Origin: Euglena gracilis | Taxonomy: Eukaryota | Direction of reading: 5' to 3' | Assembly: GCA_039621445.1 (NCBI GenBank) | Contig: CP154954.1 | Coordinates: 40,293,572 to 40,357,571 of the forward strand | Length of the DNA: 64,000 bases | Shown here: positions 1-64,000 of the stretch, in pieces | Layout of the letters: each line of letters opens with the position of its first letter | Position numbering within the stretch: position 1 is the stretch's first letter | The notes under the pieces: model-generated | Seen by the model: only the letters and a program-made list of their open reading frames with translations | What the model was told of the DNA's origin: nothing | The model's database searches: none | Program-made: the position numbers and the translations under genes

Positions 1-72
1 TAGGCCAAAAATAGGTGTGGATCGACTAACAGACTTGATGCACTGCCGTGGATCGACTAACAGACAAGTACC

Positions 73-3000
73 CCAAAACGTCCCACCAGCCCCCGGGACC
101 AGGTCAGCTGGGTTCCCCACCCCCCAAAAACCCCAGAATCAGCTGAGCCGCTGCTGGTCACCACCCCACAATCACAAAATTTTGCCTTTTTTTTGTGTGT
201 AATTTGGGACCATCATTCAATCTGGCTTTGAAAACCACACCCCCGCCCCTCTTGAACAGCTGAGAATTGTCAAAATTTTGCAATTCGGGGGGGGGGTTGA
301 GCAGCGCTGTATCCCCCCAAAATTTGACATTTTTTTGAATCAATCGGGGCATGGGGTGTGCCAAAATGTCCCACCGGCCCCCGGGACCAGGTCAGCTGGG
401 TTCCCCACCCCCCAAAACCCCCATGAATATCAGAACCACTGCTGCTCAACACCCCCCCAAATAGCAAAATTTTCACAATTTTTGGGTGCTAATCGGGGGG
501 GGGGGGGGCGTGTGGGGGCGTGATTTTCGGGGCCAGATTGCCTCAATGCCAGGTAACGGGTTGCGCCAAAACGTCCCACCGGCCCCCGGGACCAGGTCAG
601 CTGGGTTCCCCACCCCCCAAAAACCCATGAATATCAGCACCACTGCTGCTCAACACCCCCCAAATAGCAAAATCTTCACAATATTTGGGCGTTAATCGGG
701 GGGGGGGGGGCGTGGGGGCGTGATTTTCGGGGCCAGATTGCCTCAATGCCAGGAATTGGGGGGTGCCAAAACGTGCGACCAGCCCCCGGGACCAGGTCAG
801 CTGGGTTCCCCACCCCCAAAAACCCCACAATAACTAAAACCACTGCTGGTGAACACCCCACAATAGCAAATTTTGGGCTTTTTTGTGGTATAGGGGGGGG
901 GGGGGGGGGGGGGGGCGTGGTTTCAAGGACCAGATTGCCTCAATGCCAGGAATTGGGGGGGCCAAAACGTGCGACCAGCCCCCGGGACCAGGTCAGCTGG
1001 GTTCCCCACCCCCAAAAACCACACAGTAATTGAAACCACTGCTGAAAACACCCCACAATTGCAAAAGTTTTGGCAATTTTTTGGTATAAATCGGGGCGGA
1101 AGGGGGGGGCGTGGTTCTCGGGACCAGATTGCCTCAATGCCAGGAATTGGGGGGTGCCAAAACGTGCAACCAGCCCCCGGGACCAGGTCAGCTGGGTTCC
1201 CCACCACCAAAAACCACACAGTAATTGAAACCACTGCTGAAAACACCCCACAATTGCAAAAGTTTTGGCAATTTTTTGGTATAAATCGGGGCGGAAGGGG
1301 GGGGGGGCGTGGTTCTCGGGACCAGATTGCCTCAATGCCAGGAATTGGGGGGTGCCAAAACGTGCGACCGGCCCCTGGGACCAGGTCAGCTGGGTTCCCC
1401 ACCCCCCAAAAACCCATGAATATCAGCACCACTGCTGCTCAACACCCCCCAAATAGCAAAATCTTCACAATCTTTGGGCGTTAATCGGGGGTGGGGGGGC
1501 GTGGGGGCGTGATTTCGGGGCCAGATTGGCTCAATGCCAGGAATTGGGGGGTGCCAAAACGTGCGACCAGCCCCCGGGACCAGGTCAGCTGGGTTCCCCA
1601 CCCCCAAAACCCCACAATAACTAAAACCACTGCTGGTGAACACCCCACAATAGCAAATTCTTGGCATTTTTTTGGTATAAGTCGGGGCGGAGGGGGGGGG
1701 CGTGGTTTCAAGGACCAGATTGCCTCAATGCCAGGAATTGGGGGGTGCCAAAACGTGCAACCAGCCCCCGGGACCAGGTCAGCTGGGTTCCCCACCCCCA
1801 AAAACCACACAGTAATTGAAACCACTGCTGAAAACACCCCACAATGGCAAAATTTTGGTAAATCGGGGGGGGGGGGGGGGGGGGGGGCGTGGTTTCAAGG
1901 ACCAGATTGCCTCAATGCCAGGAATTGGGGGGTGCCAAAACGTGCGACCGGCCCCCGGGACCAGGTCAGCTGGGTTCCCCACCCCCAAAAACCCCACAGT
2001 AATTGAAACCACTGCTGAAAACACCCCACAATTGCAAAAGTTTTGGCAATTTTTTGGTATAAATCGGGGCGGAAGGGGGGGGGGGGGCGTGGTTCTCGGG
2101 ACCAGATTGCCTCAATGCCAGGAATTGGGGGGTGCCAAAACGTGCGACCGGCCCCTGGGACCAGGTCAGCTGGGTTCCCCACCCCCAAAAAACCCATAAT
2201 AACTGAAACCACTGCTGAAAACACCCCACAATTGCAAAAGTTTTGGCAATTTTTTGGTATAAATCGGGGGGGAGGGCGGGGGGGCGTGGTTCTCGGGACC
2301 AGATTGCCTCAATGCCAGGAATTGGGGGGTGCCAAAACGTGCGACCGGCCCCTGGGACCAGGTCAGCTGGGTTCCCCACCCCCCAAAAACCCATGAATAT
2401 CAGCACCACTGCTGCTCAACACCCCCCAAATAGCAAAATCTTCACAATCTTTGGGCGTTAATCGGGGGGGGGGGTGGGGGCGTGATTTTCGGGGCCAGAT
2501 TGGCTCAATGCCAGGAATTGGGGGGGGGGGGCCAAAACGTGCGACCAGGGACCAGGTCAGCTGGGTTCCCCACCCCCAAAACCCCACAATAATTGAAACC
2601 ACTGCTGAAAACACCCCACAATTGCAAAAGTTTTGGCAATTTTTTGGTATAAATCGGGGCGGAAGGGGGGGGGGGGGCGTGGTTCTCGGGACCAGATTGC
2701 CTCAATGCCAGGAATTGGGGGGTGCCAAAACGTGCGACCGGCCCCTGGGACCAGGTCAGCTGGGTTCCCCACCCCCAAAAAACCCATAATAATTGAAACC
2801 ACTGCTGAAAACACCCCACAATGGCAAAATTTTGGCAATTTTTTGGTGTAAATCGGGGCGGGGGGGGGGGCGTGGTTTCAAGGACCAGATTGCCTCAATG
2901 CCAGGAATTGGGGGGTGCCAAAACGTGCGACCAGCCCCCGGGACCAGGTCAGCTGGGTTCCCCACCCCCAAAACCCCACAATAACTAAAACCACTGCTGG

Positions 3001-6000
3001 TGAACACCCCACAATAGCAAATTCTTGGCATTTTTTTGGTATAAGTCGGGGCGGAGGGGGGGGGCGTGGTTTCAAGGACCAGATTGCCTCAATGCCAGGA
3101 ATTGGGGGGTGCCAAAACGTGCAACCAGCCCCCGGGACCAGGTCAGCTGGGTTCCCCACCCCCAAAAACCACACAGTAATTGAAACCACTGCTGAAAACA
3201 CCCCACAATGGCAAAATTTTGGCAATTTTTTGGTGTAAATCGGGGCGGGGGGGGGGGGGGTGGTTTTAAGGACCAGATTGCCTCAATGCCAGGAATTGGG
3301 GGGGGGCAAAACGTGCGACCGGCCCCCGGGACCAGGTCAGCTGGGTTCCCCACCCCCAAAAACCCCACAGTAATTGAAACCACTGCTGAAAACACCCCAC
3401 AATTGCAAAAGTTTTGGCAATTTTTTGGTATAAATCGGGGCGGAAGGGGGGGGGGGGGGGTGCCCGGGCCCCGAGCGCCTCAATGCCAGGAATTGGGGGG
3501 TGCCAAAACGTGCGACCGGCCCCTGGGACCAGGTCAGCTGGGTTCCCCACCCCCAAAAAACCCATAATAACTGAAACCACTGCTGAAAACACCCCACAAT
3601 TGCAAAAGTTTTGGCAATTTTTTGGTATAAATCGGGGCGGAAGGGGGGGGGGGGCGTGGTTCTCGGGACCAGATTGCCTCAATGCCAGGAATTGGGGGGT
3701 GCCAAAACGTGCGACCGGCCCCTGGGACCAGGTCAGCTGGGTTCCCCACCCCCAAAAACCCATGAATATCAGCACCACTGCTGCTCAACACCCCCCAAAT
3801 AGCAAAATCTTCACAATCTTTGGGCGTTAAGGGGGGGGGGGGGGGGTGGGGGCGTGATTTTCGGGGCCAGATTGGCTCAATGCCAGGAATTGGGGGGGGG
3901 CCAAAACGTGCGACCAGGGACCAGGTCAGCTGGGTTCCCCACCCCCAAAACCCCACAATAATTGAAACCACTGCTGAAAACACCCCACAATTGCAAAAGT
4001 TTTGGCAATTTTTTGGTATAAATCGGGGCGGAAGGGGGGGGGGGGCGTGGTTCTCGGGACCAGATTGCCTCAATGCCAGGAATTGGGGGGTGCCAAAACG
4101 TGCGACCGGCCCCTGGGACCAGGTCAGCTGGGTTCCCCACCCCCAAAACCCCACAATAATTGAAACCACTGCTGAAAACACCCCACAATGGCAAAATTTT
4201 GGCAATTTTTTGGTGTAAATCGGGGCGGGGGGGGGGCGTGGTTTCAAGGACCAGATTGCCTCAATGCCAGGAATTGGGGGGTGCCAAAACGTGCGACCAG
4301 CCCCCGGGACCAGGTCAGCTGGGTTCCCCACCCCCAAAACCCCACAATAACTAAAACCACTGCTGGTGAACACCCCACAATAGCAAATTCTTGGCATTTT
4401 TTTGGTATAAGTCGGGGCGGAGGGGGGGGCGTGGTTTCAAGGACCAGATTGCCTCAATGCCAGGAATTGGGGGGTGCCAAAACGTGCAACCAGCCCCCGG
4501 GACCAGGTCAGCTGGGTTCCCCACCCCCAAAAACCACACAGTAATTGAAACCACTGCTGAAAACACCCCACAATGGCAAAATTTTGGCAATTTTTTGGTG
4601 TAAATCGGGGCGGGGGGGGGGGCGTGGTTTCAAGGACCAGATTGCCTCAATGCCAGGAACTGGGGGGTGCCAAAACGTGCGACCGGCCCCCGGGACCAGG
4701 TCAGCTGGGTTCCCCACCCCCAAAAACCCCACAGTAATTGAAACCACTGCTGAAAACACCCCACAATTGCAAAAGTTTTGGCAATTTTTTGGTATAAATC
4801 GGGGCGGAAGGGGGGGGGGGGCGTGGTTCTCGGGACCAGATTGCCTCAATGCCAGGAATTGGGGGGTGCCAAAACGTGCGACCGGCCCCTGGGACCAGGT
4901 CAGCTGGGTTCCCCACCCCCAAAAAACCCATAATAACTGAAACCACTGCTGAAAACACCCCACAATTGCAAAAGTTTTGGCAATTTTTTGGTATAAATCG
5001 GGGCGGAAGGGGGGGGGGCGTGGTTCTCGGGACCAGATTGCCTCAATGCCAGGAATTGGGGGGTGCCAAAACGTGCGACCGGCCCCTGGGACCAGGTCAG
5101 CTGGGTTCCCCACCCCCCAAAAACCCATGAATATCAGCACCACTGCTGCTCAACACCCCCCAAATAGCAAAATCTTCACAATCTTTGGGCGTTAATCGGG
5201 GGGGGGGGTGGGGGCGTGATTTTCGGGGCCAGATTGGCTCAATGCCAGGAATTGGGGGGGGGGCCAAAACGTGCGACCAGGGACCAGGTCAGCTGGGTTC
5301 CCCACCCCCAAAACCCCACAATAATTGAAACCACTGCTGAAAACACCCCACAATTGCAAAAGTTTTGGCAATTTTTTGGTATAAATCGGGGCGGAAGGGG
5401 GGGGGGCGTGGTTCTCGGGACCAGATTGCCTCAATGCCAGGAATTGGGGGGTGCCAAAACGTGCGACCGGCCCCTGGGACCAGGTCAGCTGGGTTCCCCA
5501 CCCCCAAAAAACCCATAATAATTGAAACCACTGCTGAAAACACCCCACAATGGCAAAATTTTGGCAATTTTTTGGTGCAAATCGGGGCGGGGGGGGGGCG
5601 TGGTTTCAAGGACCAGATTGCCTCAATGCCAGGAATTGGGGGGTGCCAAAACGTGCGACCAGCCCCCGGGACCAGGTCAGCTGGGTTCCCCACCCCCAAA
5701 ACCCCACAATAACTAAAACCACTGCTGGTGAACACCCCACAATAGCAAATTCTTGGCATTTTTTTGGTATAAGTCGGGGCGGAGGGGGGGGGGGGCGTGG
5801 TTTCAAGGACCAGATTGCCTCAATGCCAGGAATTGGGGGGTGCCAAAACGTGCAACCAGCCCCCGGGACCAGGTCAGCTGGGTTCCCCACCCCCAAAAAC
5901 CACACAGTAATTGAAACCACTGCTGAAAACACCCCACAATGGCAAAATTTTGGCAATTTTTTGGTGTAAATCGGGGCGGGGGGGGGGGCGTGGTTTCAAG

Positions 6001-8756
6001 GACCAGATTGCCTCAATGCCAGGAATTGGGGGGTGCCAAAACGTGCGACCGGCCCCCGGGACCAGGTCAGCTGGGTTCCCCACCCCCAAAAACCCCATAA
6101 TAACTGAAACCACTGCTGAAAACACCCCACAGTGGCAAAGCTTTGGCATTTTTTTTTGGTATAAATCGGGGCGGAAGGGCGGGGGGGCGCGGTTCTCGGG
6201 AGCAGATTGCCTCAATGCCAGGAGTTGGGGGGTGCCAAAACGTGCGACCGGCCCCTGGGACCAGGTCAGCTCCACCCCCAAAAAACCCATAATAACTGAA
6301 ACCACTGCTGAAAACACCCCACAATTGCAAAAGTTTTGGCAATTTTTTGGTATAAATCGGGGCGGAAGGGGGGGGGGGCGTGGTTCTCGGGACCAGATTG
6401 CCTCAATGCCAGGAATTGGGGGGTGCCAAAACGTGCGACCGGCCCCTGGGACCAGGTCAGCTGGGTTCCCCCCCCCCCCAAAAACCCATGAATATCAGCA
6501 CCACTGCTGCTCAACACCCCCCAAATAGCAAAATCTTCACAATCTTTGGGCGTTAATCGGGGGGGGGGGGGGGGGGCGTGATTTTCGGGGCCAGATTGGC
6601 TCAATGCCAGGAATTGGGGGGGGGGCCAAAACGTGCGACCAGGGACCAGGTCAGCTGGGTTCCCCACCCCCAAAACCCCACAATAATTGAAACCACTGCT
6701 GAAAACACCCCACAATTGCAAAAGTTTTGGCAATTTTTTTGGTATAAATCGGGGCGGAAGGGGGGGGGGCGTGGTTCTCGGGACCAGATTGCCTCAATGC
6801 CAGGAATTGGGGGGTGCCAAAACGTGCGACCGGCCCCTGGGACCAGGTCAGCTGGGTTCCCCACCCCCAAAAAACCCATAATAATTGAAACCACTGCTGA
6901 AAACACCCCACAATGGCAAAATTTTGGCAATTTTTTGGTGTAAATCGGGGCGGAGGGGGGGGGGGCGTGGTTTCAAGGACCAGATTGCCTCAATGCCAGG
7001 AATTGGGGGGTGCCAAAACGTGCGACCAGCCCCCGGGACCAGGTCAGCTGGGTTCCCCACCCCCAAAAACCCCACAGTAATTGAAACCACTGCTGAAAAC
7101 ACCCCACAATTGCAAAAGTTTTGGCAATTTTTTGGTATAAATCGGGGCGGAAGGGGGGGGGGCGTGGTTCTCGGGACCAGATTGCCTCAATGCCAGGAAT
7201 TGGGGGGTGCCAAAACGTGCAACCAGCCCCCGGGACCAGGTCAGCTGGGTTCCCCACCCCCAAAAACCCATAATAATTGAAACCACTGCTGAAAACACCC
7301 CACAATTGCAAAAGTTTTGGCAATTTTTTGGTATAAATCGGGGCGGAAGGGGGGGGGGGCGTGTTTCTCGGGACCAGATTGCCTCAATGCCAGGAATTGG
7401 GGGGTGCCAAAACGTGCGACCGGCCCCTGGGACCAGGTCAGCTGGGTTCCCCACCCCCCAAAAACCCATGAATATCAGCACCACTGCTGCTCAACACCCC
7501 CCAAATAGCAAAATCTTCACAATCTTTGGGCGTTAATCGGGGGGGGGGGGGCGTGGGGGCGTGATTTTCGGGGCCAGATTGGCTCAATGCCAGGAATTGG
7601 GGGGGGCCAAAACGTGCGACCAGCCCCCGGGACCAGGTCAGCTGGGTTCCCCACCCCCAAAACCCCACAATAATTGAAACCACTGCTGAAAACACCCCAC
7701 AATTGCAAAAGTTTTGGCAATTTTTTGGTATAAATCGGGGCGGAAGGGGGGGGGGCGTGGTTCTCGGGACCAGATTGCCTCAATGCCAGGAATTGGGGGG
7801 TGCCAAAACGTGCGACCGGCCCCTGGGACCAGGTCAGCTGGGTTCCCCACCCCCCAAAAACCCATGAATATCAGCACCACTGCTGCTCAACACCCCCCAA
7901 ATAGCAAAATCTTCACAATCTTTGGGCGTTAATCGGGGGGGGGGGGGCGTGGGGGCGTGATTTTCGGGGCCAGATTGGCTCAATGCCAGGAATTGGGGGG
8001 TGCCAAAACGTGCAACCAGCCCCCGGGACCAGGTCAGCTGGGTTCCCCACCCCCAAAAACCACACAGTAATTGAAACCACTGCTGAAAACACCCCACAAT
8101 TGCAAAAGTTTTGGCAATTTTTTTGGTATAAATCGGGGCGGAAGGGGAGGTGGCGTGGTTTCAAGGACCAGATTGCCTCAATGCCAGGAGTTGGGGGGTG
8201 CCAAAACGTGCGGCCAGCCCCCGGGACCAGGTCAGCTGGGTTCCCCACCCCCCAAAACCCCATACTGATGGAACCAATGCCGAAAATACCCCACGATAGC
8301 AAAATTTTTGCAATTTTTTTGGTATAAATCGGGGCGGAGGGGGGGGGGCGTGGTTCTCGGGACCAGATTGCCTCAATGCCAGGAATTGGGGGGTGCCAAA
8401 ACGTGCAACCAGCCCCCGGGACCAGGTCAGCTGGGTTCCCCACCCCCAAAAACCCCATAATAACTGAAACCACTGCTGAAAACACCCCACAATGGCAAAA
8501 TTTTGGCAATTTTTTGGTATAAATCGGGGCGGAAGGGGGGGGGCGTGGTTCTCGGGACCAGATTGCCTCAATGCCAGGAATTGATGCCAGGAATTGGGGG
8601 GTGCCAAAACGTGCGACCAGCCCCCGGGACCAGGTCAGCTGGGTTCCCCACCCCAAAAACCACACAGTAATTGAAACCACTGCTGAAAACACCCCACAAT
8701 TGCAAAAGTTTTGGCAATTTTTTGGTATAAATCGGGGCGGAAGGGGGGGGGGGGCG
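73..8756. repeat. ~196-bp satellite array 1, with monomer variants in a higher-order arrangement
   Basis: Core GGACCAGATTGCCTCAATGCCAGGAATTGGGGGGTGCCAAAACGTGCGACC...GGGACCAGGTCAGCTGGGTTCCCCACCCCCAAAA recurs every ~195-200 bp; G-run lengths vary. Confidence 0.97.
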
Positions 8757-9327
8757 TGGGAACCCAGCTGGCCTTGGTGCCTGCGGATTGTGCCCCATCA
8801 GGCACCTCTCAAATACCCCCGTCAGTATTTTGCTATTTCGGCCCAACATTTGTCCAATGAGGAAATGTTTTTCATCAAATGATGTGGGTTTTGCGTGAGA
8901 AGTTTGGTTAACCAATCTCTGTCCGTTTTAACCGTGTTAACCATGGTTAATCACTCATTCCCCGCTTTAGCGGTTACTTGGGGGGGGGGTCTTTTTTTCC
9001 AGCAGGTTCTCAATTTGGTGTGAAATCCAATTTTCAGCAGTAGGAATGCCTGATTTTTGGAAAATTTTTTCCATACCTTGGGTTCGGTCAATTTGGCAAC
9101 CGAAAATGTGGTGTTCCGCCACTGGTCCAAACCACACCCTATGCATGTGACGCTGCTTCCGCACCTTCTGCAGATCCATTGCAAGAAATGATGATTCATT
9201 GAGATTGAGCAATCACCATGCTTCGGACGAAACCTGATTTCGAAACAATTGAATATCTGCAAGGCGATGACGCAGATTCAGACGACGATTGTTATGAAGG
9301 TGATGTCTCTCACCAGCAAAATGCTTA

Positions 9328-9431
9328 CCTCCCCCCCCCATGCCTAATGAACACCCTTGCCCAATGAACAGGGGGTGTTCGGACCGTCTAGATTGTCACC
9401 TTAGTGTTCATTGGGCTTGGGGAGGGGGAGG
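9328..9431. mobile_element. ~104-bp TA-flanked palindromic MITE (second copy 15168-15271)
   Basis: TA|CCTCCCCC...GGGGGAGG|TA ends; internal inverted repeat GCCTAATGAACAC/GTGTTCATTGGGC. Confidence 0.6.
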
Positions 9432-10072
9432 TACAATTTTGGGCGTCAATCGGGGGGGGGGCATGGCGGCGTGATTTTCGGGGCCAGATTGCCTCAATGC
9501 CAGGAAATGGGGTGCGCCAGAACGCCCCACCAGCCCCCGGGACCAGGTCAGCTGGGTTCCCCACCCCCCTAAACCCCAGAATCAGCCGAGCCACTGCTGG
9601 TCACCACCCACAATCGCAAAAGTTTGCCTTTGTGTAATTTGGGACCATCTGTGTGACGGGTCAAAAGGCAGGGTTTCTGGTTCGTGAAGGAACAGGGTCA
9701 GGGTTAGTGTCAGAGACCCAGTCCGGGGGATGGTGGCACGTTTTGGCACCCCGCATTTCTTGGCATTCAATCTGGCTTTGAAAACCACGCCCCGCCCCCC
9801 CCCCCCCCCCTTTCAACAGCTGAAATTTGTTAAAATTTTGCAATTCGGGGGGTTGAGCAGCGCTGTATCCCCCCCCCAAAATTTGACATTTTTTTGAATC
9901 AATTGGGGCATGCTGTGTGTCAAAACGGGTACTTGTCTGTTAGTCGATCCACGGCAAAACAGGTCGATCCACACCTATTTTGGCCTACTTTGGGTCACTG
10001 ATGTATTTTAGGTCACTGGAAAGCACATAACAGGGTCAGAAGATACGGCTGGTGTCGACACAGGGTCTAGAG

Positions 10073-10208
10073 AGTTAGGGTCAGGGTCAGGGTCAGGGTT
10101 TAGGGTTAGGGTTCTGGGTTCGGGTTTGGGTTTAGGGTTGGGTTTTGGTTTAGGTAAACCCTAACCCTAACCGTAACCCTTACCCAAAACCCAAAACCCT
10201 AACCGTAA
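10073..10208. repeat. Degenerate telomere-like tracts in head-to-head orientation (copy at ~15911-16046)
   Basis: TTAGGG/TCAGGG/TTTGGG variants switch at ~10155 to CCCTAA/CCGTAA variants. Confidence 0.8.
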
Positions 10209-10396
10209 CCCCCCCCCCCCTAGTCGTACGACCACCCCTCATTTACGACCACCCCCCAGCCACAGGTTGCAGGTCATGGGGGTGTTATGACCACCTCCCC
10301 CGGTCACAGGTTGCAGGTTATGGGGGTGTTACGACCACCCCCCCCCCCCCGGTCACAGGTTGCAGGAACCCGGTCGTACGACTAGGGGAGGGGGGG
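10209..10396. mobile_element. ~190-bp MITE with CCCC-TAGTCGTACGACC TIRs (copies ~16047-16239, ~19041-19175, ~25733-26140)
   Basis: CCCCTAGTCGTACGACC...GGTCGTACGACTAGGGG; internal repeats of CACAGGTTGCAGG; TA/TAA flanks. Confidence 0.75.
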
Positions 10397-10598
10397 TAAC
10401 CCTAAACCGTGACCCTAACCCTTACTCTCTAGACAACCCTCTCTGTGCCGACACCAGCCGTATCTTCTGACCCTTTTTTTTGTGCTTTCCCTGTCCATTA
10501 GTGACCCAAAGAGGGTCAAAAATAGGGTTAGGGATAGGGTTAGGGAAAGGGTTAGGGTTATGGTCACATTGCCCTAACCCTAAACCTAACCCTAACTC

Positions 10599-10833
10599 GG
10601 TACTTGTTCGGTAAGGGACCGCCAGTGAAATTTCTCTAAGTCGGTTATCATGGGGTTAATTGAAGGAGTAGGGTTAGGTGCGCACAAGGCCATTTTGCGC
10701 TACATGGCCATGTTGCGCAACATGGCCATGTAGCGCAAAATGGGCATGTGCGCACCTAACCCTACTCCTTCAATAACCCTAAAAATTCCGACTTAGAGAA
10801 ATTTCACTGGCGGTGCTTTACCGAACAAGTACC
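10599..10833. mobile_element. 235-bp near-perfect palindromic MITE (copy 16443-16677)
   Basis: GGTACTTGTTCGGTAA...TTACCGAACAAGTACC centred on TTGCGCAA; perfect 8-bp TSD CCTAACTC (10591-10598 and 10834-10841). Confidence 0.88.
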
Positions 10834-11005
10834 CCTAACTCTGCAGACCCTGTGCCGACACCAGCCGTATCTTCTGACCCTGTTTTGTGCTTTCCCTGTC
10901 CCTCAGTGACCCAAAGTAGGCCAAAAATAGGAGTAGGCCAAAAATAGGTGTGGATCGACTAACAGACTTGATGCACTGCCGTGGATCGACTAACAGACAA
11001 GTACC

Positions 11006-14000
11006 CCAAAACGTCCCACCAGCCCCCGGGACCAGGTCAGCTGGGTTCCCCACCCCCCAAAAACCCCAGAATCAGCTGAGCCGCTGCTGGTCACCACCCC
11101 ACAATCACAAAATTTTGCCTTTTTTTTGTGTGTAATTTGGGACCATCATTCAATCTGGCTTTGAAAACCACACCCCCGCCCCTCTTGAACAGCTGAGAAT
11201 TGTCAAAATTTTGCAATTCGGGGGGGGGGGTTGAGCAGCGCTGTATCCCCCCAAAATTTGACATTTTTTTGAATCAATCGGGGCATGGGGTGTGCCAAAA
11301 TGTCCCACCGGCCCCCGGGACCAGGTCAGCTGGGTTCCCCACCCCCCAAAAGCCCCATGAACATCAGCACCACTGCTGCTCAACACCCCCCCAAATAGCA
11401 AAATTTTCACAATTTTTGGGTGCTAATCGGGGGAGGGGGGGCGTGGGGGCGTGATTTTCGGGACCAGATTGCCTCAATGCCAGGAATTGGGGGGTGCCAA
11501 AACGTGCGACCAGCCCCCGGGACCAGGTCAGCTGGGTTCCCCACCCCCCAAAACCCCCATGAATATCAGAACCACTGCTGCTCAACACCCCCCCCAAATA
11601 GCAAAATTTTCACAATTTTTGGGTGCTAATCGGGGGGGGGGGGGCGTGTGGGGGCGTGATTTTCGGGGCCAGATTGCCTCAATGCCAGGTAACGGGTTGC
11701 GCCAAAACGTCCCACCGGCCCCCGGGACCAGGTCAGCTGGGTTCCCCACCCCCCAAAAACCCATGAATATCAGCACCACTGCTGCTCAACACCCCCCAAA
11801 TAGCAAAATCTTCACAATATTTGGGCGTTAATCGGGGGGGGGGGGGGCGTGGGGGCGTGATTTTCGGGGCCAGATTGCCTCAATGCCAGGAATTGGGGGG
11901 TGCCAAAACGTGCGACCAGCCCCCGGGACCAGGTCAGCTGGGTTCCCCACCCCCAAAAACCCCACAATAACTAAAACCACTGCTGGTGAACACCCCACAA
12001 TAGCAAATTTTTGGCATTTTTTTGGTATAAGTCGGGGCGGAAGGGGGGGGGGGCGTGGTTTCAAGGACCAGATTGCCTCAATGCCAGGAATTGGGGGGGC
12101 CAAAACGTGCGACCAGCCCCCGGGACCAGGTCAGCTGGGTTCCCCACCCCCAAAAACCACACAGTAATTGAAACCACTGCTGAAAACACCCCAACTACAA
12201 TTGCAAAAGTTTTGGCAATTTTTTGGTCTTTATAAATAGGCGGCGGGACAGGGGGGGCGGGGGCGTGGTTATAGGTGGACCAGATTGTTTTTGTTTGTTT
12301 CCGCTCCAATCACACAAATTTTATTTGTGCCTTTTTTTTTGTTGGTGTGTAAGTTTGGGACCATCATTCAGGAATTGGGGGGTGCCAAAACGTGCAACCA
12401 GCCCCCGGGACCAGGTCAGCTGGGTTCCCCACCACCAAAAACCACACAGTAATTGAAACCACTGCTGAAAACACCCCACAATTGCAAAAGTTTTGGCAAT
12501 TTTTTGGTATAAATCGGGGCGGAAGGGGGGGGGGGGGGGGGTTCTCGGGACCAGATTGCCTCAATGCCAGGAATTGGGGGGGGCCAAAACGTGCGACCGG
12601 CCCCTGGGACCAGGTCAGCTGGGTTCCCCACCCCCCAAAAACCCATGAATATCAGCACCACTGCTGAAAACACCCCCCAAATAGCAAAATCTTCACAATC
12701 TTTGGGCGTTAATCGGGGGAAGGGGGGGCGTGGGGGCGTGATTTTCGGGGCCAGATTGGCTCAATGCCAGGAATTGGGGGGGGCCAAAACGTGCGACCAG
12801 CCCCCGGGACCAGGTCAGCTGGGTTCCCCACCCCCAAAACCCCACAATAACTAAAACCACTGCTGGTGAACACCCCACAATAGCAAATTCTTGGCATTTT
12901 TTTGGTATAAGTCGGGGCGGAGGGGGGGGGGGCGTGGTTTCAAGGACCAGATTGCCTCAATGCCAGGAATTGGGGGGTGCCAAAACGTGCAACCAGCCCC
13001 CGGGACCAGGTCAGCTGGGTTCCCCACCACCAAAAACCACACAGTAATTGAAACCACTGCTGAAAACACCCCACAATTGCAAAAGTTTTGGCAATTTTTT
13101 GGTATAAATCGGGGCGGAAGGGGGGGGGGGGGGGGGGTTCTCGGGACCAGATTGCCTCAATGCCAGGAATTGGGGGGTGCCAAAACGTGCGACCGGCCCC
13201 TGGGACCAGGTCAGCTGGGTTCCCCACCCCCCAAAAACCCATGAATATCAGCACCACTGCTGAAAACACCCCCCAAATAGCAAAATTTGGCCATTTTTTG
13301 GTATAAAATCGGGGGCGGGGGGGGGTGGGGGCGTGATTTCGGGGCCAGATTGGCTCAATGCCAGGAATTGGGGGGTGCCAAAACGTGCGACCAGCCCCCG
13401 GGACCAGGTCAGCTGGGTTCCCCACCCCCAAAAACCCCACAGTAATTGAAACCACTGCTGAAAACACCCCACAAGTGCAAATTTTGGCATTTTTGGGTAT
13501 AAGTCGGGGCGGAGGGGGGGGGGGGCGTGGTTCTCGGGACCAGATTGCCTCAATGCCAGGAATTGGGGGGTGCCAAAACGTGCAACCAGCCCCCGGGACC
13601 AGGTCAGCTGGGTTCCCCACCCCCAAAAACCACACAGTAATTGAAACCACTGCTGAAAACACCCCACAATTGCAAAAGTTTTGGCAATTTTTTGGTATAA
13701 ATCGGGGCGGAAGGGGAGGTGGCGTGGTTTCAAGGACCAGATTGCCTCAATGCCAGGAATTGGGGGGTGCCAAAACGTGCGACCGGCCCCTGGGACCAGG
13801 TCAGCTGGGTTCCCCACCCCCAAAAACCCCACAGTAATGGAAACAACGGCTGAAAAAACCCCACAATTGCAAAAGTTTTTTTGCAATTTTTTGGTATAAA
13901 TCAAAAATCGGGGCGGAAGGGGGGGGTGGGGGGGGGGGGGGGGGGGGGGGGGGGCTTTTCGGGACCAGATTGCCTCAATGCCAGGAATTGGGGGGTGCCA

Positions 14001-14540
14001 AAACGTGCGACCGGCCCCTGGGACCAGGTCAGCTGGGTTCCCCACCCCCAAAACCCCACAATAATTGAAACCACTGCTGAAAACACCCCACAATTGCAAA
14101 AGTTTTGGCAATTTTTTGGTATAAATCGGGGCGGAAGGGGGGGGGCGTGGTTCTCGGGACCAGATTGCCTCAATGCCAGGAATTGGGGGGTGCCAAAACG
14201 TGCGACCAGCCCCCGGGACCAGGTCAGCTGGGTTCCCCACCCCCCAAAAACCCATGAATATCAGCACCACTGCTGCTCAACACCCCCCAAATAGCAAAAT
14301 CTTCACAATTTTTTGGGCGTATAAATCGGGGAAGGGGGGGGGGGCGTGGTTTTCGGGACCAGATTGCCTCAATGCCAGGAATTGGGGGGTGCCAAAACGT
14401 GCGACCAGGGACCAGGTCAGCTGGGTTCCCCACCCCCAAAACCCCACAATAATTGAAACCACTGCTGAAAACACCCCACAATTGCAAAAGTTTTGGCAAT
14501 TTTTTGGTATAAATCGGGGCGGAAGGGGGGGGGCGTGTGT
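11006..14540. repeat. ~196-bp satellite array 2
   Basis: Same monomer and same lead-in as array 1 (offset 10933). Confidence 0.95.
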
Positions 14541-15765
14541 CTGGGGGGCGGGGAACCCAGCTGGCCTTGGTGCCTGCGGATTGTGCCCCATCAGGCACCT
14601 CTCAAATACCCCCGTCAGTATTTTGCTATTTCGGCCCAACATTTGTCCAATGAGGAAATGTTTTTGGTGTGGAAATCCCAATGTGGGTGTGTTCCCATGT
14701 GCTAATGTGAGCGTGAGAAATGCCTGAATTTTTTTGGGAAAAGTTTTTTCCAAACCCTAAACACCCACAATTCGCAAAGTTTTGCAATTTTTTTTTTGTA
14801 TAATGTGGGGGGGGGGGGGGAGGGGGTGGGGGTTGTGTTGTGTGTGTTCTCAATTTGGTGTGAAATCCAATTTTCAGCAGTAGGAATGCCTGATTTTTGG
14901 AAAATTTTTTCCATACCTTGGGTTCGGTCAATTTGGCAACCGAAAATGTGGTGTTCCGCCACTGGTCCAAACCACACCCTATGCATGTGACGCTGCTTCC
15001 GCACCTTCTGCAGATCCATTGCAAGAAATGATGATTCATTGAGATTGAGCAATCACCATGCTTCGGACGAAACCTGATTTCGAAACAATTGAATATCTGC
15101 AAGGCGATGACGCAGATTCAGACGACGATTGTTATGAAGGTGATGTCTCTCACCAGCAAAATGCTTACCTCCCCCCCCCATGCCTAATGAACACCCTTGC
15201 CCAATGAACAGGGGGTGTTCGGACCGTCTAGATTGTCACCTTAGTGTTCATTGGGCTTGGGGAGGGGGAGGTACAATTTTGGGCGTCAATCGGGGGGGGG
15301 GCATGGCGGCGTGATTTTCGGGGCCAGATTGCCTCAATGCCAGGAAATGGGGTGCGCCAAAACGCCCCACCAGCCCCCGGGACCAGGTCAGCTGGGTTCC
15401 CCACCCCCCTAAACCCCAGAATCAGCCGAGCCACTGCTGGTCACCACCCCACAATCGCAAAAGTTTGCCTTTGTGTAATTTGGGACCATCTGTGTGACGG
15501 GTCAAAAGGCAGGGTTTCTGGTTCGTGAAGGAACAGGGTCAGGGTTAGTGTCAGAGACCCAGTCCGGGGGATGGTGGCACGTTTTGGCACCCCGCATTTC
15601 TTGGCATTCAATCTGGCTTTGAAAACCACGCCCCCGCCCCCCCCCCCCTTTCAACAGCTGAAAATTGTTAAAATTTTGCAATTCGGGGGGTTGAGCAGCG
15701 CTGTATCCCCCCCCCAAAATTTGACATTTTTTTGAATCAATTGGGGCATGCTGTGTGTCAAAACG

Positions 15766-16849
15766 GGTACTTGTCTGTTAGTCGATCCACGGCAAAACAG
15801 GTCGATCCACACCTATTTTGGCCTACTTTGGGTCACTGATGTATTTTAGGTCACTGGAAAGCACATAACAGGGTCAGAAGATACGGCTGGTGTCGACACA
15901 GGGTCTAGAGAGTTAGGGTCAGGGTCAGGGTCAGGGTTTAGGGTTAGGGTTCTGGGTTCGGGTTTGGGTTTAGGGTTGGGTTTTGGTTTAGGTAAACCCT
16001 AACCCTAACCGTAACCCTTACCCAAAACCCAAAACCCTAACCGTAACCCCCCCCCCCTAGTCGTACGACCACCCCTCATTTACGACCACCCCCCAGCCAC
16101 AGGTTGCAGGTCATGGGGGTGTTATGACCACCTCCCCCGGTCACAGGTTGCAGGTTATGGGGGTGTTACGACCACCCCCCCCCCCCCCCCCCCCGGTCAC
16201 AGGTTGCAGGAACCCGGTCGTACGACTAGGGAAGGGGGGATAACCCTAAACCGTGACCCTAACCCTTACTCTCTAGACAACCCTCTCTGTGCCGACACCA
16301 GCCGTATCTTCTGACCCTTTTTTTTGTGCTTTCCCTGTCCATTAGTGACCCAAAGAGGGCCAAAAATAGGGTTAGGGATAGGGTTAGGGAAAGGGCTGGG
16401 GTTATGGTCACATTGCCCTAACCCTAAACCTAACCCTAACTCGGTACTTGTTCGGTAAGGGACCGCCAGTGAAATTTCTCTAAGTCGGTTATCATGGGGT
16501 TAATTGAAGGAGTAGGGTTAGGTGCGCACAAGGCCATTTTGCGCTACATGGCCATGTTGCGCAACATGGCCATGTAGCGCAAAATGGGCATGTGCGCACC
16601 TAACCCTACTCCTTCAATAACCCTAAAAATTCCGACTTAGAGAAATTTCACTGGCGGTCCTTTACCGAACAAGTACCCCTAACTCTGCAGACCCTGTGCC
16701 GACACCAGCCGTATCTTCTGACCCTGTTTTGTGCTTTCCCTGTCCCTCAGTGACCCAAAGTAGGCCAAAAATAGGAGTAGGCCAAAAATAGGTGTGGATC
16801 GACTAACAGACTTGATGCACTGCCGTGGATCGACTAACAGACAAGTACC
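15766..16849. mobile_element. Second copy of the GGTAC foldback element (the right end of a third copy is at 1-72)
   Basis: Same TIRs, TSD and interior as 9928-11005. Confidence 0.8.
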
Positions 16850-17760
16850 CCAAAACGTCCCACCAGCCCCCGGGACCAGGTCAGCTGGGTTCCCCACCCC
16901 CCAAAAACCCCAGAATCAGCTGAGCCGCTGCTGGTCACCACCCCACAATCACAAAATTTTGCCTTTTTTTTGTGTGTAATTTGGGACCATCATTCAATCT
17001 GGCTTTGAAAACCACACCCCCGCCCCTCTTGAACAGCTGAGAATTGTCAAAATTTTGCAATTCGGGGGGGGGGGGTTGAGCAGCGCTGTATCCCCCCAAA
17101 ATTTGACATTTTTTTGAATCAATCGGGGCATGGGGTGTGCCAAAATGTCCCACCGGCCCCCGGGACCAGGTCAGCTGGGTTCCCCACCCCCCAAAAGCCC
17201 CATGAACATCAGCACCACTGCTGCTCAACACCCCCCAAATAGCAAAATTTTCACAATTTTTGGGTGCTAATCGGGGGAGGGGGGGGGGGGGGGCGTGATT
17301 TTCGGGACCAGATTGCCTCAATGCCAGGAATTGGGGGGTGCCAAAACGTGCGACCAGCCCCCGGGACCAGGTCAGCTGGGTTCCCCACCCCCCAAAACCC
17401 CCATGAATATCAGAACCACTGCTGCTCAACACCCCCCCCAAATAGCAAAATTTTCACAATTTTTGGGTGCTAATCAGGGGGGGGGGGGGGGGGGGGGGGG
17501 GTTTTCGGGGCCAGATTGCCTCAATGCCCGGTAATGGGTTGCGCCAAAACGTCCCACCGGCCCCCGGGACCAGGTCAGCTGGGTTCCCCACCCCCCAAAA
17601 ACCCACAAAAAACGAAACCCAATATTGAAAATACCCCACAATTGCAAAATTTTGGCAATTTTTTGGTATAAATCGGGGCGGGGGGGGGGGTGTGGTTTAC
17701 GGGACCAGATATCCTCAATGCCAGGAACTGGGGGGGGGTGTCGAAAAACACCACCAGGCG
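16850..17760. repeat. ~196-bp satellite array 3 (short), followed by an inverted monomer
   Basis: Same lead-in (offset 16777); 17780-17900 is the reverse complement of a diverged monomer. Confidence 0.9.
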
Positions 17761-19950
17761 CTGAAAATAACCCCTGTCTCCCGCCCCGATTTATGCCGAA
17801 AAAAATTGCCAAAATCTCACCATTCGGTTGTGTTCAGTTGCAGTGGTTTTCGTTATTATTCGGTGTCTGGGGGGCGGGGAACCCAGTTGGCCTTGGTGCC
17901 TGCGGATTGTGCCCCATCAGGCACCTCTCAAATACCCCCGTCAGTATTTTGCTATTTCGGCCCAACATTTGTCCAACGAGGAAATGCTTTTCATCAAATG
18001 ATGTGGGTTTTGCGTGAGAAGTTTGGTTAACCAATCTCTGTCCGTTTTAACCGTGTTAACCATGGTTAATCACTCATTCCCCGCTTTAGCGGTTACCTGG
18101 GGGGGTCTTTTTTCCCAGCCGGTTCTCAATTTGGTGTGAAAACTAAATTTCAGCAGTGGGTATGCCTGATTTTTGGAAAATTTTTCCATATCTTGGGTTC
18201 GGTCAATTTGGCAACCGATAATGTGGTGTTCCGCCGCTGGTCCAAACCACCCCCTATGCATGTGACGCTGCTTCCGCACCTTCTGCAGATCCATTGCAAG
18301 AAATGATGATTCATTGAGATTGAGCAATCACCATGCTTCGAATGGAACCTGATTTCGAAACAATTGAATATCTGCAAGACGATGACGCAGATTTGGATGA
18401 CGGTTGTTATGAAGGTGATGTCTCTCACCACGTCAAAAGTGACAATATTGAGTGTTTTTGATTCAGCCAAAAAAGGCACGAGGTTTTTCGAAAATCGAAA
18501 ACAACCAGTCAATTTTGTTTTACCAATTTTTTGACCCCCATTTTATTTTTGCCAGGCAATGGGAACCAAAATGTGACACAAAGCTTTTGAAGCAGCCCTC
18601 GTTGGGGAACAATTGGAAAAGGACAGCCCTGTGTTGTGGGATGCAAACAAGGGAATTGGCAGTCGGTGGATTGGATGAAATACTGGATCATTTTTTGAAG
18701 TGTGAGATTCAGGCAAGCTTTCCAGGAAAAGAACAGGAAAGATGTGTTTTAGAGAATTGGGAATGCCATCCACCGCCAGGGTGTGTGTGGTTGACCACAA
18801 GCATTTGAGTGGGGTATTTGAAATTTGATTGAAGGGTGGAGACAAAGGGGGGGGCTGGGGTGCGTGCGCTCTTGCCCAGGATGAGAGGTCACCAAACCCC
18901 GAATTGACCCCCCGCCAATTTGCAATTGGGGGACAATTGTTGAAACGGTTCCGGCAATGGCATTTTGGCACCCCCCCCAGTTCCTGGAATTGAGGGCAAC
19001 CGCTGTCCCACCTTTTGCAGGCTGTTTCTGGGGCAAAAAACCTGCCCCCCCCCCCAGTCGTACGACCACCCCTCATTTACGACCACCCCCCCCGGTCACA
19101 GGTTGCAGGTTATGGGGGGTGTTATGACCCCCCCGGTCACAGGTTGCAGGAACCCGGTCATACGACTGGGGGAGGTATGTTAAGTAATTCGACGTTTCAC
19201 ACCAGGCGGGTGGGAGGGCGTTTTTGCTATTGCATACTAGAGAACCATTGCCCCCCGTCACTCCCCCCCCCCTTTGGTGGTGTGCAGGGCGAGGACGTCC
19301 CGGTGTCGCCGGAGGCCCACACCGCCCCCCCCCCCCCACGGCCGCCGCCGGCAGGCCACGGCGGGCCGGCAAGGCGGCGTAGGGCAGAACCGGAATCGGC
19401 CAAATAGCCAGGATGGTCGGTGGGGGGGATCCCCCCCCGCCACGTCTTCCCGTATTTCATGGAGCACCAATTTCTGGAAGAGAAAAAATCTCAGTAAAAT
19501 TGGATTGTGCCAAGATTTTGGTCATTTTTTTTGTGTTTCGTTCCTTTCAACCCCCTTCTAAAAAATACCAATTTCTGAACCATGTTTAGCATGTATTTTG
19601 GGTGCATTTTTTCAAAAAGAATTTCAAAAATTTTCCCCGGCCAAATCCCCGTTTTCCCAAAATTGGTGGGGGGTCGACCCCCCCCCCCCACTGGGCCTTC
19701 CCGTTGTGCCGTGGGGCGGCGGGGAAGGAGGCCAGCGTTGCCGCAGCGGTCTGCCTGGCATCCCCTTTGGTGGGGGTTTTGTTACTGTTTGTTTTCCCCA
19801 AAGTTTGGCACTGATGTTCTAGCATTTCCCGAAGTTTCCGTCCGGCTTGATGGTTTTTCCAGCAATTTTTGCCAGGGTCCCAGTTGGGCCCGTCCACCAG
19901 ACATATGATGTCCTGGCCAGGCATTTATAACCATTTGCCAGGGTGGCCGC

Positions 19951-20427
19951 CAGGCTTTTGCTTAAGGGATTGCAGCACCCCCCCCCCCCCCCCCGGGGGG
20001 GGGCGGGGTGCAGCTAGTTCAAATTTGGCTAGTGGGATTTCGGGGGGGGGGGGGTCTGCTAGCAGGGCTAGCCAGTGGAATTTTTTTTTCCAGTGACCGG
20101 TGCAAAGTGCCAGAAATGTTTTCGGGACCCCCCCAAAAAATGGCCAAAAATGCCCATTTTTGGTCATTTTTGGGAATTTTTGGAACAAAATCGGCCAAAA
20201 AACCTATTAAAAACCTCATTTCCACCCCGGCGAACAGCGCCAGAAAAAAAAAAAATTTCCCACAGTGGGGGGGGAACCCCACCCACCCCAAGACCCATTG
20301 CCCCGTCAATCTACCCACCCCCCCCCCCCGGGGGGGGAGGTGTGGACCAGCTGCTCCATTTTTCCAGTGTCCAGCCGATTGGCCGCCAGAACCCCCCCAG
20401 CCCCGGAGGTCTTTAATCAAAAGCCTG
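19951..20427. mobile_element. hAT-like MITE family A
   Basis: TIR CAGGCTTTTGCTTAAGG / (imperfect) TTAATCAAAAGCCTG; TSD GTGGCCGC/GTGGCCGG. Confidence 0.75.
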
Positions 20428-20453
20428 GTGGCCGGAACACTTAGTTGTAGGTC

Positions 20454-21361
20454 CAAGGATGAGTCTTGGTCTTGTATTCTTGGGGGGGTACCAAGAGTGA
20501 CCCAAGATTCTTGCCCCCCCACCCAAGACCCAAGATCTTGGGTGCAGGCAATGCGAATGTGAAGAAACAAGATGCTCAACACCAAGTCTTGGCCCTTGCC
20601 ATCAATGCACCCAAGAAAGATTTGCGTCGTGCTAGGCCATCAGCAACGCCGTGCACGATGCCACGCAAAGCTGCGCCAGGCTGTCCAACCCGAGGGGGGT
20701 CAGAAGCATGAGTGCCTGCCCAGGAGGCACTACCCCCCCGTGGGTTTCGGCTGGCCGGTCCTTGAATAGGCCAGGCCAGCTTGGCGCCGGCGCCAGGGTG
20801 CCCAGATGGCCAAGTTTGTTGGAGTGCTTGGGGTGCCTGCCCACAAAAACAACCCGGGCTTGGGGCCAGCTTTGGACGCATGACAGCTGTTCATGGCACA
20901 GGGTGCAAGCCGGGCGGTTTGGGCGTTTCCAAGCTTGGCTGCGGCTGGTGTTGCAGCCTTTCCCATTTTAGGCCAATTTTTTTAGTGCCTGGCGCCCCCC
21001 CAGGGGTTTTGTGGTTGGAAAGTTTGGTGGCTCCCAAAAAGGTGGCCAAAGCAAGTTTGGTTGGAGGGTGGGCCTGCTGCGGCCAGAAATGAAAGAAACC
21101 AGTGTTGGAGAGAAGCTGATGCGAAGGGTTAGGAGCGCAACTTTCCAAGCATAAATGTGCGAAATGCGTTGCGAAAAAAAAATGAAAATCACAAACTCCC
21201 GGCGACGTTTTAAAAGTTTAGGTTCACGACCTAGAGAAACCTTCTGTGACGAAAAAATTTTTCGGCCGGGGTCCCAAGACCCAAGAATCTTGTCATTCTT
21301 GGGTACCCCCCCAAGAAGCAAGATCTTGGGGGGGTAACCCAAGACCCAAGACTCATCCTTG
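20454..21361. mobile_element. 908-bp non-autonomous TIR element, P-superfamily-like ends
   Basis: TIR CAAGGATGAGTCTTGG/CCAAGACTCATCCTTG; 7-bp TSD GTAGGTC; subterminal CCCAAGA/TCTTGGG motifs at both ends. Confidence 0.72.
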
Positions 21362-21419
21362 GTAGGTCCAAGGCAGGAGACAAGCTGAGGCTGACCGAAA
21401 CACACCATCAAGCTGCAAA

Positions 21420-24400
21420 GGCGGCCGGCGTGGCCTAAGCAAGCAAATGGCTGCAAGTGCGGCTGAACAAGCAAACGGCTGCCGCCGTGGCCGAAGCAAG
21501 CAAATGGCTGCAAGTGCGGCCGAAGCAAGCAAATGGCCCGTGCGGCCGAAGCAAGCAAATGGCTGCAAGCGTGCCAAAGCAAGCAAATGGCCGCCAGGGG
21601 CTAAAGCAAGCAAATGGCTGCCGGCGCGGCCAAAGCTAGTAACGGCGTGGCCGAAGCAAGCAAATGGCCCGCCCGAAGTAAGCAAATGGCCGGTGCGGCC
21701 GAAGCAAGCAAATGGCTGCTGGCGTGGCTGAAGCAAGCAAATGGCTGCCAGTGCGGCCGAAGCAAGCAATTGGCCGATCCGAAGCAAGCAAATGGCTGGT
21801 CCGAAGCAAGCAAATGGATGCTGGCGCGGGCAAGCAAATGGCATGCGTGGCCAAAGCAAACAAATGGCTGCTAGCGCGGCCGAAGCAAGCAAATGGCTGC
21901 TAGCGCGGCAAAAGCAAGCAAATGGCTGCTAGTGCGGTCGAAGCAAGCAAATGGCGCGCGTGGCAAAAGCAAGCAAATGGCTGCTAGTGCGGTCGAAGCA
22001 AGCAAATGGCTGCAAGGGCGCCTAAGCAAGCAAGTGGCTGCCAGTGCGGCCGACGCAAGCAAATGGCCGGTTTGAAGCAAGCAAATGGCTGCTGGCGTGG
22101 CCGAAGCAAGCAAACGGCTGCTAGCGTGGCCGAAGCAGGCAAATGGCTGCAAGCGCGCCAAAGCAAGCAAATGGCTGCAAGCGCGCCAAAGCAAGCAAAT
22201 GGCTGCAAGCGCGCCAAAGCAAGCAAATGGCTGCAAGCGCGCCAAAGCATTAAATGGCTGCTAGGGCGGCCGAAGCAAGCAAATGGCTGGTAGCGCTGCC
22301 AAGCAAGCAAATGGCCGCAAGTGCGGCTGAAGCAAGCAAATGGCTGCAAGCGCGCCAAAGCAAGCAAATGGCTGCTAGGGCGGCCGAAGCAAGCAAAAGG
22401 TGTGCATGGCCGAAGCAAGCAAGTGGCTGCTAGGGCGGCCGATGCAAGCAAATGACTGGTGGGGTGGCCGAAGCAAGCAAATGGCTGTTAGCGCGGCCGA
22501 AGCAAGCAAATGGCTTGTCCGAAGCAAGCAATGGCTGCTGGCGCGGCCAAAGCTGGCAACTGGCCGGCGTGGTCGAAGTGAGCAAATGGACCACGCGGCT
22601 GAAACAAGCAAATGGCTTCAAGCGCGCCAAAGCAAGCAAATGGCTGCCAGTGCGGCCGACGCAAGCAAATGGCCGGTCCGAAGCAAGCAAATGGCGTGCG
22701 TGGCCAAAGCAAACAAAGGGTTGTGAATGCGGTCGAAGCAAGCAAATGGCGTGCGTGGCCGAAGCAATCAAACAGCCGGTCCGAAGCAAGCAAATGGCTG
22801 CAGGCGTGGCCGAAGCAAGCAAACGGCTGCTAGCGTGGCCGAAGCAATCAAATGGCGCGCGTGGCAAAAGCAAACAAATGGCTGCTAGTGCGGTCGAAGC
22901 AAGCAAATGGCTGGCAGCGCGGCCAAGCAAGCAAGTGGCTGCAAGTGCGGCCGAAGCAAGCAAGCAAACAGATGGCTGCAAGTGCGGCCGAAGCAAGCAA
23001 ATGGCTGCTAGTACGGTCGAAGCAAGCAATTGGCTGCCGGCGTGGCCGAAGCAAGCAGACGGCCAGTCTGAAGCAAGCAAATGGCTGCCGTCGTGGCCGA
23101 AGCAAGCAAACGGCTGTTAGCGTGGCCGAAGCAAGCAAATGGCGCGCACGGCCAAAGCAAACAAATGGCTGCTAGTGCGGTCGAAGCAAGCAAATGGCTG
23201 CCGGCGCGGCCGAAGCAGGCAAATGGCTGGTAGCGCAGCCAAGCAAGCAAGTGGCTGCAAGTGCAGCCGAAGCAAGCAAGCAAACAAATGGCTGCGAGTG
23301 CAGTCGAAGCAAGCAACTGGCTGCCGGCGTGGCCGAAGCAAGCAGACGGCCGGTCCGAAGCAAGCAAACGGCTGCTAGCATGGCCGAAGCAAGCAAGTGG
23401 CTGCTAGTGCGGTCGAAAGCAAGCAAATGGCGCGCGTGGCCGAAGCAAGCAAGTGGTTGCCGACGTTACGGAAGCAAGCAACTGGCTGCCAGTGCAGCCG
23501 AAGCAAGCAAATGGCCGGTCTGAAGCAAGCAAATGGCTGCAAGCGCGCCAAGCAAGCAGCAAATGGCTGCAAGCGCGCCAAAGCAAGCAAATGGCTGCCA
23601 GCGCTGCCGAAGCAAGCAAATGGCGGTGCGAAGCAAGCAAATGGCTGCTAGCGCGGCCGAAGCAAGCAAATGGCGCGCGTGGCCGAAGCCAACCAAATGG
23701 CTGCAGGTAGGCGGTCGAAACGCAAGCAGCAAATGGCTGCCCGCAGCCGAAGCAAGTCATATGGCTGCTAACCCTGCGGCCTATCAAGCCAAGCAAAGTG
23801 AAAATGAAGAAAAAGGGCTGAAGCAAGATCGGCAGCCGCGCACCGCCAACACCTAGTGGCTCCGATCAAGCAAGGACGGCGGAACGTTTTTAGGCCACAA
23901 GCATTGCTGCTAGTGTCGTGCAAGTACCGACGGCCAAATGGCGAGCAACCAAGCAAATGCTGCGGCCGAACAATGTAATGTCCAAGTGCGAAGCTGCTAG
24001 CTGCCGAAGCAAGCAATAGGGCGTGGCCGAAAGCAAGCAAGCCAGAAGCAAGCAAATGGCCGTGGATCGAAGCAAGCAATGGTGCTGGCGCGGCCGAAGC
24101 GGCCGCCGAAAGCAAGCAAATGGCTGCTCAGTGCCGAAGCAAGCAAATGGCTGCCCAGTGCGGGGCGAAGCAGCAAAGGCCGGTCGGTCGAAGCAAGCAA
24201 TGGTTTGAAAGTGGCCGAAGCAAGCAGCAAATATGGCCGGGCGAAGCAAGTGGCAAAGGCTGCCAGTGCGGCCGAAGCAAGAGTGGAGGGACGGAGCCGC
24301 GAAGCAAGCAAATGGCTCAACGAAAAGAAGAACAAAACTGCGCAGTGAGTAGAGCAAGGCCCGGAAAGGCGAGTGAGCCTCGAAAGCAAGCAAATGCGCT

Positions 24401-25400
24401 GAGAAAGCAAGCAGCAACGGCTAAGGCGGCAAGCAAGCAATGCAAAGCAAGGAGAACGCGTGAAAAGAGTGGCTGGGCGTGGCCGAAAAGCAAGCAAATG
24501 GTGCAGGTCTGAAGCAAGGCGGGAAAAAGGGCTGCTAGAGCGGCCGAAAAAGCAAATGGCGCGCGAAAGCAAGCAAAATGGTTGCCAGTGTGGCCGAAGC
24601 AAGCAAATGCTAGCGTGGCCGCACGAAGAAAGCAGCAATGGCTGCGGCTGGTCCGAAGCAAGCAAATGGCTGGGAGCGTGCCCGAATAAAGGCAAATGGG
24701 CCGTCTGAAGACGCAAAATGGGCTGGCCCGCGGTCCGAAAACAAGCAATGGCTTGGCCAGTGTGCCAGCAAGCAGCAAATGGCTGCCGCGCGGCCAAAAG
24801 CAAGCAAGCAAATGGCCTGCCGGCATGGCGTGTGAAGCAAGCAAATGGCGGGCGGAGAGCCGAATCAAGAAGCAATATGGCCGGTCGAAGCAAGTGTAGC
24901 TGGCGACGGGCAAAATGCAAGGGCAGGCCGAAGATCAAAAGCAAAATTTAACACCCTCAAGCAAATTCCTAGAAACAGCAAATTCGCCAGGTTTGAAGCA
25001 AGCAACTGCCAGGGCAAGCAATGGCATAACATTGCAGCAGCAAGCAAATGCCGCAAGCCGGCTCCCGAAGCAAAAAAAACCACAAAAGCAACTCCAAACC
25101 CCAAAGCAAGCAAATGGCTGGCGCGGCCGAAGCAAGCAAATGCCGGTTGAAGCAAGCAAATGGTGTCGCGTGGCCGAAGAAAGCAATGGCCAAGGTGGCG
25201 GATGAAAGCAATGGGAAGAAAGCAAAATGGCACGGCCAAAGCAAAGCAAGCAAATGGCTGCGGCATGGCTGAAGCAAGCAAAGGTTGGTCCGAAGCAAGC
25301 AAAGAAGCAATTCGATGCAGACTGATGGGGGGCAAGCAACATTGGTGAGAGGAAGCATGGCTGCCACAGCATGAAGGAAGCAAGCAAAAGGTCTGGGGAA
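21420..25400. repeat. ~25-30-bp degenerate satellite with core GGCCGAAGCAAGCAAATGGCTGC
   Basis: More than 100 copies of AAGCAAGCAAATGG; degrades after ~23700. Confidence 0.93.
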
Positions 25401-28400
25401 GAAGGTGTTTGGGCGTGAGAGTTTGAAGGGGCAGATGCAAGTTTGGGCAAACAGTGCGCAGCCACAAGCCCCATAACCAAAAGCAAATGCCTTTCTTGGT
25501 GGCCACTTTTGAACGGGTGGTGTGCAAAAATATGGCAGGTGGAGGGCAGGGCAATGGCCCAGTTGCTTGCGACGGAAGCTGCTTATCTGACAACACTGCT
25601 GATGTTTTGGTGGTGGTCATATGGGCCCACACAGCGCGAGGGTGGCCAAGGGGGGAGAGATGGCTGTTGCATAAATTACGTGGGCTTTGGAAAGCTTCGT
25701 TTTTTGGCAAATGGTTTTAGGGACGGCATTTACCCCCTCCCCCCATAGTCGTACGACCACCCATCATGACGGACCACCCCCGGTCACAGGTGCAGGTGGT
25801 CAGGGGGGGTGTATGACACCCCCCCCGTCAGGGTGCAGGTTGCGTTGCGAAAACATTTTAAACCCCAAAAAAAAGTACCCCCGGCCGGTCGAGCAAAAAT
25901 CCATGAAATTTGACCCCCCCCAAAATAAGGTCCCCCTGCCGGCCAAAGCGCCGGATTTTGAAAATGGGACATTTTGGGGGGGGGTAAGAATCTGCCATTT
26001 TGGGATAGTTTTCACCCTTCTACACCCCGCCCTCATCTATGGCCACCCCCGGTCACAGGTTGCAGGTTATGGGGGTGTTTTTGACCCCCCCCCCCCGTCA
26101 CAGGTTGCAGGAGGAACCCGGTCATACACTAGGGGGGGGGGGTGGGGGGGGGCCGGAGCTGCGGTGCCGTTGGGGGGGGGGGTGGGCCCCGTTTGGCTGC
26201 TGGGCTGGGGGGGGGTCCTGCAAGCAGCATGTTCTGCGCTGTGATTGTGGTGCATCCGTGCTTTGGCCGGTTGGCTTCCCCGGCCATCTTTCCTTTTCGC
26301 TTTGTTAGGTCCTTTGCCTGCGGGCTTTTTGTCTCTTGGTTCGGCGTCTTGCTTGGCGTGCTTTCTGCGGGACTTCGTTGGGCGGTGTCCTTTTGGGGGT
26401 TTGGGTGTGGCGGAGTCCTCCTGGTGGGGGGTGGGTGGTTTTGGTTGCGCCCACGGATGTCGAACGGTGGCTCTTTTGTGGTTGGGGGGGGGGGGGGGGG
26501 GGGCGAGTTGGGAGGTCTTGGGGGGTGGGGTGTTTGTTTTTTTTGGTTTGGGGGGGTTGGAGTTTTGTTTTGTGGATTTTCGCGGGTTGTGGTTCGTTGG
26601 GTGGGGGGTAGGGCTCCCCCGTCGTGCTTTTGTTTGCTTGTTTGGGGGGGGGGTTTTGGTTTTAGGTTTCTTGCTGTTTTTCTTTTGGCTGCGCCCTCAT
26701 TTCGTGTTTGGGCAGGGGTTGTGGGGGGGGGGCTGCGGGGGGTTTTGTTGTTGTGTTTTTTTTTTGTTTGGTTTTTTGTGTTTTTGGGGTGAGGGTATGT
26801 GTTTCTGCGACACAGGGGGATGCCAGGCGGCCCCAGCAGCCCCGGCTGCTCATACGGTTGAAGCGGCGGGATGGCTTGGCTTTTCCCATGGGAAGGATTG
26901 TTCTTGTCAGGAGGTGCAGTACCCGGCAATTTGTTATGGGGGGGCTTTTTCTTGGACAGGTGGGGGGGCTGGGGTGGGGGGTTTTCCAACCCCCCCCCCC
27001 CCGGGGGGTTCATGCAGCTTCGGCAAGCGGCCTCGAAAATGAAATTGCTTCATTTTTTAGGATTTGCACATGTCCGTCCTTTGGTGTATCGCAGGGTGTT
27101 TAAATGGTTAAAAATGAGCAGTTTTGCGTTTATTTTTGGTGAAGAATAAAAAAAAAACTGTTTTTGAAATTTTGGCTTTTGCCATCCGGCCCTTTGACGG
27201 CCCAATATGATGGATTTTTCAGACGGCGCGGGTGCAGGGGAGGAGGGGGGCTACCTCCCTCCATGTTCGGAGCGTGGGGGGTGGTGGGTGTGGGGGGTGC
27301 CTGCTTCCCCACCCCAAAAATCCGTGCCGCACCCAAAGGACGGTCTTCCCCGGAAGAAGGGTGGGCATGCTTGTTTGCTGTGTCAGGGCTCTTTTTTCAT
27401 TGGGAGGGGCGGTGTGGGGGGGGGGGGGTGGGGGAGTGTGGGGGGATGGAGTTGTGGTTTTTTCAGGTTCGGATTTGTTGGGTGCAGTAAAGGGGGGGGG
27501 TGGTGCAGCTTAAAAAGCTGTTTTTCTAGAAGCCCCCCCCCCCCGGGGGGGTTTCTGTTTCCAAGTGGGTTCTAGCAAGGGCTAGTAGTGGAAATTTGTG
27601 ACCGGCGCGGAGGAAATTTTTTTTGGGACCCTAAAATGGCCAAAAATGGTTTTTGGCCATTTTGGGGAATGTGGAACAAAATCAGCACCCCTGGTTAAAA
27701 AGCCATTTCGCGGGAGCGGGGAAGGTTTTTTTTGTGTGGGGGAACCCCGGGCCCCAATACCAGTGCCGCAGGTGGGCTGAGCGGACTCCCCCAAGGGCCA
27801 ATGAGCTTGAAGCCAAAGGGCTGTCCCTTTTTCGTTTGGAAGTGGAAGTGGTGGGATGTTGCTAGCATTGAAAAGGGGGGGGGGGTGGTGGGGGGGGTGT
27901 GGGCTGGTGGGTAGAAGTGTTGGGGTGGTGGCGTTTTTGATGGTGTCCCCATACTTTTTTTCGCTCGTGCGGAGACGGAGGGGTGGTCCGTGGATTGGGT
28001 TTTGGGGGTCAGGGGGTGGCGGGCCATAGGTTGTTTGGGTGGGACCCCAATGGGGCTAGTTATGGGAAGGATGAGGGGCGAGGGGGTTGGATGTCAATTG
28101 TGAAAGTAGTGTCTAGGTTGGAAGGCCAGGACCCCCCCCCCGGGGGGGTCCTTAAAAAAAGCTGGCTGGCCCAGCTAGCAGCCCCCAAATGGCTGGGCCA
28201 CTTTTGCGGAGGAGGATGAACTTGTCAATGTTTTAGTTCCGGAGGGCTCTTGTTGTTTTCAGGGTTTCTTTTAGCCTTGGACCCATAGGGGGGGGTGGGT
28301 GAGCGGCGGTTTTGGGTGTTAGCCGAGTGGTGCTAGTCGCGGTGGGGTTTTCCTGCGGGTGGGGGGCGGCTGGGGGGGGTCGGGGCGCGGGGGGGGGTAG

Positions 28401-29339
28401 GGGGCACTTTTTTTGGGGCGGAGGCTGGGGCTTTTCGGTTCCAGAGTGTCTTTTTGTATCAGGAGAGTGGCTGGGCTTGGCGGGGGTGGGGGGGGGGTGG
28501 TTTGGTTGGGTTTGCCCCACCCCTCCCTCCTGGATTACTTTCCGACGATGGCACTGAAATTTTTGAAAAGGAGCCTTTTTTTAGGATTTTCGTGATTTTT
28601 GGCCATCTGTGTGGAAAAGTGTGTGGGGGGGGTGTTGCGGGGACCCCCTGTCTTAAAAAAGCCCCTGTTCCCAGTCCCCCTCCCCCCCCCGCAGGATGAA
28701 TGTCGTGTTTCTTTTGAAGAGTGGAAGTGACCATATGTGAGGAGAGGAAATGTGTGCCGGGTTTGTCGGAAACATTTTTTTGTTTTCAGGTGCTGAAGGT
28801 ATTGGATACTGTGGTTGAAAAATGGTCTTCATGCGGGTGGGCTTTGCACAAGGCATGCCTCCAAATAAAAAGATCCGTGCTGGCAGCCATTTTCAGCTGG
28901 TCTTTGTTGTTGGTTGGCAGACAATTTTGGAGAGAAGGCTGGGCCGGCTTGCAGCTGAGCTGGGGCTCCCCAAGGGGCCAGAATGATTTTCAAATATAAG
29001 TGGCTGATCGTTCACTTTTGAAAATTGAAAGTGTTGGTCAGTGCCAGTGTGGTAGCGTTGCACGTGGGGTGGGGGGGGGGGGGGTGGGGGGGGGGGGGGG
29101 GGGGGGGTGGCTGTGCATGCGTTCGCATGTGTTTTTGATGGTGTCCCCATACTGTTCATCTCCCCGTTCTCAGGTTATGAAACGGCAGATGGAGGAGGGC
29201 CAGGATGTGCATTTGTGTTCCCCCACAAGAGGCAGTTACTGGACCTGGATGGCTACAGCAGGATGGCTTTCAAGCCCCATATTGGGATTTTCCAGATGTT
29301 CTGGGTGTTCCCTAACAAGGAGGTGCAGTACCCGCACCC

Positions 29340-29791
29340 CAGGGATGTATGGGAAGCCTTTCGGGTTTGGGGTAGATTGTGCGGGGGGGGGTCGCAAGAC
29401 CCTCCCCCCCAATGGGGTAGGGTGGTTGGGTCCAGACCCCCCTGGTTCCAAAAATATCGGACAGTTTGCTGCCAGCGCTGCATTTCGACAAATGCAAAGT
29501 TTGCTCCCCCCTCATTTTTCAGGATATTGCACATTGTCAATGCTTTGATGTTATCCGCAGGGTGTAAAATGGTTAAAAATGAGCAGTTTTTGTGTTTATT
29601 TTGGTGAAGAATCAAAAAATTGTTGTTGAGCAGTTTTGGCTTGCCATCCGGCCCTTTGACGGCCCATATGATGGATAGTTTTCCGAGCATTTTCCGTTTC
29701 GCAGTCGCAGGCGGGGTCCGACCCTCCCCCTGTCGCGTTCGGAGGCGGGGGGGGGGGGTTGGACTCCCCCTCGGCTTCCCATACATCCCTG
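29340..29791. mobile_element. hAT-like MITE family B
   Basis: 18-bp TIR CAGGGATGTATGGGAAGC; TSD CCGCACCC/CCGCATCC. Confidence 0.85.
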
Positions 29792-30715
29792 CCGCATCCA
29801 AAGGACGGTTCTTCCCCGAGAAGGTGTGGCAATGCTGTTATGCTGTCAAGGGCTCTAATTTCATTGGGAGGGCAGGTGGGGAGCCAGCCCCCATTCCTGG
29901 GTCCACTTTTTTTGCGGCGGAGGCTCGACTTGTGTTTTAGTTCCAGAGTGGCTCTTTGTTGTTTTCAGGAGTTCTTTTAGTCTTGGACCCCTATGGGGGG
30001 GGTAGGGGGGGGTGGTTGGGTCTGCCCCCCCCCCCTCCCTCCTGGATATACTTTCCGAAGGCGATTGAAAATTTTTGAAAAGGAGCCTTTTTTTTAGGAT
30101 TTTCGTGATTTTTGGCCATCTGTGTGGAAAAGTGTGTGGGGGGGTGTTGCGGGGACCCCCTGTCTTAAAAAAGCCCCTGTGCCCAGTCCCCCTCCCCCCC
30201 CCCCGCAGGATGAATGTCGTGTTTCTTTTGAAGAGTGGAAGTGACCATACGTGAGGAGAGGAAATGTGTGCCGGGTTTGTCGGAAACATTTTTTTGTTTT
30301 CAGGTGCTGAAGGTATTGGATACTGTGGTCGAAAAATGGTCTTCATGCGGGTGGGCTTTGCACAAGGCATGCCTCCAAACAAAAAGATCCGTGCTGGCAG
30401 CCATTTTCAGCTGGTCTTTGTTGTTGGTTGGCAGACAATTTTAGGAGAGAAGGCTGGGCCGGCTTGCAGCTGAGCTGGGGCTCCCCAAGGGGCCAGAATG
30501 ATTTTCAAAAAAAAATGGCTGATCGTTCACTTTTGAAAATTGAAAGTGTTGGTCAGTGCCAGTGTGGTAGCGTGCAGTGGGGGTGGGGGGGGGGGGTGGG
30601 GGGGGGGTGGGGGGGGGGTGGGTGCTGCGCACTCTGGGTGGGGTGGCGCCCACACTTGGGGGTGGCGGGCCCTCCCCCCCCGGTAAAAAAAGCCTGGTCC
30701 ACTTTTTGCTGTCGG

Positions 30716-31177
30716 CAGGGGGGGAAAAATGCGTTTCGCATTTTCCCGCATTTTTGCGCATTTTTTGCGCATTTTGTCAAATTTTCCAAAAATGCGCATT
30801 TTTTTGCGCATTTTTTCGCATTTTTTGCGCAAATTTTTTTCAGCGCATTTTTTTGCTTTTTGGCACATTTTTTCGTGATTTTCCAAAATTTTCGCATTTT
30901 TTGACCATTTTGCAATTTTTTGCAAAAATTTGAAATTTTCGACTTTTTTTTGAAACTTACATTTTCCTCATTATTCTACATAATTTCTTCAAATTTGGTG
31001 CCATTTTTTGCGTGTTTTTGGGTAATTTTTGCATTTTCGTGATTTTTGCGCATTTTTTCTCGGATTTTGCACATTTTTGCGCATTTTTTTCCAAAAATGC
31101 GCATTTTTTGCGCATTTTTTTTGCGCTTTTTTGCGCATTTTTTCCGAGGCCGGGCGAGCGCATTTCCCCCCCCCCTG
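30716..31177. mobile_element. TIR element with (TTTTGCGCAT)n interior (copy 58960-59401)
   Basis: CAGGGGGGG-AAAATGCG...CGCATTT-CCCCCCCTG ends; 7-bp TSD CTGTCGG. Confidence 0.72.
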
Positions 31178-34100
31178 CTGTCGGACCGAATAGCAAAATT
31201 TTTGCCCTATCCCTACTCCTTCAATCACGACTGAGAGAAAGTGTGGCAGGGGGATGGCGAAACAGAACCCCTCTCAGACACCCCCGCTTACCCCGCTTGG
31301 CACTTTCCCATTTCACCCGATTTTTCCGACAAATAAATGCTTTCAGCAACGATGTGGTTTTGCTTTTGAGAAGTTTGGTTAATCAATCTGGGACACCCAG
31401 TTAATCGCTTGGTCCCTGCTTTGGTGGTTAATTGATCATCCCTGCCACCCCCTGGGGGGGTCCAGGCAGCACCATTTTCCCAGCCGGTTCCCAATTTGGA
31501 GTCAAAACTGAATTTCAGCAGCAGGCATTTTTCTAATTTTTGCAATTCGGGGGCGTTGAGCGGTGGTCAGGCTTGCTTAGTGGGTGCACACCCATGGGGG
31601 GTGGGGGTGCTAGGGGCAGGCACCCCATAGCACCCGATCCGACCCCCCCCCCAGGGGGTAGGGTTTTGGGGGGGCCCATAGCAGGCACCCCTCCGACCCC
31701 GGCGCCGGGTGCCCGGAAAAGCCATTTTCGATGAAAAAATTGGGTCCCCAGACCCCCCCCCCGGGGTGTGTCTGCTAGGGGCAGGCACCATATAGCACCC
31801 CCCCGGGTTGGTAAGCACAAGCATGCCAGTGGTTGCGCTGGTGTTATGGGGTTTTGGGGTGGGGTGGGGAACAGGCATTCATTTGGTGTGGGACACCAAG
31901 GTTGTCATTTTGGGGTTCACTGTGGACACGAAAACTTTTTTTGTGGTTCATGTGTGGACACCAAAATTTTTGTGGTTCACCTGTGGACACCAAAAAAAAT
32001 TTGTGGTTCATGTGTGCCGCAACAAAAAATTTGATTGTGCGCCACGTGCACCGCGGAAAGCAGTTTTGTGCCGCGGCAAACTTCGCCGCGGCGAACTAAG
32101 TGAAAGTCTCAATCCAATGCGCTGCAAATCTTTTCTAAAAGAAGAAGGATTTGACAGTTGGGAAACGTTTCCATTAATCACCGTGGATGGCACGAATGGT
32201 GATTCCCCATCCGATCCCCAAAGGAGTTGGCAATGGTTGAGGAGGCCAAGAAATTGATTGGGTCCAATCCTCATTGTTGTGAGTGTTGGGGGGCTCCGTT
32301 TCATGCCCACCGGTGTCTGGGACCTCGAGGCATCGTGTTTCTGCCCGAAGGCATCGACTTGAATGTGTCCGCAGCAAAAATTTTATGTGGACCGCGTGCA
32401 GCGGAAAGAACTTGTGGGTTCGCCCCCCCTAAATGAAATCTGAATCCAATGTTGCGGCGCTACAAATTTTTGGAAAAATTTTTTTGAAGAGTGGAAGTGA
32501 CCATTTGGGGGGGAGAGGAAATGTGGAGGGGGGGAGGGGGGTGTGGGTTGTTTGGGGTGGTGCGTGGCTTGTGGGGGGGGGGGGTGTGGGTTGCCGGGTG
32601 GGTGTTGTTGTGGGGGGGGTTTTGGTTTGGTGTGTTGGGGCATGGGAGTGGGTGGGTGGGGGGGGGGGGCAGATTGATTTGGGGCTGGCTGGGGGTTCGT
32701 TTTTTTTGTGGTTGGTGTGGTGTGCGTGCACGTGGGGGTGGGGTGGGGGGGTGGGGTGGGGGGTGGGGGGGGGGTGGCTGTGGGGGGGGTGGGGGGTCTT
32801 AAAAGAAGCCTGGTCCACTTGGGGGGGGGGGAAAAATGCGGTTTTTTTGCATTTTTGGGTGGTGCATTTTTTGATGTTGTTTTTTTGCGTTTTTTTTTGC
32901 TGTTTTTTTTGTTTTTTCGATTTTTTTCCACTCTTTTTTTTTTTGTTTGAATTTTTTCTTTTTGTTTTTTTTTTTTTTTTGTTTTTTGTTTTTGTGTGTT
33001 TTTGTTTTGTTTTTTTGTTTTTTTTTTGCGTTCTCTTTTTTTTGCTTTTTTTTGCGTTTTTTTGTTTTTTTTTTTTTTTTTTTTTTTTGGTTTTGTTTTT
33101 TTTTTTTTGTTTTTTTTTTTTTTTTTTTTTTCCGACTTTTTTTGTTGTTTTTTTTTTTTTTTTTTTTTACTCCTTTTTTCAGTTTTGTTTTTTTTTTCCC
33201 ATTTCAACCCCAGATTTTTAAATTTTTTTTTTTTTTGAGAAGTGAATCAATCTGGGACACCCAGTTAATCGCTGGTCCCTGCTTGGTGGTTTTTGATCAT
33301 CCCCCCCCCCTGGCAGACCATTTCCCCCGGTTCCCCCACAGTCAAAACTGAATTTCAGCAGCAGTTTTTCTAATTTTTGCAATTCGGGGGCGTTGAGCGG
33401 TTTTTTGCTTAGTGGGGACACCCCAGGGGGGGGGGGGGGTGGGGTGCTAGGGGGGGCACCCATAGCACCCGACCGACCTCCCCCCCCGGGGGGTAGGGTT
33501 GGCCCATAGCAGGCCCCCCCCTCCGACCCCGGCGCCGGGTGCCGGAGGGAAAATTGGGTTCGGGAGGAAAAAGCGGCATTGGGGCAGAAGGGGGGGTGTG
33601 ATCAGTGGTTGCAGGTTATGGGGTTGGGTTGTGGGTGGTGGGGATGGGGACAGCATGCGGGTGGTTGGTGTGGTACACCAAGGTAGTCATTTTGTGGGTT
33701 CACTGTGGACACGAAAACTTTTTTGTTTTTGGATGTGTGGACACCAAAATTTTTTGTGGTTCACCTGTGGACACCAAAAAAAATTTGTGGTTCACATGTG
33801 TGCCGCAACAAAAATTTGAGCCCCACCCCCGAAAAAAAAAGCAGTTTTGTTAAAAAACTTGTGCCGCGGCGCACTAAGTGAAAAAATGCGGCAAATTCAA
33901 TAAAAAAGAAAAGGAAAAAACCGTGAAAGTGGAATGTGGGGGGAGGGGCCAAGAGGAAAAGATGTGGGAGTGTTGTGAGGGGGGGTCCGTCTTCATGCTG
34001 GGGAGGAACCGGGGTGGGGGGGGTGTGGGGGCGCCGCGTGGGGAATTTGTGGGGGTCGCCGCGGCGGGAGTTGCGGCGCTACAAATTTTTTGTGGTTTTT

Positions 34101-37100
34101 TTTTTTGTGGCTTGTGGGGGGGGGTGTGGGTGGATGGGGTTGGTGGAACCCAGGGAGGGTGGGGCTGGGTTGGGGATTTTTGGCCCCCTGGTTTGGTGTC
34201 TGGGATTGGAGTTTTTTTGTGCGGGGTGCAGGGAAGGGGGTGGGGGGGGGGGGGGAGGGGGAGGGCGGGTGGGGGTGTCCCCCCCGGGGGGGGGGGGTGG
34301 TGGGGGGGAGGGGGGTGGGGGCGCGAGGAGTGGGAATGCATCGGGATCATAAGTTTTTGCTTAAGGACCCCTGGGGGGGGGGGTACTGGCTAGCCAATCG
34401 GCTGGACACTGGAAAAATTGGACCAGCTAAACCCCCCCCCCCCCCTCCCCCTCCCCCGGGCTGGAAAAATGAGGTTTTTAACAGGGTTTTGGCTGATTTT
34501 GTTCCAAAAATTCCCAAAAATAGCCAAACACGGGCATTTTTGGCCATTTTTGAGTGTCCCAAAAAATTTTTTGGCGCTTCGCGCCGGTCACTGGAAAAAA
34601 AATTTCCACTAGCTAGCCCTGCTAGAAAACCCACTAGCCAAATTTGGACTAGCTGCTGTCCAGCCCCCCCCCCCCGGGGGCACTGCAATCCCTCAAGACA
34701 AAACCTGATGGGGGTTTGCGGGTGCCCATCTCCCCTGCGTCACGGCGAGAAACTTTTTTAAAGAATTTTTGTTTTGTTTTTCGTCCCTCGGTGCATTCAG
34801 GCCAGCCTGGCACTCGGCCACCCCCTCCAGTCCACCCTTGAGCCATGGTGCTGCTGCAGCTGCCATCGCCCACCGAGGACCCGTTCCCCATCTGCCAATT
34901 CAGTGCCCCCTGCTCCCCCCCCCCCCCCGCGGCAGCTCACCGTTTCTGGGTGTCCCTCAACCGTGGACGCTGGTACGCACCCCCAGGAGGGTGCACTGAA
35001 CGCGTGCGATGGACACATGTGTGGGGGGCATATGATGGTGGAATGGAAGCATGCTTTACCCCCACCTCAACCCCAGGCCATACAACCCACAGACATGCAG
35101 ATGTGCACGTTTCTGGAGAACGCTCGCACACACACGCACACGCACTCGATGAAGGTTCAACGTCTAACGCACGACACATGCAGTCCACCAGGGTTGGCGT
35201 TTTTCCCCAGTGGGGTATGTTGCCAAGGGGCACTGAAGGCAGGCAGGAGCGCAGGAGCAACAGCGCCTTCTGGTTGCTTCACACCTGGCATCCCCATCAT
35301 TATAGGTTGGATTGATTTGGCTGTGAGGGCCACGGTGGGTCAGGCGGTTAATTTGTCACCCAGGTGCAAGAGGGGGCACACTGATCCCTCAGTTTGTCCC
35401 ATCCCGCCGATGCCCTCCGGGCAGGTGCCCCTGAATAAAGGCTTGGTGGAGTTTTCATGGAGAAGCTGTGTGGTTTATTCTGTTGTCAATTTTTTTGCAA
35501 AATTTCTGCAAACACGTCATTGGGGGGTGCATTCAATTCTGTCAAGTTTTGAGAAGTTTTTTTTTTGATTGTTTCCCATGTGGGCGGGGTTGCAGCCTGC
35601 CCATATGCCGCCCCACCACCAGACACATGATGCCCAGGCAAGGCATTTTACAACCCCAAGCCAGACAACGGGTGAAAGGTGGTTAGTGGTGGCCAATGGT
35701 CAACTGCTTCTGGCCGTGTTCTTGGCCTGCTTTCCTGCTCTTTCTGCCCTTCTTCCTTCGGCCACCTCCTTTGATGCGGTCTTGCGTCGTTCTGCAGCGC
35801 TTCAGCAGCTTTGAAGCAGTTTTGCCACCTTGGACCTGTCTTGAGGGCTTTGGTCTTGCACTTGCCGTGGTTCAGCTTTGGCTGCTTTGGACCTCTTTCC
35901 GCTTCGCAGTGGCCACCTTGGCCACATTGGGCCCTGCTCACCGTGCTTTGGCTGCAAAGGCAGCCAAAAGGTTTGCTTCGGCCAGCTCGAGTTTCTACCA
36001 GTGCTCTATCTGCTCTCCTCACACCTTGTGCCTGTTTTCTTGGCCACCCTGTTTGTTTCTTGGGTCGTGCCAGAAACAAGGCCATTGCATGAGGTTTAGG
36101 TTCAGGCATTGGATGATAAGTGCCTTGCCATGCCATGCATTTGATTTGATACACTGACCAATGTTGATGTGTCTCCTGATGTTTGGTGGTGGGTGGCATT
36201 GGGCCAGGGCAGACAATGCTGGTTGTATTGACGGTCGCCGCATATTTTATCTTTTTTTTTGCGGCAATTTGTTTCCACAACAAAAAAGTTGGTTCCACCA
36301 GAACCCAGTCCAGTGGGAAAAGAGCTCTCAGTGGTGGCTGTGTGCTTAATCTGGGCGGGTCTTTTTTCAGATGGCTAACCAAATGTTTGGCCGTCCGTTT
36401 TGGTGGGGGCAGCATGAGGTCCGAAGCCGTTCGCAGAAAAAACAGGCACCAATGCTTTGCACTCTGGGATGGGCCACACCGGGGTCGCCAGAAGGCAGCC
36501 CCGCCGCAGCCGCTGGCAGAGTGGCGGAGGCGGGTGGGCTGGAGCGGCATGCGCCCAGCCGCGACGGTGAAGATAAGGTGTGCGTGTGTGGGTGGGGGTT
36601 TGAACAATCAATTGGCATTCCTTCGTTCTCCATCCTTGCCATTTATTATTTTTGCTGAAATGGAGGGCCTTACTTTTGGGGGGGGGTTACAGGCTTGTGC
36701 TTAGTCAGGTGCCCACCCCATGGGGGGGGTGCCAGGGGCAGGCACCCTCCAGCACTCATCTGACTACCCCCCGGGGGCCATTTTGGCCATTTGGTTTGGC
36801 AAAAATTGCTCTTTTTGCGCCTTTTTTCCGCCAGCAATTTTGCATTTTTGCTGGAAAAGTTTTTTGATTGCCAAAATTCCTCGTTTGACCCAATACAGAA
36901 AATGTGATACCAAATTTGTCAATTTTTTGCTCGAAGATAAGCATTCTGTTGACCCCCCCCCAAAAAACGCAGAATTGACAAAATTTTCGGCGTCGGGGGA
37001 TGATCGGGGGCAAACCGAGGAGTTTTTCATTCAGTCAAAGAATTCCCAGCAAGGATCTAAAAGTCGACAGGAAAAAAACACAAAAAAACGCAAATTTTCA

Positions 37101-38574
37101 CAAAATCGAAAAACACAAAAAAAAACAAAATAAAACACATTTGCGTCCCCCCCTGCACCGGGGATTGTGTCTGCCAAGAAACAGTTGTTGTTTTTTTTTT
37201 GCCCCCCACGTGGCTTCACGAGAATCCCCGAAACGCGGCGGGTGGTTGGAGGAGGGGTGGTCGACACCCCCCCCCAATCCTGTTGGGGGGTCCTACCTCT
37301 CCACCTATTTCAGGTGGGGAACCAAGCTGCCCCCCCCCCCGCCCACCAAACTGGATTCCTACAATCGTTGGTGGGCAAGGTGCACAAGCACAAGGAAATT
37401 TCTTTTGCAAATTTTGAACCAACCACCAGGCCGTATTTTAGTTGGGTGCTGACCAGGCTTGTGCTGAGTCGGGTGCCTACCCACGGGGGGGGGGTGCTAG
37501 GGGCAGGCACCCTATAGCACCCGATCCGACCCCCCCCCCCAGGGGGTAGGGTTTTGGGGGTGCCTGCCCACAGCAGGCACCCCCCTCCGACCCCGGCGCC
37601 GGGTGCCCGGAAAAGACAATTTCAATGAAAATTTCTGGGTCCCCCCCCGGAACCCCCCCGGGGTGTGTCTGCTCGTGGCAGGCACCCTATAGCACCCACC
37701 CACCTCCTCCCCCCCCGGGTTGGAAAGCACAAGCTTGTTGCCTGTGGCCTTTTGGAGTCCCTCCTGGCAATCCCTCCTGGCAAAGCAATGGCATGTTCCC
37801 TATCCCCCAAACTCCCCGTTGATGCCACAACCTCTGCCTCTCAGCACCCCCAAATCCCAAAATGTTTTCGGGGCCAGATTGTTTTAATGCCAGGAAATGG
37901 GGGGATCCAAAATGGGCAGAGGGACCCCCCATTTTTAAAAAGGAAATCCCTGGTGGCTGGCTAATTTTATTCCTATGGTATTTCCCCTTGGTGAAGCTTC
38001 TGAATTTAAAGGAGTATAAACCGTAATTACTCGTGAATGCTTGATGGAATACTTTCAAAACAAATGTCGCTTTAAAAGATGTTGATACAGATGAGAGTGC
38101 CAAAGACGAAATACGTTGATATTTTTATTCCATATTTCTATGATTCCACCCTGGCTGCAGTTGAGTCGGGGCTCCCCAGGGTCAGAAGTGGGTGATTGGG
38201 TTCATTTATGGCCAGTTTCCCCCCCAGGACCCTGTCTTGGTGGGGTCCTGGGGGGGGTCCCGCAATTCTTGGCAAAATTTTTGCACCAAAAGATGAGGTT
38301 ATTTTGAAGACTGGGGGGGGTCGGGGGGGGGGGCGCGGTAGCCCCTCCCCCCCCCCCCCCGGCAGCGGGCACAGAAGGCGCCCGGAACTCCACGGTCAGT
38401 GGGTCCTGTGGGCACCGTCCCCCGGTGGGTGCTGGGGGGGGGGGGTCCTTTGGGGTTGGGGTCCTGGGGGGGAACTGGCCATGACTCGATTGGTTTCCAG
38501 AAAAAAGCAGCTGACTGTTTTCTTTTTGGGGGTGAAAATGAACAGGGGGTGGCACGGTCATAACCTGTGTATGT

Positions 38575-38607
38575 GGGTGTTGGTGCGCGTGTGCGTGTGC
38601 GTGTGCA

Positions 38608-38647
<40 letters not shown>

Positions 38648-38698
38648 TGTGGGTGGTGTGGGTGTGGGTGTGGGTGGGTGTGTGTGTGCGTGTGTGTG
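38575..38698. repeat. (GTGC)n/(GT)n microsatellite
   Basis: Direct reading of the sequence. Confidence 0.9.
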
Positions 38699-38739
38699 GA
38701 CGCATTTGTGCCCATGTGCCCCCCTCCATCCATTCTCAG

Positions 38740-38919
38740 CTTGCGAAAGGTGGAGGAGGCAGAGTGTCGTTTTATCACCAGCAAGGAGCGGTGCCTGGCG
38801 CTGGGTGGCCACAGTTGGACTGCTTTCAAGCCCCGTATTGAGAATTTCCAGATGTTCTGATTGTTCCCCAACTGGGGGGTGCAGTACCCGCAACTGACGG
38901 ACGGCTTTGCCTGGACAAG
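38740..38919 (+). pseudogene. Exon-like remnant of an unknown multicopy gene; MITE-free paralogue of the exon in the 1.5-kb units
   Basis: TTCTCAG acceptor and AG|GTGTGGCA donor; AFKPRIENFQMF*LFPNWGVQYPQLTDG aligns with [28 protein letters not shown] at 54 kb. Confidence 0.5.
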
Positions 38920-40764
38920 GTGTGGCAACCTGCAGCCTCTCCAACCTCCCATGTTGCTAGGGCAGTCCACAGGGGACCGGATTTTTGCTTTTTTTTGTCG
39001 CATTAAGGACCGCGCTTCAAGGTCTTGCCTTTAGGCCCAGTAGCCGGCCAAAGGCCGGACTGGGGCCTGACGAGATCAAAAATCGAAATCAAAAAATTTT
39101 CGATTTTTTTTGAAATGGGTTCTCATTTTTCCAAAGAATTTGGTGGCATTTTTTTTGCATGTTTTCCTTTTATTTCCACATGAAAAATCTTCCAGAAAAT
39201 CATTAACTGAGCATTTTTTGGTTTATTTTCAACGATGAAACAGGGATTTCCCAACAACTTTGGTGTTAGGTTCAGCATGCATGTGACCAGCCAAATGACC
39301 CCTCACCGGTCCATCCCCCCCATTCTCTCAGGTCGTTCCAAGTGTTCCCCGGCAGGAGGTATGTTTTTTTGGCCACCCCTGTTCTTTGCCATTGTATTGC
39401 CTGCCATTCACTGGCTTGTTTGCTGAGGGCTGCCCCCCCCCACCCAAGGCAGTACGGGAATCGGCGAAGCAGCCACGGTCAACCCCCTCCCCCCCAACAA
39501 CCAGCTGTATTCCCGGCAGCACCAATTTCGACCCCCCAATGAATTTTCCCCGCGGCTTTTGCGCCAGGCGGGTTTGTTTTAAAAAAATCTGTGGAAATGC
39601 TGTGGTGTGGGGGGTCAACCACCCCCCCACCGTGGGGGGTCAACCACCCCCCCCCCCACCGTGCTTTCCCGTGCAGTCCTGTCCCAGCATCGCCATCCGC
39701 ACACGTTGCGATGCGTTGCGCTCTTGTATCATAGAACGTTAAAAATTAACCAATAACCTGAGAATAAAGCAAGTGTCACCCATAACCTTGAAGAACAAGT
39801 TGATTAATTCCGCCCGCATTATTTTCTGTTTCAAAGAGCAATTTGTGGATGGTCTGACCCCCACCTTCCTGCAGTTTGAATTTGGCGGGGGAGGTTCCAG
39901 GTGCCTGTGAAAACCAAAACTCAAATTCATTTTTTTTTGTTCGCTGTTGTCATTTGAAGCAAAAGGATCCACAATTTTTTTGGGTTTGTGTGCAGAAGTC
40001 TCTAAATCATTTGGCATTCTTCCTCCAGTCATCAACCGAGTCCATCATTTTATGAATCCATCTCTCACCTTTCTTGAACCCACAGCACCCCTCAACCAAC
40101 CACCCACCCACCTGAAATCCAGCCAAGATCGGCTGTTCCATGTTTGTGGGAGATTATCTTCCCAGAACTAATTGCAGACAACATGGGGTTGCACTGGGAG
40201 GAATTTTATCGCGCAAAAGAATGCGCCGGGGAGGGCGAGAGCCCCTCCCCCCCATTTCAATTTAACCTTGCTATCAGAGAGCGAAAAATCCCCCACACCA
40301 CTCCACACTGATGTGCAGGTTGAGTGGGTTCCGTAAAGATGAAGCAAGAAGTTAAATTGGGATCAGGGTGAAGCCCGAAATTCGAAGACGGTTTTTTTTT
40401 CTGGAAAAACACCAATTCGGGAAAATGAGGGTCAGAAAAAAAATGTTTCCCCTAAACGGGCCCACCCCATGCAGGGGTTTTTTTAAGACCGGGGGGGGTC
40501 CTCCCCCCACACACCCACCCCCCTGGGCCCCCCAGGGTTCGATATGAGGAGGGCGTACGTGGTTTAGGTGGGGGGGGTGTCCCCCCACCCCCCCCCCTCA
40601 TGGCCAGCAGGGGTGGTCCGGACCCCCCCCTGGAAAGGGGGGGGGGGGGGGCCCCCCACCTGTCCTTATATCGATCCCTGGGGCCCACGGGGGTGAGAGG
40701 GGGTCCTGGGGGACCCACCAAAAATGGCCGAAAAATCGCGAAAAGTGCTAAAAATAGAATTTTT

Positions 40765-42129
40765 TCAGCGCCTGGGGCGCCGAATCGGACTCCGGTGAAG
40801 AATGATCCAGGAGGAAGGGACAGCGAAGGCGGAGCACAAGACAACAGTGAGGTCCTGCTCTTCTTTCCGGCTGTTGTTCTTTGGTTTGTGGTGTTGGTTG
40901 TGGTGCTTCTTACTGCGATGAGTTGTCGGAGTAGGCGGACTCGGAGACGGTGTCGGACTTGTCGGTGGGCGGCGGCGGGTTGCTGGCCTGTCTGTGTGTA
41001 AATTGAAACTTCTTGGGGGGGGGCCCCCCCTTGCCGACTTTTTTGCTCTCTTTCGGGTCGGGGGGGCGGGCTCACTGTTGTCTTGTGCTCCGCCTTCGCT
41101 GTCCCTTCCTCCTGGATCATTCTTCACCGGAGTCCGAGACAGCTCCGGCTCCGCAAAAGACCCCAGTGAGGCTTTGTGCACCAGGTTTTGGACAGCAACC
41201 CCTGCTTTTTTGCCCGCCTCCAACCGCAAATAATGGGAAGAGAAAGCCTGCACATTTTTCCATTTCCCAATTTGGCACACCTCCTCAGAGGACAACCCTG
41301 CCAGTTTATACATGTATACTCCCGCCCCCCTGGTGGAGTGGGGGGCCCATTGGGGGGGCACCCCATGCTTGGTTAGCAACCGTTTTGTCAAACTCCCAAT
41401 GGTTTTTGCAGACAGGGGTGTAAAAGGAGGTTTCAAGCTCAACAATAGAGGTCCCCCAGGGGGGGTACAATGAGATGTCAAACTGACATATTTTTTCATG
41501 TTGAACCAGGGGCAAATATTGGGGCAGGATGGAATTTGGGGAATTTCTTCCCACTGAGTCTGTTTCCAACCTTTCCTCCTGACCCTGACAAACACTTTGC
41601 CATCAATCTGGGACACTGTCCTGAAGGTTCTGCTCAAGTCCACTGAACGATGCAAACAGATGAGTCGGAAACTTAAAATGACTTGGTCCCTCAGATCACT
41701 GAGGCACTCTGGGGGAGGTGCTGCTGCCAATTTCTGGAGTAATGACTCAGGATTCCAAAAGGAAGGGTACCTGGGGGTGGATGTATTCCATTGTCTCTTG
41801 TAGGGGGTCAACAGTGGTAAAAACCTTAACATGTGAAACCCAGGAAGCTGGACCACAGCACTGTAAGCATTTCTGGCCTGGGCCACACTGGATGCCAGAA
41901 GCGAATATGGTGTTGAGGTCCAGTTGGGACATGGACAAAAATAAAGGCAGAATATAGGAAAGGGGGGCTGGTAGGAAAGGTGCAATGAGGGGGGGATCTG
42001 CTGTGCTAGCGAATAAAATGCAGGGAGGGGGTGGCTGGGTGGGATCGAACATGTGGGGCAAGAGATTCTCAGAGCTGGAGTGTGTGGAAGGTGTTTTAAA
42101 CAGGGCCACCACAGACTGAGCAGGGGCAC
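40765..42129 (-). CDS. DIRS tyrosine recombinase (true start uncertain; frame runs on through the ICR and ITR)
   Basis: LICLHRSVDL (R), PHSTRGAG (HxxR), IGKWKN...SSHY (W...Y) catalytic motifs. Confidence 0.88.
   Translation of the reverse strand: MPLLSLWWPCLKHLPHTPALRISCPTCSIPPSHPLPAFYSLAQQIPPSLHLSYQPPFPIFCLYFCPCPNWTSTPYSLLASSVAQARNAYSAVVQLPGFHMLRFLPLLTPYKRQWNTSTPRYPSFWNPESLLQKLAAAPPPECLSDLRDQVILSFRLICLHRSVDLSRTFRTVSQIDGKVFVRVRRKGWKQTQWEEIPQIPSCPNICPWFNMKKYVSLTSHCTPPGGPLLLSLKPPFTPLSAKTIGSLTKRLLTKHGVPPQWAPHSTRGAGVYMYKLAGLSSEEVCQIGKWKNVQAFSSHYLRLEAGKKAGVAVQNLVHKASLGSFAEPELSRTPVKNDPGGRDSEGGAQDNSEPAPPTRKRAKKSARGGPPPRSFNLHTDRPATRRRPPTSPTPSPSPPTPTTHRSKKHHNQHHKPKNNSRKEEQDLTVVLCSAFAVPSSWIILHRSPIRRPRR
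41071..41170. other. Internal complementary region (ICR) of the DIRS element
   Basis: 41071-41137 is the exact reverse complement of 40785-40851; 41138-41170 is the reverse complement of 50707-50739 with 1 mismatch. Confidence 0.92.
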
Positions 42130-42430
42130 ACGTGCTGTTCCTTCTCAGAGACAGGGTTTGTGTGCCTTGCATAAACTCTCTGAAAACATGTTCCAGGGAA
42201 ACAGTTCAAAAGGTGCCTGAATCCCCGAAAACGGCTGATGCATCGCTTTTCATGGGTTTGACAGGGGCATTTCTGGGGAATGTGAATGCAAACATAAAAG
42301 GGGGTAACTTTGAGATTTTTTCCCATGGAACTAGACCAGGTTTGACTTTGTGTCCGTTCAACGTTTTGAGGGGCCAAGTGACTTGGGGGTGTGATTCCAT
42401 CAACATTTACAGGGTTTGATGATGGGGTTC
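42100..42430 (-). pseudogene. Possible degraded DIRS adenine-methyltransferase-like domain
   Basis: Frameshifted fragments MFA...PRNA, RVYA..NP and LWWPCL lie between RNase H and YR, where DIRS elements carry an MT domain. Confidence 0.35.
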
Positions 42431-44306
42431 ATGACTTTTCTGGGAATTTCTTCCCCCAGTCCCAACTGATTGTCCTTTCATAATGTTGAGGGATGTTGTC
42501 CCCCATTTTCAGGGGCTGTGCTGCTGGGTCTCCTGAGCAATAGTAGTATGACACTTGTTGTCCCTGGACACTGTGTCCCTGGCCAGAGACCGGACAGTTG
42601 AGATGGCTGCGATCAATTCTTTTACATTTATGATGGGAATCTTTTCGCCAAAATTCCTGCAATCGGGTTCCAGCTTGTAGGTCTAGGCCTCCCCAGCCAA
42701 AGGTTGAACTGTCTGACTCCAGGTGTCTTGTGGCTGGGCTGGGGAAAGGTCTCCCCCCCCATGTTTGCAGGATTTCCCTGACCTCTTGCAGTTGAGATTT
42801 CACCTCTGCAGAGATTGGAACTTGATGATCCCAGCCAAATTTTTCTTGTAGGTTGACAAAACCTACCAAAGTGTCTGTGAATGCCCGAAGGAAAGGTAGC
42901 CCCACCAAGAAGCTTCTTATGCATCCCAAAATTGAAGCCATTTTTTTTTTATTTAGGAACTGGTGGGTCACCAATTTTCCCAGTTCCCTCCGAATTAATC
43001 TCAACTTTTCTGTCCCCAATTGCAACTTTCCCTGTGCCAGGTTGAGGTGGAAACCCAAATGAGGAAGATTTTGGGTGGGCTGCAAAAATGATTTTTTGCT
43101 GTTGATTTTGAAACCCCCTTGCAGTAAATCTGCCAGCATGATGGCCAGTTGGTTGCTGACTTGCTTCTGGCTGTCTCCTATCAGGAGAATGTCGTCCAGG
43201 TACACAAAACATAAAAGACCTTTCGCCCTCCAACGTTTTTCCAGGCATTTCATTAAGCTCATGAATTTTTCTGGCAGCACATTTAATCCAAAACAAGCTG
43301 CCTGGAATTCCCAGCATGTGTCTTCTAAAGTCATTCGCATGTATGGTCTTAACGTTGGGTTCAGCATTAAATGAAAGTAGGCGTCTTTCAAGTCTACTTT
43401 CGCACCCCATTGTCCTTTTTTCAGGTGTCTGAAGATGACCTGGATGTTGTCCAGTTTGAAAGGGTGTGGGGAAAAGTGCTTGTTCAGTTGGCGACAATCG
43501 CTGATTAACCGATGTTTTTCTCCCTGAGGTTCTCTTTTGGAGATTACAAACCAAGGGATGGTGTGTTTGGTACCCTCCCAGGGGACTGGTTTTATGGCTC
43601 CTGCCTCGAAATAGTCCTGCAAAATACTTTTTGCCTTTTGAATTTCCATCTCTGATTTTGGCATGCAATATGTGCTGAGGGGGGGGGCTGATTCCCAAGG
43701 GGGGGTTACTCCCTGCGTGATGAGGTGCAACACCCTGGGGGGGGCAACTTTCTGCCACCATGGCAACTGGGCCTGAAGCCTCTGAAACAGGGGCACTCCC
43801 AGAAAGTGCTCCTCTGTCAGCAGCAGCACCTCGGTGATCTGTTCCACAGATCTCAAGCTTGCAGCTTCCCACAGCTTGCAAATGTCTTGACTTCTGCCCT
43901 TCAAGGTTGGTTGAATTCCTGGCACAATGCCCAGCTTTGGGGGACACAATGTCCGTTGGGGACTTGATGAGTTCTGATCTGAAAAGGAAGGAGCAATACT
44001 TCCTGGCAAGGTGTTGGGCAAACCATTTTCCTCCTTTGGACTTTCCTTTCCCCTTGGGGCCAGACCGCCATGGTCTCGGTTGCCAATTTGGTGTCCATTG
44101 CTTGAACTTCCACCCTTTTCCACCTGTGGCGGTGGGAAAATGCCACATGGGGAATGTGCCCATGAAGGGGGAACTGATACCCTCTTTGTTGATGCCAGCT
44201 TGGGCCTTGGCCATCTTGATGTCTTCGGGGGTGAACAGGCCATTCCCTGGCTGTATGGTCTGGGGGATGCTCCTCCTCTTCCTCTCCTTGACAATGTCTC
44301 CTTCAC
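42429..44306 (-). CDS. DIRS reverse transcriptase / RNase H (RNase H end damaged)
   Basis: KHRLISDCRQLN, KVDLKDAYFH, CFGL, FVYLDDILL, HLGF, LESDSSTFGWGG. Confidence 0.92.
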   Translation of the reverse strand: MKETLSRRGRGGASPRPYSQGMACSPPKTSRWPRPKLASTKRVSVPPSWAHSPCGIFPPPQVEKGGSSSNGHQIGNRDHGGLAPRGKESPKEENGLPNTLPGSIAPSFSDQNSSSPQRTLCPPKLGIVPGIQPTLKGRSQDICKLWEAASLRSVEQITEVLLLTEEHFLGVPLFQRLQAQLPWWQKVAPPRVLHLITQGVTPPWESAPPLSTYCMPKSEMEIQKAKSILQDYFEAGAIKPVPWEGTKHTIPWFVISKREPQGEKHRLISDCRQLNKHFSPHPFKLDNIQVIFRHLKKGQWGAKVDLKDAYFHLMLNPTLRPYMRMTLEDTCWEFQAACFGLNVLPEKFMSLMKCLEKRWRAKGLLCFVYLDDILLIGDSQKQVSNQLAIMLADLLQGGFKINSKKSFLQPTQNLPHLGFHLNLAQGKLQLGTEKLRLIRRELGKLVTHQFLNKKKMASILGCIRSFLVGLPFLRAFTDTLVGFVNLQEKFGWDHQVPISAEVKSQLQEVREILQTWGGRPFPSPATRHLESDSSTFGWGGLDLQAGTRLQEFWRKDSHHKCKRIDRSHLNCPVSGQGHSVQGQQVSYYYCSGDPAAQPLKMGDNIPQHYERTISWDWGKKFPEKS

Positions 44307-45048
44307 AGGCAGCTACATATGCAAATAGTTGTTGGCTCAAACCCAGAACGTCTTCAGGGGCTCCTTGCAATGTGCAGTGCAGTGCTGCCAAGATACGCAA
44401 AATGTTCAAAAACTTTTGCTGGACCGCACGTAGAGTGCGGTCATACCCACTCTTGCCATCCTGGCGGTGGTTGTTCTCTTCCGCTTTGGGCTTCAGGGTC
44501 TTCCAGGTGGGTATCTGTTCCAGCAAACTTCGTACTTCCAACCGTAGGTCCCCGGATTGTACCTGCGTCCATATCCTCTCCAGGTCCCCCGGCAGTGCCT
44601 CCTCGGCCGTCTGCCAGGGGAAGTCCTGGGCTTCCTCCGCCGCGCGCGCCGCCTCGTCGTCGCGATCCATCTCCGTCGTCGTCGTCGTCGCCGTAGTCCA
44701 CTTCTCGTACAGCTTGAAGGCCACGTCCGACGCTTTGTCGCTCAGCTCCAGTGACGGTATTGAGACGTTCTTCGTGAGGGCCAGGCTGTAAAGGTATGCC
44801 GCCAAGTATGGTTGAAGTGTAGACTCCACCATAGCCACTCCAGTGAGCTTCCGTACCGCAAGGGCGCAGCGTGTGGTATCCCAGCCGGCTCCAGTCCACT
44901 TCTGTCCTGACCCAATCGTGGCCATCACGGTGGTAGCGTCCGCATCTCGTAGGAAAGCTGTTGTCAGCGATTCTTGTAAGAATACTTTGCTCCACGCCGC
45001 TTCGAAGGCCTCTTGGTCAGTTTCGTCTTGCAGTTGTTTGAATTGCAT
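42949..45048 (-). CDS. DIRS gag-like protein, continuing as an open frame overlapping RT
   Basis: First ~350 aa are homologous to the second element's first ORF (PWQ, KAEENNH, QQLF, KERKRRSIP, NGLF, HFP.G.KG.KFK). Confidence 0.75.
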   Translation of the reverse strand: MQFKQLQDETDQEAFEAAWSKVFLQESLTTAFLRDADATTVMATIGSGQKWTGAGWDTTRCALAVRKLTGVAMVESTLQPYLAAYLYSLALTKNVSIPSLELSDKASDVAFKLYEKWTTATTTTTEMDRDDEAARAAEEAQDFPWQTAEEALPGDLERIWTQVQSGDLRLEVRSLLEQIPTWKTLKPKAEENNHRQDGKSGYDRTLRAVQQKFLNILRILAALHCTLQGAPEDVLGLSQQLFAYVAACEGDIVKERKRRSIPQTIQPGNGLFTPEDIKMAKAQAGINKEGISSPFMGTFPMWHFPTATGGKGWKFKQWTPNWQPRPWRSGPKGKGKSKGGKWFAQHLARKYCSFLFRSELIKSPTDIVSPKAGHCARNSTNLEGQKSRHLQAVGSCKLEICGTDHRGAAADRGALSGSAPVSEASGPVAMVAESCPPQGVAPHHAGSNPPLGISPPPQHILHAKIRDGNSKGKKYFAGLFRGRSHKTSPLGGYQTHHPLVCNLQKRTSGRKTSVNQRLSPTEQALFPTPFQTGQHPGHLQTPEKRTMGCESRLERRLLSFNAEPNVKTIHANDFRRHMLGIPGSLFWIKCAARKIHELNEMPGKTLEGERSFMFCVPGRHSPDRRQPEASQQPTGHHAGRFTARGFQNQQQKIIFAAHPKSSSFGFPPQPGTGKVAIGDRKVEINSEGTGKIGDPPVPK

Positions 45049-45455
45049 GATCAGCTTGAGTAATTTGGTTGCAGCTCCGTGCCAAAAGGACGATTATGAT
45101 CCGCCTACTCCGGCAAAGAAAAGCAGTAAGAAGCACCACAACCAACACCAAAAGTCGCGAAATAATTGGCGCAAAGTACATCGCGTGTGCAGGTGGGCAG
45201 AAGTGGATTGAGTGCGCTGATTCCTAAGCGCTCTCAACAACGCGCGACAAAGCTTTCTGTGTCTGGATTTGAAGTGCTTCGACCGAGTTTCGCGAAGCCT
45301 CAACCAACCCTCGTGCCCTGAATTCTTTGTTTTGCTTGACATCATCTGAGTTTTCTTTAGGAATACAGCTCTCTGATCTTCCACCTACAGTCCACTTCGT
45401 CAACTCCGCCCCTGCCCCCAACATCCGAGGACAGGGGGACGCCCCTGTTCCTCCC

Positions 45456-48400
45456 ATGTGTCAAGAGGCGCCCCATCCCGCCCGCCGCCCAGGGCCCCCA
45501 GAGGGGGACGCCCCCATCCTGAGATGCGCCCAAACCGTGAGCAGCAAAGGCAATGACCTGGGGGTGATGCCGCCAAGGCTCCCGCCCCCAGCGAGCCTGG
45601 GCGAGTCTCCCTGCTCCTCCCCCCCGAGGGCAGCTTCACCCCACCGACGCCCCCAAAGCACCAGCAGGCTGGCCCACACGTTAGCGGCGTTTTCGCTGGG
45701 CTGTGATCCGAGGGAGACGCCGCCAAGGATCTCTCCCTCGGTGAGCCCGGGCGGGCCTGTCCCTCCCCATGGTGCTGCCGCAGTCCCCACTGCTGGCCAT
45801 CCCCCCTTCCCGTCCCCGAGATGCGCCCAAACCGTGAGCAGTGAAGGCAATGACCTGGGGGTGATGCCGCCAAGGCTCCCGCCCCCAGCGAGCCTGGGCG
45901 AGTCTCCCTGCTCCTCCCCCCCGAGGGCAGCTTCACCCCACCGACGCCCCCAAAGCACCAGCAGGCTGGCCCACACGTTAGCGGCGTTTTCGCTGGGCTG
46001 TGATCCGAGGGAGACGCCGCCAAGGATCTCTCCCTCGGTGAGCCCGGGCGGGCCTGTCCCTCCCCATGGTGCTGCCGCAGTCCCCACTGCTGGCTCGCCC
46101 CCCCCTCCCACCCCAAGGCGTGCCCAACCCCGTCCCCACCACAGCCCACCCAGCACCATTCACTTTCGGCCTCCAACCTCAATCGCCACGATCCCGAGCT
46201 GCCTTTCGTCCCCTTCTTCTCCCGTCCTCTTTTGTCCCCTTTCCATCCCCTCCCTGGCTTTCCCTCCATGGTTCCACATTTGCGATCCAGGTCTTCAACT
46301 ATCCTCATTGCATTCACAAAGTTCATGGGTGCGGGACCTCTGCAAGGATGGAGATATCGAGTCAAATCCGGGGCCGACTTCACCTTCGGATCCTGGGGCA
46401 GCTTTCATGGCGGTGAATCAGTCAGCTGCGGTCATCAACCTAGCGCCTCCACCACCGTCTGCCTCCTCCTCTGCTTCCGCACCGGCAGGACCAAACCAGC
46501 GGGCACGTAAGCGAAGAGCTGAGCGCGGTCCAGATTCCTCAGATTCCGAGGAAGAGGGCCCAGGCCTTTTCCATTGCCCGTTTCCCCACTGCTGCAAGTC
46601 CCTCCGACACAGCTTTCAGGGTTGGAACACAAAGCGGCTCGCCACAAACCATGTAGCAATGGTCCACGTCGCCGCAGGAGAGATGCCTTCGTCTGTTTGG
46701 CTTCGGGACGCACAACGCTGGGTGTGTGGACATTGCCTCAAGCTCCTCCCAGAAGGCAAACGGTGTGCAGGTGAGAATTGCTACCGAGTGCGACCGGACT
46801 CCACCCCAACCCGTCTCCCTCCTGCAAGCCACCCACCACTAGCCCATGCAGCCGTGAGCTCATCCTCAAGCAACCGCATGCCTCCATCCACGCCATTGGA
46901 CGCACCGAATGCGCTTATGTCATCAGCAATTCACGAGATTCTGTCCACCACAAGGCCTCTGTTCCGGCACATCCCGCGTGCGGCTGTCACATTGTGGGGT
47001 GTGGCCTGGGCTGAGCTGCAACAGCGCCTCTGCTCTGAACGTTCGTGGGAGGCACTCCGAGACTGGGCCCTGTTCCAAAAGGTGACCCTCTGGTCGCCTC
47101 GAGGTGGCAAGGGCCACAAGGGACAAGCCGCCCAACTCATCAGATCACGAGTTGATCGCTTCAAGGCAGGAGACCTGGCTTCTTTGTGGGACGAGTTTCG
47201 CCAAGGCATCCCTCGGCCGGACCGCAAGAAGAAAAAAAGCACGGCATTTCCATCCCTGGAGGACAAAGTGGACAGGCTGCAGGAAGCCCCATTCCTGAAC
47301 ACGCTGCGGGGCTTGATGGAAGATGGAGCATTTGGCAAGGCAGTGCGCCATCTCATGTCTGATGGGTTGCACGATCCGTTGGACCACAAGGTGCAGGCAA
47401 AGCTCAGAGACCTGCATCCCAGAAGGCCAGAAGTCATCGTGGTGGAGCCTGTCTCCAAAGTGTTTCCATTCCCGAAGGAGGAATCCTCTCAAGAGCAACA
47501 TGACTTGAATAAGTTTCTCCGTGAGACGTTACTCTCTTTTCCAAGAGCAGCCGCAGCAGGCCCAGATGGACTCCGACCCCAACACCTCCAGGACGTCGTG
47601 CGTGTGGACGCCGGTGCAGCAATGGTGTTGGCAGCGCTGCGCACGTTCTCCAAAGCGGCCCTGGAAGGGTCACTGCCAGCACAAGCAATGCCATTCATCT
47701 CATCGGCCAGCTTGATTCCATTGCGGAAGGACGGCCCCAGTGGCAGTCTGAACATTCGCCCCATTGCAGTGGGGAACACCCTCCGCCGCTTTGTGGGCAA
47801 GTTCGCCATGACCTCACCGTGTGTCAAGCAACGGGCATCAGAGCTGCACCCGCATCAATGCGGAGTCACCACCGAAGGGGCTTGTGAGACCATAGCCCAA
47901 GGGGTGCAATCATTTGCAGAACACGGCCAAGGAGACACATGGGCTATCCTGCAAGTGGACCTACAGAACGCGTTCAACGCAATTGACCGGCAAGCCCTCC
48001 TGAAAGCAGTCCGCAATCGGGCCCCAGAGCTTGAGGCATGGGCACGTTTGTCTTACGCACAGCATTCCGCCCTCTACAACCATGGACACCGTATGACCAG
48101 TGAGCAAGGAGTGCAGCAAGGAGACCCTTTGGGTCCCCTCTTCTTTGCATTGGCGTGGCAAGATGTGGTCCTGGCGCTGCCCAAAGGTTTGAAGATGAAC
48201 GTGTGGTATCTGGATGATGGTCACCTCGTGGGTTCCATGGACACCTTGGCCGCAGCTTTGGCAACCATCAGCCTGAGTTCTGCACATCTGGGCGTGCATC
48301 TCAACCTCCAAAAATGTCGCCTGTGGGGTCCTGCACAGACACCGACATCGGATGGAAACCATTTCGATTTGTTGCGATCAATCCCCCGAGTACCTTGGAT

Positions 48401-49928
48401 GCCAGACCATGGGCTGCGGGTCCTCGGCTTCCCAGTGGAACACCCACTTTCAACATCCTTCCGCAAAGCCGAGATGCAAGGGGCAGTGGACAAGCTCCAA
48501 GAAGCATGCCACGTCCTCACCAACCTGGGAGATCCTCAGGTTGAGCATGTGCTCTTGCGTTACTGTCTTGATGCCTGCAAGGTGATGCATTTCCTACGTA
48601 CCATGAACATGGACACCCTACAAGAGCCAATCCAAGCAGCGGCGCGGATCATCCGGAAGACATGGGATGACATCATGGGCCAGCCAGCTTCAAATGATGC
48701 ACAATGGACACAGTGTTCGCTCCCTCTACGCTTGGCCGGTCTCGGGGTGAAGGATCCCCTCGTCCTCCAAGCACCAGCCAGAATGGCAGGGATTCTATGT
48801 GCACAACAGCGGTCACAACTGTTGAGGTTTCCGCCCGAGGCTTGTGCCTTGCCCCCTGATTTCAAGAAGGTGGCTGTGGATCTGCGCGGCACACTCGGCC
48901 CTCAGTTCGAGCCACTGCCAGATTGGATTGAGAAGAATCAACCATCGGACGTAGAAGAAGACCACAGAAGGCAACAGTGGTGGACAGACAAAGTGCACCA
49001 AGCAAGGAAAGAAGCTTTGAAGAACATCTTGCCACAACGAGACAAATGCCGCCTCCGACTACAATCGATGCCCCATACAACCGCCTGGCTCCAAACGATA
49101 CCAAACAAAGGCATGGGAACCAAAATCCCAGCAACAAAGTACCGCCTCCTCCTCCGATGGTGGCTCGGTGCCAAGGTCCTCCCGGGCTCGTCTGGTGCTC
49201 CTTGCCCCCTGTGTGGAGACTCCATGGATCCCTTTGGGGACCACCTGCTATGCTGCAAAAAGAACAAACTCGTGCAACGTCACAACGCTGTGCGGGACGC
49301 ACTGGCAATGGTCCTCAGAGAGCATGGAGTACACACCAAGACAGAGGTGGCTATCGGTGGGAAGAGGCGCCCAGCGGATGTGGCCCTGCAAGGGGTTGAC
49401 CCTGTCGGGCCGTTGGCAGTCGACCTCGTAGTGTTCCACCCCCTCCGGAAGGATTTGTCGTGGGACGAGGACATTGCTTTAAGGAACATGGCAGCAATGG
49501 AACACAAGAAGGTCACAAAGAACCAACCTGTCTGTGAAGCCGCAGGATGGTTATTCAGCCCCCTGTCTTTCCATCCGTGGTCGGGCTTGGGCCCATTGGG
49601 GTCTGGTCTCCTCGGCCGCTTGGTGAAGCAAGCCCTCGGTGACAAGCAAGGATGGGCAAGGCAGCACCTGGCCGCAGACATTTGGCAACGTATATCCGCA
49701 ACCTTGATGGCCTTTGTGGCTGAACAGCTTTCTGCCGCCGCTACAACCAGAGGGCATGAGGAATTACCTCCAACGGCCACGCCGCAAGAGACGCCGACGA
49801 GAACCATGAGCATACAAGGAGCCACCGCAGTGGCGGCGGTGGACATGGAAGGATGGCAAAGAGTGCGCCAAGCCGAGGATGGGACCCTTGTCGGCCCCAT
49901 TCGCATCCAGTGCACCCGCCCGAGGTGA
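45456..49928 (+). CDS. LINE polyprotein: Pro-rich repeats, 2A, Zn fingers, RT, CCHC knuckle, restriction-like endonuclease (first ATG 45456; frame open from 45327)
   Basis: AGPDGLRPQHL, RPIAVGNTLRR, VDLQNAFN, GVQQGDPLGP, WYLDD; CPLC..DHLLCC, RHN, RPAD, D, KK. Confidence 0.95.
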   Translation: MCQEAPHPARRPGPPEGDAPILRCAQTVSSKGNDLGVMPPRLPPPASLGESPCSSPPRAASPHRRPQSTSRLAHTLAAFSLGCDPRETPPRISPSVSPGGPVPPHGAAAVPTAGHPPFPSPRCAQTVSSEGNDLGVMPPRLPPPASLGESPCSSPPRAASPHRRPQSTSRLAHTLAAFSLGCDPRETPPRISPSVSPGGPVPPHGAAAVPTAGSPPPPTPRRAQPRPHHSPPSTIHFRPPTSIATIPSCLSSPSSPVLFCPLSIPSLAFPPWFHICDPGLQLSSLHSQSSWVRDLCKDGDIESNPGPTSPSDPGAAFMAVNQSAAVINLAPPPPSASSSASAPAGPNQRARKRRAERGPDSSDSEEEGPGLFHCPFPHCCKSLRHSFQGWNTKRLATNHVAMVHVAAGEMPSSVWLRDAQRWVCGHCLKLLPEGKRCAGENCYRVRPDSTPTRLPPASHPPLAHAAVSSSSSNRMPPSTPLDAPNALMSSAIHEILSTTRPLFRHIPRAAVTLWGVAWAELQQRLCSERSWEALRDWALFQKVTLWSPRGGKGHKGQAAQLIRSRVDRFKAGDLASLWDEFRQGIPRPDRKKKKSTAFPSLEDKVDRLQEAPFLNTLRGLMEDGAFGKAVRHLMSDGLHDPLDHKVQAKLRDLHPRRPEVIVVEPVSKVFPFPKEESSQEQHDLNKFLRETLLSFPRAAAAGPDGLRPQHLQDVVRVDAGAAMVLAALRTFSKAALEGSLPAQAMPFISSASLIPLRKDGPSGSLNIRPIAVGNTLRRFVGKFAMTSPCVKQRASELHPHQCGVTTEGACETIAQGVQSFAEHGQGDTWAILQVDLQNAFNAIDRQALLKAVRNRAPELEAWARLSYAQHSALYNHGHRMTSEQGVQQGDPLGPLFFALAWQDVVLALPKGLKMNVWYLDDGHLVGSMDTLAAALATISLSSAHLGVHLNLQKCRLWGPAQTPTSDGNHFDLLRSIPRVPWMPDHGLRVLGFPVEHPLSTSFRKAEMQGAVDKLQEACHVLTNLGDPQVEHVLLRYCLDACKVMHFLRTMNMDTLQEPIQAAARIIRKTWDDIMGQPASNDAQWTQCSLPLRLAGLGVKDPLVLQAPARMAGILCAQQRSQLLRFPPEACALPPDFKKVAVDLRGTLGPQFEPLPDWIEKNQPSDVEEDHRRQQWWTDKVHQARKEALKNILPQRDKCRLRLQSMPHTTAWLQTIPNKGMGTKIPATKYRLLLRWWLGAKVLPGSSGAPCPLCGDSMDPFGDHLLCCKKNKLVQRHNAVRDALAMVLREHGVHTKTEVAIGGKRRPADVALQGVDPVGPLAVDLVVFHPLRKDLSWDEDIALRNMAAMEHKKVTKNQPVCEAAGWLFSPLSFHPWSGLGPLGSGLLGRLVKQALGDKQGWARQHLAADIWQRISATLMAFVAEQLSAAATTRGHEELPPTATPQETPTRTMSIQGATAVAAVDMEGWQRVRQAEDGTLVGPIRIQCTRPR
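45521..46114 (+). repeat. Two in-frame 297-bp (99-codon) tandem repeats in the LINE 5' region
   Basis: GAGATGCGCCCAAACCGTGAGCAG starts at 45521 and 45818; near-identical over ~277 bp. Confidence 0.93.
46326..46376 (+). other. 2A-like ribosomal skipping (StopGo) motif WVRDLCKDGDIESNPGP
   Basis: Exact match to D(V/I)ExNPGP preceded by G, in frame with RT. Confidence 0.85.
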
Positions 49929-50154
49929 GACCCCTCGGAAGAGGACATGGTAGCACCATCTCCGACACAAAAAAAATAGAAAAGGGCCCACACCCCTCTG
50001 GGTAAGGCCATCGAGAATCGAAGTGAAAGCGCCCAAGTGACAGGCGGGTGCAACGGCTCGCGGTGACCCGTCCCGACGGCAAAGAACAGCACGCGGACAC
50101 GGGCGACACGCCCGCACGGGCGACGCGCGGGCACGACACGCGCGAAACACGTGC

Positions 50155-50404
50155 GAGCCGTGCCGAGCCGTGCCGAGCCGTGCCGAGCCGTGCCGAGCCG
50201 TGCCGAGCCGTGCCGAGCCGTGCCGAGCCGTGCCGAGCCGTGCCGAGCCGTGCCGAGCCGTGCCGAGCCGTGCCGAGCCGTGCCGAGCCGTGCCGAGCCG
50301 TGCCGAGCCGTGCCGAGCCGTGCCGAGCCGTGCCGAGCCGTGCCGAGCCGTGCCGAGCCGTGCCGAGCCGTGCCGAGCCGTGCCGAGCCGTGCCGAGCCG
50401 TGCC
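50155..50404 (+). repeat. (GAGCCGTGCC)x25 perfect minisatellite in the LINE 3' UTR
   Basis: Direct reading; lies between the stop codon and the poly(A). Confidence 0.97.
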
Positions 50405-50873
50405 TAAAAAAAAAATCCCAAATTCTTGCCCATTGCATCAAAAAAAAAAAAAAAAAAGGTGGGCAGAAGGGCCGGTATGATTGGCTCTGTCCCGAAAAGA
50501 CAGCATGGTAAACACACCTCAGAGAACGCTGAAAGGACAGTCGAACCCGAAACCTCCATTGAGCACACCGGGGAATAGCCTGCCCCCATCAATGCCACCC
50601 CACCCCGCCTGCTACCTCACCCCTCGGACTCTGGCCCCTACATGGCCGATTCCGGGTTCACCAACACCACAAACCAAAGAACAACAGCCGGAAAGAAGAG
50701 CAGGACCTCACTGGGGTCTTGTGCGGAGCCGGAGCTGTCAGTATATCCCACCCCCCTCCGGGGGGGAGGGGGTCCGGCGGACCCACCTCCCCCCCCCGGG
50801 GTCCAAACTTAAAAATATCCCTGACCCCATGCTGGCGTCTCTGAAGCGGTGGGGCATCCACTCAAAAAAAAAG

Positions 50874-50976
50874 GACCACTCGGGCTCCGCACTGCGAGAT
50901 GGTGAGGCCCTGCTTTCTTTGCCGGCTGTTCTGTTCTGGTGTGTTTGTGCGTGCGCGGGGAATGCTTCCTACTGCT
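50874..50976 (+). mobile_element. Left terminus fragment of a third DIRS-family element
   Basis: GAC..CGGGCTCCGCAC...GTGAGGCCCTGCT...CCGGCTGTT...GCTTCCTACTGCT parallels the 5' ends of the other two elements. Confidence 0.65.
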
Positions 50977-53900
50977 GACCATTCGGGCTTCGCACCTTCA
51001 GGGGGTGAGATCCTGCTTTGTGTGCCGGCTGTTTTGTTGTTTGTGTTCTTTTTTGGCGGGGTGCTTCTTACTGCTTTTTGGTGCCGGAGTTGGCGGATAT
51101 TAACGCCCTTCGACAACATCAAAATGGCAACGTACGCAGAAATCTTGACATCAGAGGATGAATCAGTTTTCGACAATTCGTGGAGCGAGCTCTTTTTCAA
51201 CGGGGACAAGGTGGCGAAGCTATTGGCGGAGTCGTCCCCGGAATCCCTCGTCGCCGTCATCGCGGCCGGGCAGAACTGGCTGGGAGGCGGATGGCACACG
51301 ACGAAGTGCGCAAAGAAGGTCCACGAGTTGACCCAGGTGGCGATGGTCTCCAGCCAAGTCGGAGACTACAGGAATTCGTTCTTGTACTCGGTGGCGTTGG
51401 CAGGAAGTGTGGAGGTACCACTGATTGACTTGGGGCAGACAGCAGCGGACGTGGCGTTCAAGTTGGCGGATCGTTGGCTGGAGAAGAGTTCGAAGAAAGA
51501 CAAAGGGATGACGCCACGAGCGGAGCGGTCCGCGATGGAGGAGGACGGAGAAGACGAGGAGGACAACGACAACGACGACGCGGAAGAACGGCTCCCCTGG
51601 CAGGAAGAACTGGCGCCCCTGGCGCCAGAGCTGGCAGCGTGCCTTCGGCACGTCGAAAAGGGAGTGAGACTCCCCTGGAAGATGGTCCTGGGGGAGCTGC
51701 CCAGGTATAACGGGATGAAAAGTCGTGCAGAGGATAACAATCACAACGCAGACGGCAAAGGGGCCTGGGATAAACAATTGAAGTCATGGCAACAAAAGAT
51801 GTTACACCTGGAAAGGATGGTGGCATGCCTGTATGGCAGTGTGGAGACAGATTATCAAATATTGGCACAACAATTGTTTTTTGCTGTAGCAGAGATGGAA
51901 CAGACACTGCTGAAGGAGAGGAAGAGGTGCAGCATTCCAGGGGCAATCCCCAGCACCAACAACGGGCTGTTCTCCAAAGAAGACTTGGCTGTGGACAAAG
52001 CCCAATGGGCTCTGAATCAAGCAGGCTTGGCAACAGCCTTTTCAAGACATTCTATGTCTCATTTTCCCATCCCCACAGGAAATAAAGGATTTAAGTTCAA
52101 GTGGGGCAAAGGCAAAGGCTATGGCAGCCAAGGCAAGGCTGGGAGGGGAAAAGGCTATGGCAGCCTGTGGAAGAACCCAGGATGGCAGAAGGGGTATGGA
52201 TACCCTACTGAATCTTCCCACTCCCTACTCATGCCACAGGAAAGGCAAGGGCAAAGCCTGAAGCATCAAAGCCTGAAGCATCAAAGTCCCCAAGAAGGGG
52301 TGAAGCCATCACAGCCAGACCATCAATGGAGTGGGGGAGAGACCCCCCAGCTGAGCTCCATGGAGGAGGTAATCCCCCTGCTGACCCCTGCTCTGAAGCC
52401 ATCCCCAGTCTGGCAAGGGCTCATGGGGACAGGGGCCTGGCCCAGCACAAACTCCCCCCCTATGGAATGGGAGAGAGGAATCATTCAAAGCCTGGATTTC
52501 AGAGAAAGGGCCTGGGAAAAGGTGCCTCTGTTTCAGAGACTAAGAAAATGTCTGCCATGGTGGCAGGAAAATGCAAATCAGTGGGTAGTAGCACTAATTC
52601 AAAAAGGTGTGCAGCCAGACCACCCCCTACCTCGGGTCTGTCAAAAAGGCAGCAGCAAAAGTCAGTGCAGGAAATCAGCCTGGCCTCCAAAATCTTGCAG
52701 GAGTACCAAGAAAGTGGGGCAACCAAAAAAGTACAAAATGCCCAAGACACTGCCCATCTGGTACCCTGGTTTGTGTTGTCCAAACCAGAAGGGGAGGGGG
52801 TCAAGCATCGACTTATCACAGATTGTCGAGATCTAAATCAATTTTGCTGTCCAGAGAAGTTCACTTTGGAAAACATGTCCACAATTTTCCCCACTCTAAA
52901 AAAGGGGGATTGGGCAGTCAAACTAGATTTGAAAGATGCATACTTTCATCTGCATACTTTCATCTGGGTCTGGAAAAAGATTTCAAAAAATTTGTCAGAA
53001 TTCAAGTGGGATCAGACCTGTGGGAGTTTCAGGGGGCCTGTTTTGGCCTAAGCACCCTCCCAAAATTGTTCATGTCACTAATGAAAGTTCTGTTAAAACT
53101 GTGGAGGTCAAAGGGAATGCAGGTGTTCGTCTATTTGGACGACATCATTCTGTTTGGTTCAACAGAAAATTTGGTGAAAAAACATTTACTGCAAATGCTG
53201 GACACATTAGGGGAGGCTGGGTTCAAGGTCAGCCAGAAAAAGTCTGTGTTTACTCCCACACAAAGGCTGCAGCATTTGGGGTTCATCATAGACTGGGAAA
53301 AAGGTCAACTGGAGGTGCCCCCACACAAACTAAAAACTATCAGAAAGGAACTGGGCAAGGTGGTGCTGGCCCAAAAACTAAGCTGCAGAAAAATAGCCAG
53401 CATTCTGGGGCAAGTCAGAAGTTACCTCCCTGCTCTGCCATTTTTAAGGCTGGTAACCCAGGAGCTTTTAAAGTTCAGCCAGATGCACCAAGAAAGGGGC
53501 TGGGATTTTTGCATCGACATTCCAGAAAGGCTGAAAGGGGAAATCAAAGTGCTGAAGGCATACTTGCAGCCAGGCCTGGGCAGGCCTTTCCTGCAACAGG
53601 CAAAAAGGGTGCTCCATTCAGACTCCTCCACATGGGCATGGGGGGGAGTGGATTCATCCCAAAATCAAATCATCCAAGAATTTTGGAGGGAGAAAAATTG
53701 CCTACACATAAATGTGAAAGAATTGATGGCAGCTGTTCAGACAGTAAAAGCATTTGCCCAGCCAGGGGAGACAGTGCTGTTAAATGTGGACAATCAGGTA
53801 GCACTGAGTTACCTTACCAAATGGGGAGGCAGAAAAACACACCTCAATCAGATTTTGGAACCCCTGTTTCATTGGTGTTGGGAAAACCAAGTTCAGTTGC

Positions 53901-54024
53901 AGGTTCAGTGGGTTCCTTCAGCAGCAATGTTGGCAGACCCCCTCACAAGGTGGGATCAAGACAGGGGGGATTATACCCTGTGCCCAAAACTGTTCACCCA
54001 AATTTTGAGGTTCTTCAGAAAGGA
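50977..54024 (+). mobile_element. Second DIRS-type retrotransposon, 3'-truncated after RNase H (no YR, ICR or right ITR)
   Basis: Homologous left end, gag and RT/RH; breaks into an unrelated repeat at ~54025. Confidence 0.88.
51124..54024 (+). pseudogene. DIRS gag-RT-RNase H with at least two frameshifts
   Basis: ATG 51124; KHRLITDCRDLN, KLDLKDAYFH, FVYLDD, HSDSS, HINVKEL, VDNQVA, LADPLTR; shifts at ~52635 and at a 14-bp duplication (52937-52964). Confidence 0.88.
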
Positions 54025-54141
54025 CACTGGACGGACGGACTGCCGGCGCGGCTGAAGCGGCGGGATGGCTTTCAAGTCCCGTATTGAGAATTTCCGGATG
54101 TTCTGGGTGTTCCCGAACAAGGAGGTGCAGTACCCGCACCC

Positions 54142-54554
54142 CAGGGATGTATGGGAAGCTTTTCAATTTGGAGCAGATGGTGGGGGTTCCCAACCCCCTG
54201 CCCCCCCTTGGTTCCAAAAATATCGGACAGCTTTCTGCCAGCGCTGCCTTTCAGAAAATGCAAAGTTTGCTCCGCCCTCATTTTTTAGGATATTGCACAC
54301 TGTCAGTGCTTTGATGTTATCCGCAGGGTGTAAAATGGTTAAAAATGAGCAGTTTTTGCGTTTATTTTGGTGAAGAATAAAAAAAAACTGTTTTTGAAAA
54401 GTTTTGGCTTGCCATCCGGCCCTTTGACGGCCCATATGATGGATAGTTTTCCGAGCATTTTCCGTTTCGCAGTCGCAGGCGGGGTCCGACCCTCCCCCTC
54501 CCGTGTTCGGAGGCGGGGGGGTTGGACCCCCCCTCGGCTTCCCATACATCCCTG
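54142..54554. mobile_element. hAT-like MITE family B inside an exon-like segment (also 56083-56535 and 57592-58043)
   Basis: TIR CAGGGATGTATGGGAAGC/GCTTCCCATACATCCCTG; perfect 8-bp TSD CCGCACCC. Confidence 0.88.
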
Positions 54555-54657
54555 CCGCACCCAAAGGACGGTTCTTCCCCGAGAAGGTGTGGCAATGCTG
54601 TTATGCTGTCAAGGGCTCTAATTTCATTGGGAGGGCAGGTGGGGGGGGAGCTGGAAT

Positions 54658-55097
54658 CAGGCATTTGCTTAAGGGATTGCAGTACCCCCCCGGGGGGGGG
54701 CTGGACTGCAGCTAGTCCAAATTTGGCTAGTGGGTTTTCTAGCAGACCCCCCCCGGGGGGGTCTGCTAGCAGGGCTAGCTAGTGGAAATTTTTTTTTACA
54801 GTGACCGGCGCGAAGCGCCGAAAATTTTTTTTGGGACCCCTAAAAATGGCCAAAGATGCCCGTTTTTGGCCATTTTTGGGAATTTTTGGAACAAAATCAG
54901 CCAAAAACCTGTTAATAACCCCATCTTTCCTCCGGCGCACAGCGCCGGAGGAATTTTTTTTTTCCAGTCCGGGGGACCCCCGGACCCCCCCTCCCCCGGT
55001 GGGGGAGAGGGGGGTCTAGCTAGTCCACTTTTTCCAGTGTCTAGCCGATTGGCTAGCCAGTACCCCCCCCCCCGGGGGGTCCTTAAGCAAAAGCCTG
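54658..55097. mobile_element. hAT-like MITE family A
   Basis: CAGGCATTTGCTTAAGG...CCTTAAGCAAAAGCCTG; perfect 8-bp TSD GCTGGAAT. Confidence 0.88.
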
Positions 55098-58000
55098 GCT
55101 GGAATCCCAGCTAGCCAGCCCCCATTGCTGGGTCCACTTTTTTTGCGGCGGAGGCTTGACTTGTGTTTTAGTTCCAGAGTGGCTCTTTGTTGTTTTCAGG
55201 AGTTCTTTTAGCCTTGGACCCCTATGGGGGGGGTAGGGGGGGGTGGTTGGGTCTGCCCCCCCCCTCCCTCCTGGATGTGCTTTTCGGTGCCGATGGCACT
55301 TGAAAATTTTTGAAAAGGAGCCTTTTTTTTAGGATTTTCGTGATTTTTGGCCATCTGTGTGGAAAAGTGTGTGGGGGGGGTGTTGCGGGGACCCCCTGTC
55401 TTAAAAAAGCCCCTGTTCCCAGTCCCCCTCCCCCCCCCGCAGGATGAATGTCGTGTTTCTTTTGAAGAGTGGAAGTGACCATATGTGAGGAGAGGAAATG
55501 TGTGCCGGGTTTGTCGGAAACATTTTTTTGTTTTCAGGTGCTGAAGGTATTGGATACTGTGGTTGAAAAATGGTCTTCATGCGGGTGGGCTTTGCACAAG
55601 GCATGCCTCCAAATAAAAAGATCCGTGCTGGCAGCCATTTTCAGCTGGTCTTTGTTGTTGGTTGGCAGACAATTTTGGAGAGAAGGCTGGGCCGGCTTGC
55701 AGCTGAGCTGGGGCTCCCCAAGGGGCCAGAATGATTTTCAAATATAAGTGGCTGATCGTTCACTTTTGAAAATTGAAAGTGTTGGTCAGTGCCAGTGTGG
55801 TAGCGTTGCACGTGGGGGTGGGGGTGGGGGGGTGGGGGGGTGGGGGGGGGTGGCTGTGCATGCGTTCGCATGTGTTTTTGATGGTGTCCCCATACTGTTC
55901 ATCTCCCCGTTCTCAGGTTATGAAACGGCAGATGGAGGAGGGCCAGGATGTGCATTTGTGTTCCCCCACAAGAGGCAGTTACTGGACCTGGATGGCTACA
56001 GCAGGATGGCTTTCAAGCCCCATATTGGGATTTTCCAGATGTTCTGGGTGTTCCCTAACAAGGAGGTGCAGTACCCGCACCCCAGGGATGTATGGGAAGC
56101 CTTTCGGGTTTGGGGTAGATTGTGCGGGGGGGGGGGTCCCAACCCCCTCCCCCCCAATGGGGTAGGGTGGTTGGGTCCAGACCCCCCTGGTTCCAAAAAT
56201 ATCGGACAGTTTGCTGCCAGCGCTGCATTTCGACAAATGCAAAGTTTGCTCCCCCCTCATTTTTCAGGATATTGCACATTGTCAATGCTTTGATGTTATC
56301 CGCAGGGTGTAAAATGGTTAAAAATGAGCAGTTTTTGTGTTTATTTTGGTGAAGAATCAAAAAATTGTTGTTGAGCAGTTTTGGCTTGCCATCCGGCCCT
56401 TTGACGGCCCATATGATGGATAGTTTTCCGAGCATTTTCCGTTTCGCAGTCGCAGGCGGGGTCCGACCCTCCCCCTGTCGCGTTCGGAGGCGGGGGGGGG
56501 GGGTGGACTCCCCCTCGGCTTCCCATACATCCCTGCCGCATCCAAAGGACGGTTCTTCCCCGAGAAGGTGTGGCAATGCTGTTATGCTGTCAAGGGCTCT
56601 AATTTCATTGGGAGGGCAGGTGGGGAGCCAGCCCCCATTCCTGGGTCCACTTTTTTTGCGGCGGAGGCTCGACTTGTGTTTTAGTTCCAGAGTGTCTCTT
56701 TGTTGTTTTCAGGAGTTCTTTTAGTCTTGGACCCCTATGGGGGGGGTAGGGGGGGGTGGTTGGGTCTGCCCCCCCCCCTCCCTCCTGGATATACTTTCCG
56801 AAGGCGATTGAAAATTTTTGAAAAGGAGCCTTTTTTTTAGGATTTTCGTGATTTTTGGCCATCTGTGTGGAAAAGTGTGTGGGGGGGTGTTGCGGGGACC
56901 CCCTGTCTTAAAAAAGCCCCTGTGCCCAGTCCCCCTCCCCCCCCCCGCAGGATGAATGTCGTGTTTCTTTTGAAGAGTGGAAGTGACCATACGTGAGGAG
57001 AGGAAATGTGTGCCGGGTTTGTCGGAAACATTTTTTTGTTTTCAGGTGCTGAAGGTATTGGATACTGTGGTCGAAAAATGGTCTTCATGCGGGTGGGCTT
57101 TGCACAAGGCATGCCTCCAAACAAAAAGATCCGTGCTGGCAGCCATTTTCAGCTGGTCTTTGTTGTTGGTTGGCAGACAATTTTAGGAGAGAAGGCTGGG
57201 CCGGCTTGCAGCTGAGCTGGGGCTCCCCAAGGGGCCAGAATGATTTTCAAATATAAGTGGCTGATCGTTCACTTTTGAAAATTGAAAGTGTTGGTCAGTG
57301 CCAGTGTGGTAGCGTTGCACGTGGGGGTGGGGGTGGGGGGGTGGGGGGGGGGGGGGGGGTGGCTGTGCATGCGTTCGCATGTGTTTTTGATGGTGTCCCC
57401 ATACTGTTCATCTCCCCGTTCTCAGGTTATGAAACGGCAGATGGAGGAGGGCCAGGATGTGCATTTGTGTTCCCCCACAAGAGGCAGTTACTGGACCTGG
57501 ATGGCTACAGCAGGATGGCTTTCAAGCCCCATATTGGGATTTTCCAGATGTTCTGGGTGTTCCCTAACAAGGAGGTGCAGTACCCGCACCCCAGGGATGT
57601 ATGGGAAGCCTTTCGGGTTTGGGGTAGATTGTGCGGGGGGGGGTCCCAACCCCCTCCCCCCCAATGGGGTAGGGTGGTTGGGTCCAGACCCCCCTGGTTC
57701 CAAAAATATCGGACAGTTTGCTGCCAGCGCTGCATTTCGACAAATGCAAAGTTTGCTCCCCCCTCATTTTTCAGGATATTGCACATTGTCAATGCTTTGA
57801 TGTTATCCGCAGGGTGTAAAATGGTTAAAAATGAGCAGTTTTTGTGTTTATTTTGGTGAAGAATCAAAAAATTGTTGTTGAGCAGTTTTGGCTTGCCATC
57901 CGGCCCTTTGACGGCCCATATGATGGATAGTTTTCCGAGCATTTTCCGTTTCGCAGTCGCAGGCGGGGTCCGACCCTCCCCCTGTCGCGTTCGGAGGCGG

Positions 58001-59799
58001 GGGGGGGGGGTTGGACTCCCCCTCGGCTTCCCATACATCCCTGCCGCATCCAAAGGACGGTTCTTCCCCGAGAAGGTGTGGCAATGCTGTTATGCTGTCA
58101 AGGGCTCTAATTTCATTGGGAGGGCAGGTGGGGAGCCAGCCCCCATTCCTGGGTCCACTTTTTTTGCGGCGGAGGCTCGACTTGTGTTTTAGTTCCAGAG
58201 TGTCTCTTTGTTGTTTTCAGGAGTTCTTTTAGTCTTGGACCCCTATGGGGGGGGTAGGTGGGGGTGGTTGGTCTCCCCCCCCCCCTCCCTCCTGGATATA
58301 CTTTCCGAAGGCGATTGAAAATTTTTGAAAAGGAGCCTTTTTTTTAGGATTTTCGTGATTTTTGGCCATCTGTGTGGAAAAGTGTGTGGGGGGGTGTTGC
58401 GGGGACCCCCTGTCTTAAAAAAGCCCCTGTGCCCAGTCCCCCTCCCCCCCCCCCCGCAGGATGAATGTCGTGTTTCTTTTGAAGAGTGGAAGTGACCATA
58501 CGTGAGGAGAGGAAATGTGTGCCGGGTTTGTCGGAAACATTTTTTTGTTTTCAGGTGCTGAAGGTATTGGATACTGTGGTCGAAAAATGGTCTTCATGCG
58601 GGTGGGCTTTGCACAAGGCATGCCTCCAAACAAAAAGATCCGTGCTGGCAGCCATTTTCAGCTGGTCTTTGTTGTTGGTTGGCAGACAATTTTAGGAGAG
58701 AAGGCTGGGCCGGCTTGCAGCTGAGCTGGGGCTCCCCAAGGGGCCAGAATGATTTTCAAAAAAAAAATGGCTGATCGTTCACTTTTGAAAATTGAAAGTG
58801 TTGGTCAGTGCCAGTGTGGTAGCGTTGCACGTGGGGGTGGGGGTGGGGGGGTGGGGGGGGTGGGGGGGGGGTGGCTGTGCATGCGCACTCTGGGTGGGTG
58901 GCGGGCCCTCCCCCCCCCCGGGGTCTTAAAAAGAAGCCTGGTCCACTTTTTGCTGTCGGCAGGGGGGGAAAAATGCGTTTCGCATTTTCCCGCATTTTTG
59001 CGCATTTTTTGCGCATTTTGTCAAATTTTCCAAAAATGCGCATTTTTTGCGCAAATTTTTTTCAGCGCATTTTTTTGCTTTTTGGCACATTTTTTCGTGA
59101 TTTTCCAAAATTTTCGCATTTTTTGACCATTTTTGCAATTCTTTGCAAAAATTTGAAATTTTCGACTTTTTTTGAAACTTACATTTTCCTCATTATTCTA
59201 CATAATTTCTTCAAATTTGGTGCCATTTTTTGCGTGTTTTTGGGTAATTTTTGCATTTTCGTGATTTTTGCGCATTTTTTCTCGGATTTTGCACATTTTT
59301 GCGCATTTTTTTTCCAAAAATGCGCATTTTTTGCGCATTTTTTTGCGCTTTTTTGCGCATTTTTTCCGAGGCCGGGCGAGCGCATTTCCCCCCCCCCCCT
59401 GCTGTCGGACCGAATAGCAAAATTTTTGCCCTAACCCTACTCCTTCAATGACGACTGAGAGAAAATTCAGTGGCAGTGGGATGGCGAAACAGAACCCCTC
59501 TCAGACACCCCCGCTTACCCCCGCTTGGCACTTTCCCATTTCAACCCAAGATTTTTCCGACAAATAAATGCTTTTCAGCAACGATGTGGTTTTGCTTTTG
59601 AGAAGTTTGGTTAATCAATCTGGGACACCCAGTTAATCGCTTGGTCCCTGCTTTGGTGGTTAATTGATCATCCCTGCCACCCCCTGGGGGGGTCCAGGCA
59701 GCACCATTTTCCCAGCCGGTTCCCAATTTGGAGTCAAAACTGAATTTCAGCAGCAGGCATTTTTCTAATTTTTGCAATTCGGGGGCGTTGAGCGGTGGT

Positions 59800-60068
59800 C
59801 AGGCTTGCTTAGTGGGGTGCACACCCCATGGGGGGTGGGGGTGCTAGGGGCAGGCACCCCATAGCACCCGATCCGACCCCCCCCCCAGGGGGTAGGGTTT
59901 TGGGGGCCCATAGCAGGCACCCCCCTCCGACCCCGGCGCCGGGTGCCCGGAAAAGCCATTTTCGATGAAAAAATTCTGGGTCCCCCAGACCCCCCCCCCC
60001 CGGGGTGTGTCTGCTAGGGGCAGGCACCATATAGCACCCCCCCCCCCGGGTTGGTAAGCACAAGCATG
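59800..60068. mobile_element. hAT-like MITE family D (also 31568-31825 and ~37454-37737)
   Basis: CAGGCTTG(TG)CT...AGCACAAGCATG ends; degenerate TSD GCGGTGGT/CCAGTGGT. Confidence 0.5.
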
Positions 60069-61013
60069 CCAGTGGTTGCGCTGGTGTTTATGGGGTTTTT
60101 GGGGGTGGGGAACAGGCATTCATTTGGTGTGGTACACCAAGGTAGTCATTTTGTGGTTCACTGTGGACACGAAAACTTTTTTTGTGGTTCATGTGTGGAC
60201 ACCAAAATTTTTTGTGGTTCACCTGTGGACACTTAAAGAATTTGTGGTTCACATGTGTGCCGCAACAAAAATTTGATTGTGCGCCACGTGCACCGCGGAA
60301 AAAAAGCAGTTTTGTGCCGCGGCAAACTTCGCCGCGGCGCACTAAGTGAAAGTCTGAATCCAATGCGCTGCAAATCTTTTCTAAAAGAAGAAGGATTTGA
60401 CAGTTGGGAAACGTTTCCATTAATCACCGTGGATGGCACGAATGGTGATTCCCCATCCGATTCCCCAAAGGAGTTGGCATTTGATTGAGGAGGCCAAGAA
60501 ATTGATTGGGTCCACATCCTCCATTGTTGTGAACCGTGTCTGGGGGCTCCGTCTTCATGCCCAAACCGGTGTCTGGGACCTCGAACCGGCATCCCCCGAA
60601 GGAAATTCTTCCCGAAACCGCATCCCCAGACTTCGCATGTGTGCCGCAACAAAAATTTTATTGTGCGCCGCGTGCACCGCGGAAAGAACAAATTTGTGAC
60701 ACGGCAAACTTCGCCGCGGCGCACTAAATGAAATATGAATCCAATGTTGCGGCGCTACAAATTTTTTTTTGTGGTTCACCTGTAAACACCAAAAATTTTT
60801 TGTGGTTCACCTGTGGACACTGAAAAATTTTTTGTGGTTCACATGTCTTTTTTGAACCACACTGAATGAATGTCTGGTGGGGAACCCACTGAGCTGGTCC
60901 CGGGGGCTGGTTGCGATTTTTGGCACACCCCCCCCTTTCATGGCATTGAGCCCCACCCCTTCCCCCACAGTCGAATTCAGCCCAGAGTTTTTTTGAGTTT
61001 TGTGTCCCGGGTG

Positions 61014-61304
61014 CAGGGATTTTTTTTAAGTTTTGGCCCCCGGGGGGGGGGGAGGGGGAGGGGCAGGGTGGGTGTGTCCGCTGGCCCCCCTCCCCCCCCG
61101 GGGGGGTCCCCCCCGGAGGGGGGTGGGATATACTTTTCGGCGCCGCAGGCGCCGAAAAAGTTCTATTTTTAGCATTTTTCGCGATTTTTCGGCCATTTTT
61201 TGTGGGTCCCCCGGGACCCCCTCCCCCCCGGGGGGGGCCACCCCCAAGGGGGTGGGTGGGTGGGGGGGACCCCCCTCCCCCCCCCGGTCTTAAAAAAACC
61301 CCTG
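61014..61304. mobile_element. hAT-like MITE family C, uninterrupted and inverted relative to the 40472 copy; holds the empty DIRS site
   Basis: CAGGGATTTTTTTTAAG...CTTAAAAAAACCCCTG; TSD CCCGGGTG/CCTGGGTG; GGGATATACTTTTCGGCGCC joins the two DIRS flanks. Confidence 0.82.
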
Positions 61305-61353
61305 CCTGGGTGGGGAGTCCCGGCCTAGTTGAGTGGGAATCATGCATCGGGAT

Positions 61354-61713
61354 CAGGCTTTTGCTTAAGGACCCCTGGGGGGGGGGTACTGGCTAGCCAA
61401 TCGGCTGGACACTGGAAAAATTGGACCAGCTAAACCCCCCTCCCCCCTCCCCCTCCCCCGGACTGGAAAAATGAGGTTTTTAACAGGGTTTTGGCTGATT
61501 TTGTTCCAAAAATTCCCAAAAATAGCCAAACACGGGCATTTTTGGCCATTTTTGAGTGTCCCAAAAAATTTTTTGGCGCTTCGCGCCGGTCACTGGAAAA
61601 AAAAATTCCACTAGCTAGCCCTGCTAGAAAACCCACTAGCCAAATTTGGACTAGCTGCTGTCCCGCCCCCCCCCCCCCCCCGGGGGCACTGCAATCCCTC
61701 AAGCAAAAGCCTG
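61354..61713. mobile_element. hAT-like MITE family A, inverted (noisy copy ~34348-34707)
   Basis: CAGGCTTTTGCTTAAGG...CCTCAAGCAAAAGCCTG; TSD ATCGGGAT/ATGGGGAT. Confidence 0.8.
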
Positions 61714-64000
61714 ATGGGGATTTGCGGATGCCCATCTCCCCTGCGTCACGGCGAGAACTTTTTTAAAGAATTTTGTTTTGTTTTTTTTCCCTCGGTGCAT
61801 TCAGGCCAGCCTGGCACTCGGCCACCCCCTCCAGTCCACCCTTGAGCCATGGTGCTGCTGCAGCTGCCATCGCCCACCGAGGACCCGTTCCCCATCTGCC
61901 AATTCAGTGCCCCCTGCTCCCCCCCCCCCCGCGGCAGCTCACCGTTTCTGGGTGTCCCTCAACCGTGGACGCTGGTACGCACCCCCAGGAGGGTGCACTG
62001 AACGCGTGCGATGGACACATGTGTGGGGGGCATATGATGGTGGAATGGAAGCATGCTTTACCCCCACCTCAACCCCAGGCCATACAACCCACAGACATGC
62101 AGATGTGCACGTTTCTGGAGAACGCTCGCACACACACGCACACGCACTCGATGAAGGTTCAACGTCTAACGCACGACACATGCAGTCCACCAGGGTTGGC
62201 GTTTTTCCCCAGTGGGGTACGTTGCCAAGGGGCACTGAAGGCAGGCAGGAGCGCAGGAGCAACAGCGCCTTCTGGTTGCTTCACACCTGGCATCCCCATC
62301 ATTATAGGTTGGATTGATTTGGCTGTGAGGGCCACGGTGGGTCAGGCGGTTAATTTGTCACCCAGGTGCAAGAGGGGGCACACTGATCCCTCAGTTTGTC
62401 CCATCCCGCCGATGCCCTCCGGGCAGGTGCCCCTGAATAAAGGCTTGGTGGAGTTTTCATGGAGAAGCTGTGTGGTTTATTCTGTTGTCAATTTTTTTGC
62501 AAAATTTCTGCAAACACGTCATTGGGGGGTGCATTCAATTCTGTCAAGTTTTGAGAAGTTTTTTTTTTGATTGTTTCCCATGTGGGCGGGGTTGCAGCCT
62601 GCCCATATGCCGCCCCACCACCAGACACATGATGCCCAGGCAAGGCATTTTACAACCCCAAGCCAGACAACGGGTGAAAGGTGGTTAGTGGTGGCCAATG
62701 GTCAACTGCTTCTGGCCGTGTTCTTGGCCTGTTTTCCTGCTCTTTCTGCCCTTCTTCCTTCGGCCACCTCCTTTGATGCGGTCTTGCGTCGTTCTGCAGC
62801 GCTTCAGCAGCTTTGAAGCAGTTTTGCCACCTTGGACCTGTCTTGAGGGCTTTGGTCTTGCACTTGCCGTGGTTCAGCTTTGGCTGCTTTGGACCTCTTT
62901 CCGCTTCGCAGTGGCCACCTTGGCCACATTGGGCCCTGCTCACCGTGCTTTGGCTGCAAAGGCAGCCAAAAGGTTTGCTTCGGCCAGCTCGAGTTTCTAC
63001 CAGTGCTCTATCTGCTCTCCTCACACCTTGTGCCTGTTTTCTTGGCCACCCTGTTTGTTTCTTGGGTCGTGCCAGAAACAAGGCCATTGCATGAGGTTTA
63101 GGTTCAGGCATTGGATGATAAGTGCCTTGCCATGCCATGCATTTGATTTGATACACTGACCAATGTTGATGTGTCTCCTGATGTTTGGTGGTGGGTGGCA
63201 TTGGGCCAGGGCAGACAATGCTGGTTGTATTGACGGTCGCCGCATATTTTATCTTTTTTTTTGCGGCAATTTGTTTCCACAACAAAAAAGTTGGTTCCAC
63301 CAGAACCCAGTCCAGTGGGAAAAGAGCTCTCAGTGGTGGCTGTGTGCTTAATCTGGGCGGGTCTTTTTTCAGATGGCTAACCAAATGTTTGGCCGTCCGT
63401 TTTGGTGGGGGCAGCATGAGGTCCGAAGCCGTTCGCAGAAAAAACAGGCACCAATGCTTTGCACTCTGGGATGGGCCACACCGGGGTCGCCAGAAGGCAG
63501 CCCCGCCGCAGCCGCTGGCAGAGTGGCGGAGGCGGGTGGGCTGGAGCGGCATGCGCCCAGCCGCGACGGTGAAGATGAGGTGTGCGTGTGTGGGTGGGGG
63601 TTTGAACAATCAATTGGCATTCCTTCGTTCTCCATCCTTGCCATTTATTATTTTTGCTGAAATGGAGGGCCTTACTTTTGGGGGGGGGTTACAGGCTTGT
63701 GCTTAGTCAGGTGCCCACCCCATGGGGGGGTGCCAGGGGCAGGCACCCTCCAGCACTCATCTGACTACCCCCCGGGGGCCATTTTGGCCATTTGGTTTGG
63801 CAAAAATTGCTCTTTTTGCGCCTTTTTTCCGCCAGCAATTTTGCATTTTTGCTGGAAAAGTTTTTTGATTGCCAAAATTCCTCGTTTGACCCCCATTTCC
63901 CCAATACAGAAAATGTGATACCAAATTTGTCAATTTTTTGCTCGAAGATAAGCATTCTGTTGACCCCCCCCAAAAAAACGCAGAATTGACAAAATTTTCG

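Follow-up and report, generated by a model that had tools for sequence, protein, structure and literature searches.

The question raised by this locus is whether a virus-like 2A (StopGo) peptide, encoded inside a LINE with a restriction-like endonuclease (RLE), makes a single ORF act as two. In the 64-kb window (the whole stretch of DNA that was analysed), positions 46326-46376 of the plus strand read TGG GTG CGG GAC CTC TGC AAG GAT GGA GAT ATC GAG TCA AAT CCG GGG CCG, which translates in frame to WVRDLCKDGDIESNPGP. The predicted break of this 2A peptide, WVRDLCKDGDIESNPG followed by P, falls between G (46371-46373) and P (46374-46376), and the core octapeptide DIESNPGP (46353-46376) lies in the frame of a 1533-aa ORF. 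A six-frame search of the window found the pattern D[VI]ExNPGP once, where 200 block shuffles gave 0.0 on average, and E.NPGP was likewise found once in the window (shuffle mean 0.03, 200 block shuffles). The 2A motif is no chance match, and codons, ORF frame and shuffles together bear out the original prediction of a canonical in-frame motif at this place. The bare tetrapeptide NPGP occurs twice in the window (shuffle mean 1.3, 200 block shuffles); its second occurrence (27743), in the context WGNPGP, is an ordinary chance match. Among the variants listed from the contig comparison, none inside 46326-46376 is well supported. One low-depth contig of run X1 (depth 179) omits 46299-46501, the stretch that holds the 2A.

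The residues ahead of the core, WVRDLCKDG, fit 8 of the 9 positions of the viral signature WV(R/K)DLTx[acidic]G, the sole departure being C in place of T. According to PMC12846837, this signature, with D at p12 and S at p15, characterizes the experimentally validated upstream motif 4 (DLTxDG), an example of which gave almost 100% StopGo in reticulocyte lysate; the window 2A has the same D at p12 and S at p15. The conserved T of DLTxDG is C not only in the window but also in two relatives (P0001 and P0070). Viral motif-4 2As reside in RNA-virus polyproteins, whereas the window 2A, with C for the conserved T, resides in a cellular retroelement.

This retroelement is a LINE of 5.25 kb (45204-50457) that ends in an A18 tail and is flanked by a target duplication of 12 bp. 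The 64-kb window contains the 12-mer GGTGGGCAGAAG at two places only, 45192 and 50458, and the 5' copy (45192-45203) brackets the element together with the 3' copy (50458-50469), which directly follows the A18 tail (50440-50457); no strand is assigned to the duplication copies or the tail, and all other features described here are on the plus strand. The A18 tail and the second 12-mer copy are marks of target-primed reverse transcription, and the 5' limit is ambiguous. The true limit may be 45238 instead, because contigs of other copies join 45205-45237 straight onto the 3' end. Contigs of three runs (X5, X15 and X20) have one common sequence preceding 45205, which could be a preferred target or a longer 5' end. 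The 3' UTR contains a microsatellite, (CGTGCCGAGC) x 25.6, at 50150-50404. Contig pieces with 90-100% identity to the element numbered 3016 in one DNA run, and on the strength of this count, the perfect 12-bp duplication and the A18 tail, the element is a young, intact and abundant (high-copy) non-LTR retrotransposon.

The long ORF, the single one of the element, is listed at 45327-49928 (1533 aa), in a frame that is open from stop to stop between 45273 and 49928. Its part downstream of the predicted break (46374-49928, with the stop codon at 49926-49928) would encode a 1184-aa ZnF-RT-CCHC-RLE protein with a Pro start, and the count from P46374 to 49925 agrees with the enzyme of ~1180 aa that had been proposed. 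The N-terminal zinc-finger region (46563-46820), with a C2H2-type CPFPHC...H...H plus a second CxxC...C in alignment A1, is followed by the reverse transcriptase core (47754-48329; Pfam RVT_1, E 7.9e-12, ORF residues 810-1001) and by a CCHC zinc knuckle with a restriction-like endonuclease of the PD-(D/E)XK type, placed at 49203-49595 by motifs and a profile match. The first C2H2-like pattern stands 67 aa past the 2A. With the W of the 2A counted as residue 1, the nuclease motifs are CCHC (C960, C963, H973, C977), RH (R985, H986), E1007, PAD (D1018), D1033 and K1062. All 51 sequences of alignment A2 share H986, E1007, D1018 and D1033, and each of the four CCHC residues, like R985 and K1062, is retained by at least 90% of them. 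The RH, PD..D and helix-2 lysine motifs given for R2Bm in PMC4838377 are all present in the window nuclease.

Profile and structure comparisons pointed to the same group of elements. E values of the family profile were 4.7e-36 for R2 and about 1e-15 for L1 ORF2p; against R2Tg, the RT stretch was matched at E 7.7e-25 and the C-terminus, by profile stretch 801-1000, at E 2.1e-9. An AlphaFold2 model of the downstream product (mean pLDDT 85.6, pTM 0.80; residues 80-165 well folded) retrieved only R2 proteins at Foldseek ranks 1-7, with 900-1200 columns aligned. The order of N-terminal zinc finger, RT, CCHC and RLE is the same as in R2 (R2Tg 9dou, 9nl3; Platysternon 9nl2; R2Bm 8gh6, 8ibw), identity in the structural alignments with R2 is only 14-15%, and R2 proteins are the only relatives with solved structures as well as the best match. 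No APE endonuclease was found, RVT_1 being the sole Pfam match up to an E of 0.1, and the folded N-terminal part is modelled as the zinc-finger region plus helices, with no APE. Sequence and model together indicate that the enzyme is R2-like and of the restriction-like-endonuclease type, from an early-branching non-LTR retrotransposon; the C-terminal nuclease, the R2 matches and the lack of APE uphold the earlier description as an RLE-type LINE. Its placement in the CRE clade is conjectural, the RT-RLE tree (100 rows, with no CRE, NeSL, R4, HERO or Utopia references) comparing relatives only and the best match being R2. Members of the CRE clade (CRE1/2, SLACS, CZAR; Cnl1, MoTeR) insert site-specifically, in spliced-leader genes or telomeric repeats. 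The window copy is neither inside a spliced-leader gene nor in rDNA; it is flanked by two inverted RT-bearing retroelements, and this insertion between two retroelements, with a 12-bp duplication and poly(A), is unlike that of rDNA-sited R2.

StopGo calls for translation from upstream, with a nascent chain of at least about 30 codons already made when the site is reached. The element's first ATG (45456) is in the ORF frame, 306 codons ahead of the predicted break, and is preceded by a 5' untranslated leader of 252 nt (45204-45455) with 0 ATG in any frame. Over the 368 codons between 45273 and the 2A, 12 and 9 stops interrupt the two alternative forward frames and none the ORF frame; this frame is kept open upstream of the motif. 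The predicted upstream StopGo product (45456-46373) would be a 306-aa leader ending in ...DIESNPG, rich in Pro and Ser and also in Arg, with 22% proline and a pI of 9.2. It includes a 297-bp (99-codon) tandem repeat (45521-46109; 2.0 copies with 97% matches, Tandem Repeats Finder), the length of which is divisible by three and which supplies one in-frame ATG per repeat (45567 and 45864). The order of these parts confirms that the motif stands at the border between a repetitive Pro-rich leader and the region of ZnF, RT and RLE. The leader itself is not conserved. No Pfam family was found in the leader peptide, its comparison with the leader of P0001, a relative at 64% identity, gave no similarity (best E 0.66), and the leaders of relatives have repeat periods of about 78 and 70 aa. 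With neither a recognisable domain nor conservation, the leader may be translated only incidentally.

The 2A is found in relatives of the window element. Strict D[VI]ExNPGP motifs number 14, in 12 of 170 family proteins, and all are N-terminal to the zinc finger or RT. The window's clade in the RT-RLE tree comprises 18 rows (SH-aLRT 98), and its members have 31-67% identity to the window protein; the N-end is known for 10 of them, 9 of which carry the 2A, in line with the earlier expectation that sister elements would have the motif. Outside this clade, 2 of the 19 rows with a known N-end carry a 2A. The 2A of the window's clade is retained beside unrelated leaders, and the distribution indicates that it is conserved by descent. 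It is dispensable nonetheless, because P0022, a clade member with a complete N-end, has none. The homologues are machine-called proteins whose first 'M' is possibly an artefact, and two of them (P0004 and P0030) start inside the motif or immediately ahead of it. Tandem arrays of 2 or 3 2A motifs are found in P0025, P0027, P0046 and P0153, and in the sister lineages P0025, P0027 and P0031 a Pfam Dam domain (PF05869, E 1.7e-7 to 3.3e-6) lies upstream of the 2A. An origin of this Dam-like domain from the window's neighbouring retroelements was rejected (tblastn weak, best E 0.07). Of the metagenome loci, 80 were kept, all distant (24-34% identity), and one of the 80 (L006) has a 2A-like motif. 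No relatives were found in the viral contigs searched, and two protein searches with the 2A-ZnF part ('near' and 'shorter' lengths) gave no further relatives.

On sequence grounds, we consider it probable that the element at 45204-50457 is an R2-like RLE retrotransposon whose single frame yields two proteins by StopGo (2A) recoding. Ribosomes would start at the first AUG (45456), or at the in-frame AUG of a later 297-bp repeat, and would next translate the fast-evolving, repeat-built, proline-rich leader. The nascent WVRDLCKDG-DIESNPG chain in the exit tunnel would then block peptide-bond formation to Pro-tRNA, the leader would be released and translation would resume at Pro46374, giving a 1184-aa ZnF-RT-RLE enzyme with an identical N-terminus whatever precedes it. 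The proposed release, by skipping, of an enzyme whose N-terminus stays constant regardless of the repeats fits the anatomy, because the leader frame is open, each repeat has one in-frame AUG and the leader is unconserved. More tentatively, the 2A would serve to make the enzyme independent of a variable 5' region. In the window's lineage this region is a tandem monomer array; sister lineages have a Dam-like methyltransferase domain there. The 2A may also set the enzyme-to-leader ratio.

Could the 2A instead be an inactive relic or passenger, with the enzyme made from AUG 46404, ten codons past the 2A, and the open frame an accident of GC-rich DNA? The window copy does have an in-frame Met at this AUG, 11 residues beyond the final Pro, the G+C content of the region is 64%, long ORFs are open on the opposite strand too, and RNA-type contigs (X15 and X20) leave 46029-46688, the 2A included, uncovered. 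However, this Met is not conserved, being Leu in P0001, P0004 and P0022. In three relatives (P0001, P0046 and P0005) no Met follows the 2A until the conserved zinc finger has already begun, the next one falling within or past this domain, and their zinc finger would therefore be made only via the 2A. An accident of composition also fits poorly with 12 and 9 stops in the two alternative forward frames over that stretch, and a start at 46404 with the in-frame 45456 being the element's first AUG. Moreover, of the 10 clade members whose N-end is known, 9 retain the canonical motif at 31-67% overall identity. We regard a relic as very improbable. Less improbable, but still unlikely in our judgement, is a 2A that serves mainly as a translational brake, the leader being released at NPG and few ribosomes resuming, which would keep the RT-RLE enzyme low; the high-copy element would thus attenuate itself, and the clean two-protein output would be a side effect. 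A viral peptide provides a precedent: the second 2A of P0046 (WQRDLTQDGDVESNPGP) equals the end of Kunsagivirus C1 2A1 at 17/17 residues, and Table 3 of PMC11512398 gives for the latter, in vitro, the product [GFP-2A] and no downstream GUS. In the account of 10.64898/2026.06.17.732966, 59% of the tested ORF2p-associated 2A-like peptides lowered protein abundance instead of causing plain skipping, and less protein was obtained also with 70% of the ORF1p-associated ones. Because of the missing downstream product of Kunsagivirus C1 2A1 and this 59% figure, 'Stop' may outweigh 'Go', and the 2 or 3 tandem motifs of P0025, P0027, P0046 and P0153 would multiply such an effect. In contrast, the tested viral sequence closest to that of the window, Aalivirus B1 2A3 (...GWVRDLTVDGDVESNPGP), which has 14 of 17 residues in common with it, yielded downstream product like FMDV 2A and was in vitro about as active (PMC11512398, Tables 1 and 3), and the motif-4 example mentioned above supported almost complete StopGo. 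A brake alone also leaves unexplained the constant position of the motif at the border of variable leader and conserved enzyme, and it overlaps with StopGo recoding rather than excluding it.

It is possible, if doubtful, that the leader is a real first protein, ORF1-like, disordered and basic, RNA-binding or condensate-forming, so that the 2A would make an 'ORF1p' and an 'ORF2p', as has been suggested for APE-type LINEs without an ORF1 of their own. The frame is clearly maintained, and the leader has a basic pI of 9.2 with much Pro, Ser and Arg. In sister lineages the 2A is preceded by a genuine domain (Pfam Dam, PF05869), and Odon et al. 2013 (PMC3708506) ties 2A to one-ORF LINEs. The leader, however, has no family match and is unlike that of the relative whose enzyme is 64% identical, and it consists of near-identical 99-aa repeats; taken together, these traits suggest a DNA-level or length-only constraint more than a conserved function of the protein.

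StopGo recoding of one frame into leader and enzyme, the reading we prefer, has counterparts among LINEs of other groups. 2A peptides have been described in the APE-type L1Tc/ingi elements of trypanosomes (Odon et al. 2013, PMC3708506; Heras 2006) and in Rex1, Crack, L2, L2A and CR1 elements of sea urchin, amphioxus, Nematostella and molluscs (PMC3708506). As portrayed in the latter paper, these APE-type LINEs have in common with the window element D(V/I)ExNPGP in the N-terminal part of the RT ORF, mostly a single ORF and a presumed role of the 2A in protein biogenesis. They differ from it in their N-terminal APE, whereas the window element has none and carries a C-terminal CCHC and PD-(D/E)XK nuclease like R2, and in the few residues ahead of their 2A, where the window has a 306-aa tandem-repeat leader. 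A device known from other LINE groups would here be extended to the restriction-endonuclease type. The novelty originally supposed for a 2A in the RLE group stands only in part. No 2A in R2 is reported in the literature searched, but 2A-like peptides are reported in 10.64898/2026.06.17.732966 for Dualen/RandI of Haematococcus lacustris and for an ORF2p of Symbiodinium necroappetens, and Dualen/RandI carries both APE and REL-endo domains according to the introduction of PMC3708506. Those elements are, as here, protist or algal LINEs outside the classical APE clades, and their proteins are given with deubiquitinase or PPR domains upstream of the 2A. An identity of the window element with Dualen/RandI was rejected, there being no APE-family Pfam match and an N-terminal region that folds as zinc fingers plus helices. 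The words RLE, zinc and methyltransferase are absent from the main text of 10.64898/2026.06.17.732966; another 2026 preprint counts 330 class A 2A contigs in RT elements, mostly non-LTR-like, its account leaving the endonuclease type ungiven. The family may already feature in the supplementary tables of PMC12338488, 10.64898/2026.06.17.732966 and 10.64898/2026.09.24.754024.

The 2As of retrotransposons were tied to 'young' APE-type LINEs in the account of Odon et al. 2013 (PMC3708506), and this was the basis for dating 2A acquisition. A 2A kept in an R2-like lineage to about 31% identity makes the device independent of endonuclease type and pushes its use into early-branching LINE groups. A wider proposal, speculative and in our estimate improbable, is that StopGo is an old inherited part of a whole clade of RLE LINEs, not a late add-on of the APE type, and that viruses and LINEs share one 2A pool. 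The clade bears both upstream-motif families of animal picornaviruses and tetraviruses, the WV(R/K)DLTxDG-type and the T2A-type, and protist retroelements would be a possible reservoir or source of 2A modules. In the window's lineage the 2A would also act as an insulator, the 297-bp promoter-like monomer array being translated and discarded while the 5' end resizes and the enzyme stays untouched. Virus-to-LINE gene transfer was not adopted as an explanation of the match between P0046 and Kunsagivirus C1; the 17/17 identity alone is no proof of transfer, since the functional signature already dictates 15 of the 17 positions.

The family offers natural compact arrangements (leader-2A-enzyme, methyltransferase-2A-enzyme and tandem 2A arrays) that are useful for studying the balance of 'stop' and 'go' in non-animal eukaryotes. 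R2-type proteins are under engineering for gene insertion. The trimming of their own N-terminus by R2-type elements may be of practical interest. The T2A-type 2As of the clade, a type other than that of the window, are GRGETLTSCGDVEENPGP (P0005), GRGAALLSCGDVEANPGP (P0027) and GRGDALATCGDIESNPGP (P0007). They are very close to the T2A of Thosea asigna virus, which PMC9317149 gives as EGRGSLLTCGDVEENPGP, and differ from it by one extra residue between GRG and CGD.

The 2A StopGo peptide at 46326–46376 (+) reads WVRDLCKDGDIESNPGP and lies in frame within a 1533-aa ORF listed at 45327..49928, whose frame is open, stop to stop, from 45273. Six-frame translation of the 64-kb window contained the D[VI]ExNPGP motif once, and 200 block shuffles never did (mean 0.0), while bare NPGP occurred twice (shuffle mean 1.3). 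The peptide is real and a chance match is excluded, confirming the original observation of an in-frame 2A at this position. Its upstream part was compared with 'motif 4' (DLTxDG), defined in a survey covering nearly 10,000 viral StopGo sites (PNAS, 2026), which has the signature WV(R/K)DLTx[acidic]G with p12 = D and p15 = S (PMC12846837). The window peptide, WVRDLCKDG-DIESNPGP, agrees at 8 of the 9 signature positions (sole departure, T to C), with p12 = D and p15 = S. According to the same study, a motif-4 example in reticulocyte lysate reached almost 100% StopGo, and activity was nearly abolished when the characteristic residues were mutated (PMC12846837). Aalivirus B1 2A3, which ends in GWVRDLTVDGDVESNPGP and has 14 of 17 residues in common with the window peptide, was scored active like FMDV 2A (PMC11512398, Tables 1 and 3).

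The only Pfam family detected was RVT_1 (E 7.9e-12). A family profile of 51 members (alignment A2) matched R2 retrotransposon proteins (E 4.7e-36) over two separately significant stretches, the RT (E 7.7e-25) and the C-terminal CCHC-plus-nuclease region (E 2.1e-9); LINE-1 ORF2p was matched in the RT only (about 1e-15). When the AlphaFold2 model of the enzyme (mean pLDDT 85.6, pTM 0.80) was searched against the PDB with Foldseek, ranks 1–7 were all R2 proteins (E 7.7e-22 to 1.5e-17, 900–1200 aligned columns), followed by LINE-1 ORF2p and Prp8. The C-terminal domain has motifs as in the description of the R2Bm nuclease (PMC4838377): numbering the W of 2A as 1, these are CCHC (C960, C963, H973, C977), RH (R985, H986), PAD (D1018, at the start of strand 2), an acidic residue in strand 3 (D1033) and K1062 in helix 2. 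No APE domain was found by Pfam or in the structural model. The R2 matches, the nuclease motifs and the lack of an APE domain identify the element as an RLE-type, R2-like LINE, bearing out the endonuclease type first proposed; the CRE-clade membership proposed with it is putative.

At E up to 1e-3 the enzyme family has 12,765 representatives, and 1071 remain when the limit is set to 1e-30. We examined 170 family proteins for 2A, 21 from a first search and 149 from a second, and found 14 strict D[VI]ExNPGP motifs in 12 of them. P0025 and P0153 have HPGP variants as extras, and P0149, outside these 12, has two HPNPGP variants; P0018 and P0141 were not counted, having bare NPGP elsewhere only. 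Because the majority of the 170 proteins have a truncated N-end, the RT-RLE tree was restricted to the window and 99 proteins covering query residues 420–1080, leaving out 71 proteins, including the 2A-bearing but C-terminally cut P0046, P0070 and P0153. In this tree the window belongs to an 18-row clade (SH-aLRT 98). Among rows with a known N-end, 2A is present in 9 of 10 inside this clade, P0022 being the one without, and in 2 of 19 outside it; these 29 rows require at least four changes of 2A state. Since the clade members are only 31–67% identical to the window's enzyme, comparison of sequences indicates that the motif is retained through deep divergence, and the conservation in sister elements that had been anticipated is found. 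Among 80 more distant metagenome loci, a 2A-like motif was present in one (L006), of a further, Leu-rich type.

Two types of 2A were distinguished among the relatives. The window, P0001, P0070 and P0046 have W-x-R-(D/N)-L-(C/T)-x-D-G, and P0005, P0007, P0025, P0027 and P0031 have GRG-xx-L-x-(S/T)-C-G followed by D(V/I)ExNPGP; the N-end-cut P0030 has the same SLLSCG-DVEANPGP end as the latter. The GRG type closely resembles T2A (EGRGSLLTCGDVEENPGP, in the form given by PMC9317149). Several relatives have two or three consecutive 2A motifs. The second of P0046 matches the end of Kunsagivirus C1 2A1 at all 17 residues, an identity that we did not adopt as proof of transfer because function fixes about 15 of the 17 positions.

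The ORF frame runs for 368 codons between 45273 and the 2A without a stop, compared with 12 and 9 stops in the other two forward frames, and the element's earliest ATG in any frame (45456) is in the ORF frame. The predicted leader upstream of 2A is 306 aa long (22% Pro, 14% Ser, pI 9.2) and includes 2.0 copies of a 297-bp (99-codon) repeat at 45521–46109, each with one in-frame ATG (45567, 45864). No Pfam family was found in it, nor any similarity to the P0001 leader (best E 0.66), despite 64% identity of the two enzymes. P0001 and P0070 likewise have tandemly repeated leaders (periods about 78 and 70 aa). P0025, P0027 and P0031, from a different branch of the window's clade, have a Dam-like N6-adenine methyltransferase (PF05869, E 1.7e-7 to 3.3e-6) with an NPPF motif upstream of one to three 2A motifs, in the order methyltransferase-2A-ZnF-RT-RLE. 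Single low-depth contigs of sequencing run X1 display length variants within 45310–46502 (skips of 72, 113 and 178 nt, and a repeat junction going back 288 nt), so that copies vary in leader length. Another single, low-depth X1 contig skips 46299–46501, 2A included, suggesting that a few copies lack the motif.

The element has one open frame, and its first AUG is in that frame. A canonical 2A, conserved in the clade, marks the junction of a variable front part with a conserved R2-like enzyme. By analogy with known StopGo sites (PMC12846837, PMC3708506), the 2A, while nascent within the exit tunnel, would block bond formation from Gly to Pro-tRNA, the leader would be released, and translation would go on from Pro46374. 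The product would be an enzyme of 1184 aa with a constant N-terminus, in line with the ~1180 aa expected originally. Its residues 1–78 are predicted to be disordered except for a short conserved helix (GAAF...LA), with a folded zinc-finger region next. We suspect that 2A uncouples the enzyme from a freely changing 5' region, which may consist of repeat arrays serving as promoter monomers or of captured domains; 2A may also control how much enzyme is produced.

That the site acts mostly as a translational brake is the main alternative, to which we give a rather low probability. It would fit the behavior of Kunsagivirus C1 2A1, the twin of the P0046 motif, which gave no downstream product in vitro (PMC11512398), and the lowered abundance reported for 59% of tested ORF2p-linked 2A-like peptides in a June 2026 preprint (10.64898/2026.06.17.732966). 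A functionless relic is unlikely because the motif is conserved in the clade, the frame statistics upstream of it are those of an open frame, and no conserved Met was found downstream of 2A among the relatives compared. In P0001, P0046 and P0005 the first Met after 2A is already past the start of the conserved zinc finger, so this domain would be made only by ribosomes that come through 2A.

In the available text of Odon et al., 2013 (PMC3708506), 2A-like sequences are limited to the APE-type clades Rex1, Crack, L2, L2A, CR1 and Ingi, and REL-endo clades appear there and in a companion review as background only. The main text of a 2025 Cell Reports 2A survey, as available, does not type retrotransposons. 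The June 2026 preprint (10.64898/2026.06.17.732966) reports an APE domain in most ORF2p cases and adds Haematococcus Dualen/RandI elements and one Symbiodinium ORF2p; 'RLE', 'zinc' and 'methyltransferase' are absent from its main text. A September 2026 preprint (10.64898/2026.09.24.754024) counts 330 contigs with a class A 2A in RT elements, most of them non-LTR-like, and its available text does not use the word 'endonuclease'. Among the papers listed by full-text searches for 2A with RLE-type elements (including SLACS, CZAR, NeSL and R2), none had a title or abstract describing a 2A in an RLE-only LINE, and survey supplements may list such cases. Judged by comparison with its relatives, the 2A in this RLE-type LINE is real and well supported.

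The LINE-like body (45204–50457, 5254 bp) lies between the only two occurrences in the window of the 12-mer GGTGGGCAGAAG, at 45192 and 50458, the second directly after an A18 run. A 5' stretch of 252 nt without ATG leads into the long ORF. The 3' UTR contains a perfect-looking 10-bp microsatellite (CGTGCCGAGC) x 25.6 at 50150–50404, and the 3' end (50406–50457) consists of an internal A10, 24 bases and the terminal A18 tail. No further copy was found within the window. One DNA run yielded 3016 contig pieces at 90–100% identity to the element, and half or more of its sampled words were present in 14 of the 24 runs listed; the LINE is a very high-copy family in public runs.

The 33 nt at 45205–45237 continue directly into ATCCCAAATCCTTGCCCATTGCATCAAAAT, nearly equal to the window's final 24 nt before the A18 tail (region 50415–50445), in contigs of four runs (X1, 12 times; X5, 3 times; and the RNA-type X15 and X20). 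In X5, X15 and X20 a single shared sequence, TTTGATGCCCTGGATGGGCAGTTAAATTTA, stands in front of these 33 nt, and its start repeats the 3' piece imperfectly in inverted orientation. The joins may represent an abundant short derivative with both LINE ends only, or a short multi-copy unit may contain the LINE body 45238–50414, in which case there would be a preferred target. The microsatellite CGTGCCGAGC abuts position 45286 of another copy in one RNA-type contig, hinting at nested or tandem copies.

Among distant RT-RLE relatives, the metagenome locus L006:270-3776 (+) carries its Leu-rich motif WLIFVLLFLAGDVEVNPGP 26 codons past the upstream stop, with no in-frame Met before the motif; it may be a dead copy or have a translation start of a kind that the contig does not display. 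P0147 and P0149 each have a 2A or HPNPGP variant near the N-terminus and an MLLE (PABP C-terminal) domain, which lies at the C-terminus of P0147 (E 3e-12) and upstream of the RT in P0149, where the match is weak and under the Pfam cutoff (E 0.002, 18.5 vs 27 bits).

The LINE sits between two head-to-head RT-bearing retroelements at 40452–45153 (−) and 50481–54087 (+) (Pfam RVT_1, E 1.7e-15 and 1.4e-14), each with long gag-like ORFs; by their appearance they may be DIRS/Ngaro-like. They have a 5' sequence in common, 45101–45153 being similar to 40938–40886 and 51096–51060. Elsewhere, 22001–34000 shows strong strand asymmetry (GC skew up to 0.34, AT skew from +0.43 to −0.39) and probably holds other repeats or satellites.
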